A stretch of 35,160 bases of DNA from an uncultured Myxococcaceae bacterium (GTDB taxonomy: Bacteria > Myxococcota > Myxococcia > Myxococcales > UBA5297). The stretch's first letter is position 1. Every line of letters starts with the position of its first letter. The DNA is taken from positions 1 through 35,160 of the forward strand of contig CAZAIE010000001.1 in assembly GCA_964485035.1 (NCBI GenBank), given 5' to 3'. The position numbers were made by a program, and so were the translations under genes. This document shows positions 1 to 35,160 of the stretch, piece by piece. A model generated the notes under the pieces. The model did not search any database. It saw only the letters and a program-made list of their open reading frames with translations, and had not been told where the DNA came from.

Positions 1-3000
1 GCTCTTGCCCACCGTGCCCTCTGGGAGAAACTGGGTCGCAAGGCGCACCCGGTCCGGCGCCACGACAGCGAGCGTCAGTGGCTGGGCGGCGGTCTTGCCT
101 GCGGCGTCCTTGACCTCGACGCGGAAGGGGAACGTGCCGTCACGGCCCGGGACGCCTTCCAGCGTGCCGTCCTGGCCGAGCGCGAGCCCAGAGGGCAGCA
201 CTGCCCCAGGCGCGAGCGACCAGGCGTACGGGGGCTTTCCGCCCACGGCCGCCAGCTTCGCAACATAGGGCTTGGAGTACTCGGCCGCCGGGAGGTCCTG
301 GGTCACGACAGTCAGCGGCACTGCAGAGGCGGTCACCTCGAGTGTCAACCGTGCGGTCGCGACCTTCCCTCCCGAGGCGACCTGTACGTCGAACGCGGCT
401 CCGCTCGCCGGAACAGTGGGCAGACCAGCGATGTCGCCAGCGGCCGACAGGGCGAGCCCGGCCGGGAGCTTGGTGCCGTTGGAGAGAGAGAAGGCGTAGC
501 GGCCGTCGCCGCCGCTCGCGTGCACCCGCACCGAGTAGGCCGACTGCACCTGCGCCGCAGGGAGGGTCTTGGTGACGATCGCGAGGCTGTCGGAAACCAC
601 CTTGAACGGCGCCTCCATCACCCCGGTGTTGTTGACCATCAGGATCTCGGGGAGCTTCTGCTCCGGATCGACGATGACTCCCAGGTAGTACTCGCCCGGA
701 AGCAGGTCGGCCGGGAGCACCAGGTTGTCGACCGTGGACTTCTCACCGAAAGCGGGGATGCCCTCGGCCTGCTCGACCGTCCCAGGTGCTGGCGTGAGCA
801 GGCGGTCCGAGCGGGTGACGACCGCGTTCTCGGAGAGGTAGACCGAGTAGGCGATTTTCCGGATGGTGCAGCTACCCGCGACGCAGCCCTCTCCCGCCGG
901 GCAGGTGTCGTCCGTGGTGCAGGCAGCGGTCTCGCAGGTGCCAGAGGTTCCGCAGGACTGGCCCGCAGGACAATTGGCCGGAGCAGTGCAGGACTTGCGG
1001 CAGCGGCCGGTATCGCAGGTCCACCCGGTGCCGCAGTCGGCCGGGACGCCACAGGGCCCCGACCACCCGCTCCCGACGTTCTTGATGACGTGCGTCACGA
1101 CGAGCGAACCCCCGGCGGCGAGGCTGGCCTTGTCGGTGGTGACGCTGCCCACCACGAGGTCGGGCGTCGGCCCGCCAAGGGTGACCTTCCGTCCGCCTGC
1201 CGGCGCCGTGTTGTTGGCCTCGTTGTCCTCCGAAGCCTTGTTGTCCGGGTCCACGAAGGCGAAGAGGTAGAAGGGGCTGGTCGTCAGGTTGCTCGGAAGC
1301 GTGGGCGTCAGGAGCACGTCGCGGCGCTGCTGGACGGCCACGTCGATGGCTTGGGAGTTGCCCAAGACCAGGTCCTTGGCCGGGTCCAGCGCCGCATCGG
1401 TCGAGAGGAAGAAGCGGACGGTGACGCCCTTGACGTCCTCGCCACCCTGGTTGAAGACCGTGGCGCCGATGCGCAGCGGCACCCCGGCATACCCCACGTC
1501 GTCGGAGTACACGCGGGTCAGGGTCAGGTCTGCGGACTGGGTGAAGTGGATCTGCGTGTTCGGCTGGTAGTCGGCGACGGCGCAGGCGGCGGTCGTCCCG
1601 CAGGGCAAGCCCGCGAGACCGAAGACTCCACCCGGGCCCTGGATGCCCACCGCCGCCTTCGGCGCCTTCGAGGCCTCCGGCGGCTGGTAGGCCGACATCG
1701 TGGAGGGTCCATAGGCGAACTCGATCTTCCCGGTGGTCTCGTGGAGCTTGGCCTGGAAGGTCACGCCATTTGCAGCCTTGCCCGCGGTGTCGGGGGCGTA
1801 CCAGACGCGGTCCCACTGGAAGGTGACTACCCGGAGCGGAGTCACGCCGCTCACCGCGTACGAGACCTGGCCCGGGAGGCAGTCCCACTCACCCCACCAA
1901 GGCGCCACGATGGGGAACGCGCCGCCGGGCGCGGAGCTGGGGATGCCCGCGCTCGTCTTGAGGTTGCCGATCGCGCAGCCAGTAGATTGCTGCGCTGTGC
2001 AGGTCGGACCGAACCCGAGGTAGCCACGGCAGCCCACCTGCACGCTGGTGTGCGACTCGCCGTAGAACCGGAAGGCGAACGGGAGCGCCACGACCTGCTG
2101 CGGCCCGTTGGATTGGGTCAGGTCCATGCTGATCTCGCTGCCGCCGACCAGCGGCGAGAAGGGCGCGCTGATCACCGGGGAGAGCTGGTAGGCGGCGTGG
2201 GCGGGCGCGGCGCCGAGGAGGGTCGCGAGCACGGCCACCAGCCCCAGCCCCTTGCGACGGCGCAGGAGGAGCGGCAGCAGCGCGAGCCCGAGGAGCGGGA
2301 AGAGCCCCACCCCTGCGGCCGAGCAGCCAGTGGTCTCTGTCGGGACCGCAGGGGGAATGGCCTTGGGCGCGATACGGATGGTGAGCGGAACCAGGGCCTG
2401 GGCCCCGGCCTCCTCGATGAGGAGCAGCACCGAGTCATAGCTCCGGGGAGCTGCGTCTTCAGGGACCGTCCCGGCGATGCGGCCTTCCGCGCTCAGGCTC
2501 AGCCCCGGAGGCAACTCTCCGCCATAGACCTCGAACTTCGTCCGCGGGCGCGCGCCCAGCGAGAGGTTGAGCGAATACTCGGCCCCCAAAGTCGCCTCCG
2601 GCACTGCCGGCATGGTGAAGGTGGCCGGGCGCGACCGCACGCTCAGGATGAAGGCGCCGGTGTCGGTGAAACCCGCCGCGTCGGTCACCTCCGCGATGAT
2701 TGGGTAGAACCCGGCGCGAGTCGGCGTTCCGAGCAGCGAGTCGCCCTGCAGCCGCAGCCCCTCGGGGATCGACTCGGCGGGGATGGTCCACGTGTACGGT
2801 GCCGTCCCGTACTGCGACTGCAGCTGCTGCCGGTAGGCGATGCCCACCTTCGCGTCCTCGAGCTTCACGGTCGAGACGAAGAGCGTGCCCGGCATCACCG
2901 CCCGCATCGACAACTCGCCGACGACACGGCTTCCGAAGGCGTCCTGGACGGCCACCTTGAAGGTGACGTTCCCGTAGCTCCGCGTGAGCTTGCCGCTGAG

Positions 3001-5715
3001 CTTGCCGTCATGCCCGAGAGTCAGACCGTCGGGGACGCTCCCATCCTCCAGCAGCCACACGTACGGCCGCACGCCGCCGACCGCGGAGAGCTTGACCGAG
3101 TAGTCCAGCCCCACCACTGCGGTGGGGAGCTTCGCCGAGAGGAGCGCCAGCGGGCTGCTGGGCAACACGGCCCGCATCGCCAGGCGCGCGAGGGCGCTGC
3201 GACCACCCGAGGCGACCTTGACCGTGAACACCGAGACCGCGGCCTCGGTGGGCTGGCCCTTCAGCTCGCCCGACGCGCTCAGGGTCATGCCCTTGGGCAG
3301 GTCGCCCTGCCCCGCTTCCACGGTCCACACGTAGGTGCCGTCGCCGCCGGAGGCGACGAGTTGCTGGAGGTAGTCCACGCCGACCAGCGCGTCCGGAAGC
3401 GACGAACTCTCCACGCGCAGGGAGCTGGCCACGACCTCGACCGTTCCCAAGGAGCCCAGTGCGTTGTTCGTCTTGTCCAACTCGGGGAAAGCGTTCTCCG
3501 GGTCGAGCACCAGCCCGACGAAGTAGGTGCCCGGAGAGATGCCCTGGGGAATGAGCACGAGGTCGGTCGCGCGGTCCACGCCGCCCGGCGCGAGGTGCCC
3601 CTCGCCTGCCGCCTTCTCCTTGCCCTCGCCGTCGAGCAGCGCCAGCGGGAGGTCCTCCGAGGAGATGATCTCGTTGGAGGACAGGTAGTAGCGGTAGAGG
3701 AACGGCGCGGCCTCCGGCGAGTCGTTCCCGCGGTTCCCCAGGTTGCGCATCACCCGATAGACCGGGAGCACCTCGCCCACCGCAGCCACCGCGGGCGCCT
3801 GGACCTGGACCGGGGTGAGGTCCATCGCCGGCTGGCGCGTGCCGATGCCCTTGGGCGCCACCGACTTGTTGTTGGTCTTGTTGCTCTCGGGGACGGTGTT
3901 GCGGCAGTCGATGATGACGCCGATGTAGTAGGTCCCATCCGTGAGCGCCTTGCCCGCCGTGTTCTGGGTGGGGATGGTCGCCTCGACCTCGATGTTCTTC
4001 GTCTCCTTGCCCACGTAGGTTTGGTTCAGGAGCAGCGGCTCGTTCGGGGTCATGTCGATGTCGAAGAGCGAGACCATCGGGGTGTCGGAGAGGAGCACGC
4101 AGATGTAGAAGTTCTTCGCCGTCCCGCCGCCTGCATTCATCGCAGTGAACGAAACCCGCACCTTCTCGCCGAAGTAGCCCGTGGTCGTCTCCGGGTAGGG
4201 AGCGGTGATGGACTTCACCTTCACTTCCTTCACCAGGATGTCCGCCGCGGAGATGGTGACCGTCCCGCTCGCCACCGCCGTGTTGTTGGTCTCGCTGAGT
4301 TCCAGGACGTCACCCGTGGGCTTGCCTGTCACGACCGGATCGACGACCAGGATGTAGTAGTACTTCCCGTCCGCCAGGGTGAACGGCAGCTTCGCCGGCG
4401 GGGTCAACTCCAGGGTCTCGCCGCCGCCGATGGCAGGGACGGTGCCGGTGTAGAAGAGCTTGTCGGACGCCGGGACGATCGTCGTACCGGTGGTGAGCCA
4501 GAGTTGGTAGCTGAACTGGACTCCCGACGGGTCGGTTCCGCGGTTGCGGATGGTGACCTGCAGGTTCGCGTCGTCGCCCGGCCCAGCGTTCCCGGGACCA
4601 GAGATGAGCCCCTCCAGGTCCACGCCGATGAGGTACCCCATGCTCACACCAGTATTGTTGGTCTCCAGCGCCTCCTTCACCTCGTTCGTGGGGTCGAGGT
4701 TCACGCCGAGGTAGAAGGTGCCCGCCGCCGGCTTCTCGAACTCCAGCCCGGTCTCGACGTAGTTCCCCTCGGTCAGACCAGCGAGCGTCTCCGGCGCCGT
4801 GTGCGACCGCAGCAACGTGCACTTGGTGGGGTCGTTGAGGACCACCGAGGCCTGCTTGCAGAGGTAGAGGTCGAAGGCGAAGCCCACCGCCGGGTTCTGG
4901 CCCTGGTTCCTCACCCGGACCGTCACGTCGAGGGAGTAGCCCGGGTTGCCGTTGACGGTCGTCGAGGTCAGCGTCGAGCCGATCACGGCGCTCACCAGCA
5001 GGTCGGGGTCCACTGCGGGAGCCACGGAGATCATCTTGCCGGCCGGCCAATCGGCGTTCAGGCACCGGGCCGTGGTGTTGGTGCAGGGCAGGAAGGTCAG
5101 TCCCGCCGTCCCAGTAGCGTCCTCCATTCCCGCTCCGGCCTTGCCCGTGCCCGAGGTCGTGGAGATCGCGCCGTAGTACATGACGATGGCGTTGGTCCCC
5201 TCCTGGAAGTCCACCTGCAGGGTGCGCAGGCCGCCCGAGGAGTAGTGCTCCCAGTCCGACCACTTCACCGAGTAGATGCGGTTGGGGGCCGTGCCCACGG
5301 TCGTCACGTCGACCTTCGCCGTAGTGGACTTCATGTCCGCCATCCAGGGCGCAAGCAGGCCATTCGGCACGGCCGGGTCGGGGAAGTTCTTGGTGTTGTA
5401 GCAATCGCCGACCAAGCCGCCCGTGCACTTCTTCGGGGACCCCGGCTCGAAGATGAAGATGCCGTCCATGGTCACATCGGCCGTGGTGTAGCTCTTCCCG
5501 TAGTAGACGAACGGGAACGGGAAGGTCAGCGTCGCGATTCCGTAGTCCGTTTGCGGCGAACCCGAGGTTCCGAGCAGGGCCACCGAGGACCAGCCGGAGT
5601 AGGGGGGCGCCAGCGCCGGGGTGGGCTGGCTCACCACGTAGACTGCCTGAGCGTGGGCGGCCCCCGGCGCGGCCAGGGCCGCCAGCACGAGGGAGAACGC
5701 GAGCCGCTTCATCAT
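1..5715 (-). CDS. Giant secreted surface/adhesin-like repeat protein, partial. The N-terminus is in the window and the ORF runs off the left edge (at least 1905 codons).
   Basis: The ORF track omits it because there is no stop codon in the window. Manual reverse-complement translation from ATGATG at 5715/5712 gives MMKRLAFSLVLAALAAPGAAHA/QAVYVVSQPTPALAPPYSGW...LTFPFPFVYYGKSYTTADVTMDG. That is a Sec signal followed by an N-domain I read as NIDO-like, on the LPFxFxFYG motif alone. GGAG lies 7 nt upstream of the ATG. No complete ORF is listed in this minus frame anywhere between 1 and 5715, whereas the other frames are fragmented; this fits one uninterrupted frame. I spot-checked translation at 5520-5715, 3300-3360, 2160-2400, 840-1080 and 1-60. 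Repeated CARDB-like modules (...NxG......V.FYLS.D..L...D..L......DP.N.V.E..E.NN) and He_PIG/Ig-like modules (LP.A.VG..Y...L.A.GG..PY.W....G.LP.GL.L...G.L.G.P) are present. Positions 1-60 still encode ...LATQFLPEGTVGKS, the start of another Ig-like repeat. Confidence 0.85.
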   Translation of the reverse strand, partial: MMKRLAFSLVLAALAAPGAAHAQAVYVVSQPTPALAPPYSGWSSVALLGTSGSPQTDYGIATLTFPFPFVYYGKSYTTADVTMDGIFIFEPGSPKKCTGGLVGDCYNTKNFPDPAVPNGLLAPWMADMKSTTAKVDVTTVGTAPNRIYSVKWSDWEHYSSGGLRTLQVDFQEGTNAIVMYYGAISTTSGTGKAGAGMEDATGTAGLTFLPCTNTTARCLNADWPAGKMISVAPAVDPDLLVSAVIGSTLTSTTVNGNPGYSLDVTVRVRNQGQNPAVGFAFDLYLCKQASVVLNDPTKCTLLRSHTAPETLAGLTEGNYVETGLEFEKPAAGTFYLGVNLDPTNEVKEALETNNTGVSMGYLIGVDLEGLISGPGNAGPGDDANLQVTIRNRGTDPSGVQFSYQLWLTTGTTIVPASDKLFYTGTVPAIGGGETLELTPPAKLPFTLADGKYYYILVVDPVVTGKPTGDVLELSETNNTAVASGTVTISAADILVKEVKVKSITAPYPETTTGYFGEKVRVSFTAMNAGGGTAKNFYICVLLSDTPMVSLFDIDMTPNEPLLLNQTYVGKETKNIEVEATIPTQNTAGKALTDGTYYIGVIIDCRNTVPESNKTNNKSVAPKGIGTRQPAMDLTPVQVQAPAVAAVGEVLPVYRVMRNLGNRGNDSPEAAPFLYRYYLSSNEIISSEDLPLALLDGEGKEKAAGEGHLAPGGVDRATDLVLIPQGISPGTYFVGLVLDPENAFPELDKTNNALGSLGTVEVVASSLRVESSSLPDALVGVDYLQQLVASGGDGTYVWTVEAGQGDLPKGMTLSASGELKGQPTEAAVSVFTVKVASGGRSALARLAMRAVLPSSPLALLSAKLPTAVVGLDYSVKLSAVGGVRPYVWLLEDGSVPDGLTLGHDGKLSGKLTRSYGNVTFKVAVQDAFGSRVVGELSMRAVMPGTLFVSTVKLEDAKVGIAYRQQLQSQYGTAPYTWTIPAESIPEGLRLQGDSLLGTPTRAGFYPIIAEVTDAAGFTDTGAFILSVRSRPATFTMPAVPEATLGAEYSLNLSLGARPRTKFEVYGGELPPGLSLSAEGRIAGTVPEDAAPRSYDSVLLLIEEAGAQALVPLTIRIAPKAIPPAVPTETTGCSAAGVGLFPLLGLALLPLLLRRRKGLGLVAVLATLLGAAPAHAAYQLSPVISAPFSPLVGGSEISMDLTQSNGPQQVVALPFAFRFYGESHTSVQVGCRGYLGFGPTCTAQQSTGCAIGNLKTSAGIPSSAPGGAFPIVAPWWGEWDCLPGQVSYAVSGVTPLRVVTFQWDRVWYAPDTAGKAANGVTFQAKLHETTGKIEFAYGPSTMSAYQPPEASKAPKAAVGIQGPGGVFGLAGLPCGTTAACAVADYQPNTQIHFTQSADLTLTRVYSDDVGYAGVPLRIGATVFNQGGEDVKGVTVRFFLSTDAALDPAKDLVLGNSQAIDVAVQQRRDVLLTPTLPSNLTTSPFYLFAFVDPDNKASEDNEANNTAPAGGRKVTLGGPTPDLVVGSVTTDKASLAAGGSLVVTHVIKNVGSGWSGPCGVPADCGTGWTCDTGRCRKSCTAPANCPAGQSCGTSGTCETAACTTDDTCPAGEGCVAGSCTIRKIAYSVYLSENAVVTRSDRLLTPAPGTVEQAEGIPAFGEKSTVDNLVLPADLLPGEYYLGVIVDPEQKLPEILMVNNTGVMEAPFKVVSDSLAIVTKTLPAAQVQSAYSVRVHASGGDGRYAFSLSNGTKLPAGLALSAAGDIAGLPTVPASGAAFDVQVASGGKVATARLTLEVTASAVPLTVVTQDLPAAEYSKPYVAKLAAVGGKPPYAWSLAPGAVLPSGLALGQDGTLEGVPGRDGTFPFRVEVKDAAGKTAAQPLTLAVVAPDRVRLATQFLPEGTVGKS
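2194..2328 (-). other. Internal MYXO-CTERM-like segment fused in frame to a signal-peptide-like segment inside the giant ORF
   Basis: Verified reverse-complement translation of 2161-2400: ...PKAIPPAVPTETTGCSAAGVGLFPLLGLALLPLLLRRRKGLGLVAVLATLLGAAPAHAAYQLSPVISAP... GC + hydrophobic stretch + RRRK has the shape of a myxobacterial C-terminal sorting tail. It is followed, with no stop codon, by a hydrophobic stretch ending AHA/AY and a second copy of the NIDO-like N-domain (ALPFAFRFYGESHTSVQVGCRGYLGFG). In-frame GTG codons lie at 2238 and 2232. Confidence 0.7.
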
Positions 5716-5789
5716 CGTCCTGCTCCATGCGCCGGGACTCGGCGCTCAAGCACTACGTCGGAAAGCAATGCCGGGGTCCACGCACCGGA

Positions 5790-5814
5790 GCGGGACGGCC
5801 CTCCGCCGTCCCGC
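5790..5814 (-). terminator. Stem-loop between the vWA lipoprotein gene and the giant ORF (possible attenuator or weak terminator)
   Basis: gcgggacgg (5790-5798) pairs with ccgtcccgc (5806-5814): a 9-bp perfect GC-rich stem with a 7-nt loop, 16 nt downstream of the upstream gene's stop. There is no U-tract. Confidence 0.3.
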
Positions 5815-5829
5815 TGCCGCCGCGGAAGG

Positions 5830-8800
5830 CTACTGCAGGCAGGCCACGTGGTAGCTGACGGCGATGGTCGAGCCGGGCTCGGGCACCGAGAGCGCATCGA
5901 AGTCGATGGCCGTCGCCGCCGAGTTGAACGACCAACGCGTGTCGTCGTAGGGCCCCTTCTCCGGGTACGGCACGCCGTCCACGGTGATGGTGATCTGCCC
6001 GTTGGCGGTGTCCGGCACGTTGGAGAGGAAGAACCGGGTGCGGTAGCCGAACGCCGTCTGCCCCAGCTTCTCCAGCGTGGTGGCCCAGTTCGGCGTGCAG
6101 ATCTCGTCGGAGACGCCGGCGCTCGCCTGCACCACCTGGCTGACGCGCAGGTTCTGGTGGGCGTCGGACTCGTCGTACGAGCACGAGCCCACCGGGCCGG
6201 TCTTCGGGACGATGCCGTTGAAGGTGAACATGTTCTGCCGCTTGAAGCCCTTAATTGTGAAGAAGGCGTTCAGGTAGAACGAGGTCGGGACGTCGTCCTG
6301 GTCGGCGGCGTCGGAGACCACCACGATGGCCAGATTGGCTTCGTCGCGCAGAAAGTTCTTGCTGCAGCTCGTCAGGTTGGGGTTGGTCAGGGCCAGGTAG
6401 GCCGGACGGATGAGCAACTCGAGGTAGTTGCCGCTGGTGCCCACCTTCACGTTCTGCTTGAAGACCGTCTCCGCGTTCGGGGTCTCGAGGGTGATGACGT
6501 CGTCGTTTCCCGGGGCCTTGAAGAAGCAGCCATTCAGGTCGTCGCCGCTGTCGGTCAACCCGCCGTGGGCCTCGTCCACGCCCGTGGTGGTGACGGCGAT
6601 GTGGTAGTCGACCTGCTGCGCCGCGGCGAACTTGATGAACGAGTCGAAGTTGTTGCCGAGGTTGGTCTGCTTGTCGGACATCGACCCCGAGCTGTCGATG
6701 ACGAAGAGCACGTCGACCTTGGGCTGCGGGTCCTGCGCGAAGATGTCCTCCTGGATCGCGGTGGTGTCGCCGCGGCCAGAGATCGGAATGACCGTGGGCT
6801 GGACCATCTGCGAGGTCTTGAGGGCGATGCTGCCCTGGTCGTCCCCCATGTCCGTCGGCGCGTACTTGGCCTTGAAGTCGGTCGAGTTGCCCGGGGCCAG
6901 GGTGTAGGGCAGGCGCGGCTTCTGGATGATGTGGAACTCCTGCGAGAGCCCCGTCTGCAGGTCGATGGACTCGATGATCTGGTCCTTGGAGCAGACGTTG
7001 TAGACGGTGAAGACGCGCTCGCGCGAGTTGCAGTTGATCTGGATGACGCCGAAGTCCAGCTCGTTGGGCGCGATGAGCAAGCACCCGGTCTGCGCGCTGC
7101 CGGCCAGCGCGACGCGCCCCTCGGGAGCGTCCTTGGACGAGATGTAGAACTCCACCGCGCCGGAGTAGGTGCGTGCGAGCTTCGGGCTGAAGCGCACTGG
7201 AATCTCCAGGGACTTGCCGCCCTCGATCTCGTAGTCGTTGATCGGGCCCTTCACAAGCGTGAAGGCCGGGTCGGTCCCGCGTGCGAACCCTAGTGTAGAA
7301 ACCAAGCACTTGTCCGCCGGGTTGGTCGACTTGTTTCGGATGTTGAACGACAACTGCAGACTCTTGCCTGGCTCCACGTTTCCGAAGTTCACCTGCGGGG
7401 GAACAACGTCGTAGTCGCAGGGCGGCATGGTCACCCCGTTCGCCTCAAGCGGAACCACAGTCACTGGCGCGTACGGGTCGTTCGAGAAGATTTTCAGTTG
7501 CGCGAGCTTTCTCCCTGGAACCTTGGGAGCAAACTTGACCCTCAGATCGGCGTTCTGGTTGGCCTCAGTCCCCGTGCATGATCCAGGATTCACGCAGGGA
7601 GCGGCGAGCCCAGTTGGTGCGTAGCCTTCCGGCGGCCACTCAACCGAGAACTCGCTGTCCGACGGTTCGATGACAACCCGCTTTTCGAGCCAACAGAGGC
7701 CGCGAAGGCAGGTATTCCCGTTCACGCAGTCGGTGTTCTTCGTGCAAGTAATCGCCGAAGCGGAGTCTGGCTCCATCAGCTTCAGATTGTCGTCGGTGAT
7801 CCCGACAACATTGGTCCCAACATTCGCGATAGTGATACGTCGCCGCTGGAAGGTGTCCACGGCGACCGAGCCGAAGTCCAAGCGCGTTGGCTGCACCTCG
7901 ATCGCCGGGCCGCCGCCGATGCCATTGAGGAGGAAGTAGCCGGTGGGGCGCTTGGCGTCGTTGGAGGTGAACCGGAGCTTTGCTTCGTGCTTGCCCAGCA
8001 CGCTCGGCCCGAAGGACAGCTTCACCTTCGCCGACTGACGGGCCTCCACCACCAGCTCCACCTGCTCAGCGTCGTCCTTGGCGAACGCGTTGCCCTTCGA
8101 GGACTCCTGCTCGATGCCCAGCCCGCTGACGGTGATGGGGGTGTTCCCGAGGTTCTTGAAGGTGACCTCGCCCGGGGCCTTGGCCTTGCCGTCCTTGCTG
8201 GGGTTCACGTACCCGAAGTCCAGCAGGCACTCCCACTTCTCCTGGCCGGTCACGGGGTTCTTCACCAGCACCTTGGGCTCGCACTCCAGGACCTGGTCGA
8301 CTCCCTGGCCGATGAGGGGGAGCACCACCGCACACATCGCCGGCTCGCTGATGGACAGCGCGGCCTGGTGCGGCCCCACGTGGTTCGGCTTGAACTCGAT
8401 GGGGACGACGATGTCGCCGTGCTTCGGGACCAGCATCTTGCCGGGGGTGAAGTTCGTGAGGCTGAAGGTCCCCTTGTCGGACTCCGCGATGAGGCCCTCG
8501 ACGTTGACCGTCCAGTCGAGCTCGGTGATGTTCTGGATCTTCACCTGCATGGGGAACGAGGTGCCCAGCGCCACCGAGCCGAAATCCACGTTCTCGACCG
8601 GGGTGACGACGCAGCCGCCCTTCACGCCGCGCCCGCTGAGGTTGATGACCAGCTCCGTGTTCTCGGACTGGGCGAGCTTCAGGCGGACCACGCCGGTGTG
8701 AGCCCCATCGGTCTTGGGCTCGAAGTAGAACGTGAGCTCCTGCTCCTGCTGGGCCTCGAGGTTGAAGTTTGTGATCTCGTAGTTGAACGAGACCTCGTCG

Positions 8801-9075
8801 AAGCCCGGGGCCTTCTCGATGGCGGTCACCTCCAGGATGCCGATCCCCAGGTTCTTCACCACGACCTTGCGCTCGACCCGCGTATCGACGAGCTGCGGCC
8901 CCCACTCGAGGGTCGTGGTCTCGACCTCACGCTTCCCGTCGATGGCGTCGTGCTCGATGATGGCGCCGCGCCCCTGAGCAGTCACAACAGGTGGATCGCC
9001 TTCGCATCCCTCGCAGCCGACGAGCAAGAGAAGCCCCGCGATCGCGGAAATAGCCAACCACTTGTTGTGGCGCAT
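5830..9075 (-). CDS. Large lipoprotein (1081 aa) with about six ASH/choice-of-anchor-D-like Ig modules and a C-terminal von Willebrand factor A (vWA) domain
   Basis: Complete ORF. N-terminus MRHNKWLAISAIAGLLLLVGC has a lipobox (LVGC). GGGAG lies 6 nt upstream of the ATG. The module hallmark x-DFG-x-V recurs (VDFGSVALG, LLDFGYV, RLDFGSVAV, VNFGNVEPG, ELDFGVIQI). vWA MIDAS motif DVLFVIDSSGSMS at residues about 788-800 (vWA roughly nt 6198-6720), followed by ...AVTTTG... and ...VVVSDAADQDD. Amino-acid composition is natural, unlike the overlapping shadow ORFs. Confidence 0.92.
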   Translation of the reverse strand: MRHNKWLAISAIAGLLLLVGCEGCEGDPPVVTAQGRGAIIEHDAIDGKREVETTTLEWGPQLVDTRVERKVVVKNLGIGILEVTAIEKAPGFDEVSFNYEITNFNLEAQQEQELTFYFEPKTDGAHTGVVRLKLAQSENTELVINLSGRGVKGGCVVTPVENVDFGSVALGTSFPMQVKIQNITELDWTVNVEGLIAESDKGTFSLTNFTPGKMLVPKHGDIVVPIEFKPNHVGPHQAALSISEPAMCAVVLPLIGQGVDQVLECEPKVLVKNPVTGQEKWECLLDFGYVNPSKDGKAKAPGEVTFKNLGNTPITVSGLGIEQESSKGNAFAKDDAEQVELVVEARQSAKVKLSFGPSVLGKHEAKLRFTSNDAKRPTGYFLLNGIGGGPAIEVQPTRLDFGSVAVDTFQRRRITIANVGTNVVGITDDNLKLMEPDSASAITCTKNTDCVNGNTCLRGLCWLEKRVVIEPSDSEFSVEWPPEGYAPTGLAAPCVNPGSCTGTEANQNADLRVKFAPKVPGRKLAQLKIFSNDPYAPVTVVPLEANGVTMPPCDYDVVPPQVNFGNVEPGKSLQLSFNIRNKSTNPADKCLVSTLGFARGTDPAFTLVKGPINDYEIEGGKSLEIPVRFSPKLARTYSGAVEFYISSKDAPEGRVALAGSAQTGCLLIAPNELDFGVIQINCNSRERVFTVYNVCSKDQIIESIDLQTGLSQEFHIIQKPRLPYTLAPGNSTDFKAKYAPTDMGDDQGSIALKTSQMVQPTVIPISGRGDTTAIQEDIFAQDPQPKVDVLFVIDSSGSMSDKQTNLGNNFDSFIKFAAAQQVDYHIAVTTTGVDEAHGGLTDSGDDLNGCFFKAPGNDDVITLETPNAETVFKQNVKVGTSGNYLELLIRPAYLALTNPNLTSCSKNFLRDEANLAIVVVSDAADQDDVPTSFYLNAFFTIKGFKRQNMFTFNGIVPKTGPVGSCSYDESDAHQNLRVSQVVQASAGVSDEICTPNWATTLEKLGQTAFGYRTRFFLSNVPDTANGQITITVDGVPYPEKGPYDDTRWSFNSAATAIDFDALSVPEPGSTIAVSYHVACLQ

Positions 9076-9206
9076 GTGTCACTCCCTCTGACGTGGCCTC
9101 GGTCGCCCCGTTGCCGGCCGGAAGATACAAGGCGCCCATTCTGGCGTCCGGGTGGGTGAGCGTCAAGCAACGAAAAAACCCGGGGTCTTGGCTTGCCGCT
9201 GTGCGG

Positions 9207-9226
9207 CTATACTCCCAGTCCGCATG
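9207..9226 (+). promoter_or_regulatory. -10-like TATACT hexamer 11 nt upstream of the HAD gene ATG (possible leaderless or short-leader promoter)
   Basis: ggcTATACTcccagtccgcATG. No Shine-Dalgarno sequence lies in between. The same TATACT-N9-ATG arrangement occurs on the minus strand at 28746-28761. Confidence 0.3.
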
Positions 9227-9829
9227 CATCCAAGAGCCCTGTTGTTCGACCTCGATGGTGTCCTCGTTCGCAGCGAAGAGGCGTGGTTTCGGTCGGTTGA
9301 GGCCGCTGGAAGTCGCTTCCGCGGCACCCCCGTGACTCGCTCCGAATTCACTCCCACTTTTGGCCAAGGCACCTCGGCCGACATCCGGGTCTTCGGCTTG
9401 CGATGCACTCCCGCCGAGCTCGATGAGCACTACGTCGAGACCTTTCCCTGCTACGCGGACTCCGTCTGGGTCAATCCCGACTCGGGGCCGCTCCTGCAGA
9501 CGCTGCGAGAGCGAGGGCATCGACTGGCGCTGGTGACCAACACCGTGTCGGCACTGGCCAGGGTGATCCTGGCGCAAGCGAAGCTGGCCTCGGCCTTCGA
9601 CGTGCTGGCCTGTGCAGACTTGGTTCCCAGGTCCAAGCCAGCGCCAGACCTGCTGCACTACGCCCTGGAAGGCCTGAAGGTGCCTGCGTCCGAAGCCTGG
9701 ATGATCGGCGACTCGCGTTACGACCGGGAGGCGGCTGCAGCAGCCCACGTCCACTTCGTAGGGCTGGGCCTCGATGGAGCCGCGCGAGTGGAGAAGCTGG
9801 GCGACCTCATGAAGCTCCTCGACCGATAG
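9224..9829 (+). CDS. HAD-superfamily hydrolase (phosphatase, subfamily IA-like)
   Basis: MHPRALLFDLDGVLVRSEE carries HAD motif I (DxDGVL). LVTNT matches motif II and K...GDSRYD matches motifs III/IV. I chose the internal ATG at 9224 over the track's longer 9152 start because the 24 extra residues look non-coding. Confidence 0.85.
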   Translation: MHPRALLFDLDGVLVRSEEAWFRSVEAAGSRFRGTPVTRSEFTPTFGQGTSADIRVFGLRCTPAELDEHYVETFPCYADSVWVNPDSGPLLQTLRERGHRLALVTNTVSALARVILAQAKLASAFDVLACADLVPRSKPAPDLLHYALEGLKVPASEAWMIGDSRYDREAAAAAHVHFVGLGLDGAARVEKLGDLMKLLDR

Positions 9830-9845
9830 GCCGAGTAACCTCCCA

Positions 9846-12353
9846 CTACACCGTGGTGAGCCGCTTCGACTCGCTGGGCTTCTCGGCCGGCTTCTCCTCG
9901 ACCTTCGGGACCTCGGCGAGCGCAGGACGGGAGCCGCCGCCCGGGACGGCCGCAGCAGGGTAGTCCGGACGCGTGTGGTAGATGCCGGTGAGGGTCCGGT
10001 AGAACGCCCGGGCGATCTCGTTGAGATCGCGCAGCGTGAGGTCGCACTCGTCGAGCTGACCGTCGGCGAAGATGCCGTTGATGATCTTCTGGACCAGCGC
10101 CTGCAGCTTTGCCGGGGTGGGCTCCTGCATCGCCCGGGAGCTGGCCTCGACCGCATCGGCGATCATCACCAGCGCGGTCTCGCGGGTCTGGGGCTTCGGG
10201 CCGCCGTAGCGGTACAGCCCTTCTTCCACGGGTGACGTGTCCGGCTTGCCTTCCAGGTCCTTGGTCGCCTTGTGGAAGAAGTAGCCGACCAGCCGCGTGC
10301 CGTGGTGCTGCGGGATGGCGTCGGCGACCTGCTTGGGCAACTTGTACTGCCGGGCCATCTCCATACCGTCGGTGACGTGGCGCTTGATGATGAGCGCGCT
10401 CATCTGCGGCGCGAGCTTGTCGTGGCGGTTGTCGCCGCGCTGGTTCTCGCCGAAGTAGAGCGGGTTCTTGCCCTTCCCGATGTCGTGGTAGTAGGCGCAC
10501 ACCCTGGCCAGCAGCGGGTTCGCGCCGATGGCCTCCGCGGCTGCCTCCACCAGGCTGCCGATGATGATCGAGTGGTGGTAGGTCCCCGGGGCCTGGACGA
10601 TGAGCTCCTTCAGCGCCGGGTGGTTCAGGTTCGCCAGCTCGAGCAGCTTGATGTCGGTCGTGTACCCGAACGCGGCCTCGACGAGCGGGGTCACGCCCAT
10701 GACCAGGATGGGCACCGCCAGCGCGCCACTGAGGAAGCCGCCCGCGCACCCCACCGCGACGCTCCAGCCGTTGGGCTTGTTGGTCAGCAGCGCGAAGCAG
10801 ATGACCGCGCACACGTTGGCGACGCCCGTGTAGAGCCCGGCCCGGAACAGCGCTGCCCGGTCGTTGGCGCGCGCCACCCGCGCCGAGGCGACCAGCGATC
10901 CCAAGAGCGCATAGAGCCCGAATTCCAGTGAGTTACCGACGAGAATGCCGACGAGACCCGAGAAGATGATGCTGAAGACCACCGCCGCCTCGGCCGTGAG
11001 CACGAAGCGGATGAGCATCGCCCCGGCGGCGAAGGGCGCGGCGTAGTAGAGAGCCTCTCCGCTGATCTGCGGGAAGCGGTCACGCAGGGCGTCGAAGATG
11101 GTGACGCTCAGGTTCACTAGCCCCAGCATCCCGACGACGGAGAAGGCCCCCAAGAGCGCGTCCTTCCGAGTCGGCCGGAACCGCCGCAGCGACGCCCGGG
11201 CGAACCCGTAGACGACCAGCACCACCAGCACTGCCACCAGGCCACCGCCGAGACGGACCAGCAGGCTCTCTTCGATCTTCGTCTGGCTGCGGATGGCACC
11301 GAAGATGACCAGATGCCGGTGCTCGATACGCTCGCCGTCGCCGATGATCTTCTCGCCCTTCTTGAGCTGGATGATCACCGGCTTCATGGAGTCCGACGCC
11401 GCCTGGCGCCGGCTCTCGGTCTCCTCGCGGTTGTAGCGGAGGTTGGCGCGCACCTCGCGGGAGGCGAGCATCGCCATCGCCCGGCGCAGCGACTGCGGCA
11501 GCTCGGTCGAGAGGTCGTTTGCCCAGCGCTCTGCGTCCTGCCGCACCTCAGCCTGGTCGCGGATGCCCGAGACGTCCGTGAGCACTTTCTCGCTCACCGT
11601 CTCGCCGCCGCTCTTCCGGCGCACGGTGATCCCCCGTCCGGAGGAGAGGGCAAGGGGCTCGCGGTACTCGGCGACCATCTGACCGGTCGCACGGGTGACC
11701 AGTCGCTCGGCCTCGCGTTGGATGTCCTCTCCGAAGCGGGCTTCGATGAAGGCCTTGAGTGCTTCGTCGTCGAGCTGCGTCTCCAAACGGCGATGCCACT
11801 CTTCCCGTCGCTCCAGCCAGACCTTCACCAGACCTTCAGGGACCTGGGACTCGTCTTTCCTGGCGGCTGGCCGCTTCTTGGGGTCCTCGGGGCGCGGCTC
11901 GACCTCGTGGGCCTTGAGCTTGACCTCCTCGGCCTTGCCGACCTCGCGCATGTACTGGAACGCCGAGCGGACCCGCTCGTGGGCCGACTCAGCGACCGTG
12001 ACGTCGTAGTCATAGACCGGCAGGACCGCGTCCCGGGCCTCGGCTCTCTTCCGGCGTGTGGTCTCCTCGTCAGGGATGTCGTAGTCGCGGGTCGCCTTGA
12101 CGACGGTGTTCGAGAACTGCCCGATGGAGTCGTCGCCGTACGGAATCCGCTGGCTGAAGAGCCCAGGGGTCAGGAGGTAGGCGCAGGCCAGCGCCACGAC
12201 GCCCAGGACCAGGAGGTTGGCGCCCCGGTTCAACCACCGCGCCCGGCGGTCAGCTTGGGAGGGCGGACGCTCCAGTGTGGGCTCGGTCTTCCCGGTCACT
12301 GGACCGGGTTTCGCGGCATCCCCTCTGGTGTCGTTCGGAGGCATGGCCCTCAA
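9846..12353 (-). CDS. pgpH: 7TM receptor with intracellular HD/HDIG phosphohydrolase domain (PgpH-like, candidate cyclic-di-AMP phosphodiesterase)
   Basis: 835-aa ORF: an N-terminal TM helix, a large charged extracytoplasmic domain, about 7 TM helices, then an HD domain (HHSIIIGSLVEAAAEAIG...YYHDIGKGKNPLYF...HHGT). The track start is TTG at 12353; ATG at 12344 is an equally plausible start. Confidence 0.88.
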   Translation of the reverse strand: MRAMPPNDTRGDAAKPGPVTGKTEPTLERPPSQADRRARWLNRGANLLVLGVVALACAYLLTPGLFSQRIPYGDDSIGQFSNTVVKATRDYDIPDEETTRRKRAEARDAVLPVYDYDVTVAESAHERVRSAFQYMREVGKAEEVKLKAHEVEPRPEDPKKRPAARKDESQVPEGLVKVWLERREEWHRRLETQLDDEALKAFIEARFGEDIQREAERLVTRATGQMVAEYREPLALSSGRGITVRRKSGGETVSEKVLTDVSGIRDQAEVRQDAERWANDLSTELPQSLRRAMAMLASREVRANLRYNREETESRRQAASDSMKPVIIQLKKGEKIIGDGERIEHRHLVIFGAIRSQTKIEESLLVRLGGGLVAVLVVLVVYGFARASLRRFRPTRKDALLGAFSVVGMLGLVNLSVTIFDALRDRFPQISGEALYYAAPFAAGAMLIRFVLTAEAAVVFSIIFSGLVGILVGNSLEFGLYALLGSLVASARVARANDRAALFRAGLYTGVANVCAVICFALLTNKPNGWSVAVGCAGGFLSGALAVPILVMGVTPLVEAAFGYTTDIKLLELANLNHPALKELIVQAPGTYHHSIIIGSLVEAAAEAIGANPLLARVCAYYHDIGKGKNPLYFGENQRGDNRHDKLAPQMSALIIKRHVTDGMEMARQYKLPKQVADAIPQHHGTRLVGYFFHKATKDLEGKPDTSPVEEGLYRYGGPKPQTRETALVMIADAVEASSRAMQEPTPAKLQALVQKIINGIFADGQLDECDLTLRDLNEIARAFYRTLTGIYHTRPDYPAAAVPGGGSRPALAEVPKVEEKPAEKPSESKRLTTV

Positions 12354-12380
12354 AGGAAACGCCGCGCGGCGGCGCGGCGA

Positions 12381-12402
12381 GGCGGATCGTGGCCGATCCG
12401 CC
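12381..12402. promoter_or_regulatory. Perfect 9-bp inverted repeat in the divergent pgpH / DUF721 intergenic region (candidate operator or hairpin)
   Basis: ggcggatcg-tggc-cgatccgcc, followed by ccccattttc. Confidence 0.3.
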
Positions 12403-12443
12403 CCCCATTTTCAACCTTCGCCGCCCTGCCCTCTTCCACGTCC

Positions 12444-12472
12444 TTGACGCAGCCCACCCACAAGGCGATACC
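12444..12472 (+). promoter_or_regulatory. Candidate sigma70-type promoter for the DUF721 gene
   Basis: TTGACG (12444-12449), a 17-nt spacer, then GATACC (12467-12472), with ATG at 12480 only 7 nt further on. This suggests a leaderless transcript. The -10 match is weak. Confidence 0.25.
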
Positions 12473-12479
12473 CGACCCA

Positions 12480-12779
12480 ATGGCGCGCTCCCACTTCGAG
12501 GACATGAAGGGTCCGCTCTCCCGGGCCCTACGCAAGGTCGCCGAGGCGGGTCCAGCCTCCGTGCTCGCTCCGGTCTGGGGCGAGGTCGTTGGCGCTGCCC
12601 TCTCCGAACGCTCTCGACCGGTCCTGCTCCAGGACGGCGTCCTCACCGTCGAGGCCGACCCGACGTTCATCGAGGACTTCGAGCGCGCCCGAGCGACCCT
12701 CCTCGAGCGGCTCAACGCTCGCCTGGGCCGCAACGCCGTCCGCACTCTCCGCTTCCTTCGCCAGGCAGGTCGCCGGTGA
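12480..12779 (+). CDS. DUF721 (DciA-like) small protein, 99 aa
   Basis: MARSHFEDMKGPLSRALRKV...LAPVWGEVVGAALSERSRPVLLQDGVLTVEADPTFIEDFERARATLLERLNARLG has the DUF721 shape (W..ivG......s.p..l..g.L.v.v.s..w..el). It is the natural-looking tail of the track ORF 11313..12779. Confidence 0.8.
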   Translation: MARSHFEDMKGPLSRALRKVAEAGPASVLAPVWGEVVGAALSERSRPVLLQDGVLTVEADPTFIEDFERARATLLERLNARLGRNAVRTLRFLRQAGRR

Positions 12780-13924
12780 CCCATGCCATCCTGTTCGCGC
12801 TGCTTCTCGGTGCCGCTCCGCCCCAAGCGACGTGCGACTCGCTGACCGACGAGCGAAGCGCCCTCGCCTCTTCGATCGTCCAGGCGTACCGGACGGCGAA
12901 GCAGGAAGCGCCCAGGGCCGACGAGATGCTGAGCCGCGCTGCGATGTTCCTGGCCGAGCAGGCCGTGCGGAGTTCAGTCCACGCTGCCACGGGCTCAGAG
13001 GCGCTGGGGAGGACCCTGTCCGCCGCGGGTGCGTGGGATCCGCCGCCGCGGGCGGTCGCGGTCCGGGCGACGCCGCCAGCGCACGCCTTCGCGACTCTCG
13101 GAGCGAGGAATGACCTGGCCTCCACCCCAGCCAGTCACTTCGGGCTGGGCTGCGCAACCAACGCCTCGGGGTCGGCGGTGGTCGTGGCGCTGTTCACCGA
13201 GCGCAAAGCCTGGCTCGAGCCGTTCCCCCGCGAGGTCGAGCCCGGAGTCGCGCAGATGCTCCGCGGCGAGCTGACCTTCCCGCGCTACGACGCGCAGGTC
13301 TTCGTCACCGGGCCCAAGGGCACCACCCGCCACCGCTCGCTCGCGACCGAGGCCCGGAACCGCTTCGCCGTCCGGGTCCCGTTCCCCGAGCCGGGTCGCT
13401 ACACCGTCGAGGTCGTCGCGCAGAGCGTGAAGGGTCCCGAGGTGGCCGCGCTGTTCCAGGTCCAGGCAGGGCCTGAGACGCCCTCGACTCCCCGCGCGGT
13501 CGACGCGCGCAGCGACCCCCTGGACGACGCCCAGGCGACGGCGGCGGTCCTCTCCGCCATCAATCACCGGCGGCGCGCCGCGGGGCTTGCGCCGCTCGCC
13601 AGGAGCAGCCTGCTGGACACCCTGGCCGCCGACCACTGCGCCGAGATGGCGAGGCTGGGCTACTTCGCCCACGTCTCGCCGATCCAGGGCGACGTCGCGG
13701 CGCGGGCCCGGAAGGCCGGGTTCCGCTACGTGCGCATCACCGAGAACCTGGGAGAGGCCTCCGGAGCGCTGGAGGCCCACCGATTGATCGAGGCGTCGCC
13801 GGGCCACCTCGCCAACGTGCTCGACCCCGGGGTGGAGCTGGCAGGCATCGGCGTCTCGCGGGTGCAGCGTGGCGGGCTGTCCAACGTCCTGGTGACCGAG
13901 GTCTTTGCCCGGCCTGCGCCCTGA
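12776..13924 (+). CDS. Secreted CAP/SCP (PR-1-like, YkwD-type) domain protein
   Basis: GTG at 12776 overlaps the upstream stop (GTGA), implying translational coupling. N-terminus (M)THAILFALLLGAAPPQATC resembles a signal peptide. C-terminal CAP domain: AVLSAINHRRRAAGLAPL...LAADHCAEMARLGYFAHVSP...ITENLG...SPGHLANVL. The part of the track ORF upstream of 12776 looks non-coding. Confidence 0.8.
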   Translation: MTHAILFALLLGAAPPQATCDSLTDERSALASSIVQAYRTAKQEAPRADEMLSRAAMFLAEQAVRSSVHAATGSEALGRTLSAAGAWDPPPRAVAVRATPPAHAFATLGARNDLASTPASHFGLGCATNASGSAVVVALFTERKAWLEPFPREVEPGVAQMLRGELTFPRYDAQVFVTGPKGTTRHRSLATEARNRFAVRVPFPEPGRYTVEVVAQSVKGPEVAALFQVQAGPETPSTPRAVDARSDPLDDAQATAAVLSAINHRRRAAGLAPLARSSLLDTLAADHCAEMARLGYFAHVSPIQGDVAARARKAGFRYVRITENLGEASGALEAHRLIEASPGHLANVLDPGVELAGIGVSRVQRGGLSNVLVTEVFARPAP

Positions 13925-13926
13925 GG

Positions 13927-16875
13927 GTGCTATCGTGTCCGCGTCTTCCGGACGATCGTGAGGCAGCGGTGGCGAGCGGTTCCCTGGTTCCAGGCGAGTG
14001 GGTCCCGAGCAGGCTGCTGCTGTACCGCGCGTTGCTCGCCTCGCCCTCCTTCGACCTCGCAGCCTGGGTCGACCCGCTGCTGATCGGCCTGCCCTTCCGC
14101 CTCGGTGAGTCCACGGCCGAAGCGACCATCCCCTTCGCCTTCGACGACGACTTCAACGACCTCGCCGAGGTCGCGGTGGACGACCTCGCCGACCTGTTGC
14201 GGCGCCGCCGCGATCCTCCACCTGCCGGACTCGACCTCGACGGCTCGGCCCGCCGGCTGCCCCCCGCGACCTCGTCCCTGGGCGGCTTCCCCGAGGGCTC
14301 GCTGGCCCTGCCCATCGCCGCGCGGGTGCTGCGCCTGGACGCTGGCTTGGACTGCGGAATCGTCGAGGGCTGGGTCCCGCGCGGCCATGGCGGTCCCCTG
14401 CTCGAGCGGCTCTCGGCGCTCTACGGACGGCTGCTCGAGGAGGACCTGCGCACGGGCGGGGGCGCGGCCCACCTCGCGCTCGGGCTCCTGGGAACGCTGG
14501 GCCACCTCGAGTCGAAGAAGGTCCGCGCCAAGGGGCTGGTCACCCGCGCCCTCACGCCGGAGAAGCTCGACCACACCCTCGGCGCCGCGCTCTTCGGCCT
14601 GGTCGAGGGAGCGCTCGAGCGGGCCCTCTGCTCACGCAGCGGGGTTCCCGCGGCGCTCGAGCTCCAGGCACGCGCCCTCCTCTGCCCCCTGGCCTTCGTC
14701 TCGACGCGGCAGAAGGCCATCCAGGCGGAGGTCAACGCCTGGGGCCTGCCGGAGTCGTTCGCCGAGGCCGCCGACCGGGTGTGGCTGGCGCTGCTCGAGG
14801 AGAACCCCAACCCGCGCGCCGCCGAGCAGCGCATCACCGCCGCCTTCCTCGACCTTCCCGAGCTGCGGGCGCGCGCCGCGAGCGCCGGGGCGATCCTGCT
14901 TGCCCGCAAGCGCGCCTTCGACTGGCTGGCCTGCTACGACGGCATCGACCCCGAGGTGAGCGCCGCAGTGGGCGCCTTCGCCCGCTCCGAGGCGACACTG
15001 TGCGCGACGCTGCAGGAGCCCAAGGGTCTGCTCCAGCGCCTGCAAAAGCTCTCGAAGAGCCTCAAGCCGGACGCCGCCGGTGACGCTGCCACCGCCGCGC
15101 TCGTCGAGAGCCTGCGCCGCGGGCCCGAGCGCGACGATGCGGTCCGGGAGGTCGCCGCGGCCTACGTGGTCCTGGCCTTCGACCGCGTGACCGTGGGAGC
15201 CATCGACCGGGCGCGCAGCCGCCTCAAGGACCGGCGCCTCGAGTACCCGCGCGAGCGGCTGGTCGCCGACTACCTCGCGGGCCGCCTGTACCGCCTCTCC
15301 GCCGACGGCAAGCCCATCCGCCGCGCGCTCTCGCGCAAGACGCAGGGCCACCTCTTCATCGACCTCAAGGGCTTCACACAAAGGACCTACCGCGCCAAGG
15401 AACTGGTGATGGCGGAGTTCTTGCGCACCGAGTTCTACGAGCCCATCCTCGCCGCGGCGGCGCGCCGGGCCGAGGGGCTGGGCGGCGAGCGGCTGCTGAC
15501 CCTGCAGAACCTGCTCGGCGACGCCGCGGTCTTCTCCGGCCAGATGCCGGCGCTCGTCGAGCTGGCCCAGGACATCCAGCGCGCGTGCCGGGCCTACGCC
15601 GAGAAGCTGCGCGCGCGCACCGGCTCCGACGGCCGCGACCTGGACGCACGCCGGGCTGAGGTCGAGACCCGGCTGCGCGGCGAGTTGGACCGGCTGCGAG
15701 GCGACGCGGCGATCATCGAACGAGAGATGCAGGCGCAGCGGGCCGCGCCTTCGGCCCAGCTCGAGCAGCAGCTCTTCGGCACCCTCGCCCAGCGGATCGC
15801 CGACCTCGACGCGCGCCGGCACGACGCCCTGCAGCGCGGCCGCATCCCCGACGCCCAGCGCGCCGAGGAGGCCGCCGCGGCGATACGCCAGCGCGAGAAG
15901 GACCTCTTCGCCCGCGTCGAGCCGCTGTTCGGGGCCGCGCGTGATCAGCTCATCGCCGACTTGGTCCTCGCCGAGGACCGCACGCGCCTGCGGGAACTCG
16001 AACGGCGCGCCGCGGAGACCCGTGCCTGGGCCCAGGGACAGCTCCGGGCGCTCGAGGAAGAAGCGCGCTCCACCCGGGGCGGCGGACTGGAGGCGGGACT
16101 CTTCATCACCTTCGGCGCCAACGCCGAGGTGGCCACCATGTCCGAGGCGAGCTTCGGGCCGGTGAAGGTGGCCATCGCCGAGAAGATCAACGAGGCGGCC
16201 CGCGGCACCGCCCGCAACGGCATCATCAAGAGCAAGCTCGACGCGCTGCTCGGACGCGCCCGCGCCCAGCGCAACAACCCGCGCCTCGACCTGCCCTTCC
16301 GCGTCTACGTGGACTCCGCGAGCAACCTGCTGCTCCCGACCGAGCTCACCGAGATGATCGACACGGCCGTGCGCGAGCGCGATCCGGGCAGGGCTCGAGA
16401 AGCCGCGCGCGGGGTCGCGGAGATGGTCCTGCGCGACCTCGCCCGGGCGATGGGCATGGGAGACGGCCAGCAGGCGGAGGCGCTGACCACGCTGAGCGAC
16501 ATCTACAACACCGGCGAGGCGCTCTCAGGGGAGGCCGCGGCGGCCTACCTCACGCAGACCGCGCCCGGGCGGGTGTGGTTCCGCAAGGTGCTCGCGACCG
16601 AGGACCTCGACCCCGAGTTCCACGAACTCTTCCTTTTCCTGCAGGACTCGCTCGAGCTGGCAATCTCAGTCCCGGCGGACGGCGACGCCGATCGGGCCAT
16701 CGTGTTCCGGCGCGCGGGGCAGGTGCAGTTCCGGGGCTTCGAGGCCAAGTCGCCGACGTCGGTCTGGGAGCTGCTGCGCGCCGACTCGCCGTTCGCGCTC
16801 TTGCTGGCCCAGAAGCACGTCCCGCTCTGGGCAGCCGAGGCACGAGAGCAGCCGCCGGGCGAGCTTCCGACCTGA
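13927..16875 (+). CDS. 982-aa cytoplasmic protein with divergent class III nucleotidyl-cyclase-like (palm) motifs split by a long probable coiled-coil insertion
   Basis: GTG lies 3 nt after the CAP gene stop. Natural composition over the whole length. Motifs: GHLFIDLKGFT (res 474-484, nt 15346-15378), LLGDAAVFSG (res 529-538), LEAGLFITFGANAEV (res 721-735), VKVAIAEKINEAARGT (res 746-761). Between the second and third motifs lies a charged heptad-like stretch of about 160 aa (RAEVETRLRGELDRLRGDAAIIEREMQAQ...LRALEEEARS). The exact start is uncertain. Confidence 0.85.
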   Translation: MLSCPRLPDDREAAVASGSLVPGEWVPSRLLLYRALLASPSFDLAAWVDPLLIGLPFRLGESTAEATIPFAFDDDFNDLAEVAVDDLADLLRRRRDPPPAGLDLDGSARRLPPATSSLGGFPEGSLALPIAARVLRLDAGLDCGIVEGWVPRGHGGPLLERLSALYGRLLEEDLRTGGGAAHLALGLLGTLGHLESKKVRAKGLVTRALTPEKLDHTLGAALFGLVEGALERALCSRSGVPAALELQARALLCPLAFVSTRQKAIQAEVNAWGLPESFAEAADRVWLALLEENPNPRAAEQRITAAFLDLPELRARAASAGAILLARKRAFDWLACYDGIDPEVSAAVGAFARSEATLCATLQEPKGLLQRLQKLSKSLKPDAAGDAATAALVESLRRGPERDDAVREVAAAYVVLAFDRVTVGAIDRARSRLKDRRLEYPRERLVADYLAGRLYRLSADGKPIRRALSRKTQGHLFIDLKGFTQRTYRAKELVMAEFLRTEFYEPILAAAARRAEGLGGERLLTLQNLLGDAAVFSGQMPALVELAQDIQRACRAYAEKLRARTGSDGRDLDARRAEVETRLRGELDRLRGDAAIIEREMQAQRAAPSAQLEQQLFGTLAQRIADLDARRHDALQRGRIPDAQRAEEAAAAIRQREKDLFARVEPLFGAARDQLIADLVLAEDRTRLRELERRAAETRAWAQGQLRALEEEARSTRGGGLEAGLFITFGANAEVATMSEASFGPVKVAIAEKINEAARGTARNGIIKSKLDALLGRARAQRNNPRLDLPFRVYVDSASNLLLPTELTEMIDTAVRERDPGRAREAARGVAEMVLRDLARAMGMGDGQQAEALTTLSDIYNTGEALSGEAAAAYLTQTAPGRVWFRKVLATEDLDPEFHELFLFLQDSLELAISVPADGDADRAIVFRRAGQVQFRGFEAKSPTSVWELLRADSPFALLLAQKHVPLWAAEAREQPPGELPT

Positions 16876-16937
16876 GGTCGGGATTGGTCCGATCCTGCCG
16901 CTTCGTTCGTCCAAACCAGACACTCGGCCAACGCGAA

Positions 16938-16957
16938 GGGGCCCGTTGCCGGGCCCC
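16938..16957. terminator. GC-rich hairpin between convergent genes (bidirectional terminator candidate)
   Basis: ggggcccg-ttgc-cgggcccc: an 8-bp perfect stem with a 4-nt loop, between the stops at 16875 (+) and 16990 (-). Confidence 0.45.
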
Positions 16958-16989
16958 CCTGCTTCACCGTGTAGCTGTCCTGCCGCTCG

Positions 16990-17244
16990 CTACGCCATGC
17001 GGCGCTGCGTGGCATACATCTCGATGCCCTTGCGCGCCTCGGCCTTGTTGGTCGCGGGCGCAGTGGCGACGCAGTACAGCGGGCAGCGGACACAGGTGAA
17101 GCTGTTCCACCCCTTCTTGACCGCCTCGTCGAGGCAGTCGTCGTAGTGGTTGCAGAACAGATTCCTCTGGAACTCCACCGAAGCGTGCTTGCCGCTCGGC
17201 TCAGGGTTGATCGTGTTCTGCAGCTCGCTGGGGAATGGCTTCAT
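16990..17244 (-). CDS. Small Cys-rich protein, 84 aa (putative metal-binding; function unknown)
   Basis: An internal ATG at 17244 is preceded by a strong RBS (acAAGGAGAAGGtcgacaATG). MKPFPSELQNTINPEPSGKHASVEFQRNLFCNHYDDCLDEAVKKGWNSFTCVRCPLYCVATAP... has five Cys including CxxC. The 58 residues upstream in the track ORF are R/G-rich junk. Confidence 0.7.
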   Translation of the reverse strand: MKPFPSELQNTINPEPSGKHASVEFQRNLFCNHYDDCLDEAVKKGWNSFTCVRCPLYCVATAPATNKAEARKGIEMYATQRRMA

Positions 17245-17574
17245 TGTCGACCTTCTCCTTGTCCCCCGGTTCGCTCCCGGCCTGCTTCCGTTCGCACACC
17301 TCCACCACTGGTCGCCCCCCCGGGCGGCTGTCTCTTCCCCGACCTTCCGGATTCTCTTCCGGCGGGTGGTGCATCCAGCGTGACGTCCGACGTCTCTGCA
17401 ACACGTCCGGCCCGCCACGTCTTCCTGCTCCCGACCCCTGCCTCAAAGTTCACGTCGAACAGCCCGGCAATACTGCTTGACACAGAAAGCCAAAGTCAAC
17501 TCGTCGCCCCCCTTGGGTACCGCTAACGACGGGGGAGTGCAGCGACAGAGCGGTATTATCGGCGGCCACTTCCC

Positions 17575-19629
17575 ATGGTTGCTTCCGCTCCGATCTTTTT
17601 TCTCGCCGCCCTGGCGGGGGCGCCCGCGTCGAGCGGCGATGCCCTCCAGAAGGCACTGGGCTTCTTCAAGTCGCAGGACTTCGCCGCGGCGGCCGCGACG
17701 CTCGCACCCGGCAAGGGCGGGCAGCGGTGCGGTCCCCCGCTCGAGTCCTACTGCGCCTACTACCGGGGGGAGGCGCTGTTCTACGCCGGACGCTTCGAAG
17801 AGGCGGCCGGGGAGTTCCGCGCCGCCCGGAAGCTCGAGGAATCCGCGGCCACCGTGGGCCCGCTGGTGAACAGGGCGCTCTCGCGCGAGGGCGAGGCCCA
17901 CTGGCGCGCCGGAGCCGCAGCAGAGGCCGTCGAGTGCCTGCGCGAGGCCGTGAAGACCGAACCCACGCCCGAGCGACGCCTCTCGCTCGCGGAGGCGCTC
18001 GTCGCCGAGGCCCGAACGGGGTTCCCTGCCGAAGCCGTGGCCGAGTGGCGGCGGCTGTACGTCGAGCACCCTGAGCACCCGACCTCGGAGCTCGCGCGAC
18101 AGAGGCTCGAGGACGCCAAGGCGCTCACGACGCTGAAGGTGACAGACCACCTCTCACGCGGGGAGCGACTCCTCGCGGTCGGGCTGCCCGGGCGCGCCCT
18201 GCCCGCCATCCACCGCGCGATGGGCCAGGCGAGGACACCCGGAGAGGAGTACCGGGCGGAGCTGGCGCTGGGGCGGATCATGTCCGGGCTGCGCGAGGGA
18301 GAGCGTGCCGAGGCCCACTATCGGGCGGTAGCAGTTCCGGAGGCCCCGAAGGGCCTGCAGATCGACGCGCTGCTCGCTCTGGGGCGGGCAGCGATGGCCC
18401 GCGGCGCCGCGAAGGAAGCAGCAGAGCGGCTGGACGACCTCGTGCGCCGGTTCCCGACCGATCCCGGGGCCGACGAAGCGGCGTTCCTCTCGGCTTGGAC
18501 CCGGTTCAACACCGGGGACTACGCCGGCTGCGCCGAGCGGTTCACGCCGTTCGTCGCCGAGCGGGGCAAGTCGAAGCGCGGCGACGAGGGGCTCTGGTAC
18601 CTGGGGCTCTGCCGCCGGCTCGCCGGAGATGCCAAGGGCTCGGACGAGGCGCTGGTGGAGTTGGAGAAGGCCGGCACGCGCTGGGCGGCGCAGGCGCTGT
18701 ACTGGCGCGCCCGGAACGCAAAGGGACCGAAGGCCCAAGAGGGGCTGTACCGACAGGCCGCGCGTCGGGCACCGGCGTCCTGGTACGCGCTGCTGGCACG
18801 GCGCCGGCTCGCCGAGCTGGGCGTGGCCGACGAGCCCTGGGGAGCACAGGCGGCCGAGGCCGCCGCGGCGAGCTTCGTGGGAGAGCGTGAGGAGCGTGCA
18901 GCGCTGCTCGCGCGCATCGGGCTGGCGTGGGATGCGGCCGCGGAGATGACGGTCGCCGTGAAGGCCGTGAAGAGCCCCGCGGACGCAGAGAGGCTGGCGG
19001 CGGCGTGCGCGTCGATGGGGCTCTGGGGAAAGGCGTACCAGGTCGCGAACGCGCGGCTGTGGGGCCTGGCTTTCGATCAGAAGAAGCCCGCAGCGCTGGG
19101 GATGCTCTACCCGCGGGCGCATGCCGAGGCGGTGCGGTCAGCCGCAGCGGTCGTGGGACTCGACCCCCACTTCGCGTGGGCGATCATGCGACGCGAGTCG
19201 GCGTTCGACCCGCTGGCGCTTTCCACCGCGCGGGCATTCGGGCTCATGCAGCTGCTCGCGCCGACCGCGACCAAGATTGCCCACCTGGCGGGCGAGCCAG
19301 AGCCGGACTTCGAGGCGCTGCAGCGGCCGGAGCGAATCCTCCCGCTCGCGACTTGGTACCTGGCCGAGCTGACCGGGCGGTTCGGACACGCGGCGCTGGC
19401 GGCGGCGGCCTACAACGGCGGGCCCAATGCGGTCACGCGCTGGCTGGGAGACCGGGGAGGACGGCCGCTGGACGAGTTCGTGGAGACCATCCCCTACAAG
19501 GAGACGCGGCTCTACGTGAAGAACGTCCTGGCCGACTACTTCGCCTACCGCGCCCTCTGGGGAGCGACCGAGAAGGCGCTGCCGTTCCTGGATGAGTTGC
19601 CGGAGGCGAAAGCAGGCGCGGCGTTCTGA
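17575..19629 (+). CDS. slt: Soluble lytic murein transglycosylase (Slt70-like; helical/TPR-like N-domain plus SLT catalytic domain)
   Basis: N-terminal signal-like MVASAPIFFLAALAGAPASSG, then a long helical-repeat region. C-terminal SLT motifs: FAWAIMRRESAFDPLALSTARAFGLMQLLAPTA...AAYNGGPNAV. Confidence 0.9.
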   Translation: MVASAPIFFLAALAGAPASSGDALQKALGFFKSQDFAAAAATLAPGKGGQRCGPPLESYCAYYRGEALFYAGRFEEAAGEFRAARKLEESAATVGPLVNRALSREGEAHWRAGAAAEAVECLREAVKTEPTPERRLSLAEALVAEARTGFPAEAVAEWRRLYVEHPEHPTSELARQRLEDAKALTTLKVTDHLSRGERLLAVGLPGRALPAIHRAMGQARTPGEEYRAELALGRIMSGLREGERAEAHYRAVAVPEAPKGLQIDALLALGRAAMARGAAKEAAERLDDLVRRFPTDPGADEAAFLSAWTRFNTGDYAGCAERFTPFVAERGKSKRGDEGLWYLGLCRRLAGDAKGSDEALVELEKAGTRWAAQALYWRARNAKGPKAQEGLYRQAARRAPASWYALLARRRLAELGVADEPWGAQAAEAAAASFVGEREERAALLARIGLAWDAAAEMTVAVKAVKSPADAERLAAACASMGLWGKAYQVANARLWGLAFDQKKPAALGMLYPRAHAEAVRSAAAVVGLDPHFAWAIMRRESAFDPLALSTARAFGLMQLLAPTATKIAHLAGEPEPDFEALQRPERILPLATWYLAELTGRFGHAALAAAAYNGGPNAVTRWLGDRGGRPLDEFVETIPYKETRLYVKNVLADYFAYRALWGATEKALPFLDELPEAKAGAAF

Positions 19630-19677
19630 ACCTGACAGCCGTCTTGATGGCCGCTCGGTAGCGTCCCGTGAAAGCAG

Positions 19678-19709
19678 CGGAGGGTCCTTCCAACTCGAAG
19701 GACCCTCCG
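19678..19709. terminator. Strong hairpin between convergent genes (bidirectional terminator candidate)
   Basis: cggagggtccttc-caactc-gaaggaccctccg: a 13-bp perfect stem with a 6-nt loop, between the slt stop (19629) and the stop of the minus-strand CBM20 fragment (19734). Confidence 0.6.
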
Positions 19710-19733
19710 TGCTCACTCGAATGCCGCTCTCGC

Positions 19734-20690
19734 TCAGGGGTTCGTATACGTCGTCCGCGCCCCCATCGAGCCGGACGGATCCGGTCGGTCCGCAAACACG
19801 TCCACGATGACCATCTTCCCGTCCCCGTTGGTGTCGTCGACCGTGAAGCCGCGGTTGGTCAGCGGGAACTCCTCCGAGGCCCCCCAGCCGTCGTCGAGCT
19901 TTCCGATCGTGTACTTGTAGTTCACCGCCGTGAGCGGTGGCACCAGCAGCCGGAAGGTCCAGTAGTTGTCCAAGGCCGTCGCGTCGCCGAGGGTAGTCCC
20001 GTCGTCCGACATCCCGATGGAGTTGGGCTTCCAGTTCCCCAACTCCGCGAGGCTGCCCACAATGAACGCCTTCCCGGTGCCGGCCGGCGGCGGCGGGTTG
20101 TCGATGGGCTTCACCGCGGTGAGCGGCAGCTTGGTCCCGGTGGCGTCGAGGATGAACGTGACCTCGACCATGCGCGAGCGGTCCTGGAAGAGCACCGTGG
20201 CGTTCGCGTTCGGGAAGCGATCCAGCTCCGCGGTGCTCGAACCCGCGGTGACCACCATCTCCAGCGGATCCATCGTTGCGGGCGTCGCGGAGTAGAGGAA
20301 GTTGAGCGCCGCATACGGGATGCCCACCTCGAGGACGTCGGTGCTCGCCGCAGTGGCGAACCCGACGGTGATGGTGGCCTCGGCCGCCGGTGCAGCCCAC
20401 GCACCGTCCGCGACGGCCGCAAGCTTGGCGACGGGCGCCGTCCCGGAGAAGTCGATGGTGACTTCACGGGCCGCGCCGCCCGCAGTCATCGCGATGGCCG
20501 CGCCGGTCCGGGTCTTGGCCAGGAACGGGTCCTGGACCACCGGGGTCGCCAGGTGCTTCTGCGAGAAGTACAGCCGGACCTGGAAGTCGGTCCCCACGCG
20601 GGTCGCGAGGTTCTCGTTCATGCGCAGGCCCACGTTCACGCCGGTCGCGCTGACCCCGTGGTAGACGACGCCGAGCACGTCCTTCGCGCT
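19734..20690 (-). pseudogene. C-terminal fragment of a carbohydrate-active protein carrying a CBM20-like starch-binding module; the N-terminus is missing
   Basis: Natural sequence runs from about ...DVLGVVYHGVSATGVNVGLRMNEN... to the stop. CBM20-like signature: KAFIVGSLAELGNWKPN...YWTFRLLVPP...VNYKYTIG...EEFPLTNRGFTV (about nt 19800-20060). There is no signal peptide or credible start/RBS. The track's first roughly 18 residues (MWCSTAARRKRVSCPSWP) are the antisense shadow of the permease gene. The left junction lies somewhere in 20665-20731. Confidence 0.6.
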
Positions 20691-20730
20691 GGGCCAGCTG
20701 GGGCAGCTCACCCGCTTCCGCCGCGCCGCG

Positions 20731-21612
20731 GTGGAGCACCACACCGCCTACCTCTACCTGTCGCCCGCGATGATCGGCATGCTGGTGCTGGTCTTCATCC
20801 CGGTGGTGTACGGCATCGTGCTCGGCTTCATGGAGCGCCGGTACAACCTCTTCGAGTTCGCGGGGCTCTCGAACTACGCGACCATCCTCGGCGACTTCAA
20901 CGTCACCCACCCGCAGAACTTCTACTTCAAGCTCGCGGTCACGGTGGCCTGGACGGTCATCAACGTCTCGCTGCACGTGAGCATCGGCCTCTTCCTGGCG
21001 CTCTTGCTCAACGACCAGATGCTCAAGGCCCGCGGCTTCTTCCGCGCCATCCTGGTCATCCCCTGGGCGCTGCCGAACTACATCACCTCGCTGATCTGGA
21101 AGGGGATGTTCCACAAGCAGTTCGGCGCGGTGAACTTCTTCCTCGAGGGGCTGGGCGTCGAGCCGGTCGCCTGGTTCCAGAACTTCGGGACCTCGTTCAC
21201 CACCAACGTGGTGACCAACACCTGGCTCGGCTTCCCCTTCATGATGGTCATCTCGCTGGGGGCGCTGCAGAGCATCCCGGCGGACCTCTACGAGGCGGCC
21301 GAGGTGGACGGCGCGACGCGCTGGCAGCGCTTCTGGAACATCACCCTGCCGCTGCTGCGGCCGGCGCTGGTCCCCGCGGTCATCGTGGGCACGGTGTGGA
21401 CCTTCAACGCCTTCAACATCATCTACCTGGTGAGCGGTGGCGCCCCCAACGGCGCGACCGACATCCTCATCACCGACGCGTTCCGCTGGGCGTTCGAGCG
21501 CGACCGCTACGGCTACGCTGCGGCGTACTCCACGCTCATCTTCCTGGTCCTCATCTTCTTCACGCTGGCCACCAACCGCCTCACCAAGGCGACGAAAGGG
21601 GCCTACGAATGA
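20731..21612 (+). CDS. CUT1-family sugar ABC transporter permease (MalF-like); the 5' end is probably clipped
   Basis: ...AYLYLSPAMIGMLVLVFIPVVYGIVLGF..., six TM segments, EAA loop YEAAEVDGATRWQRFWNITLPLLRPAL. The frame is open and GC3-rich from 20665 (…LGQLGQLTRFRRAAVEHHTAY), but the only ATG/GTG/TTG start is GTG at 20731. The expected basic N-terminal region therefore appears to lack a start codon. Confidence 0.7.
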   Translation: MEHHTAYLYLSPAMIGMLVLVFIPVVYGIVLGFMERRYNLFEFAGLSNYATILGDFNVTHPQNFYFKLAVTVAWTVINVSLHVSIGLFLALLLNDQMLKARGFFRAILVIPWALPNYITSLIWKGMFHKQFGAVNFFLEGLGVEPVAWFQNFGTSFTTNVVTNTWLGFPFMMVISLGALQSIPADLYEAAEVDGATRWQRFWNITLPLLRPALVPAVIVGTVWTFNAFNIIYLVSGGAPNGATDILITDAFRWAFERDRYGYAAAYSTLIFLVLIFFTLATNRLTKATKGAYE

Positions 21613-22037
21613 GCAGCGCGACCCCGCTGGAGAAACGCCCGTTCCGGCTGGAGGACGCGGCCAAGCTCATCTTCCTGAGCCTGTTCTCGCTCTTCACCGT
21701 CTACCCGGTGCTGTGGGTCTTCAAGATGGCCTTCTCGCCGGCGCAGGGGTTCGACTCCTCGCTGAACCCCATCCCCTCGAACCCCTCGCTGTCCAACTTC
21801 GCGCACCTGTTCTTCGAGCGGCCGTTCGTCACCTGGCTGTTCAACAGCGCGCTGGTGAGCGCGGCGACGACGCTCCTGGGCGTGTTCCTGGCCTGCACCG
21901 CCGCCTACGCGCTCAGCCGGTTCCGCTTCCCGGGGCGGGCGACGATGATGCTGTCCTTCCTGGTGACCCAGATGTTCCCGGGCGTCCTGATGATGATCCC
22001 GCTGTACCTCATCATGGACACCCTGGGGCTGCTGGAC
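21609..22037 (+). pseudogene. CUT1-family sugar ABC permease (MalG-like), 3'-truncated after about 143 codons
   Basis: ATGA overlap with the upstream permease stop. MSSATPLEKRPFRLEDAAKLIFLSLFSLFTVYPVLWVFKMAFSP...LVTQMFPGVLMMIPLYLIMDTLGLLD; the frame then continues as R/G/H-rich junk (antisense of the next gene) to 22586. The EAA loop and last TM helices are absent. Confidence 0.7.
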
Positions 22038-22559
22038 CTGCTCGTCGAGGTCCGCGTACCACGTGCCGTTCGCCGGGTCCTGTGCGCGCGCGATGAGCCA
22101 CTCGGTCCCCGCCCGCGCCAGCTCGAGCAGCGACTCGTCTCCGGTGAGCATGTAGCCGATGGAGTACGTGAAGACCTGCCGACCGATCATCCGCGGCTTG
22201 CGGTCCGTCGCCACCACCCGGCCGTCCATGCCGCGGGTCGTGGGGAAGTTGCCGACGGGGCTGCCCTTGGCCACGTTCATGGTCCAGTACGGCAGCAGCT
22301 CGTCGGTCAGGTGCTGCGTCCAGAACTGCGGCGTCAGCTTGGTGAGCGGGAAACCCGTGTCGGGGGCCCCGGCGTCCGGCTCGGCTGCGGCGTCGGGCGC
22401 ACCCCCCGCATCGGGCGCGTCACCCGCGTCGCTGACGACCTGCGCGGCGTCCTCGCCCGCAAGGCTCGCATCCAGCTCGACGTCCTTGGGGTTGCAGGCG
22501 ACCAGCCCGAGGAGGAGCGCGAAGACCAGCGACCAGCGCAGCAGGAGACGGGGGTTCAT
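22038..22559 (-). pseudogene. N-terminal fragment (about 173 aa) of a lipoprotein with an AGE / (alpha/alpha)6-barrel-like domain; the C-terminal part is missing
   Basis: MNPRLLLRWSLVFALLLGLVAC has a lipobox and is followed by a low-complexity D/A/P linker. Then FWTQHLTDELLPYWTMNV...RMIGRQVFTYSIGYMLTGDESLLELARAGTEWLIARAQDPANGTWYADLDEQ. After this point the track ORF (down to 21603) becomes H/R/E/Q junk antisense to the MalG-like gene. The family call is motif-level only. Confidence 0.55.
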
Positions 22560-22696
22560 CCGCGCTCACCATCCAGTCTGCGGTGAAGGTCATCCAACCT
22601 GCCGGACAGCTCCCGGGACCGCAGACCCAGTTCCGTCCGGCCTTGCTCCAGATGCCACTGTGACGGTAGCGCGCCCGCGGGGCCTGCGCTGCCTCC

Positions 22697-23575
22697 TCAA
22701 GCCCCCATCCCCACCGCCCGCCCGATGGCCGCGACGATGGCCTCGCCATCGCGGCGCACCGTCGACTTCCCGACCCCCTTCACCTTCTCCAGCTCCTCGC
22801 AAGTCCGCGGCAGCCGCCTCGCCAGCTCGAGGATGGCCTCGTCCCCGTAGATCTTGAACGGGGGTCGGTCCGCGGCCTGCGCCCGCTCCTCACGCAGCAG
22901 GTACAGCCTCCGCACCACCTCGCACGACGCCGGCTCGAGCCCACGCACCCCGCGGATCTTCCGGTACCCCTCTGGATCGAACCGCTTGGGGCGCGGCTCG
23001 CACGCGGCCTGTCGCTGGAACAGCTTCTGCGCCGCGGCAGCCCTGCCCTCCGCCTGCAGCCGCTCCCCGAGCCGGTCCCGCAGCGGCAGGAGATAGCGCG
23101 TGTCGGTGTGCGCGTAGGCGAGCTGCTCCGCGCTCAGCGGCCGCCGTCCCCAGTCCGAGCGCTGGTGCTCCTTGGCGAGCACCACCCCGAACTCCCGACG
23201 GACCAGCGCCGCGAGCCCCAGCTCCGGGCAGCCCAGCACCTTCGCCGCCAGCATGGTGTCGAACAGCCGCGGAAAGCGGACCCCGAAGTCGCGCTTCAGC
23301 GTCCGCACGTCGTAGTCCGCCGCGTGCGTCACCAGCTCGAGCCCCTGGGTCGCGAAGAGCGACCGCAGTGCCGGTCCCAGCTCAACCTTGAGCGGGTCGA
23401 GCGCGTAGTCCGCCTCGCGCGTCGAGACCTGCACCAGGCAGACCCGCTCGAAGTACGCGTGGAAGCTGTTGCTCTCGGTGTCCAGGGCGAGCGCAGGCTC
23501 CGCCGCGAGCCGCGGCAGGAGCAGCGCGAGCGCCTCCGCGGTCTCGATGAGCTGCGTGGGCCGCTGTGGCTCCAT
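22697..23575 (-). CDS. rnd: Ribonuclease D (DEDD 3'-5' exonuclease plus HRDC)
   Basis: The internal ATG at 23575 is preceded by GGAGG (5-nt spacing). MEPQRPTQLIETAEAL...LALDTESNSFHAYFERVCLVQVST...HAADYDVRTLKRDFG...AYAHTDTRYLLPL are the Exo I-III motifs. The C-terminal region is HRDC-like. Confidence 0.88.
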   Translation of the reverse strand: MEPQRPTQLIETAEALALLLPRLAAEPALALDTESNSFHAYFERVCLVQVSTREADYALDPLKVELGPALRSLFATQGLELVTHAADYDVRTLKRDFGVRFPRLFDTMLAAKVLGCPELGLAALVRREFGVVLAKEHQRSDWGRRPLSAEQLAYAHTDTRYLLPLRDRLGERLQAEGRAAAAQKLFQRQAACEPRPKRFDPEGYRKIRGVRGLEPASCEVVRRLYLLREERAQAADRPPFKIYGDEAILELARRLPRTCEELEKVKGVGKSTVRRDGEAIVAAIGRAVGMGA

Positions 23576-23588
23576 CGCGGCCTCCGGC

Positions 23589-24515
<927 letters not shown>

Positions 24516-24670
24516 GTGTGCCTCACTGTCGTTTTTGGACGCACATACCTACCCGACCGATGCCGGGAAGTACACGCGAGTCGTCGTGGCCCCGGAGGGG
24601 GGAAGGACCTGACGAGGAGCGCGCGACGCGCTATCCTTCCGCGCACTCACGACACCGCCGCAGGAGCCCC

Positions 24671-25633
24671 ATGTCCGCCAGCGTCGCGAATGAGTTCGAG
24701 CACCGGATGTCGCGGTACGCCCATGAATTGAAAGACTTTTTGGAGCGGCTGCCCCGGAACTTGAAGCGCGGGAAGATCGAACAGGCGAAGGAGCAGTGCC
24801 AGAAGTTGGTGGACGAGCTGCCGCACGCCAAGGAAGAGGCGTCGTGGGCGGCATCGTGGGCGAAGTTCCGGGCGGCGCTGGTCGAGCTGAACCGGTCGCT
24901 GGACGGCAAGACGGCCAAGGCCTACGTGCAGACCAAGTACGACGAGGCCGCGCGCGCCTACGAGCACTGGGTGGCGACCCGCCGGGCCGCCTCGAAGACC
25001 GGCGAGCAGAAGATGGCGAACCTGGGGGCGCTCAAGCCGCTCATCGGGGCGCGGTCGACCTTCCACATGAGCTCGGGACTGGTGTGCTTCGTCCTGTACC
25101 AGTTCCTGCTGACGCGCTGGCAGGCCGAGCTGGTGCTGCTCTCGGTGCTGGGCGTCTTCGGCGCGCTGGAGCTGACCCGGCGGTTCTCGGGGAGGTGGAA
25201 CAAGTTCCTGACCGACCGCGTGTTCCACTCCATCGCGCGCCCGCGCGAGTTCTACAAGGTGAACTCCTCGACGCTGTACGTCGCGGCGCTGGCGCTGCTG
25301 ACCCCGGTGTTCAGTCGCGAGGCGGTGCTCTGCGGCGTGCTGATCCTGGCGTTCGGAGATCCCGCGGCCGCGTGGATCGGCCGGCGCTGGGGCCGGGTGA
25401 AGCTGTACCAATCCAAGAGCGTGGTCGGCTCACTGGCGTTCGTGGTGACGGGCACGCTGGTGACCACGGCGTTCCTGGCGATCTTCTACTCGCACCTGTC
25501 CCTGGAGCAGCGCCTGCTGGCGTCGGTCATGGCGTCGGTCGCCGGCTCGGCGGCAGAGGTCTTCAGCCACCGGCTGGATGACAACCTGACCATCCCCATC
25601 GCATCGGTGCTGGTCGCGGCGCTGTTTCTCTGA
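24671..25633 (+). CDS. Membrane protein of the CTP-dependent polyprenol/phytol/dolichol kinase (cytidylyltransferase-like) family with an N-terminal soluble helical domain
   Basis: ATG at 24671 is preceded by AGGAG (4-5 nt). About 110 aa of charged helical N-terminus are followed by TM helices and LAFGDPAAAWIGRRWGRVKLYQSKSVVGSLAFVV...AEVFSHRLDDNLTIP. Confidence 0.7.
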   Translation: MSASVANEFEHRMSRYAHELKDFLERLPRNLKRGKIEQAKEQCQKLVDELPHAKEEASWAASWAKFRAALVELNRSLDGKTAKAYVQTKYDEAARAYEHWVATRRAASKTGEQKMANLGALKPLIGARSTFHMSSGLVCFVLYQFLLTRWQAELVLLSVLGVFGALELTRRFSGRWNKFLTDRVFHSIARPREFYKVNSSTLYVAALALLTPVFSREAVLCGVLILAFGDPAAAWIGRRWGRVKLYQSKSVVGSLAFVVTGTLVTTAFLAIFYSHLSLEQRLLASVMASVAGSAAEVFSHRLDDNLTIPIASVLVAALFL

Positions 25634-25699
25634 GTCGAAGCGAGAGACGAAAGTCGGACGCGCGGGACGCCCGCCGCCACAGTGCTCCATTCGTGCTCG

Positions 25700-26041
25700 C
25701 TACGACGCCCACTTGCCGCACTTGACGCAGTTTTCCTTCTTCGACCCGAAGCCGCAGTCGCTGCAGACGAACGCGGGCTTGCCCTGCGAGCCCACCCACT
25801 TGCCGCAGCGCACGCAGTTGTCCTGCTTGGAGCCGAACCCGCAATCCCCGCACGTCCGCGCCGGGATCTTCGTGGAGCCCATCCACTTCCCACACTTGGC
25901 GCAGTTGTCCTTCTTCGAGCCGAAGCTGCAGTCGCCGCAGAGCTGCGCCTTGTAGTGCGCCGCATAGGTCTTCCCCGCGATCGAGAGCGCCGCGGGCACG
26001 AAGATCATGCTGGTGAGGAACTGCCGACGGGTGGTTGCCAT
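25700..26041 (-). CDS. Small Tat-signal protein (113 aa) with three tandem CxxC-x9-CxxC mini-zinc-ribbon/rubredoxin-knuckle repeats
   Basis: Very strong RBS (GAGGAGGGAAGGcaATG). MATTRRQFLTSMIFVPAALSIAGKTYA carries a twin-arginine motif (TRRQFL). The repeats are LCGDCSFGSKKDNCAKCGKW / TCGDCGFGSKQDNCVRCGKW / VCSDCGFGSKKENCVKCGKW with a 29-aa period: 12 Cys in a mature peptide of about 86 aa. Confidence 0.85.
   Translation of the reverse strand: MATTRRQFLTSMIFVPAALSIAGKTYAAHYKAQLCGDCSFGSKKDNCAKCGKWMGSTKIPARTCGDCGFGSKQDNCVRCGKWVGSQGKPAFVCSDCGFGSKKENCVKCGKWAS
25709..25939 (-). repeat. Three imperfect 87-bp tandem repeats encoding the Cys-rich modules
   Basis: The periodicity shows in both DNA and protein (CG[DS]C.FGSK..NC..CGKW x3). 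Confidence 0.75.
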
Positions 26042-26077
26042 TGCCTTCCCTCCTCTTGCGCCCCGGTTCGGGCGGGC

Positions 26078-27364
26078 TCAACGCAGGCGCAGCAGCCCCT
26101 TGGGGGACAGCCCGCTGGTCTTGCCCCAAGGTTCCGGCGCATTCCCGGATTCGGGAGCAATCGACGAGGTGTCGACCCGCTCGATGGTCGAGGAGTTGTC
26201 GCGCACCCCCAGCACCACCCCCTGCCGCAGCTCCTCCATCCAGTCGTAGGGACCCGCGACCGCCAGGCGCCCTGCCCCGCCCGCGTGCTGGTGCCACGTC
26301 CGCGCCGCCACCGCGAAGCCGCTGCTGAACACCGCCAGCATCCCCGTGGGGGTCCCAGTCTTGTCCACGTGCTTCAGCGAGAAGATGAAGCCCCCGGCCG
26401 AGAGCGGCGCCGCCGAGTAGGCTCCCTGGACGGTGCAGGCCTCCGAGTCCGCGTCCCGGTACTGCGCCGACGCCTTGTCCGAGCCGTCCGACGACGAGGG
26501 CGACAGGCGCAGGTACGAGGAATCCGCCGTCGCTCCTGCCACCACCATGCCCTCGAGCGGCGCGAGGCCCGCATACCCCGGCGCGATCCGGTCGGTCGTG
26601 ACGTCCGTCAGCCGCCACAGCTCGGCGTCCGCCTGCCCGCGCCCGGTGGTCACGAAGAGCGTGGTCCCCAGGGCGGCCATGGCGCGGATGACCTTGCTCC
26701 CGAGCGCCGTCGCGAGCTCCGGGTAGTCGCGCAGCCGGTTCCCCTTCAGGTCGTAGACCGCGACCGCCGCGTTGGCGCCGTCGAGCCCGCCCACCGCCAC
26801 GCCATCGCTCATCCGCGCGAGGGCCCGCGGGCTCTTCATCCCCGCGAGCGTGAGCGAGCCCGCCTGCTCCCCCCCGCTGTCGAAGACCACCACCCGGCTC
26901 GAGGTCGCCTGGTCGACGACCCACAGGTTGCCCGCCCACCGCGTCTCCAGCTGCCGCACGGTGCACGCGTCCGGGTCGTCCAGGTACGAGAGCGTGACGA
27001 AGTGCGTGACGGTGGTGTCGCGGAAGTCCACCGGGAGGGGCTTGTCCCTCAAGAGCTGGATGCGCACCTGCCCGGTCGTCGCGTCCTGCTTCACCCCGAA
27101 GGAGAGGTCCACCGAGGACCGCAGCGGCTTGAAGGCCACCTCGCGGCCGCCGCTGGGGAGGCTGCACTCGAACTCGGCGATCTCCTTGACCAGGTTCTGC
27201 GGCACCGCCCCGGTGACCGGCGCGCAGCTGAACTCGGGCCCGGGCCGCTTGCAGACCGGGGCGACCACCGCCGCGTCGGACGGGTAGCCGCCGTCCGCGC
27301 CGTAGATGTCCTGCGGGCAGCCGGTGAGGAGCGCGAGGAGGGGGAACGCCGCCAGTCGAAGCAT
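26078..27364 (-). CDS. Lipoprotein, beta-propeller-like, function unknown (428 aa)
   Basis: Internal ATG at 27364: MLRLAAFPLLALLTGC (lipobox). Repeated strand-rich segments (WVVDQATSSRVVVFD, AVAVYDLKGN, TLFVTTGRG...). It starts 5 nt after the stop of the upstream lipoprotein gene. Confidence 0.75.
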   Translation of the reverse strand: MLRLAAFPLLALLTGCPQDIYGADGGYPSDAAVVAPVCKRPGPEFSCAPVTGAVPQNLVKEIAEFECSLPSGGREVAFKPLRSSVDLSFGVKQDATTGQVRIQLLRDKPLPVDFRDTTVTHFVTLSYLDDPDACTVRQLETRWAGNLWVVDQATSSRVVVFDSGGEQAGSLTLAGMKSPRALARMSDGVAVGGLDGANAAVAVYDLKGNRLRDYPELATALGSKVIRAMAALGTTLFVTTGRGQADAELWRLTDVTTDRIAPGYAGLAPLEGMVVAGATADSSYLRLSPSSSDGSDKASAQYRDADSEACTVQGAYSAAPLSAGGFIFSLKHVDKTGTPTGMLAVFSSGFAVAARTWHQHAGGAGRLAVAGPYDWMEELRQGVVLGVRDNSSTIERVDTSSIAPESGNAPEPWGKTSGLSPKGLLRLR

Positions 27365-27369
27365 CTTGG

Positions 27370-28746
27370 CTAGAGACCCGGGGTGGTCAGGCGGACCAGC
27401 CCCGCGCCCACCGGCATGTAGTGACCCTGCGGCCCCACGTCCCAAGGCGGGGTGATCTCCTTGAGCGTCGTCATGTCGAAGCGCCGCACCAGGATGTTGC
27501 CCACCGTGTTGCCGTACGCGCCCAGCGCCAGGTACTCGGCGCCGTGCACCGCGAGCGCGGTCATCTCCGGGTAGGAGCTCTTCCCCTCGCCGACCTGCTC
27601 CACGCCCAACGTGGGGTTGAGCAGGTAGAGGGGATCGCCGTTGGTGCTGTCGCCGTTGATGCCACAGAGCAGCCGCGCGTCGGGAAGGCCCAGCAGCGCC
27701 GAGTAGTTGGCGAAGCCGTTGTTCTCCGCAAGCACGCAGCCGCTGCTCACGTAGGTCTTCTCGTCGAAGAGGCAGATGCTGCGCCGCTCGCTGGAGGACA
27801 CGGCCATCTTCCCGTCGGTGCGCCGGGCGATGCTGGTGAACACCCAGGGGTTGTTGGTCTCGGGGCTGGGAACGAACTGCCGCAGCTCACCCGTCCCCGG
27901 GTTGAACACCGCGATGCCCCACACCTTGTTCTCGCGCGCGCCGGTGACCCACAATTCGCCCAGCGACGAGACCGCCATCTGCCGCGGACCGACACTCCCG
28001 AACGTCCCCGTGTCGTCCCAGATGGGCACGTAGCCCTTCCATCTATCGGTGGCCTCGAACGAAGCGGGGGCCTGCTCCACGCCCTGCCGGTTGAAGACCT
28101 TGATCGCCTTGGTGGACATCGACGAGACGGCGATGTCCCCAGACGGCAGCATTCGCAGGTCCGAGACGCCCTTGATGCCCGTCTGCCCGACCACATTGCG
28201 CAGGTACGCGCCGTCGGAGAGGTGGACGAAGATGCCAACCCCGCCCGTGGAGGTCCCGTCGCCGATCCAGTAGTTGCCCAGGACCGTGACCGTCGCCGTG
28301 CCCTCGCCGTACTCGCTGGCCTTCGCCGCGTTGCGCACGCGCACGTTGATGGTCACGACCGTGTCCGGGAAGTTCGTGGGGTGCACGTAGCCGGGCTTGC
28401 CGGTCGAGAGCGAGAAGAGCACCTGCCCCACCTGCGAGCCGTTCGCGAGTTCGATGCCAGCGGAGGGACTCGCCGTCAGCTCGGGCATGCTCAGCGACTT
28501 GCCGCCCGAGTCGATGTTGCAGTTGATGCGCACCTGGGTGTTCACCGGGACCGCGGCCGGAACCGGGTCACAGGTCACCACGATGCCGCTCGAGCCGCCG
28601 CCGCCGTCGCGCCGCGTGCCGCCGTCGCCTTCCTCGATGGGCTTGTTGGGATCGCCGGTGTCGGGACCGTCGGCGGTCCCGCCGCAGTTGCAGCCCACGA
28701 AGGTGGTGACGAGAATGGCCAGCCCAAGGAGTCGAACAGTCATCAT
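27370..28746 (-). CDS. Lipoprotein with an N-terminal Ig-like domain and an NHL/YncE-like beta-propeller, function unknown (458 aa)
   Basis: Internal ATGATG at 28746/28743: MMTVRLLGLAILVTTFVGC (lipobox), a G/D-rich linker, an Ig-like segment (VVTCDPVPAAVPVNTQVRINC...TATVTVLG), then propeller-like blades (DIAVSSMSTKAIKVFNRQG, ELWVTGARENKVWGIAVFNPGTG, KMAVSSSERRSICLFD). The 141 upstream residues in the track ORF are junk. Confidence 0.78.
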   Translation of the reverse strand: MMTVRLLGLAILVTTFVGCNCGGTADGPDTGDPNKPIEEGDGGTRRDGGGGSSGIVVTCDPVPAAVPVNTQVRINCNIDSGGKSLSMPELTASPSAGIELANGSQVGQVLFSLSTGKPGYVHPTNFPDTVVTINVRVRNAAKASEYGEGTATVTVLGNYWIGDGTSTGGVGIFVHLSDGAYLRNVVGQTGIKGVSDLRMLPSGDIAVSSMSTKAIKVFNRQGVEQAPASFEATDRWKGYVPIWDDTGTFGSVGPRQMAVSSLGELWVTGARENKVWGIAVFNPGTGELRQFVPSPETNNPWVFTSIARRTDGKMAVSSSERRSICLFDEKTYVSSGCVLAENNGFANYSALLGLPDARLLCGINGDSTNGDPLYLLNPTLGVEQVGEGKSSYPEMTALAVHGAEYLALGAYGNTVGNILVRRFDMTTLKEITPPWDVGPQGHYMPVGAGLVRLTTPGL

Positions 28747-29353
28747 GGCCTCGCGAGTATATCCCCGCCCCGCAACGGTCCCGGAACTCATCCTTGCTTC
28801 CACTTCGAAGTTCCGCCAAGCGCTTCTTGCTGGGGCCCGGCTGCCCTTCCGGGCCGTCTCCCCAGACGTGGACGAGTCCGCGCCGGCAGGAACTCCCCCG
28901 CGGACGCTGGCGCGCAGGCTCGCGCTGGAGAAGGCCCAGGCGGTCGCCGCACGGTTCCCCGAGGCGCTGGTGATCGGCTCGGACCAGACGCCCGACGTGG
29001 GAGGACGGCTGCTGCGCAAGCCCACCACGCGCGCCGAGGCGAAGCGCCAGCTCACGGCGCTCTCGGGACGAGACCACTTCCTCCACACTGCCGTCGCGCT
29101 GGTCCGCCTCGAGCCCCGGGTGCGGCTGGTGCAGGTCGAGTCGGTGCGCATCACCTTCCGCAAGCTCACCAGCCGGGAGATCGAGCGTTACCTGGACACC
29201 GAGGAGTGGCAGGGCTGCGCCGGTGGCTACCGGGTCGAGGGCGCGGGCATCCAGCTCATGCGCGCCATGCGCGGCGACTACCACGCCATCGTCGGGCTGC
29301 CCATGCTCCGGCTCGTGGGCATGCTGGAGTCGGTCGGGTACCCGCTGCTGTAG
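28745..29353 (+). CDS. maf: Maf-like nucleoside triphosphate pyrophosphatase (YceF/YhdE family)
   Basis: MASRVYPRPATVPELILASTSKFRQALLAGARLPFRAVSPDVDES...VIGSDQT...RKPTTRAEAKRQLTALSGR...FRKLTSREIERYLDTEEWQGCAGGYRVEGAGIQLM. ATG at 28745 is the only start upstream of the conserved LILAS motif. Confidence 0.82.
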   Translation: MASRVYPRPATVPELILASTSKFRQALLAGARLPFRAVSPDVDESAPAGTPPRTLARRLALEKAQAVAARFPEALVIGSDQTPDVGGRLLRKPTTRAEAKRQLTALSGRDHFLHTAVALVRLEPRVRLVQVESVRITFRKLTSREIERYLDTEEWQGCAGGYRVEGAGIQLMRAMRGDYHAIVGLPMLRLVGMLESVGYPLL

Positions 29354-29502
29354 CGGACGTCGCATCCCGGGCGGGACGCTCGGAACCGCCAGGCTCCCAG
29401 CTTCGGCAGGTGAAGTTCACTTAGAAAGCCCGGGAGGGACGCCCGAAGCCACGGGACCCCCTTCCGGGGGATCGGACTCACTGGAACAGTCCTTCTTGGA
29501 CC

Positions 29503-29518
29503 TTTTCGGGCCCGAAAA
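29503..29518. repeat. Perfect 16-nt palindrome TTTTCGGGCCCGAAAA in the maf / peptidase convergent intergenic region
   Basis: Read directly from the sequence; it is its own reverse complement. Confidence 0.9.
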
Positions 29519-29649
29519 CCGCTCCTGGGCTCCAAGGAGGCTCCAGGAGAGGTCTTGCCAGGGCCATGCGGGCTTTATTTCGAAGCCCTGCCCAAGGTCC
29601 TGGCGGCCTCCCAGAGGCCTTCTCGAGGCTCTTCCCTAGACCCGCAACC

Positions 29650-29675
29650 AGCTGAAATCAAATCGAATTTCAGCT
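29650..29675. terminator. AT-rich hairpin immediately downstream of the minus-strand peptidase gene stop
   Basis: agctgaaat-caaatcga-atttcagct: a 9-bp perfect stem, 5 nt from the stop at 29681-29683. It is the most AT-rich spot in the window. There is no clear U-tract. Confidence 0.4.
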
Positions 29676-29680
29676 TGCCT

Positions 29681-31048
29681 TCAGGGCGGCAGAGTCGCCC
29701 GGACCGCCGCGTCGAGGTCATCCAGGCCCAGGCCATAGACCGCCCGCAGCGCCTGGTCGTCGGACTTCCCCGCGGCGAGCGCGTCGATCAACTGGCCCGC
29801 CTTCCCGGAGTAGTTGTCCTCGAGGTGGCGCGCGACCGCGCAGGCGAAGTCGTAGCCCTCGCGGGACTGGGCATAGTTCCCCGACCACGGGTAGGTCTCG
29901 AGCGACGAGAGCTTCGGGGCCCGCGGTCCACGGATGGACTGGCAGAGCGGCGCTCCCGAGAACCCAGGGCGCCCGCCTCCGATGCCGAACACCGCCGCGA
30001 AGTAGGTCGCGAAGCCCTCGTGGACCCACTTGGGCGCGTCGGTCCGGCTCTGGATGACGACGTGCACGAACTCGTGGGCGAAGAGCTCCTCGTTGCCGGT
30101 CACCGCCTGGCCGAAGCTCGTGTAGACGGCGCCGGAGGCGAAGCCCGACCGCTGGCCCACCCACCGACGGCCGAACTGGCGCTCCCACTCCTGGGACGTG
30201 AAGAGCTGGACTGGCACGGGCTCGCTCGGACACGGCCCCATGCGCGCGCACACCACTGACCAGACCCGCTCGAGGATCTCGTGGACCTGCGTGGCGTAGG
30301 ACTCGTTCGCCTGGGGCGAGCCGCGATCGCTGAAGGTCAACCGGTAGTGCGGGGTGGTCGAGGTGTGGCAGTTCTCCGAAGGGTTCGTGAGACTCGCGCC
30401 GAGCCGCCGGCCCGCGGGCTTCGGCTTGGCCTTCGGCGGTTCGGCAGGTTCGGGGACCACAGCGGCGACCGGCGGTAGCGGCTCCACGACCACACGGCCC
30501 GGCTTCGGCTCCACCCGCGCTCCCGGCCGGGGCTGGCAGCGCGCGACCCCGTCCGCGGCGATGCCCGAGAGCGGGGAGGTCGAGGGAACACGTCGCCACA
30601 GCGCGAGCGCCGCGGGAAGGTCACCCCCGCTCTCCTTCAGGTGCGCGAGCCGGGCGAGCGCCTGGGCATCGTCGGGACGCAGCCGGAGCAAGCCCGTCAG
30701 CCCTTCGACCTCTGCGGCGGTATCCCGCTCGCGCGCGGCGCGGGATGCGAGCTCCTGCAGGCGCACGACGCTGGGCTCGAGCTCGACCGCACGGCGAAGG
30801 AGGAAGAGTCCCTGGCCACCGGGCGCCCCCGACGCCGCGGTGGTCAGCGTGGCTGCGAGCCGGGGACGCTGCCGGACGGGGACCTCCTCGAGATCCAGCG
30901 AGGCGAGCTCCAGGGTGAGCAAGTCGAGGGATCCGCGAGCGAGCACCGTCTCGAAGCGACGAGAGACATCGGGCGCTGCAGTCTGGACCAGCGCGGCGAC
31001 GAGCACGAGAGCGAGCATGCGAGGATTCTCGCGCGTCCCGCGGCGCAT
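29681..31048 (-). CDS. Secreted MA-clan zinc metallopeptidase (HExxH ... HEGxA, DUF1570-like) with an N-terminal TPR-like region
   Basis: MRRGTRENPRMLALVLVAALVQTAAP looks like a signal. Helical repeats and a P/A/K linker follow, then LFAHEFVHVVIQ...WVHEGFATYF. The start is uncertain (candidates 31126, 31075, 31048, 31018). Confidence 0.78.
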   Translation of the reverse strand: MRRGTRENPRMLALVLVAALVQTAAPDVSRRFETVLARGSLDLLTLELASLDLEEVPVRQRPRLAATLTTAASGAPGGQGLFLLRRAVELEPSVVRLQELASRAARERDTAAEVEGLTGLLRLRPDDAQALARLAHLKESGGDLPAALALWRRVPSTSPLSGIAADGVARCQPRPGARVEPKPGRVVVEPLPPVAAVVPEPAEPPKAKPKPAGRRLGASLTNPSENCHTSTTPHYRLTFSDRGSPQANESYATQVHEILERVWSVVCARMGPCPSEPVPVQLFTSQEWERQFGRRWVGQRSGFASGAVYTSFGQAVTGNEELFAHEFVHVVIQSRTDAPKWVHEGFATYFAAVFGIGGGRPGFSGAPLCQSIRGPRAPKLSSLETYPWSGNYAQSREGYDFACAVARHLEDNYSGKAGQLIDALAAGKSDDQALRAVYGLGLDDLDAAVRATLPP

Positions 31049-31171
31049 GGGCCAGCCGTGCGTGCGGTCGAGCATGCAGGCAGGCGGGCTCGGCTTTGCC
31101 TGATGGGTGGGCGTCCGGCCCGCCAACCCGCCCTTGAAGGAGCGGACCCCGCACCGCAGAATCCTTGCGTC

Positions 31172-31621
31172 ATGACCGTCTCGGAGCTCTGCCAGAGCTG
31201 TGGCCTGTGCTGCCGGGGAGCGCTGTTCCGGTACGCCGCGCTACTCCCGGAAGAGCGGCCACGACTCGAGCCGCACGGCATCCGGCCCTACACCCGCCGG
31301 GACGGACGCTCGGCGATGCCCCTGCCCTGCCGCGGACTGGAGGGCACCAAGTGCGCCCTGTACCAGGACCGCCCCCGGGCGTGCGACGCCTACTTCTGCC
31401 AGGTGGTCTTCGAATACCGGCAGGGCAAGCTCACCACGGAGGCTGCGCTCGGGATCGTCCAGGAGGCACAAGCCCGCTTCCAGCGACTGGTCGAGGCGCT
31501 GCCGCCGAAGCTACCGGACGATCCAGATTCGGAGCTGGAGCGGGCGCACCTCCACGGACTGGTGGAAGGCCCGGCACCGTTGAGATCCGTCGAGGCGTTC
31601 CTGCAGGAGCACTTCTTGTAG
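31172..31621 (+). CDS. YkgJ-family cysteine-cluster protein (UPF0153)
   Basis: MTVSELCQSCGLCCRGALF...PLPCRGLEGTKCALYQDRPRACDAYFC shows the CxxCxxCC ... C...C.Y..RP..C pattern. It is the natural tail of the track ORF 30641..31621. Confidence 0.8.
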   Translation: MTVSELCQSCGLCCRGALFRYAALLPEERPRLEPHGIRPYTRRDGRSAMPLPCRGLEGTKCALYQDRPRACDAYFCQVVFEYRQGKLTTEAALGIVQEAQARFQRLVEALPPKLPDDPDSELERAHLHGLVEGPAPLRSVEAFLQEHFL

Positions 31622-31662
31622 AGGGAAGTGACTGCGCCCTCCCCTCGAGCCCGGAAGCCGGT

Positions 31663-32316
31663 TCACCAGACCATCGACGCCTTCACCGACGCGCCGGCCT
31701 TGCGCCATCCCTCTTCGATGGTGGCCATCGGCTTCCCGCTCTCCGTCGCGATGCCGGCGGTGATCAGCTCGACCTGATAGCCCCGATTCCGCGCCCCGAG
31801 GGCCGTCGAGGTGACGCAGTACGCGGCATCGAGCCCGACGACGAGCAGCCGGTTCACCTGGTTGGCGCGCAGGTACTCGTCCAACTTGGGGTTGATGAAG
31901 GCGTCGCCCTTGGACTTCGTGAAGAGCGGCGCCCCCGGTGGCCTGGTCAGGCGGCGATCCATCTCGGTGCCGGGCGCGCCGGGAGCGTTGACCCCGCCCA
32001 TCATCGCGGAGAAGAGCGGGTTCTCGACGACGTTCTGGACGAAGACGACCAGCGCGCCGTGCTCCACCGCTTGCGCGATGAGGGCGTTGCTCGCGTCCAC
32101 AATCCGGGTGGCGTCGCGGTAGGGCTTCTTGGCCTGGGGCCCGGTGAAGTCCTCCTGGATGTCGACGACGAGGAGGGCAGTCTTGGGCGCCGCGTACGCG
32201 GGAACCTGCGGGCCGGTGGTCGGGGCGCCGATCCAGGAGACCAGCGCGAAGAGCCCGCCCGCGAGCAGCACGGCGAGGACGAGGAGCGAGAGCAGGAGTC
32301 GCTTGAGCAGCTTCAT
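31663..32316 (-). CDS. Membrane-anchored isochorismatase-family (cysteine) hydrolase
   Basis: Internal ATG at 32316: MKLLKRLLLSLLVLAVLLAGGLFALV (TM anchor), then TALLVVDIQEDF...FTKSKGDAF...LLVVGLDAAYCVTSTALGA (D, K, C catalytic-triad context). Confidence 0.82.
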   Translation of the reverse strand: MKLLKRLLLSLLVLAVLLAGGLFALVSWIGAPTTGPQVPAYAAPKTALLVVDIQEDFTGPQAKKPYRDATRIVDASNALIAQAVEHGALVVFVQNVVENPLFSAMMGGVNAPGAPGTEMDRRLTRPPGAPLFTKSKGDAFINPKLDEYLRANQVNRLLVVGLDAAYCVTSTALGARNRGYQVELITAGIATESGKPMATIEEGWRKAGASVKASMVW

Positions 32317-32684
32317 GGGGCGTTCATAGCAGCGCTCGGGCCTCGCCGTCTGGGCGGTTCCCGTGTACCCCCCGAAGCAACTGCCGGAGGTCCACAGGTG
32401 GCCGTCCGTGGCGATCAGCTCGCCAAGCACAGTTCACGTGCGGCCGCGGTGGCATGGCCAAGCCCTGGGCCGTCGCACGCTTCAACCATGCCACGAGCTT
32501 GCGACGCAGCGTCAACGTGGGCGCCCCGTCCCGCGGGGTTCGCTGCGGCGCACCGGCTGTGCGAATGACGACGAGGCCGGGGATGACGATCCGCAAGAAG
32601 CACCGCGGCGTGGAAGTGGAGCGAGAGGGCGTGCGTGAATGATTCGGGCTGGGCGCTTCCAAGCCGCAGAGGTAGGAAGTGCGC

Positions 32685-33861
32685 ATGAGACTGAGTGTTT
32701 CAACGAACTTCGATGATGCACTGCTCGAGGGCCTCGCCGGCACCGAGGTTGAGTGCGTCTACGGCAAGCTCTCCGAGGACGCGGTGGGCGGCGGGCGACC
32801 ATCGGTCATGCTCCCCGCTGTGGACCGCGACCGGCTCGCCCGCCACGTGGCCCGGGCACACGAGCTGGGACTGGAGTTCAACTACCTGCTCAACGCCAGC
32901 TGCATGGACAACCGGGAGTTGACGAAGAAGGGCTACGGGCAGCTCGCCGAGCTCATCGACTGGCTGCGCAGCGTCAAGGTCGACGCAGTCACGGTGACGA
33001 TGTCGGTGCTGATCCCCATCCTGCGCGAGCGAGCGCCCGATCTACCTGTTGCGGTCTCCAGCCTGGCGATCATCGACACGGTGGAAAAAGCACGGCAGTT
33101 CGAGCGCCTGGGCGTGGAGGAGCTCACCCTCTACGAAGACCTGAACCGCAACTTCGCGCTGCTCCGCAAGCTGCGCCGAAGCGTCTCCTGCGACCTGCGG
33201 CTCATCGCCACCAACAGCTGCCTGCCGGCTGTCCTGTCGCGACCGGGTCTCCCACACCAACGCCAACGCCCATGCGTCGCAAGCGGGCCATGCCACGCAG
33301 GGCTTTCTCGTGGACTGGCCCATCCTCGGCTGCATCGGGGCCCGGCTGGCCAGCCCGGTGGAGCTGCTCAGGGCGACCTTCATCCGCCCCGAGGACCTGC
33401 ACCGCTACGAGGAGCTCGGCTACGACCACTTCAAGCTCACCGAGCGCTTCAAGACGACTGAGCGGCTGCTGGAGACCGTGGCCGCCTACCGCGCCCGCCG
33501 CTTCGACGGCAACCTGATGCGGCTGCTGGGGACCTACGCCGCCGCGAGCGGGCTGCCGCCGAACTTCGAGGTGCTCTCGCGCTCGGGCATGGACCGGGAC
33601 GGCCTGTGCGAGGCCGCCCAGCCGCTCTTCGGAGCGCTCGGGCACGTGGTCGTCGACAATCGGGCCCTCGACGGATTCCTCGACTACTTCGTCGAGCACA
33701 GCCCTGACTGCCCCAACCTCGTCTGCGGCGACGAGTGCCGGCACTGCCACGGCTATCTCGAGCGCGCGGTGAAGCTGGACGGCGCGGTGCCGGGGCTCAA
33801 CCAGTCGTTCGCCGACTTCTTCGCGAGGTTGGCCAAGGGGCCAGGTGGCGCCCCTCTTTGA
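32685..33861 (+). pseudogene. U32-family peptidase-like protein interrupted by a +1 frameshift near 33228
   Basis: Frame A (32679/32685..) reads ...LRLIATNSCLP and then degenerates (AVLSRPGLPHQRQRP...). Frame B reads ...LSCRDRVSHTNANAHASQAGHATQGFLVDWPILGCIGARLASPVELLRATFIRPEDLHRYEELGYDHFKLTER...CGDECRHCHGY through to 33861. Removing one base around 33226-33230 joins them as NSCLPLSCRDRVSHTN. ATG at 32685 has GGAAG 6 nt upstream. Confidence 0.7.
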
Positions 33862-34018
33862 GTTCCGCGCAGGGGGCTGCGGATGCCTGTCGCAGTCTGC
33901 CCCCGGTCACCCACGAGTGCGGGACGGCTGCACGCCGCCGCGGCGACGAGCAAGAGCGCCGGCCACCAGCTGGTCCCTTTCCCCCGGGTCGCGTTCCCCT
34001 GCCGTGCTCGCTTCGTGG

Positions 34019-34549
34019 TCAGGGACACTTCTCGTCGGTGCGCTTGCCCGTGGGGAGATGGACCGACCAGCAGCGGTCAGCGCGGTACGCAGAGCCGTCC
34101 CACTTCTGGAGGTGGTACGAGGCGCTGATCGCCGTGTGGGCGACCGTCACGATATCCCGCATGCCCCGCGTGGTCGTCTTCTGGATCTCCAGCTCGTCGA
34201 GGATGGAGTCGAACACCAGCGCGTAGCCCACCGGCGTCTTCAGGAAGAGCCAGAACGGGGTCGCGTGCGCGCCCTGGAGGCAGTACCTGCCGGCGGTCAC
34301 CACCAGGTCCGCGTGGCCATCGTGGTTGAGGTCGAGCGCAGAGGCCGCGAAGAAGCTGCGCGTCGCGGACTCAGGGAGCTGCTTGTCCGCAAGGCACTGC
34401 GCCACGTCCCCGCCCCGCTGCTTCAGGAGCGGCTCGAGCACCGCCTGGGGAATCGGGACGGGACGCCGGATGGCTCCCTCCGAGTAGAAGAAGGTCTGCT
34501 CGGGAGTTGCGGACGCGACTGCCAGGACCAGGACGAGCGTGGGGATCAT
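34019..34549 (-). CDS. Secreted hypothetical protein (176 aa)
   Basis: MIPTLVLVLAVASA is signal-like. Composition is natural, with a DLNHDGHADLVV (FG-GAP/VCBS-like) motif and four Cys. I recognise no family. Confidence 0.6.
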   Translation of the reverse strand: MIPTLVLVLAVASATPEQTFFYSEGAIRRPVPIPQAVLEPLLKQRGGDVAQCLADKQLPESATRSFFAASALDLNHDGHADLVVTAGRYCLQGAHATPFWLFLKTPVGYALVFDSILDELEIQKTTTRGMRDIVTVAHTAISASYHLQKWDGSAYRADRCWSVHLPTGKRTDEKCP

Positions 34550-34594
34550 CGGTGAGTGCTCACGGGGTTGGGGTTGGTCCTGCGATCAGTCAGA

Positions 34595-35080
34595 TCAGAC
34601 AATACCGAGTCGGGCGAGCCTGGCGAGGTCGGGTGGAACCAGCGCGAAGTCGTTGCCCGCGCCAAAGAGCCCCGCGCCCACGGGACACCACCGCACGGTG
34701 GCGCCGCGCCGCTCGAGCCCTGCGTTCGCGAGCTCGACGAGGCGGCCATACAGCTCCATGAACGCCTCGCGGTCCCCCTCGGTGCCCAGCACCTCCTGCT
34801 CGCAGCGGTACGCCGTCACGGCCCCCGCTGCAGAGGTGAGGGCCTCGACCTCGAAGCCCGGGAGATGACGCGCCGTGGACGCCGAGAAGCGCGCGGCGAG
34901 CGTGGGGTCGTCGAACGGATGCTCCTGGCGGTCCGGGTACTCCTGATGCTCCCAGTCGATGAGCAGCGTCAGGCGCTCGCGAACGGCGGGGCCGAGCACC
35001 GGGTGCGGCTCACCGGCCTGCCGCACGTCCAAGCGCCCTTCCTCGAAGGCGACCTGCTCTGCGGAGGCTCGGCAGGCCAA
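34595..35080 (-). CDS. Hypothetical cytoplasmic protein (161 aa)
   Basis: Complete ORF with natural composition (…LLIDWEHQEYPDRQEHPFDDPTLAARF…FMELYGRLVELANAG…). TTG start with GGAAGGAAGG just upstream; the start is uncertain. I recognise no family. Confidence 0.5.
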   Translation of the reverse strand: MACRASAEQVAFEEGRLDVRQAGEPHPVLGPAVRERLTLLIDWEHQEYPDRQEHPFDDPTLAARFSASTARHLPGFEVEALTSAAGAVTAYRCEQEVLGTEGDREAFMELYGRLVELANAGLERRGATVRWCPVGAGLFGAGNDFALVPPDLARLARLGIV

Positions 35081-35132
35081 TCACCTTCCTTCCCCGGCCT
35101 GCTACGGTGCGCCCTGCCTCCAGGAGCCCACG

Positions 35133-35160
35133 ATGCCCCTCGACCTGCCAGCCATCTACG
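35133..35160 (+). CDS. Possible 5' end of a plus-strand gene running off the right edge
   Basis: cAGGAGcccacgATGcccctcgacctgccagccatctac: AGGAG lies 6 nt upstream and all nine visible codons are GC3. The stretch is too short to assess. Confidence 0.3.

What the first reader, a model, noticed from the sequence alone, without database searches (positions are those of the whole stretch)
2190..2330. A C-terminal sorting tail sits in the middle of a giant ORF, fused in frame to a signal peptide
**What the sequence shows.** The minus-strand frame reads ...TETTGCSAAGVGLFPLLGLALLPLLLRRRKGLGLVAVLATLLGAAPAHAAYQLSP... with no stop codon. The first half (GC + hydrophobic helix + RRRK) has the form of a MYXO-CTERM sorting signal, which should be the last residues of a protein. 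The second half looks like the h- and c-regions of a Sec signal ending AHA/A.

**Repeated architecture.** The sequence after the junction restarts the architecture seen at residue 1 of the ORF: NIDO-like LPF.F.FYG domain, then CARDB-like modules, then Ig-like modules.

**Possible explanations.**
- Two tandem paralogous adhesin genes have been welded together by loss of a stop/start junction.
- There is a sequencing or assembly error.
- The second protein is made by internal initiation at GTG 2238 or 2232.
- The two hydrophobic segments form a helical hairpin (TM - RRRK loop - TM) that displays two large ectodomains from one polypeptide.

The last option would be an unusual topology for this protein class.
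Basis: partly seen in the sequence, partly recalled or inferred. Interest (0 to 1): 0.68.

Follow-up and report, generated by a model that had tools for sequence, protein, structure and literature searches.

The report
Surface-protein genes fused through sorting signals
Neighbouring myxobacterial surface-protein genes have been joined into one giant gene, with the first protein's membrane-sorting tail running straight into the second's export signal, and this junction recurs in at least 56 related protein clusters, so it probably yields separate proteins after cutting in the membrane.

Summary
A minus-strand ORF starts at ATG 5715 and runs past base 1 with no stop. It contains ...TETTGC-SAAGVGLFPLLGLALLPLLL-RRRK-GLGLVAVLATLLGAAPAHA|AYQ... 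(2340..2191).

- **Tag:** on its own, the first half passes the NCBIfam MYXO-CTERM model TIGR03382. It falls just short of TIGR03901.
- **Not an error or a one-off:** a Myxococcales MAG orthologue (about 55% identical) keeps the junction in frame. It has a second junction: tag, lipoprotein signal peptide, then a Cys-rich lipoprotein.
- **Family-wide:** of the best 150 cluster representatives (50% identity), 56 have such internal junctions, and two ORFs have four modules. In 59 tag segments the Cys is invariant, and 51 match TIGR03901. Of 58 internal signal peptides, 54 keep A-x-A.
- **Origin:** a syntenic locus (L003) encodes the orthologous modules as separate genes with stops, spacers and start codons. 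The ORF is therefore a translational fusion of adjacent cistrons.

**Likely mechanism (inferred):** the tag helix stops transfer, RRRK stays cytoplasmic, and the signal peptide restarts export. Myxosortase and signal peptidase then release separate proteins.

A 2025 paper noted one internal MYXO-CTERM (MXAN_5598) as a probable fusion. This is a new variant of a known kind.

The parts
1..5715 (-). Giant fused ORF, at least 1905 codons. Starts at ATG 5715 and is cut at its 3' end by the window edge.
   Evidence: no stop codon, GC3 0.91. CARDB x4 and He_PIG x6.
5650..5715 (-). N-terminal Sec signal peptide of module 1 (MMKRLAFSLVLAALAAPGAAHA | QAVY).
   Evidence: Read from the sequence. Hydrophobic segment at residues 5-19.
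4936..5649 (-). N-terminal domain of module 1 (distantly NIDO-like, LTFPFPFVYYG).
   Evidence: paralogous to the module 2 domain; no direct Pfam NIDO hit, but homologues do hit.
2323..2340 (-). MYXO-CTERM signature TETTGC. Cys1131 (2325..2323) is the predicted lipidation and cleavage residue.
   Evidence: The Cys is invariant in 59 of 59 aligned internal tags.
2263..2322 (-). Hydrophobic helix of the tag (SAAGVGLFPLLGLALLPLLL). Predicted stop-transfer segment, N-out/C-in.
   Evidence: the 17-residue core has mean Kyte-Doolittle hydropathy 2.27.
2251..2262 (-). RRRK. It is both the basic tail of the tag and the only possible n-region for the following signal peptide. Predicted cytoplasmic loop.
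   Evidence: The loop has a median of 5 residues across 58 homologous junctions.
2194..2250 (-). Internal signal peptide h- and c-regions (GLGLVAVLATLLGAAPAHA). Predicted signal peptidase I site AHA|A between 2194 and 2193.
   Evidence: The N-terminal signal peptides of homologues align to this stretch. A-x-A is kept in 54 of 58 internal copies.
1..2193 (-). Module 2, incomplete: second NIDO-like domain (2193..1456), then CARDB, a Cys-rich insert and He_PIG repeats.
   Evidence: Orthologous to the stand-alone 976-aa gene of L003.
5830..9075 (-). Upstream 1081-aa lipoprotein with ASH/Cep192-type Ig domains. It is the conserved syntenic neighbour of the module genes.
   Evidence: LLLVGC lipobox. 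Orthologue present in L001, L003, L006 and L007.

Best explanation
The ORF is a translational fusion of two adjacent cistrons of a conserved myxobacterial surface-protein operon. A third cistron may follow beyond the window edge. Each unit has kept its own sorting signals: a Sec signal peptide at its start and a MYXO-CTERM tag at its end. At the weld, the stop codon, spacer, start codon and n-region of the downstream gene are gone. The tag's Arg cluster (RRRK) now also serves as the n-region of the next signal peptide.

**Proposed biogenesis (inferred, not shown):**
1. The N-terminal signal peptide sends module 1 through Sec.
2. The tag helix (residues 1132-1151) halts transfer with RRRK in the cytoplasm.
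3. About five residues later, the second hydrophobic segment inserts N-in/C-out and restarts SecA-driven export of module 2. This gives a tight helical hairpin.
4. [quoted passage not shown]
5. Signal peptidase I cuts after AHA1174 and frees module 2.
6. A 43-residue hairpin peptide (S1132-A1174) is left in the inner membrane for degradation.

The result is the same set of mature proteins that the unfused operon makes, from one translation event.
For: **Shown:**
- The frame is open across the junction.
- The tag passes TIGR03382.
- Orthologue L001 keeps the junction in frame with 3n indels.
- L001 also has a second junction: tag, then lipoprotein signal peptide, then Cys-rich protein.
- 58 internal tag/signal-peptide hairpins sit directly before internal copies of the N-domain.
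- A whole-length scan finds such junctions in 56 of the best 150 representatives. The commonest layout (34 representatives) is SP-module-[tag+SP]-module-C-terminal tag. Two ORFs have four modules.
- 51 of 59 internal tags match TIGR03901 at E <= 0.01 (best 3.9e-10), and the Cys is invariant.
- A-x-A is present in 54 of 58 internal c-regions, against 11% of random 12-residue windows from the same proteins.
- The syntenic loci L002 and L003 carry the orthologous units as separate genes with their own stops, spacers, starts and signal peptides.
- L001 has no start codon in either junction.

**From the literature:** MrtX cleaves MYXO-CTERM. One internal MYXO-CTERM (MXAN_5598) is proposed to be a gene fusion that is still processed. 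Sorting tags work in mid-protein (PMC11980579, citing Navarre & Schneewind 1994 and Abdul Halim et al. 2017).
Against: - No experimental or proteomic evidence of cleavage at either site exists for any family member.
- No SignalP or DeepTMHMM was available, so the signal peptide and topology calls rest on hydropathy, the A-x-A rule and positional homology with N-terminal signal peptides.
- The window's tag is 1.5 bits below the TIGR03901 cutoff.
- No mrtX (CPBP) gene was found among the window ORFs scanned, and the genome outside the window is unknown.
- Whether MrtX accepts a tag whose basic tail continues into another helix is untested.
- The window ORF's 3' end was not seen.
Confidence: 0.68

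Rival explanations
1. The hairpin is not cut, or is cut on one side only. It then permanently anchors two large periplasmic ectodomains in the inner membrane as one bitopic-hairpin protein.
For: The topology (N-out, Arg-rich cytoplasmic loop, C-out) follows from the sequence. PMC11980579 reports that some uncleaved MYXO-CTERM protein persists without MrtX.
Against: The two cleavage determinants are conserved far beyond what an anchor needs: the Cys is invariant in 59 of 59 tags, 51 of 59 match the MYXO-CTERM HMM, and A-x-A is kept in 54 of 58. Orthologous units work as separate proteins in L003. At second junctions the downstream unit carries a lipobox, which implies cleavage by LspA.
Confidence: 0.15
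2. Module 2 is made mainly by internal translation initiation at GTG 2238 or 2232, so the locus still behaves as two genes. Read-through of the junction would be a tolerated by-product.
For: In-frame GTG codons at 2238 and 2232 follow an SD-like AAGGGG. Start-type codons also occur at the start of the h-region in L006 junctions 1 and 2 and in L007.
Against: - With no stop codon, ribosomes translating module 1 must continue into module 2 regardless.
- L001 junctions 1 and 2 have no ATG, GTG or TTG. L006 junction 3 has one only deep in the h-region.
- A product starting at GTG 2238 would be M-AVLATLLGAAPAHA, with no basic n-region.
Confidence: 0.1
3. The junction is a sequencing or assembly artefact, or a recent inactivating lesion (pseudogene), in this genome.
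For: No read-level data were available. No relative above about 57% identity was found.
Against: The same in-frame junction occurs in independent assemblies from NCBI, JGI and Logan, across lineages down to about 30% identity. GC3 is uniformly high across the ORF.
Confidence: 0.02

Closest known systems
MXAN_5598 of Myxococcus xanthus: internal MYXO-CTERM motif (Discussion of PMC11980579, mBio 2025)
   Same: A MYXO-CTERM tag in mid-protein, after a large adhesin region. The authors attribute it to fusion of two genes and propose it is still processed by myxosortase. The downstream part also needs export (OM beta-barrel plus OmpA domain).
   Different: - It is described as a single atypical case ('in rare cases').
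- No following signal peptide or hairpin topology is discussed.
- The partner is a different protein type.
- Here the junction is a family-wide design with 2-4 units, two kinds of downstream signal (SPase I type and lipoprotein type), and a syntenic unfused counterpart.
- I could not retrieve the MXAN_5598 sequence to compare the junction.
Ordinary C-terminal MYXO-CTERM surface proteins such as TraA and MXAN_4924 (TIGR03901/TIGR03382; MrtX substrates)
   Same: N-terminal signal peptide, Ig-like adhesin domains, and a Gly-Cys signature followed by a hydrophobic helix and an Arg cluster. The HMM matches.
   Different: In those proteins the tag is the last residues of the chain. Here at least 750 residues, forming a second complete secretory protein, follow in frame.
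Haloferax volcanii HVO_0405, an ArtA substrate with a central PGF-type tripartite signal (Abdul Halim et al. 2017, cited in PMC11980579; details from my own knowledge)
   Same: A sorting tag that is recognised although it is not at the C-terminus.
   Different: It belongs to an archaeal, Tat-dependent system with a different enzyme class. As far as I recall, the part after the tag is not re-exported by a signal peptide.
Flavivirus and pestivirus polyproteins in the ER (own knowledge)
   Same: One chain carries alternating stop-transfer helices and internal signal sequences. Signal peptidase cuts on the lumenal side and releases separate exported proteins.
   Different: Those are eukaryotic viral systems. 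No lipid-anchoring sortase-type enzyme is involved, and there is no evolutionary relation.
E. coli leader peptidase (Lep) H1-P1-H2 topology (own knowledge)
   Same: N-out helix, positively charged cytoplasmic loop, N-in/C-out helix, then a large SecA-dependent periplasmic domain.
   Different: Lep's second helix is an uncleaved anchor. Its loop is longer, and there is no large domain before H1.

Membership tests
MYXO-CTERM sorting domain (NCBIfam TIGR03901 / TIGR03382) | Signature motif with an invariant Cys (Gly-Cys) at the start of the domain | tested here: met
   TETTGC at residues 1126-1131. The Cys is invariant in 59 of 59 aligned internal tags of the family.
MYXO-CTERM sorting domain (NCBIfam TIGR03901 / TIGR03382) | Score above the curated HMM cutoff | tested here: inconclusive
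   TIGR03382 scores 20.8-22.3 bits against a cutoff of 15.85, so it is met. TIGR03901 scores 18.5 against a cutoff of 20, so it is just missed. 51 of 59 family tags match TIGR03901 at E <= 0.01. The hit is lost when the full-length ORF is scanned.
MYXO-CTERM sorting domain (NCBIfam TIGR03901 / TIGR03382) | Hydrophobic transmembrane helix followed by a cluster of 2-5 basic residues | tested here: met
   GVGLFPLLGLALLPLLL (mean KD 2.27) followed by RRRK.
MYXO-CTERM sorting domain (NCBIfam TIGR03901 / TIGR03382) | Location at or very near the C-terminus of the protein | tested here: not met
   At least 750 residues follow in frame. This is the anomaly itself. In the unfused orthologues (L002, L003) the tag is C-terminal.
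MYXO-CTERM sorting domain (NCBIfam TIGR03901 / TIGR03382) | N-terminal signal peptide on the same protein | tested here: met
   MMKRLAFSLVLAALAAPGAAHA|Q. Judged by hydropathy and the A-x-A rule only. No SignalP was run.
MYXO-CTERM sorting domain (NCBIfam TIGR03901 / TIGR03382) | Genome encodes myxosortase MrtX (CPBP family) and many other tagged proteins | not testable with these tools
   Only 35 kb of the genome is available. No CPBP hit was found among the ORFs scanned.
Sec-type signal peptide cleaved by signal peptidase I | Basic n-region, hydrophobic h-region of 7-15 residues, c-region with small residues at -3 and -1 | tested here: met
   RRRK / GLGLVAVLATLLGA / APAHA|A. A-x-A occurs in 54 of 58 homologous internal copies, against 11% of random windows. 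The stretch aligns with the N-terminal signal peptides of homologues.
Sec-type signal peptide cleaved by signal peptidase I | Located at the N-terminus of the translated chain | tested here: not met
   It begins at residue 1156 of the ORF. The orthologous gene in L003 has it at the true N-terminus.
NIDO domain (Pfam PF06119) | Score above Pfam's gathering threshold | tested here: not met
   Neither window copy gives a hit, even at E <= 10. Five of ten short homologues of the domain pass (25.2-49.2 bits against a cutoff of 25). The relation is therefore distant and transitive only.
CARDB (PF07705) / He_PIG (PF05345) adhesin-type repeats | Score above the gathering threshold | tested here: met
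   CARDB 140.4 bits in 4 stretches. He_PIG 153.6 bits in 6 stretches.

The most novel reading that the evidence does not exclude
Myxobacteria make true secretory polyproteins. Two to four complete envelope proteins are translated as one chain and threaded through Sec in alternating stop-transfer and re-start steps. They are then separated inside the membrane by myxosortase on one side of a hairpin of roughly 45 residues (43 in the window) and by signal peptidase I or II on the other. The fused state would be kept by selection because it forces equal amounts and same-site export of partners that assemble on the cell surface. If so, the tag/signal-peptide hairpin is a natural, portable 'self-resolving' linker for exported proteins in bacteria.
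Probability: 0.35. Interest if true: 0.75.

Novelty: new variant of a known kind. Interest (0 to 1): 0.55.

Why it matters
C-terminal sorting tags (LPXTG, PEP-CTERM, PGF-CTERM, GlyGly-CTERM, MYXO-CTERM) are defined and annotated by being at the end of a protein. This case shows three things.

- **Compatible topologies.** The tag (N-out/C-in) and a signal peptide (N-in/C-out) fit together, so neighbouring exported-protein genes can lose the stop/start between them and apparently keep working. This state is widespread and long-lived in one family.
- **Natural substrates for open questions.** These proteins could test whether myxosortase acts on internal tags, in what order lipidation, MrtX and signal peptidase act, and what happens to the excised hairpin.
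- **A warning for annotation.** Single 'giant adhesins' of 2000-4000 residues in Myxococcota may be two to four proteins. Tag HMMs miss internal copies when whole proteins are scanned.

Tried and rejected
- **The look-up of encoding contigs on the neighbouring 1081-aa gene:** meant to extend the window leftwards, but the protein is not on record. The 3' end of the window's ORF stays unseen.
- **Word-indexed protein search with the junction-spanning 420 aa:** one irrelevant hit only. The exhaustive HMMER search was needed.
- **Metagenome contig scan with the two-sequence alignment:** nothing found.
- **Pfam NIDO on the window's own N-domains:** no hit. It is supported only through homologues.
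- **Supplement of PMC11980579 for the MXAN_5598 junction:** Table S1 is an image with no sequence.
- **PMC5350275 (HVO_0405 paper):** not held.
- **Literature searches** for internal sorting signals or internal signal peptides in bacteria: nothing relevant.
- **Tat export of module 2:** considered because RRRK is followed by a hydrophobic stretch. Set aside because the unfused orthologue's signal peptide (MMRAVTLIAF...) has no twin arginine. It was not formally tested.
- **Programmed frameshift or stop read-through:** rejected. There is no stop in the frame, and the other two frames across the junction are Arg/Pro-rich nonsense.
- **My first strict regex and the whole-protein detector:** they missed some junctions, for example junction 1 of L001 and P0003. 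The counts are therefore lower bounds.
Full report

Yes. Translating the minus strand of window 1-6000 gives an uninterrupted frame from MMKRLAF... to window base 1. The ATG is at 5715 with GGAG 8 nt upstream. That is 1905 codons, cut by the window edge. Third-position G+C is 0.91 against 0.51 at position 2, so this is the coding frame. The 2257-aa ORF at 520..7293 on the plus strand is its antisense shadow in a G+C-rich genome.

The six-residue signature TETTGC includes Cys1131 at 2325..2323.

| Element | Residues | Window coordinates (minus strand) |
|---|---|---|
| TETTGC | 1126-1131 | 2340..2323 |
| SAAGVGLFPLLGLALLPLLL | 1132-1151 | 2322..2263 |
| RRRK | 1152-1155 | 2262..2251 |
| GLGLVAVLATLLGAAPAHA | 1156-1174 | 2250..2194 |
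| AYQLSP... | from 1175 | from 2193 |

The other two frames across the junction are Arg/Pro-rich nonsense.

Scanned alone, the tag segment passes NCBIfam TIGR03382 (GC_trans_RRR, 'MYXO-CTERM sorting domain-containing protein'): 20.8-22.3 bits against a cutoff of 15.85. It reaches 18.5 bits on TIGR03901 (MYXO-CTERM), whose cutoff is 20. The hit disappears when the whole ORF is scanned. This may be why such internal tags go unannotated.

The ORF has CARDB and He_PIG repeats. The part after the junction is a collinear paralogue of the part before it. The N-domains are 27% identical over 343 aa (E = 6e-19), and the later parts 37% (E = 6e-43).

'NIDO-like' is only indirectly true. Neither window copy hits Pfam NIDO, but five of ten short homologues pass its gathering score.

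**2. Is it an error or a one-off?**

Neither. The one relative in the GTDB species-representative genomes is L001, a Myxococcales MAG (contig DASXVQ010000140.1). It is 53-57% identical across the junction query. It reads ...STGGGCAAGGAGLMPIFGLLALAPLWLRRRRAGLAAAALAVGLLAAGPARAEYRLWP... in frame. It differs from the window by two one-residue indels within the tag/signal-peptide stretch and one just upstream, all in multiples of three.

Its complete 2606-codon ORF has a second junction of the same kind...PVDTGCSAGSGALSFWPAALGLLSLLRRRRSPQLPPVRALGLLALLAVAFLALSCGGNK.... That is a tag followed by a lipoprotein-type signal peptide and a Cys-rich repeat protein.

An exhaustive HMMER search with 321 residues spanning the junction found 1806 cluster representatives (50% identity level) at E <= 1e-3 and 245 at E <= 1e-10. 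Among the best 150:

- I found 58 internal hairpins (Cys-tag helix, basic loop, second hydrophobic stretch) directly before internal copies of the N-domain. The loop has a median of 5 residues and the second stretch a median of 17.
- A whole-length scan found such junctions in 56 representatives.
- The commonest layout (34 representatives) is signal peptide - module - [tag + signal peptide] - module - C-terminal tag.
- Six representatives also scored a second junction with a lipoprotein signal. L001 and P0003 have both junctions too, although that scan missed their first one.
- P0007 (4011 aa) and P0012 (4029 aa) have three internal junctions each, so four modules.

The tag and signal-peptide features are conserved:

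- In an alignment of 59 tag segments the Cys is the only invariant column.
- 51 of 59 match TIGR03901 at E <= 0.01 (best 3.9e-10), and 36 match TIGR03382.
- A strict A-x-A sits in the c-region of 54 of 58 internal signal peptides. It occurs in 11% of random 12-residue windows of the same proteins.
- The N-terminal signal peptides of the homologues align to the internal h-region of the query (query positions about 58-64 onward).

Public names for these proteins are generic or wrong: 'putative Ig domain-containing protein', 'MYXO-CTERM domain-containing protein', 'subtilase family serine protease'.

**3. Where did it come from?**

P0005 (976 aa) is the fourth-best hit and is a stand-alone module. 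It has its own start, its own signal peptide and a C-terminal tag. Its contigs L002 and L003 carry a syntenic locus, gene by gene:

- a 1029-aa ASH/Cep192-type lipoprotein
- a 1177-aa module
- a 1176-aa module
- a 976-aa module
- a 421-aa Cys-rich lipoprotein

The spacers after the three module genes are 13, 70 and 75 nt.

Gene ends and starts are ordinary. One module ends ...GATGCSTAGTGELSFVAALLVMLPMLRRIRRRVRLGDEP*. A spacer with GAGGAA follows, then MMRAVTLIAFSLAVALPGVARA|MYD.... That module ends ...LLRRRRTN*, and after another spacer the lipoprotein's signal peptide ends ...AFAAAAC|GDPQQ....

BLASTP shows orthology unit by unit:

| Window or L001 unit | L003 gene | Identity |
|---|---|---|
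| Window module 1 | 1176-aa gene | 42% over 1171 aa |
| Window module 2 | 976-aa gene | 46.8% over 735 aa |
| Window upstream 1081-aa lipoprotein | 1029-aa gene | 46.5% |
| L001 module 3 | 421-aa gene | 52% |

The upstream lipoprotein gene is also next to the fused ORFs in L001, L006 and L007. So the giant ORF is a translational fusion of adjacent cistrons of a conserved operon.

A rough NJ tree of the N-domains (217 columns, no support values) puts most internal (module 2) copies in clades apart from most N-terminal (module 1) copies, though the separation is not clean. It also nests the unfused singles (P0005, P0100, P0080, P0090) among fused ones. This suggests several fused/split transitions. 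I do not regard the number or direction of events as settled.

**4. How does it most likely work?** (inference from anatomy plus published knowledge)

PMC11980579 shows that MrtX (myxosortase, CPBP family) cleaves MYXO-CTERM. Its model has these steps:

- Sec export.
- Anchoring by the tag helix, with the Arg cluster in the cytoplasm.
- Lipidation of the invariant Cys.
- MrtX cleavage on its distal side.

In the fused chain the tag helix has the orientation of a stop-transfer segment (N-out/C-in). The next hydrophobic stretch has the orientation of a signal peptide (N-in/C-out). RRRK can serve as the positive-inside determinant of both. The downstream unit has lost its own Met and n-region (compare MMRAVTL... 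in L003).

The predicted intermediate is a tight helical hairpin with two large periplasmic domains. Cleavage at Cys1131 by MrtX and after AHA1174 by signal peptidase I would release the same mature proteins as the unfused operon. A 43-residue hairpin peptide would remain. At second junctions the downstream cut would be made by LspA at a lipobox.

The strongest indirect support is that both cleavage determinants stay conserved in the fused state, and that every module keeps a signal at each end. None of this has been tested experimentally.

**5. Rivals**

- **Permanent double-ectodomain anchor.** The topology allows it, but it does not explain why the Cys signature, the A-x-A site and the lipoboxes are conserved.
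- **Internal initiation.** The window has in-frame GTG codons at 2238 and 2232 behind an SD-like AAGGGG. Some relatives have start-type codons there. L001 has none in either junction, and L006 junction 3 has one only deep in the h-region. Upstream ribosomes must read through in any case. It may add to the main route but cannot replace it.
- **Artefact or pseudogene.** Contradicted by conservation across independent assemblies.

**6. Comparison with what is known**

[quoted passage not shown] It describes MXAN_5598 (adhesin, tag, then OM barrel/OmpA) as a probable fusion of two genes whose N-terminal part is still processed. It cites Navarre & Schneewind 1994 and Abdul Halim et al. 2017 for tags that work in mid-protein. 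The idea of an internal tag produced by fusion is therefore published.

What I did not find in the searchable literature:

- the obligatory pairing of the internal tag with an in-frame signal peptide, which gives the hairpin logic
- its conservation across a large family with 2-4 units and two kinds of downstream signal
- the syntenic unfused counterpart

By function it resembles the alternating stop-transfer and signal sequences of flavivirus polyproteins and the H1-P1-H2 topology of E. coli leader peptidase (own knowledge). It is not related to either.

As a MYXO-CTERM domain it meets the Cys, helix and Arg-cluster criteria and one of the two HMM cutoffs. It fails the 'C-terminal' criterion by construction.

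**7. Verdict**

- Novelty: new variant of a known kind.
- Interest: 0.55. The finding is solid, family-wide, testable and useful for annotation. The core idea has one published precedent, and the processing step is still inferred.

Noticed in passing
L001 13412..13651 (+), within ORF 6944..14764: The orthologous ORF has a second in-frame junction. A MYXO-CTERM tag (VDTGCSAGSG...LLRRRR) is followed by a lipoprotein-type signal peptide (...AFLALSC|GG) and a Cys-rich repeat protein of about 400 aa. The hairpin would carry a lipidated Cys at each end. The same design occurs in P0003, P0019, P0026, P0028, P0033, P0058, P0088 and P0104.
   Followed up: partly
P0007 (4011 aa) and P0012 (4029 aa; L006 6001..18090, GCA_011392945.1 contig WUUC01124925.1): Two ORFs have three internal tag/signal-peptide hairpins each plus a C-terminal tag. 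That is four complete secretory modules in one reading frame.
   Followed up: partly
window 5830..9075 (-): A 1081-aa lipoprotein (LLLVGC lipobox) with ASH/Cep192/HYDIN-type Ig domains lies directly upstream. It is conserved in that position in L001, L003, L006 and L007, so it is probably a functional partner of the modules. Its role is unknown.
   Followed up: partly
window 520..7293 (+): A 2257-aa open frame lies antisense to the giant ORF and to part of the next gene. It is a shadow ORF of the high-G+C, high-GC3 coding strand, not a gene.
   Followed up: yes
window 1..5715 (-), whole-protein HMM scan: The MYXO-CTERM models give no reportable hit when the full 1905-aa protein is scanned. They score above or near cutoff on the isolated 37-67-aa segment. 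Internal tags are therefore probably under-annotated in public genomes.
   Followed up: partly
window about 900..1150 (-), ORF residues about 1525-1600: Module 2 carries a short Cys-rich insert (GPCGVPADCGTGWTCDTGRCRKSCTAPANCPAGQSCGTSGTCETAACTTDDTCPAGEGCVAGSC) between CARDB-like units. Module 1 lacks it. It is conserved in L001 and resembles the repeats of the downstream Cys-rich lipoprotein.
   Followed up: no
P0052 (1287 aa), residues about 1027-1287: After a second tag this public protein continues as an Arg/His-rich nonsense-like sequence. It looks like a frameshifted or mis-called continuation at a junction in that contig.
   Followed up: no
window 9846..12353 (-), 12275..13924 (+), 22697..24515 (-), 28397..29353 (+): Ordinary chromosomal neighbours: a 7TM-HD receptor, a CAP-domain protein, RNase D-like and pseudouridine-5'-phosphate glycosidase-like genes, and a Maf-like protein. 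No CPBP/MrtX or type II secretion gene was seen among the ORFs scanned.
   Followed up: partly

What the first reader, a model, noticed from the sequence alone, without database searches (positions are those of the whole stretch)
13927..16875. 982-aa protein has class III nucleotidyl-cyclase-like catalytic motifs split by an insertion of about 160 aa
**Motifs in canonical order.** Four short motifs occur in the order and approximate spacing of a cyclase-homology (palm) domain:
- GHLFIDLKGFT (compare F-x-D-I-x-GFT, first metal Asp, D479).
- LLGDAAVFSG (compare iGDa.ma.FG, second metal Asp, D532).
- LEAGLFITFGANAEV (compare l.vriGihtG.v).
- VKVAIAEKINEAARGT (compare y.v.Gd.VN.AsR, with Asn755 and Arg759).

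**Unusual insertion.** Where canonical enzymes have a dimerisation arm of about 40 residues, this protein has about 185 residues dominated by charged heptad-like sequence.

**Context.** The domain is preceded by about 470 aa of helical sequence with no motif I recognise, and followed by about 200 aa. The gene sits 3 nt downstream of a secreted CAP-domain gene and a DUF721 gene. If the fold assignment holds, this is a very divergent and possibly unannotated nucleotide cyclase or second-messenger synthase architecture.
Basis: inference. Interest (0 to 1): 0.7.

Follow-up and report, generated by a model that had tools for sequence, protein, structure and literature searches.

The report
Divergent cyclase with coiled-coil insertion
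This gene encodes a very divergent member of the adenylyl/guanylyl cyclase (class III) enzyme fold. A long helical insertion interrupts the domain, standard domain databases miss it, and it represents a family found almost only in Myxococcota.

Summary
The observation and its interpretation both hold. ORF 13927-16875 (+) is a real, conserved gene. Its four motifs belong to a genuine class III cyclase homology domain (CHD).

- **Sequence searches fail.** Pfam, NCBIfam, PADLOC and PDB sequence searches find nothing.
- **Structure succeeds.** An AlphaFold model with the insertion removed matches only class III adenylyl/guanylyl cyclases (Foldseek top 50; best E=1e-7, about 150 columns, rmsd 2.6 A).
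- **Catalytic residues are conserved.** Of 96 diverse homologues, 82 keep D479, D532, N755 and R759 together. Most deviants lose several at once.
- **The insertion is real and variable.** It sits between helix alpha3 and strand beta4, not in the dimerisation arm. It adds about 144 residues and ranges from absent to about 195 aa across the family.
- **There is a second insertion.** Residues 803-922 are also inserted, so the CHD runs to about residue 955.
- **Some canonical residues are replaced.** The base-specifying pair is Asn/Val and the beta4 arginine is Gly, so the product is unknown.

The family covers 316 clusters and 155 species. It lies in core chromosomal contexts and is nearly always annotated "hypothetical". 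I rate it a new variant of a known kind, of moderate interest.

The parts
13927..16875 (+). Whole gene, 982 codons from GTG 13927. The more likely start is GTG 13969, giving 968 aa.
   Evidence: Searches show the ORF. An identical 968-aa protein is in the database, and full-length homologues share 27-68% identity. The family has 316 cluster representatives.
13999..15276 (+). N-terminal all-helical domain (residues about 25-450). No recognisable family. I take it to be a regulatory or scaffold module.
   Evidence: The AF2 secondary structure is all helices with pLDDT mostly 85-95. There are no Pfam, NCBIfam or PDB sequence hits. It is moderately conserved, with 6 of 461 positions at 90% or more.
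15331..15606 (+). CHD part 1 (residues 469-560): beta1, alpha1, beta2, beta3 and alpha3. It holds metal Asp D479 (15361-15363), N528 (15508-15510) at the Lys specificity position, and metal Asp D532 (15520-15522).
   Evidence: hhalign register, Foldseek and conservation.
15607..16065 (+). Insertion 1 (residues 561-713). Long antiparallel helices rich in Ala, Arg, Leu and Glu, emerging between alpha3 and beta4.
   Evidence: AF2 places helices at 540-565, 568-606, 609-636, 640-664 and 670-716. No position is conserved at 90% or more. Its length falls into classes of 22-44, 61-119 and 167-195 aa across the family. Canonical spacing is 54 against 198 here.
16066..16332 (+). CHD part 2 (residues 714-802): beta4, arm, beta5, alpha4 and beta6. 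It holds G724 at the canonical beta4 Arg position, V748, E752, N755 (16189-16191), R759 (16201-16203) and R763.
   Evidence: hhalign register and conservation.
16333..16692 (+). Insertion 2 (residues 803-922). An alpha/beta subdomain between alpha5 and beta7, carrying the near-invariant motif Y860-N861-x-G863-xxx-S867.
   Evidence: hhalign leaves this stretch unaligned while aligning both flanks to the CHD. Foldseek alignments of 332-341 columns to 190-216-residue cyclases reach TM 0.60-0.70.
16693..16791 (+). CHD part 3 (residues 923-955): the beta7-beta8 hairpin 'FRRAGQVQFRGFEAKSPTSVWELL'. R936 (16732-16734) sits at the canonical gamma-phosphate Lys. G931 and E948 are near-invariant.
   Evidence: hhalign aligns it to 'lGe..vKGK..PV.vy.v' at the end of PF00211. 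Position 936 is K in 45 and R in 43 of 96.
12776..13924 (+). Upstream partner gene: a CAP/SCP-domain protein of about 382 aa from GTG 12776, with a hydrophobic signal-like N-terminus. Its stop lies 2 nt before GTG 13927.
   Evidence: Pfam CAP E=1.6e-12. It lies immediately upstream on the same strand, overlapping or up to 65 nt away, in nearly all of 21 related loci at 26-68% target identity. In L009 the gap is about 2 kb.
12480..12779 (+). DciA/DUF721 gene (99 aa from ATG 12480). Its stop overlaps the CAP start by 4 nt. It is linked only in close relatives.
   Evidence: Pfam DciA E=8.5e-10. It is present in only 6 loci.

Best explanation
The gene encodes a soluble, cytoplasmic and highly divergent class III nucleotidyl cyclase.

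**Shown.**
- Residues about 469-955 form a complete cyclase homology domain (palm fold).
- Two insertions interrupt it. One is a long antiparallel helical hairpin or bundle at the alpha3-beta4 junction (residues 561-713). The other is an alpha/beta subdomain between alpha5 and beta7 (residues 803-922).
- An all-helical domain of about 450 aa precedes the CHD.

**Inferred.**
- The enzyme works as a head-to-tail homodimer, as bacterial class III cyclases do.
- It uses the two-metal mechanism. D479 and D532 hold Mg2+ or Mn2+. N755 and R759 on alpha4 position the ribose and stabilise the alpha-phosphate transition state. R936 contacts the gamma-phosphate.
- The product is a 3',5'-cyclic nucleotide plus pyrophosphate.
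- Base specificity cannot be read from the sequence. The canonical Lys/Asp (ATP) or Glu/Cys (GTP) pair is replaced by a conserved Asn528 and Val748, and the canonical beta4 Arg is Gly724.
- The helical insertion protrudes from the surface that regulators use in other cyclases. It is most likely a dimerisation or partner-binding and regulatory module, dispensable for the fold.
- The N-terminal helical domain is the likely input domain.
For: **Fold.**
- Foldseek with the insertion-deleted model returns only class III cyclases in the top 50. The best is CyaC 1wc3_B at E=1.2e-7, with TM to target 0.57, rmsd 2.6 A, 153 columns and 20% identity. CyaB 3r5g_B reaches TM 0.70 over 339 columns.
- The full-length model gives the same families in split alignments.

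**Homology.** hhalign gives P=3.4e-5 over template positions 1-185, against shuffled controls of at most 23.8 versus a real score of 40.8.

**Active site.**
- D479, D532, N755 and R759 are kept together in 82 of 96 members that share only about 25-30% identity overall.
- Ten of the 14 deviants lost two or more, and all six that lost D532 also lost N755.
- N528 is Asn in 75 of 82 intact members but only 3 of 14 deviants.
- Nineteen of the 31 positions conserved at 90% or more fall in the 221 CHD residues.

**Insertion is dispensable.** Natural members have 22-44 residues at the site and intact motifs. The deleted construct folds confidently.

**Soluble.** There is no hydrophobic segment; the highest Kyte-Doolittle 19-residue window is 1.43.
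Against: - No sequence-level match to PF00211 or to any PDB cyclase, even with a 71-sequence profile.
- Three canonical substrate-contact positions are non-canonical. These are N528 for Lys, V748 for Asp/Thr/Cys, and G724 for Arg. The V748 equivalence rests on strand continuity, because hhalign places a gap nearby.
- Gly482 of the phosphate-binding F.D..GFT loop is Asp in 52 of 96 members.
- No activity, dimer or ligand evidence exists.
- No cyclic-nucleotide receptor or effector gene is consistently linked.
Confidence: 0.62

Rival explanations
1. It is a pseudo-cyclase. The CHD fold is retained as a nucleotide-binding or purely structural and regulatory module. The protein acts through its helical N-terminal domain and coiled-coil, for example as a scaffold, without making a cyclic nucleotide.
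For: - The canonical base-specifying pair and the beta4 Arg are replaced.
- Two large insertions interrupt the domain.
- About 15% of family members, including close relatives P0004 and P0006, have lost catalytic residues yet remain full-length. A non-catalytic role therefore exists in the family.
Against: - The window protein itself has the intact signature D-N-D-V-N-R-R.
- Strict joint conservation of the two metal Asp, the Asn and the Arg in 82 of 96 members at about 25-30% overall identity is hard to explain without catalysis or at least metal-NTP binding.
Confidence: 0.2
2. It is an active palm-domain nucleotidyltransferase with chemistry other than 3',5'-mononucleotide cyclisation. Examples are a dinucleotide, an oligonucleotide, or another NTP-derived signal.
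For: - Substrate-contact residues are non-canonical but conserved (N528, V748, G724, E722, R763).
- A conserved extra subdomain (Y860, N861, G863, S867) and E948 may reshape the pocket.
Against: - The alpha4 N-x-x-x-R motif and the beta7-beta8 Lys/Arg are those of class III cyclases.
- No GGDEF or Cas10 structure appears in the Foldseek top 50.
- There is no GG[DE]EF or GGDD motif at the beta2-beta3 turn, which reads LLGDAAVF.
Confidence: 0.13
3. The motif resemblance is chance in a helix-rich, high-GC protein, and there is no cyclase domain.
For: No Pfam, NCBIfam, PADLOC or PDB sequence hit at E<=10.
Against: - Foldseek E=1e-7, with 105 hits at E<=1e-3 and the top 50 all cyclases.
- hhalign is far above shuffled controls.
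- The motifs are the most conserved parts of the protein.
Confidence: 0.02

Closest known systems
Bacterial class III adenylyl/guanylyl cyclases (PF00211), e.g. CyaC of Spirulina platensis (PDB 1WC0-1WC6), Cya2 (2W01), CyaB of P. aeruginosa (3R5G)
   Same: - Same palm fold; these are the best structural matches, at E 1e-7 to 1e-6 and rmsd 2.5-3.3 A.
- Same order and register of the metal Asp pair, the alpha4 Asn and Arg, and the beta7-beta8 Lys/Arg.
- All catalytic residues sit on one chain, as in homodimeric bacterial enzymes.
   Different: - Below detection by the Pfam model.
- About 144 extra residues between alpha3 and beta4, and about 120 between alpha5 and beta7.
- Asn/Val at the base-specifying positions and Gly at the beta4 Arg.
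- A unique 450-aa helical N-terminal domain instead of the usual HAMP, GAF, PAS or transmembrane inputs.
Trypanosomal receptor-type adenylyl cyclases (GRESAG4 family), which carry a 'delta-subdomain' inserted between alpha3 and beta4 (Bieger and Essen 2001; from my own knowledge, not checked here)
   Same: An extra helical element inserted at the same alpha3-beta4 junction of a class III domain.
   Different: - The trypanosomal insert is a short two-helix element of a few dozen residues.
- Here it is absent, about 70-120 aa, or about 170-195 aa depending on lineage.
- Here it forms long antiparallel helices.
Mammalian adenylyl cyclase C1/C2 (PDB 1AZS, 1CJK)
   Same: - Same fold.
- In these enzymes the alpha2-alpha3 groove next to the alpha3-beta4 loop is the docking site for Gs-alpha and Gi-alpha (Tesmer et al. 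1997; own knowledge). The insertion here emerges from that regulatory surface.
   Different: - Those are pseudo-heterodimers of two CHDs in one chain, regulated in trans.
- This protein has one CHD and a built-in helical module.
Pycsar pyrimidine cyclases (PycC)
   Same: They are class III-like cyclases whose base-specifying residues differ from the Lys/Asp and Glu/Cys rules (PMC11224242).
   Different: - No PADLOC hit.
- No TIR or transmembrane effector neighbour.
- The context is core chromosomal.
- The architecture is much larger.

Membership tests
Class III nucleotidyl cyclase (cyclase homology domain, PF00211) | Palm (beta-alpha-beta-beta-alpha-beta) CHD fold superimposable on solved cyclases | tested here: met
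   Foldseek with the insertion-deleted model returns only class III AC/GC in the top 50. E ranges from 1.2e-7 to 1e-4, TM to target 0.5-0.7, and rmsd 2.5-3.5 A over about 145-155 columns. The full-length model gives the same families.
Class III nucleotidyl cyclase (cyclase homology domain, PF00211) | Scores above the Pfam PF00211 gathering threshold | tested here: not met
   No PF00211 hit at E<=1 for the window protein. None at E<=10 for 5 insertion-deleted constructs, 10 natural short-insert members, or 10 further members including those named 'cyclase' by JGI or NCBI.
Class III nucleotidyl cyclase (cyclase homology domain, PF00211) | Profile-profile homology across the whole domain | tested here: met
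   hhalign of the 96-member profile against 120 PF00211 domains gives P=3.4e-5, probability 72% and 172 columns covering template 1-185. Shuffled controls reached at most 23.8 against 40.8. The probability is moderate, not decisive on its own.
Class III nucleotidyl cyclase (cyclase homology domain, PF00211) | Two metal-binding aspartates (beta1 F.D..GFT and the beta2-beta3 GD turn) | tested here: met
   D479 is kept in 95 of 96 and D532 in 90 of 96. Both align to the canonical Asp residues.
Class III nucleotidyl cyclase (cyclase homology domain, PF00211) | Transition-state Asn and Arg on alpha4 (GD.VN.A.R) | tested here: met
   The motif AEKINEAAR carries N755 (84 of 96) and R759 (87 of 96, plus 3 Lys), in the canonical register.
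Class III nucleotidyl cyclase (cyclase homology domain, PF00211) | Substrate-defining pair: Lys/Asp(Thr,Ser) for ATP or Glu/Cys(Ser) for GTP | tested here: not met
   N528 sits three residues before the Gly of GD, where Lys or Glu is expected. V748 sits seven residues before N755. Both are conserved (78 and 81 of 96). The V748 equivalence is by strand register and was not checked by structural superposition.
Class III nucleotidyl cyclase (cyclase homology domain, PF00211) | Phosphate-binding Arg at the start of beta4 and Lys in the beta7-beta8 hairpin | tested here: inconclusive
   The Arg position is G724 in 94 of 96 members. The Lys position (936) is K in 45 and R in 43 of 96. R763 (94 of 96) or R486 could substitute for the Arg; this was not tested.
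Class III nucleotidyl cyclase (cyclase homology domain, PF00211) | Head-to-tail dimer forming the active sites, and NTP to cNMP + PPi activity | not testable with these tools
   No multimer prediction or biochemistry was available.
GGDEF diguanylate cyclase (PF00990) | GG[DE]EF signature at the beta2-beta3 hairpin, and a PF00990 match | tested here: not met
   The hairpin reads LLGDAAVFSG. There is no PF00990 hit and no GGDEF structure in the Foldseek top 50.
Cas10 / minimal CRISPR polymerase palm | GGDD motif and CRISPR or defence context | tested here: not met
   There is no GGDD motif, no such structure in the Foldseek top 50, and no PADLOC hit.
Pycsar pyrimidine cyclase (PycC) | Match to PADLOC PycC models and an adjacent TIR or transmembrane effector | tested here: not met
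   No PADLOC hit at E<=10. The neighbours are CAP, DciA and SLT, or glnB-glnA, a creatininase-like gene and a metal ABC transporter.

The most novel reading that the evidence does not exclude
This is a Myxococcota-wide, chromosomally fixed second-messenger synthase whose remodelled pocket makes something other than cAMP or cGMP. The pocket carries Asn528/Val748 in place of Lys/Asp or Glu/Cys, Gly724 in place of the beta4 Arg, and an extra conserved Y-N-x-G-xxx-S subdomain. The product could be, for example, a cyclic pyrimidine nucleotide or another NTP-derived signal. It would act in housekeeping physiology rather than phage defence. A built-in coiled-coil at the surface used by G-proteins in animal cyclases would control activity.
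Probability: 0.15. Interest if true: 0.75.

Novelty: new variant of a known kind. Interest (0 to 1): 0.5.

Why it matters
Class III cyclases are the universal makers of cAMP and cGMP, and surveys of them rely on PF00211. Here is a family of at least 316 sequence clusters in 155 species that such surveys miss entirely. It includes cultured Archangium and Vitiosangium.

- It shows that the cyclase fold tolerates an insertion of up to about 195 aa at the alpha3-beta4 regulatory surface, plus a second subdomain.
- Its conserved but non-canonical base-contact residues leave the product open.
- If active, it adds an unrecognised second-messenger source to organisms known for complex signalling.
- Natural insert-free, half-insert and full-insert variants offer a ready-made series for studying how an inserted coiled-coil regulates a cyclase.

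Tried and rejected
**Sequence-level detection all failed.**
- Pfam and NCBIfam on the full protein.
- PADLOC.
- phmmer and hmmsearch against PDB sequences with the single protein, the 17-sequence profile, the insertion-deleted profile and a 71-sequence profile. These gave only coiled-coil noise such as apolipoproteins and nucleoporin p62.
- Pfam on insertion-deleted constructs, on natural short-insert members, and on members that JGI or NCBI call cyclases.

Using the construct as first row over full-length homologues worked.
- A Pfam scan of the whole 71-member alignment exceeded the size limit.

**Readings rejected.**
- GGDEF, Cas10 and Pycsar (see the membership tests).
- A defence-island reading, because the contexts are core-genome synteny.
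- A functional link to the neighbouring PgpH-like HD phosphodiesterase, seen in only 7 loci, 6 of them close relatives.

**Dead ends.**
- Literature searches found no description of this family.
- One paper's held text lacked the passage I sought.
- The N-terminal domain gave no structural or sequence relative. The Wzc/Wzz hits have rmsd above 30 A and reflect long helices only.
Full report
**1. The gene**

The window holds an ORF from GTG 13927 to TGA 16875, 982 codons on the + strand. An identical protein in the public collection is called at 968 aa. That matches the in-frame GTG at 13969, and homologue N-termini align there. The protein has no hydrophobic segment; the highest Kyte-Doolittle 19-residue mean is 1.43. 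It is therefore probably cytoplasmic.

**2. Sequence methods see nothing**

- Pfam and NCBIfam give no family at E<=1, and PADLOC gives none at E<=10.
- phmmer and hmmsearch against all PDB sequences return only coiled-coil noise. I used the single protein, a 17-sequence profile, an insertion-deleted profile and a 71-sequence profile.
- Removing the insertion by hand does not rescue a PF00211 hit. Neither does using natural family members that lack it, or members that JGI or NCBI name as cyclases.

**3. Structure and profile-profile comparison confirm the cyclase fold**

The full-length AlphaFold2 model has pLDDT 83. Its Foldseek search against the PDB listed class III adenylyl/guanylyl cyclases in more than 30 of the top 50. 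E-values were weak (0.08-0.9) and the alignments covered about 90-100 columns, because the insertion splits them.

I then modelled residues 462-560 joined to 714-982, using full-length homologues as the alignment. This model has pLDDT 85 and pTM 0.80. Its Foldseek results were as follows:
- There were 105 matches at E<=1e-3, and the top 50 were all class III cyclases.
- The best was CyaC 1wc3_B, with E=1.2e-7, rmsd 2.6 A, 153 columns and 20% identity.
- CyaB 3r5g_B reached TM 0.70 over 339 columns.

Independently, I collected 120 true PF00211 domains and compared them with the family using hhalign:
- The 16-sequence insertion-deleted alignment gave P=1.5e-4.
- The 96-member alignment gave P=3.4e-5, probability 72% and 172 columns spanning template positions 1-185.
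- Sixty column-shuffled controls scored at most 23.8 and the reversed control 15.2, against the real score of 40.8.

**4. Anatomy**

The hhalign register gives these equivalences:

| Residue here | Canonical equivalent |
|---|---|
| D479 | first metal-binding Asp (F.D..GFT) |
| D532 | second metal-binding Asp (GD) |
| G.F..G at 724-730 | R.GihtG |
| E752, N755, R759 | GD.VN.A.R |
| AGQVQFRGFEAKSPTSVWELL (929-949) | terminal lGe..vKGK..pv.vy.l hairpin, with R936 at the Lys |

The cyclase domain therefore runs from about residue 469 to 955 and carries two insertions.

*Insertion 1 (residues 561-713).*
- It extends helix alpha3 into long antiparallel helices (AF2 helices 540-716).
- The distance from D532 to G730 is 198 residues, against 54 in 89 of 100 canonical domains. 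That is about 144 extra residues.

*Insertion 2 (residues 803-922).*
- It is an alpha/beta subdomain between alpha5 and beta7.
- It has its own near-invariant motif: Y860, N861, G863 and S867.

An all-helical domain of about 450 aa with no detectable relatives precedes the CHD.

**5. The family**

The word-indexed search found only 18 relatives. An exhaustive profile search found 316 cluster representatives at E<=1e-3, of which 181 were at E<=1e-30. A scan of one genome per species found relatives in 155 species. Nearly all are Myxococcota, and they include cultured Archangium gephyra, A. violaceum, A. lansingense and Vitiosangium. No Myxococcus xanthus homologue was seen among the listed hits.

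In 96 full-length members:

| Position | Conserved in |
|---|---|
| D479 | 95 |
| D532 | 90 |
| N755 | 84 |
| R759 | 87 |
| R763 | 94 |
| G538, G730, G760, G931 | 96 each |

- 82 members keep all four catalytic residues.
- Ten of the 14 deviants lost two or more, and all six that lost D532 also lost N755.
- N528 is Asn in 75 of 82 intact members but only 3 of 14 deviants.
- This joint retention and joint loss is what an active site predicts, although the sequences are not phylogenetically independent.
- Nineteen of the 31 positions conserved at 90% or more lie in the 221 CHD residues. Insertion 1 has none.
- Insertion 1 falls into length classes of 22-44 (effectively absent), 61-119 and 167-195 residues. 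The window protein has 179. It is thus a lineage-specific and dispensable elaboration at a single site.

**6. What is non-canonical**

- The Lys or Glu that reads the base, three residues before the Gly of GD, is Asn528.
- The second specificity position, seven residues before N755, is Val748.
- The beta4 Arg is Gly724.
- Gly482 is Asp in about half the family.

The roles of the canonical residues are taken from established work on mammalian AC and CyaC (Tesmer 1997/1999, Steegborn 2005, Linder and Schultz 2003). That is my own knowledge and was not re-read here. Pycsar cyclases show that class III-like enzymes can use quite different specificity residues (PMC11224242). The product cannot be predicted from the sequence.

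**7. Context**

DciA (12480-12779), a CAP-domain gene with a signal-like N-terminus (12776-13924) and the cyclase are packed with a 4-nt overlap and a 2-nt gap. The CAP gene lies immediately upstream on the same strand in nearly all of 21 loci, including relatives at only 26-35% identity, and often overlaps the cyclase start. In one locus (L009) the gap is about 2 kb. This pair is probably an operon in that clade.

In another clade the neighbours are different:
- A divergent glnB-glnA pair lies upstream.
- A creatininase-like gene and metal ABC transporter genes lie downstream.

Other relatives lie next to T3SS genes or to an M28-PDZ peptidase gene. These are core-genome contexts, not defence islands.

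**8. Annotation status**

Almost every record is 'hypothetical protein' with no Pfam domain. JGI names a few Archangium homologues 'class 3 adenylate cyclase'. NCBI names one partial protein 'nucleotidyl cyclase domain-containing protein'. I found no paper describing the family.

**9. Verdict**

- The fold and homology assignment is secure, at about 0.95.
- That the protein is an active two-metal NTP cyclase is likely but unproven, at about 0.6.
- Its product, oligomeric state and input signal are unknown.

It is a new variant of a known kind. It is moderately interesting as a Pfam-invisible, phylum-restricted cyclase architecture with an unusual insertion and unusual specificity residues.

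Noticed in passing
window 9846-12353 (-): A 7TMR-HDED / 7TM-7TMR_HD / HD-domain membrane protein is transcribed divergently from the DciA-CAP-cyclase cluster. This is the PgpH-type architecture, a family known from my own knowledge to include c-di-AMP phosphodiesterases. The adjacency is seen in only 7 loci, 6 of them close relatives, so a functional link to the cyclase is not supported.
   Followed up: partly
window 12776-13924 (+) and loci L002, L012-L025, L038: A CAP/SCP-domain protein with a signal-like N-terminus is encoded immediately upstream of the cyclase in nearly all of 21 loci, down to about 26% cyclase identity. It often overlaps the cyclase start. Pairing a secreted-type protein with a cytoplasmic cyclase-like protein has no explanation so far.
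   Followed up: partly
window 11313-12779 (+) and 12275-13924 (+): Both listed ORFs are over-extended, as is common in high-GC DNA. Only the last 99 codons (from ATG 12480) are DciA. The CAP gene most likely starts at GTG 12776, overlapping the DciA stop by 4 nt.
   Followed up: yes
window 520-7293 (+) versus 5830-9075 (-): The 2257-aa + strand ORF has no Pfam hit and overlaps a - strand gene with Ig-like ASH/Cep192/HYDIN domains. In the syntenic locus L001 the genes here are on the opposite strand, including a giant CARDB/He_PIG protein. The long + ORF is probably an antisense artefact.
   Followed up: partly
P0004 and P0006 (63% and 58% identical to the window protein); also P0146, P0189, P0233, P0250, P0256, P0274: Full-length family members have lost several catalytic residues at once, for example D479E, G531S and N755H in P0004, and N755R and R759L in P0006. 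These look like naturally occurring pseudo-enzyme derivatives.
   Followed up: partly
L023 and L027 (both from MAG ERP125453_co1_442): Two paralogous copies of the family occur in one genome bin.
   Followed up: no
L066, L067, L071-L073, L076, L083 upstream; L080 and L081 downstream (Archangium, Vitiosangium and related MAGs): A canonical transmembrane-HAMP class III adenylyl cyclase (ERREVTILFADVVGFT...) lies on the opposite strand within about 2.3 kb of the divergent cyclase in 9 loci. It is upstream in seven and downstream in two.
   Followed up: no
L028-L082 (short-insert clade): A divergent glnB (PII) and glnA (glutamine synthetase) pair lies just upstream of the family member in 16-22 loci. 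A creatininase-like gene and metal ABC transporter genes lie downstream. This is conserved core synteny of unknown relevance.
   Followed up: no
window 19668-22586 (+): This 972-aa ORF has only a weak C-terminal MalG-like match. The inner ORF 20731-21612 carries a clear ABC permease domain (BPD_transp_1, E=1.4e-21). The long ORF is likely over-extended.
   Followed up: partly

What the first reader, a model, noticed from the sequence alone, without database searches (positions are those of the whole stretch)
25700..28746. Compact three-gene minus-strand cluster: two beta-propeller-like lipoproteins plus the Tat Cys-repeat protein
The genes at 28746->27370, 27364->26078 and 26041->25700 are separated by only 5 nt and 36 nt, so they are very probably co-transcribed. 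Both large proteins have lipoboxes (FVGC, LTGC) and propeller-like repeats; one also has an Ig-like N-domain. None carries a recognisable catalytic motif. This is my best candidate in the window for an undescribed envelope system: two outer-envelope scaffolds plus a metal-binding periplasmic mini-protein. The first gene's start codon overlaps the divergent maf start, so its promoter must lie inside maf.
Basis: inference. Interest (0 to 1): 0.65.

Follow-up and report, generated by a model that had tools for sequence, protein, structure and literature searches.

The report
Exported bacterial PHF5-like zinc protein operon
The three genes are real and probably one operon, but the surprise is the small one: it belongs to a widespread, undescribed family of secreted prokaryotic proteins that look like PHF5A/Rds3, a zinc-knot protein of the spliceosome that a 2023 survey scored as having no prokaryotic relatives.

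Summary
Observation confirmed. Three minus-strand genes sit at the stated coordinates with 5-nt and 36-nt gaps: A (458 aa), B (428 aa), C (113 aa). A and B are paralogous lipoproteins with a tether, an Ig-like domain and a six-bladed NHL/WD40-like beta-propeller. C has a twin-arginine signal and three near-identical 29-aa repeats carrying 12 Cys.

New result: C is not an orphan Cys-repeat protein. It passes the Pfam PHF5 threshold. Its profile aligns knuckle by knuckle to Rds3/PHF5A. Its AlphaFold model (pLDDT about 90) matches only PHF5A/Rds3 in the PDB. Natural circular permutants reproduce the split terminal zinc site of PHF5A. The family has over 130 members in uncultured Myxococcota, Planctomycetota and Bacteroidota, plus a signal-less copy in a Helarchaeota (Asgard) contig.

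The "three-gene envelope system" is only partly supported. The block maf<->A-B-C is conserved in the one narrow clade that has A/B, although one relative (L090) has A-B and no C. C stands alone, with unrelated neighbours, in the other 78 of 81 species-level loci examined. The best reading is a clade-specific operon that joins a lipoprotein pair to an autonomous, Tat-exported, tri-zinc scaffold protein. Function is unknown and any A/B-C interaction is untested.

The parts
27370..28746 (-). Gene A: 458-aa lipoprotein (signal + lipobox Cys20, disordered tether to about residue 52, Ig-like domain, six-bladed beta-propeller)
   Evidence: Translation. AF2 model mb0675ca59f75 has mean pLDDT 82 and pTM 0.79, with 24 strands in 6 blades. 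Foldseek finds filamin-NHL, BtuG, YncE and nidogen propellers at 11-15% identity. Profile hits to WD40 and TRIM2 NHL. No Pfam or NCBIfam family.
28687..28746 (-). A signal peptide and lipobox (MMTVRLLGLAILVTTFVG|C)
   Evidence: The Cys and the following N-C are conserved in 6 homologs.
28282..28584 (-). A Ig-like beta-sandwich domain (residues about 55-155)
   Evidence: DSSP of the AF2 model. Homologous to residues about 43-145 of B.
27382..28275 (-). A six-bladed beta-propeller (residues about 158-455)
26078..27364 (-). Gene B: 428-aa lipoprotein (LLTG|C16), paralog of A, with NHL/PknD-type propeller blades
   Evidence: Translation. hhalign A vs B gives probability 96.8%, E 3e-10, extending over A 6-276 / B 1-284. 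The B profile hits Pizza6 designed propellers (E 1.4e-9, up to 6 stretches) and the PknD sensor domain (E 4.5e-5).
25700..26041 (-). Gene C: 113-aa Tat-signal precursor of an 86-aa, 12-Cys, pI 9.1, PHF5A/Rds3-like protein
25961..26041 (-). C twin-arginine signal peptide (MATTRRQFLTSMIFVPAALSIAGKTYA|A)
   Evidence: An RR motif is present in 50 of 102 family members, the Myxococcota-type ones.
25862..25948 (-). C repeat 1 (residues 32-60, Cys35/38/47/50)
25775..25861 (-). C repeat 2 (residues 61-89, Cys64/67/76/79; Cys67 is His in 39 of 102 relatives)
25703..25774 (-). C repeat 3 (residues 90-113, Cys93/96/105/108)
26049..26054 (-). Shine-Dalgarno AGGAGG, 7 nt upstream of the ATG of C
   Evidence: Read from the sequence.
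25655..25673 (-). Terminator-like hairpin after C (probable operon end)
   Evidence: This is a consensus match only.
28745..29353 (+). Divergent maf gene whose ATG overlaps the ATG of A by 2 nt; conserved partner of the block in all relatives
   Evidence: Pfam Maf E 2.6e-52. Sequence. Synteny.

Best explanation
This is a clade-restricted operon of an uncultured Myxococcota lineage, transcribed divergently from maf. It encodes two paralogous lipoproteins (A, B), each with a flexible tether, an Ig-like domain and a six-bladed NHL/WD40-like beta-propeller. With N or P at position +2 they probably go to the outer membrane (inferred). The third gene, C, is a Tat-exported mini-protein.

C belongs to a widespread but undescribed prokaryotic branch of the PHF5A/Rds3 zinc-knot superfamily. 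It has three 29-aa repeats, each giving one helical CxxC and one knuckle CxxC. Proposed mechanism: the six CxxC motifs pair 1+4, 2+5 and 3+6, as in PHF5A, to bind three Zn(II) and lock a compact triangular fold. In Myxococcota the protein folds and takes up metal in the cytoplasm, is exported folded by Tat and is cleaved after TYA. The result is a rigid, basic (pI 9.1), 9-kDa periplasmic scaffold or ligand-binding module.

C is an autonomous unit. In most genomes it stands alone, and in this clade the A/B pair has been placed upstream of it, at most as clade-specific docking partners.

Shown: gene structure, signals, paralogy of A and B, propeller folds, sequence and predicted-fold relationship of C to PHF5A/Rds3, distribution, synteny. 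Inferred: zinc as the metal, ligand pairing, the knot, Tat export, outer-membrane location, and any A/B-C contact.
For: - **Family scores for C.** Pfam PF03660 gives 35.4 bits against a gathering cut-off of 26.7, and most relatives carry the same precomputed hit.
- **Profile against the PDB.** The family profile hits only Rds3 (E 5.9e-4) and PHF5A (E 1.3e-3) at the top. The alignment runs through all six Cys motifs in order.
- **Other sequence comparisons.** hhalign against human PHF5A gives E 2.6e-5. A single Rds3 segment against family members reaches 38 bits.
- **Shuffle control.** With the Cys positions fixed and all other residues shuffled, 0 of 2000 shuffles reach the real score, z 5.5-6.2. 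Non-Cys residues therefore carry signal.
- **Predicted fold.** The AF2 model built from 102 sequences has pLDDT about 90 over residues 31-110. All 15 top Foldseek PDB hits are PHF5A/Rds3, with probability 1.0, TM 0.51-0.62 and rmsd 2.7 A over 82 columns; the next hit has E above 1. That fold is reported as unique to PHF5A/Rds3 in the PDB, with CXXC pairing 1+4, 2+5 and 3+termini, and helical/knuckle alternation (PMC5458519; PMC7614390). The model shows the same alternation.
- **Natural permutants.** P0057, P0061 and P0118 begin with R-C-G-R-W and end with N-C-x-x-(I/M/L). The last knuckle is split between the two termini, as in zinc site 3 of PHF5A.
- **Metal ligation.** Cys67 is replaced by His in 39 of 102 members, while the other Cys are 87-100% conserved.
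- **Export signals.** 50 of 102 members have an RR motif; most of the others have Sec-type signals and a few have no obvious signal.
- **A and B.**
- **Operon and synteny.**
- **C stands alone elsewhere.**
Against: - AF2 was trained on PHF5A structures, so it may impose that fold on a sequence with a similar Cys pattern. I could not get coordinates to check ligand pairing or the knot.
- The scores against PHF5A are modest: 19-38 bits and hhalign probability 75%.
- Eight rare two-repeat family members would not fit 1+4/2+5/3+6 pairing if they are real rather than assembly collapses.
- Metal identity and Tat export are untested.
- There is no evidence of any kind that C touches A or B. L090 keeps Maf|A|B|Lon without C.
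- No promoter-like site was found by the consensus scan, so a single transcript is inferred from spacing alone.
Confidence: 0.6

Rival explanations
1. A, B and C form one obligate envelope machine, in which two outer-envelope propeller scaffolds hold or use the small metal-binding protein.
For: Spacing is tight (5 nt and 36 nt; in L084 A and B overlap by 4 nt and C follows after 25 nt). The order Maf|A|B|C is kept in 4 of 5 evaluable lineages, at 47-50% (A) and 30-37% (B) identity and with differing flanks. PHF5A itself is a scaffold that contacts the beta-propeller protein SF3B3 (PMC5458519). That is an analogy only.
Against: C occurs without any A/B-like gene in 78 of 81 loci, even by HMM search, and has different lineage-specific neighbours. 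L090 has A-B without C. No interaction data exist, and no complex prediction could be run.
Confidence: 0.2
2. C is a periplasmic metal handler rather than a structural zinc scaffold. It would act as a Zn/Cu buffer, store or chaperone, or as a triple rubredoxin-like Fe(Cys)4 electron carrier. A and B would be functionally unrelated neighbours.
For: C has 12 Cys in 86 residues and a Tat signal, which is typical of cofactor-bearing proteins. Both halves of each site are CxxCG rubredoxin-type knuckles, and there is a weak NCBIfam rubrerythrin-like-domain hit (20.7 bits). Tat-type members keep a conserved X-His-Tyr at the predicted mature N-terminus, a possible extra Cu(II) site. From my own knowledge: the Tat-exported, Cys-rich copper storage protein Csp1 and the Tat-dependent metal loading of MncA are precedents.
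Against: The rubrerythrin-like hit is below its cut-off of 32 bits. Non-ligand residues (F40, G41, K43, K52, W53, N104 and others) are 90-100% conserved across three phyla, which points to a fixed fold and binding surface rather than a metal sponge. A Cys-to-His swap at one ligand is common in structural Zn sites and unusual for rubredoxin iron. About half the family uses Sec-type signals.
Confidence: 0.15
3. The PHF5A resemblance is convergent. C would be three independent C4 zinc ribbons in tandem, and AF2, Pfam and HMMER would be misled by similar CxxC spacing.
For: The protein is low-complexity and Cys-rich. It also has weak hits to L37e, S27ae, DZR and other zinc ribbons. Two-repeat variants exist. 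hhalign probability is only 75%.
Against: Cys-fixed shuffles never reach the real score (0 of 2000). All top Foldseek hits belong to one fold that is unique in the PDB, followed by a sharp drop. The split-knuckle permutants need the N- and C-termini to meet at one metal site, as in PHF5A. Each two-repeat form has a near-identical three-repeat sibling and is found in only one or a few sequences, on contigs of about 4 kb or less.
Confidence: 0.15

Closest known systems
PHF5A / Rds3 (SF3b14b; Pfam PF03660), the knotted tri-zinc protein of the spliceosomal SF3b complex
   Same: About 85-residue core with 12 conserved Cys. The CxxC motifs come in the same order and with the same helical/knuckle alternation. 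The Pfam score is above the gathering threshold, and the predicted fold matches only this family in the PDB. Some bacterial members even split the last knuckle between the N- and C-termini, as PHF5A does. Both are basic proteins.
   Different: C is prokaryotic and exported (Tat or Sec signal) rather than nuclear. It has three obvious near-identical 29-aa repeats and six intact CxxC motifs, against five plus two single Cys in PHF5A. It lacks the N- and C-terminal 'stem' and the basic C-terminal helix of PHF5A. No SF3b partners exist in bacteria. PHF5A was scored as having no prokaryotic homolog (PMC9887622, Table S4).
Ig/filamin + NHL-type six-bladed propellers (Lin41/TRIM71, PknD sensor domain) and propeller surface lipoproteins such as BtuG
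   Same: A (and by paralogy B) has an Ig-like domain followed by a six-bladed propeller. The B profile hits PknD-derived Pizza propellers. Like BtuG, both are lipid-anchored propellers.
   Different: Identity is only 11-15%. There is no Pfam NHL or WD40 hit. No TonB-dependent transporter, kinase or RING/B-box partner was identified next to the cluster. The ligand is unknown.
Tat-exported metalloproteins that acquire metal in the cytoplasm (for example MncA, Csp1; from my own knowledge, not tested here)
   Same: A twin-arginine signal on a small protein rich in metal ligands. This gives a rationale for folding and metallation before export.
   Different: No sequence or fold relationship. C has zinc-knuckle architecture, not a cupin or a four-helix bundle.

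Membership tests
PHF5A/Rds3 superfamily (PF03660) | Score against the curated family HMM above the gathering threshold | tested here: met
   35.4 bits against a cut-off of 26.7. The Helarchaeota and L087 copies score 29.5 and 29.6 bits. Most relatives carry a precomputed PF03660 hit.
PHF5A/Rds3 superfamily (PF03660) | Twelve conserved Cys arranged as serial CxxC motifs, alignable in order to Rds3/PHF5A, with signal beyond the Cys themselves | tested here: met
   The 12 Cys are 87-100% conserved, apart from Cys67, which is His in 39 of 102 members. Ordered alignment to Rds3/PHF5A. Cys-fixed shuffle test: 0 of 2000 reach the real score.
PHF5A/Rds3 superfamily (PF03660) | Triangular tri-zinc fold with cross-braced pairing (CXXC 1+4, 2+5, 3+termini) and a trefoil knot | tested here: inconclusive
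   The AF2 model matches only PHF5A/Rds3 (TM 0.51-0.62), and the helical/knuckle alternation matches. Ligand pairing, zinc content and the knot could not be checked because no coordinates and no experiment were available.
PHF5A/Rds3 superfamily (PF03660) | Third zinc site completed by one N-terminal and one C-terminal Cys | tested here: not met
   The window protein has an intact sixth CxxC (C105, C108) and no N-terminal Cys. The feature is present in family members P0057, P0061 and P0118.
PHF5A/Rds3 superfamily (PF03660) | Nuclear SF3b subunit function | tested here: not met
   C is encoded in a bacterial chromosome and has a Tat signal peptide. Most relatives without an RR motif have Sec-type signals, and a few have none. 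It may share ancestry and fold, but it is not an SF3b subunit.
Tat substrates | S/T-R-R-x-F-L-K motif, moderately hydrophobic h-region, AxA-type cleavage site | tested here: met
   TTRRQFLT, then SMIFVPAALSIAG, then TYA|A. The motif is conserved in 50 of 102 members. Actual export is not testable here.
Bacterial lipoproteins (Lgt/LspA substrates) | Signal peptide ending in a lipobox [LVI][ASTVI][GAS]C | tested here: met
   B has L-T-G-C. A has F-V-G-C, where F at position -3 is atypical, but homologs have LLAC, LALC and FAGC. Acylation is not testable here.
NHL / WD40-type beta-propellers | Repeated four-stranded blades closing a 6- or 7-bladed ring | tested here: met
   A: AF2 gives 24 strands in 6 blades, with propeller hits. 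B: profile hits to Pizza6 and PknD with up to 6 stretches. The Pfam NHL and WD40 models themselves are not hit.
Rubredoxin / rubrerythrin-like Fe(Cys)4 domains | Curated family HMM score above the cut-off | tested here: not met
   NF033497 scores 20.7 bits against a cut-off of 32.
Known anti-phage defence systems | Match to a PADLOC model | tested here: not met
   No hit for A, B or C.

The most novel reading that the evidence does not exclude
The C family would be the missing prokaryotic relative of spliceosomal PHF5A/Rds3, a protein classified as a proto-eukaryotic invention with no prokaryotic homologs. It would preserve the ancestral design: a triplicated 29-aa zinc module that closes into the triangular knot. 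Natural circular permutants would show how the split terminal site of PHF5A arose, and a signal-less copy sits in an Asgard (Helarchaeota) genome. In this operon the PHF5-like scaffold would dock onto beta-propeller lipoproteins, much as PHF5A packs against the propeller protein SF3B3.
Probability: 0.3. Interest if true: 0.85.

Novelty: new variant of a known kind. Interest (0 to 1): 0.68.

Why it matters
PHF5A/Rds3 is an essential core protein of the spliceosome and a drug target. Its fold is reported as unique in the PDB (PMC5458519). [quoted passage not shown]

A family of over 130 prokaryotic proteins with the same Cys architecture and predicted fold would turn the origin of this protein from "invention" into a testable question. 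The family still shows its three-fold repeat, includes natural circular permutants, and has at least one Asgard archaeal member.

It would also be the first exported (Tat/Sec) example of this knotted zinc fold. That raises two mechanistic questions: how a deeply knotted metalloprotein passes Tat, and how it folds after Sec export.

For the operon itself, the two propeller lipoproteins are rare, uncharacterized envelope proteins, and their link to C gives a concrete hypothesis to test.

Tried and rejected
- **Family libraries for A and B.** Pfam, NCBIfam and PADLOC gave nothing for A or B. Single-sequence PDB searches also gave nothing.
- **A conserved partner of C.** I clustered all ORFs from 81 loci all against all. 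Only C itself and its out-of-frame shadows recur across phyla. The next cluster is ABC ATPases at varying positions, which I rejected as chance.
- **Hidden, diverged A/B-like genes next to C elsewhere.** HMM searches of all locus ORFs found none.
- **More A-B-C loci.** A metagenome scan with the A profile gave one new locus, and it lacks C.
- **Viral relatives of C.** None.
- **Sensitive profile search with A.** The A family has only 9 representatives at E below 1e-30. Weaker hits are generic WD40 multi-propeller proteins.
- **Promoter scan.** No sigma-70-like site between 25400 and 29400.
- **My own GC3 gene caller.** It first seemed to reject gene B. This was an artefact of taking the first in-frame start codon, which overlapped A, and not evidence against B.
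- **Literature.** No paper in the held library describes bacterial PHF5-like proteins.
- **Not possible here.** Model coordinates are not exposed, so I could not inspect zinc pairing or the knot. The structure-prediction cap left B unmodelled, and no complex prediction could be run.


Full report
**1. Observation**

The three minus-strand ORFs translate cleanly. A runs 28746->27370 (458 aa), B 27364->26078 (428 aa) and C 26041->25700 (113 aa). Third-position GC is 0.93, 0.96 and 0.95 in a window of about 70% GC, so all three look like real genes.

The A-B junction is TAG-CCAAG-ATG, a 5-nt gap. The B-C gap is 36 nt and holds AGGAGGG 7 nt before the ATG of C. A terminator-like hairpin follows the stop of C at 25673-25655 on the minus strand.

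The ATG of A (28746..28744) overlaps the ATG of the divergent maf gene (28745..28747; Pfam Maf E 2.6e-52) by 2 nt. Gene calls in two relatives show the same 2-nt overlap. The only AT-rich hexamer nearby is TATACT, 9 nt before the ATG of A. The consensus promoter scan found nothing.

**2. The lipoproteins**

A starts MMTVRLLGLAILVTTFVG|C and B starts MLRLAAFPLLALLTG|C. The lipobox Cys is conserved in their homologs. Neither protein hits Pfam, NCBIfam or PADLOC.

An AF2 model of A has mean pLDDT 82 and pTM 0.79. It shows a disordered tether (residues 1-52), an Ig-like sandwich (about 55-155) and 24 strands forming six blades (about 158-455). Foldseek returns generic propellers at 11-15% identity: Lin41 filamin-NHL, a D. 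radiodurans SOD-propeller, BtuG surface lipoproteins, YncE and nidogen. The A profile hits bacterial WD40 and TRIM2 NHL chains. The B profile hits PknD-derived Pizza6 propellers (E 1.4e-9, up to six stretches) and PknD itself.

A and B are paralogs. BLASTP gives E 2e-8 over the Ig-like domain. hhalign gives probability 96.8% and E 3e-10, extending to A 6-276 / B 1-284.

They are rare. A has 6 word-indexed relatives and B has 3. An exhaustive profile search of 1.8 billion representatives finds only 9 for A at E below 1e-30. Weaker hits are WD40 multi-propeller proteins.

**3. The small protein**

C has TTRRQFL, a hydrophobic stretch and TYA|A, followed by three repeats of A-x-L-C-x-D-C-G-F-G-S-K-K-D-N-C-x-K-C-G-K-W. 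The predicted mature protein is 86 aa, 9.1 kDa and pI 9.1, with 12 Cys.

C scores 35.4 bits on Pfam PHF5 (PF03660), above the 26.7-bit gathering cut-off. A profile of 27 relatives searched against all PDB sequences puts Rds3 (E 5.9e-4) and PHF5A (E 1.3e-3) at the top. The alignment runs through all six Cys motifs in order. hhalign of the 102-sequence alignment against human PHF5A (sequence from memory, consistent with the printed 5syb segment) gives E 2.6e-5 and probability 75%. A single Rds3 segment reaches 38 bits against individual members.

To separate homology from a shared Cys pattern, I shuffled the non-Cys residues of the Rds3 and PHF5A segments while keeping every Cys in place. None of 2000 shuffles reaches the real score, with z of 6.2 and 5.5.

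An AF2 model built from 102 sequences has pLDDT about 90 over residues 31-110. Against the PDB its 15 best Foldseek matches are all PHF5A or Rds3, with probability 1.0, TM 0.51-0.62 and rmsd 2.7 A over 82 columns. After those, E jumps above 1.

The literature describes that fold as a left-handed deep trefoil knot with three Zn. The CXXC motifs pair 1+4 and 2+5, and motif 3 pairs with two single Cys from the termini. Motifs 1, 3 and 5 are helical and 2 and 4 are knuckles. The fold has no other representative in the PDB (PMC5458519; ligand lists in PMC7614390). The model of C shows the same alternation: helical turns at Cys35-38, 64-67 and 93-96, and none at 47-50, 76-79 and 105-108.

**4. Evidence independent of AF2**

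Across 102 members, eleven of the 12 Cys positions are 87-100% conserved. The exception, Cys67, is replaced by His in 39 members. That is a classic ligand swap and argues for metal coordination rather than disulfides.

Three members (P0057, P0061, P0118) begin with R-C-G-R-W and end with N-C-x-x-(I/M/L). The last knuckle is split between the N- and C-termini, exactly the arrangement of site 3 in PHF5A/Rds3. Five Bacteroidia members carry a whole extra N-terminal knuckle. These permutations make sense only if the two termini meet at one metal site, as in the closed triangular fold.

One observation is unexplained. Eight forms of 85-89 aa have only two repeats. Each is nearly identical to a three-repeat sibling and is found in only one or a few sequences, on contigs of about 4 kb or less. 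I take them to be repeat collapses or recent deletions, but they are not resolved.

**5. Distribution and neighbourhood**

The word-indexed search found 137 relatives of C. A scan of one genome per species found 106 loci, of which 80 were fetched, all from uncultured genomes. By record title they are about 32 Myxococcota-type, 33 Planctomycetota (many Thermoguttaceae), 13 Bacteroidota, 1 Lentisphaerae and 1 Candidatus Helarchaeota.

Tat motifs are confined to the Myxococcota-type half (50 of 102). Most of the others have Sec-type signals, and a few have no obvious signal.

The Helarchaeota locus is truly archaeal. It lies on a 1.48-Mb contig next to TFB (PF00382 + PF08271), CdhC and RNase PH. 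Its copy is 87 aa with no signal peptide and scores 29.5 bits on PF03660. No viral relatives were found.

I clustered all ORFs from 81 loci. Nothing but C itself recurs across phyla. A/B-like genes appear only in the window, L005 and L006, whether searched by tblastn or by HMM. Other lineages have their own neighbours. In some Thermoguttaceae a cupin-like ORF overlaps C by 4 nt. In other Planctomycetes a CPBP-like membrane protein lies just downstream. In two Myxococcales a roughly 430-aa ORF lies upstream. In L004 a 1066-aa Cys-repeat lipoprotein lies upstream. In many loci the flanking genes are divergent or convergent.

**6. Is it a three-gene system?**

Every contig that carries A also carries divergent maf immediately upstream, and B follows A wherever the contig extends far enough (L085 ends just after A). 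The contigs are the window, L001/L006, L005/L086, L084, L085 and L090. C follows B in four of the five lineages that can be evaluated, with small gaps. In L084 A and B overlap by 4 nt and C follows after 25 nt. In L086 the gaps are 55 and 20 nt. This holds even though the downstream flank differs between the window (a convergent membrane protein) and L001/L086 (Lon).

L090 has Maf|A|B, then about 550 nt with no trace of C, then Lon.

A and B therefore behave as an obligate pair. C is an autonomous gene that usually, but not always, rides with them in this one clade.

**7. Comparison with what is known, and novelty**

C qualifies as a member of the PHF5 superfamily by the curated HMM, by Cys architecture and by predicted fold. 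It fails the functional definition, because it is exported and has no SF3b partners. It differs structurally in having six intact CxxC motifs, obvious repeats and no stem.

[quoted passage not shown] Full-text searches found no description of bacterial PHF5-like proteins. I therefore rate it a new variant of a known kind. A and B are new, poorly populated members of the Ig + propeller lipoprotein kind.

**8. Verdict**

The most valuable result is the identity and breadth of the C family.

Main caveats:
- The predicted fold may be biased by AF2 training on PHF5A.
- Sequence scores are modest.
- Metal, knot, export route, transcript structure and any A/B-C contact are all untested.

Noticed in passing
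L054:7004-7267 (+) (Candidatus Helarchaeota MAG JAHPZH010000001.1, 1.48-Mb contig): An 87-aa, signal-less, three-repeat homolog of C (GWGSKKDNC variant) lies in a truly archaeal context, with TFB, CdhC and RNase PH nearby. It passes the Pfam PHF5 threshold at 29.5 bits. It could be a cytoplasmic Asgard form relevant to the origin of PHF5A, or a transfer from bacteria.
   Followed up: partly
Proteins P0057, P0061, P0118; also P0058, P0063, P0072, P0087, P0091: These are natural circular permutants of the family. In the first three the last CxxC knuckle is split, with its second half at the N-terminus (R-C-G-R-W) and its first half at the C-terminus (N-C-x-x-I/M/L), as in zinc site 3 of PHF5A/Rds3. 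The Bacteroidia forms carry a full extra N-terminal knuckle.
   Followed up: partly
Proteins P0102, P0108, P0110, P0114, P0115, P0117, P0119, P0120: These are two-repeat (85-89 aa) versions of C. Each is nearly identical to a three-repeat sibling, and each is found in only one or a few sequences, on contigs of about 4 kb or less. They may be assembly collapses of the repeat or real deletion variants. If real, they are hard to fit to a 1+4/2+5/3+6 zinc pairing.
   Followed up: no
L090:4187-8200 (fermentation metagenome contig UOOR01000779): A relative with Maf(-)|A|B, then about 550 nt of non-coding-looking DNA, then Lon. The C gene is absent where L001 and L086 have it.
   Followed up: yes
L035:4193-4932, L050:4482-5311; L057, L059, L064, L065, L068, L075, L079, L081, L083 just downstream of C: C has lineage-specific partners in Planctomycetota. 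In some Thermoguttaceae a cupin-like ORF of about 124 aa overlaps the start of C by 4 nt (ATGA). In nine other loci a CPBP/CAAX-protease-like membrane protein of about 280-320 aa starts 40-230 nt after C.
   Followed up: partly
window 28744-28761 and 28745-28747: The divergent maf and A start codons overlap by 2 nt (CATCATG). The only AT-rich hexamer nearby, TATACT (28761-28756, minus strand), ends 9 nt before the ATG of A. This would give a nearly leaderless A-B-C mRNA starting inside maf. The 2-nt overlap is conserved in L001 and L086.
   Followed up: partly
window 23589-24515 (-) and 28745-29353 (+): The cluster lies between a pseudouridine-5'-phosphate glycosidase-like gene (Indigoidine_A, E 1.6e-110) and Maf. 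From my own knowledge, Maf is a nucleotide pyrophosphatase family active on modified nucleotides. These are two modified-nucleotide housekeeping genes within 5 kb, and there is no evident link to A-B-C.
   Followed up: no
L004:3696-6896 (+), 89 nt upstream of its C gene: In the genome-collection (species-representative) locus with the closest relative of C (79% identity, no A/B), the upstream gene encodes a 1066-aa lipoprotein. It consists of about 20 Cys-rich repeats (CDxCDATHFGxxC...TCxHGxC...) with a globular C-terminal domain. This is a different envelope lipoprotein in the position that A/B occupy in the window.
   Followed up: no
window 24518-25633 (+): A convergent ORF of 371 aa ends 66 nt from the stop of C. 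It has a multi-pass hydrophobic C-terminal half and no Pfam hit, and its own terminator-like hairpin lies at 25605-25624.
   Followed up: no
window 1-9078 (-): Two very large secreted-type proteins made of Ig-like repeats (over 1900 aa with He_PIG/CARDB; 1082 aa with ASH/HYDIN-like Ig domains). This is typical of Myxococcota and unrelated to the finding.
   Followed up: no
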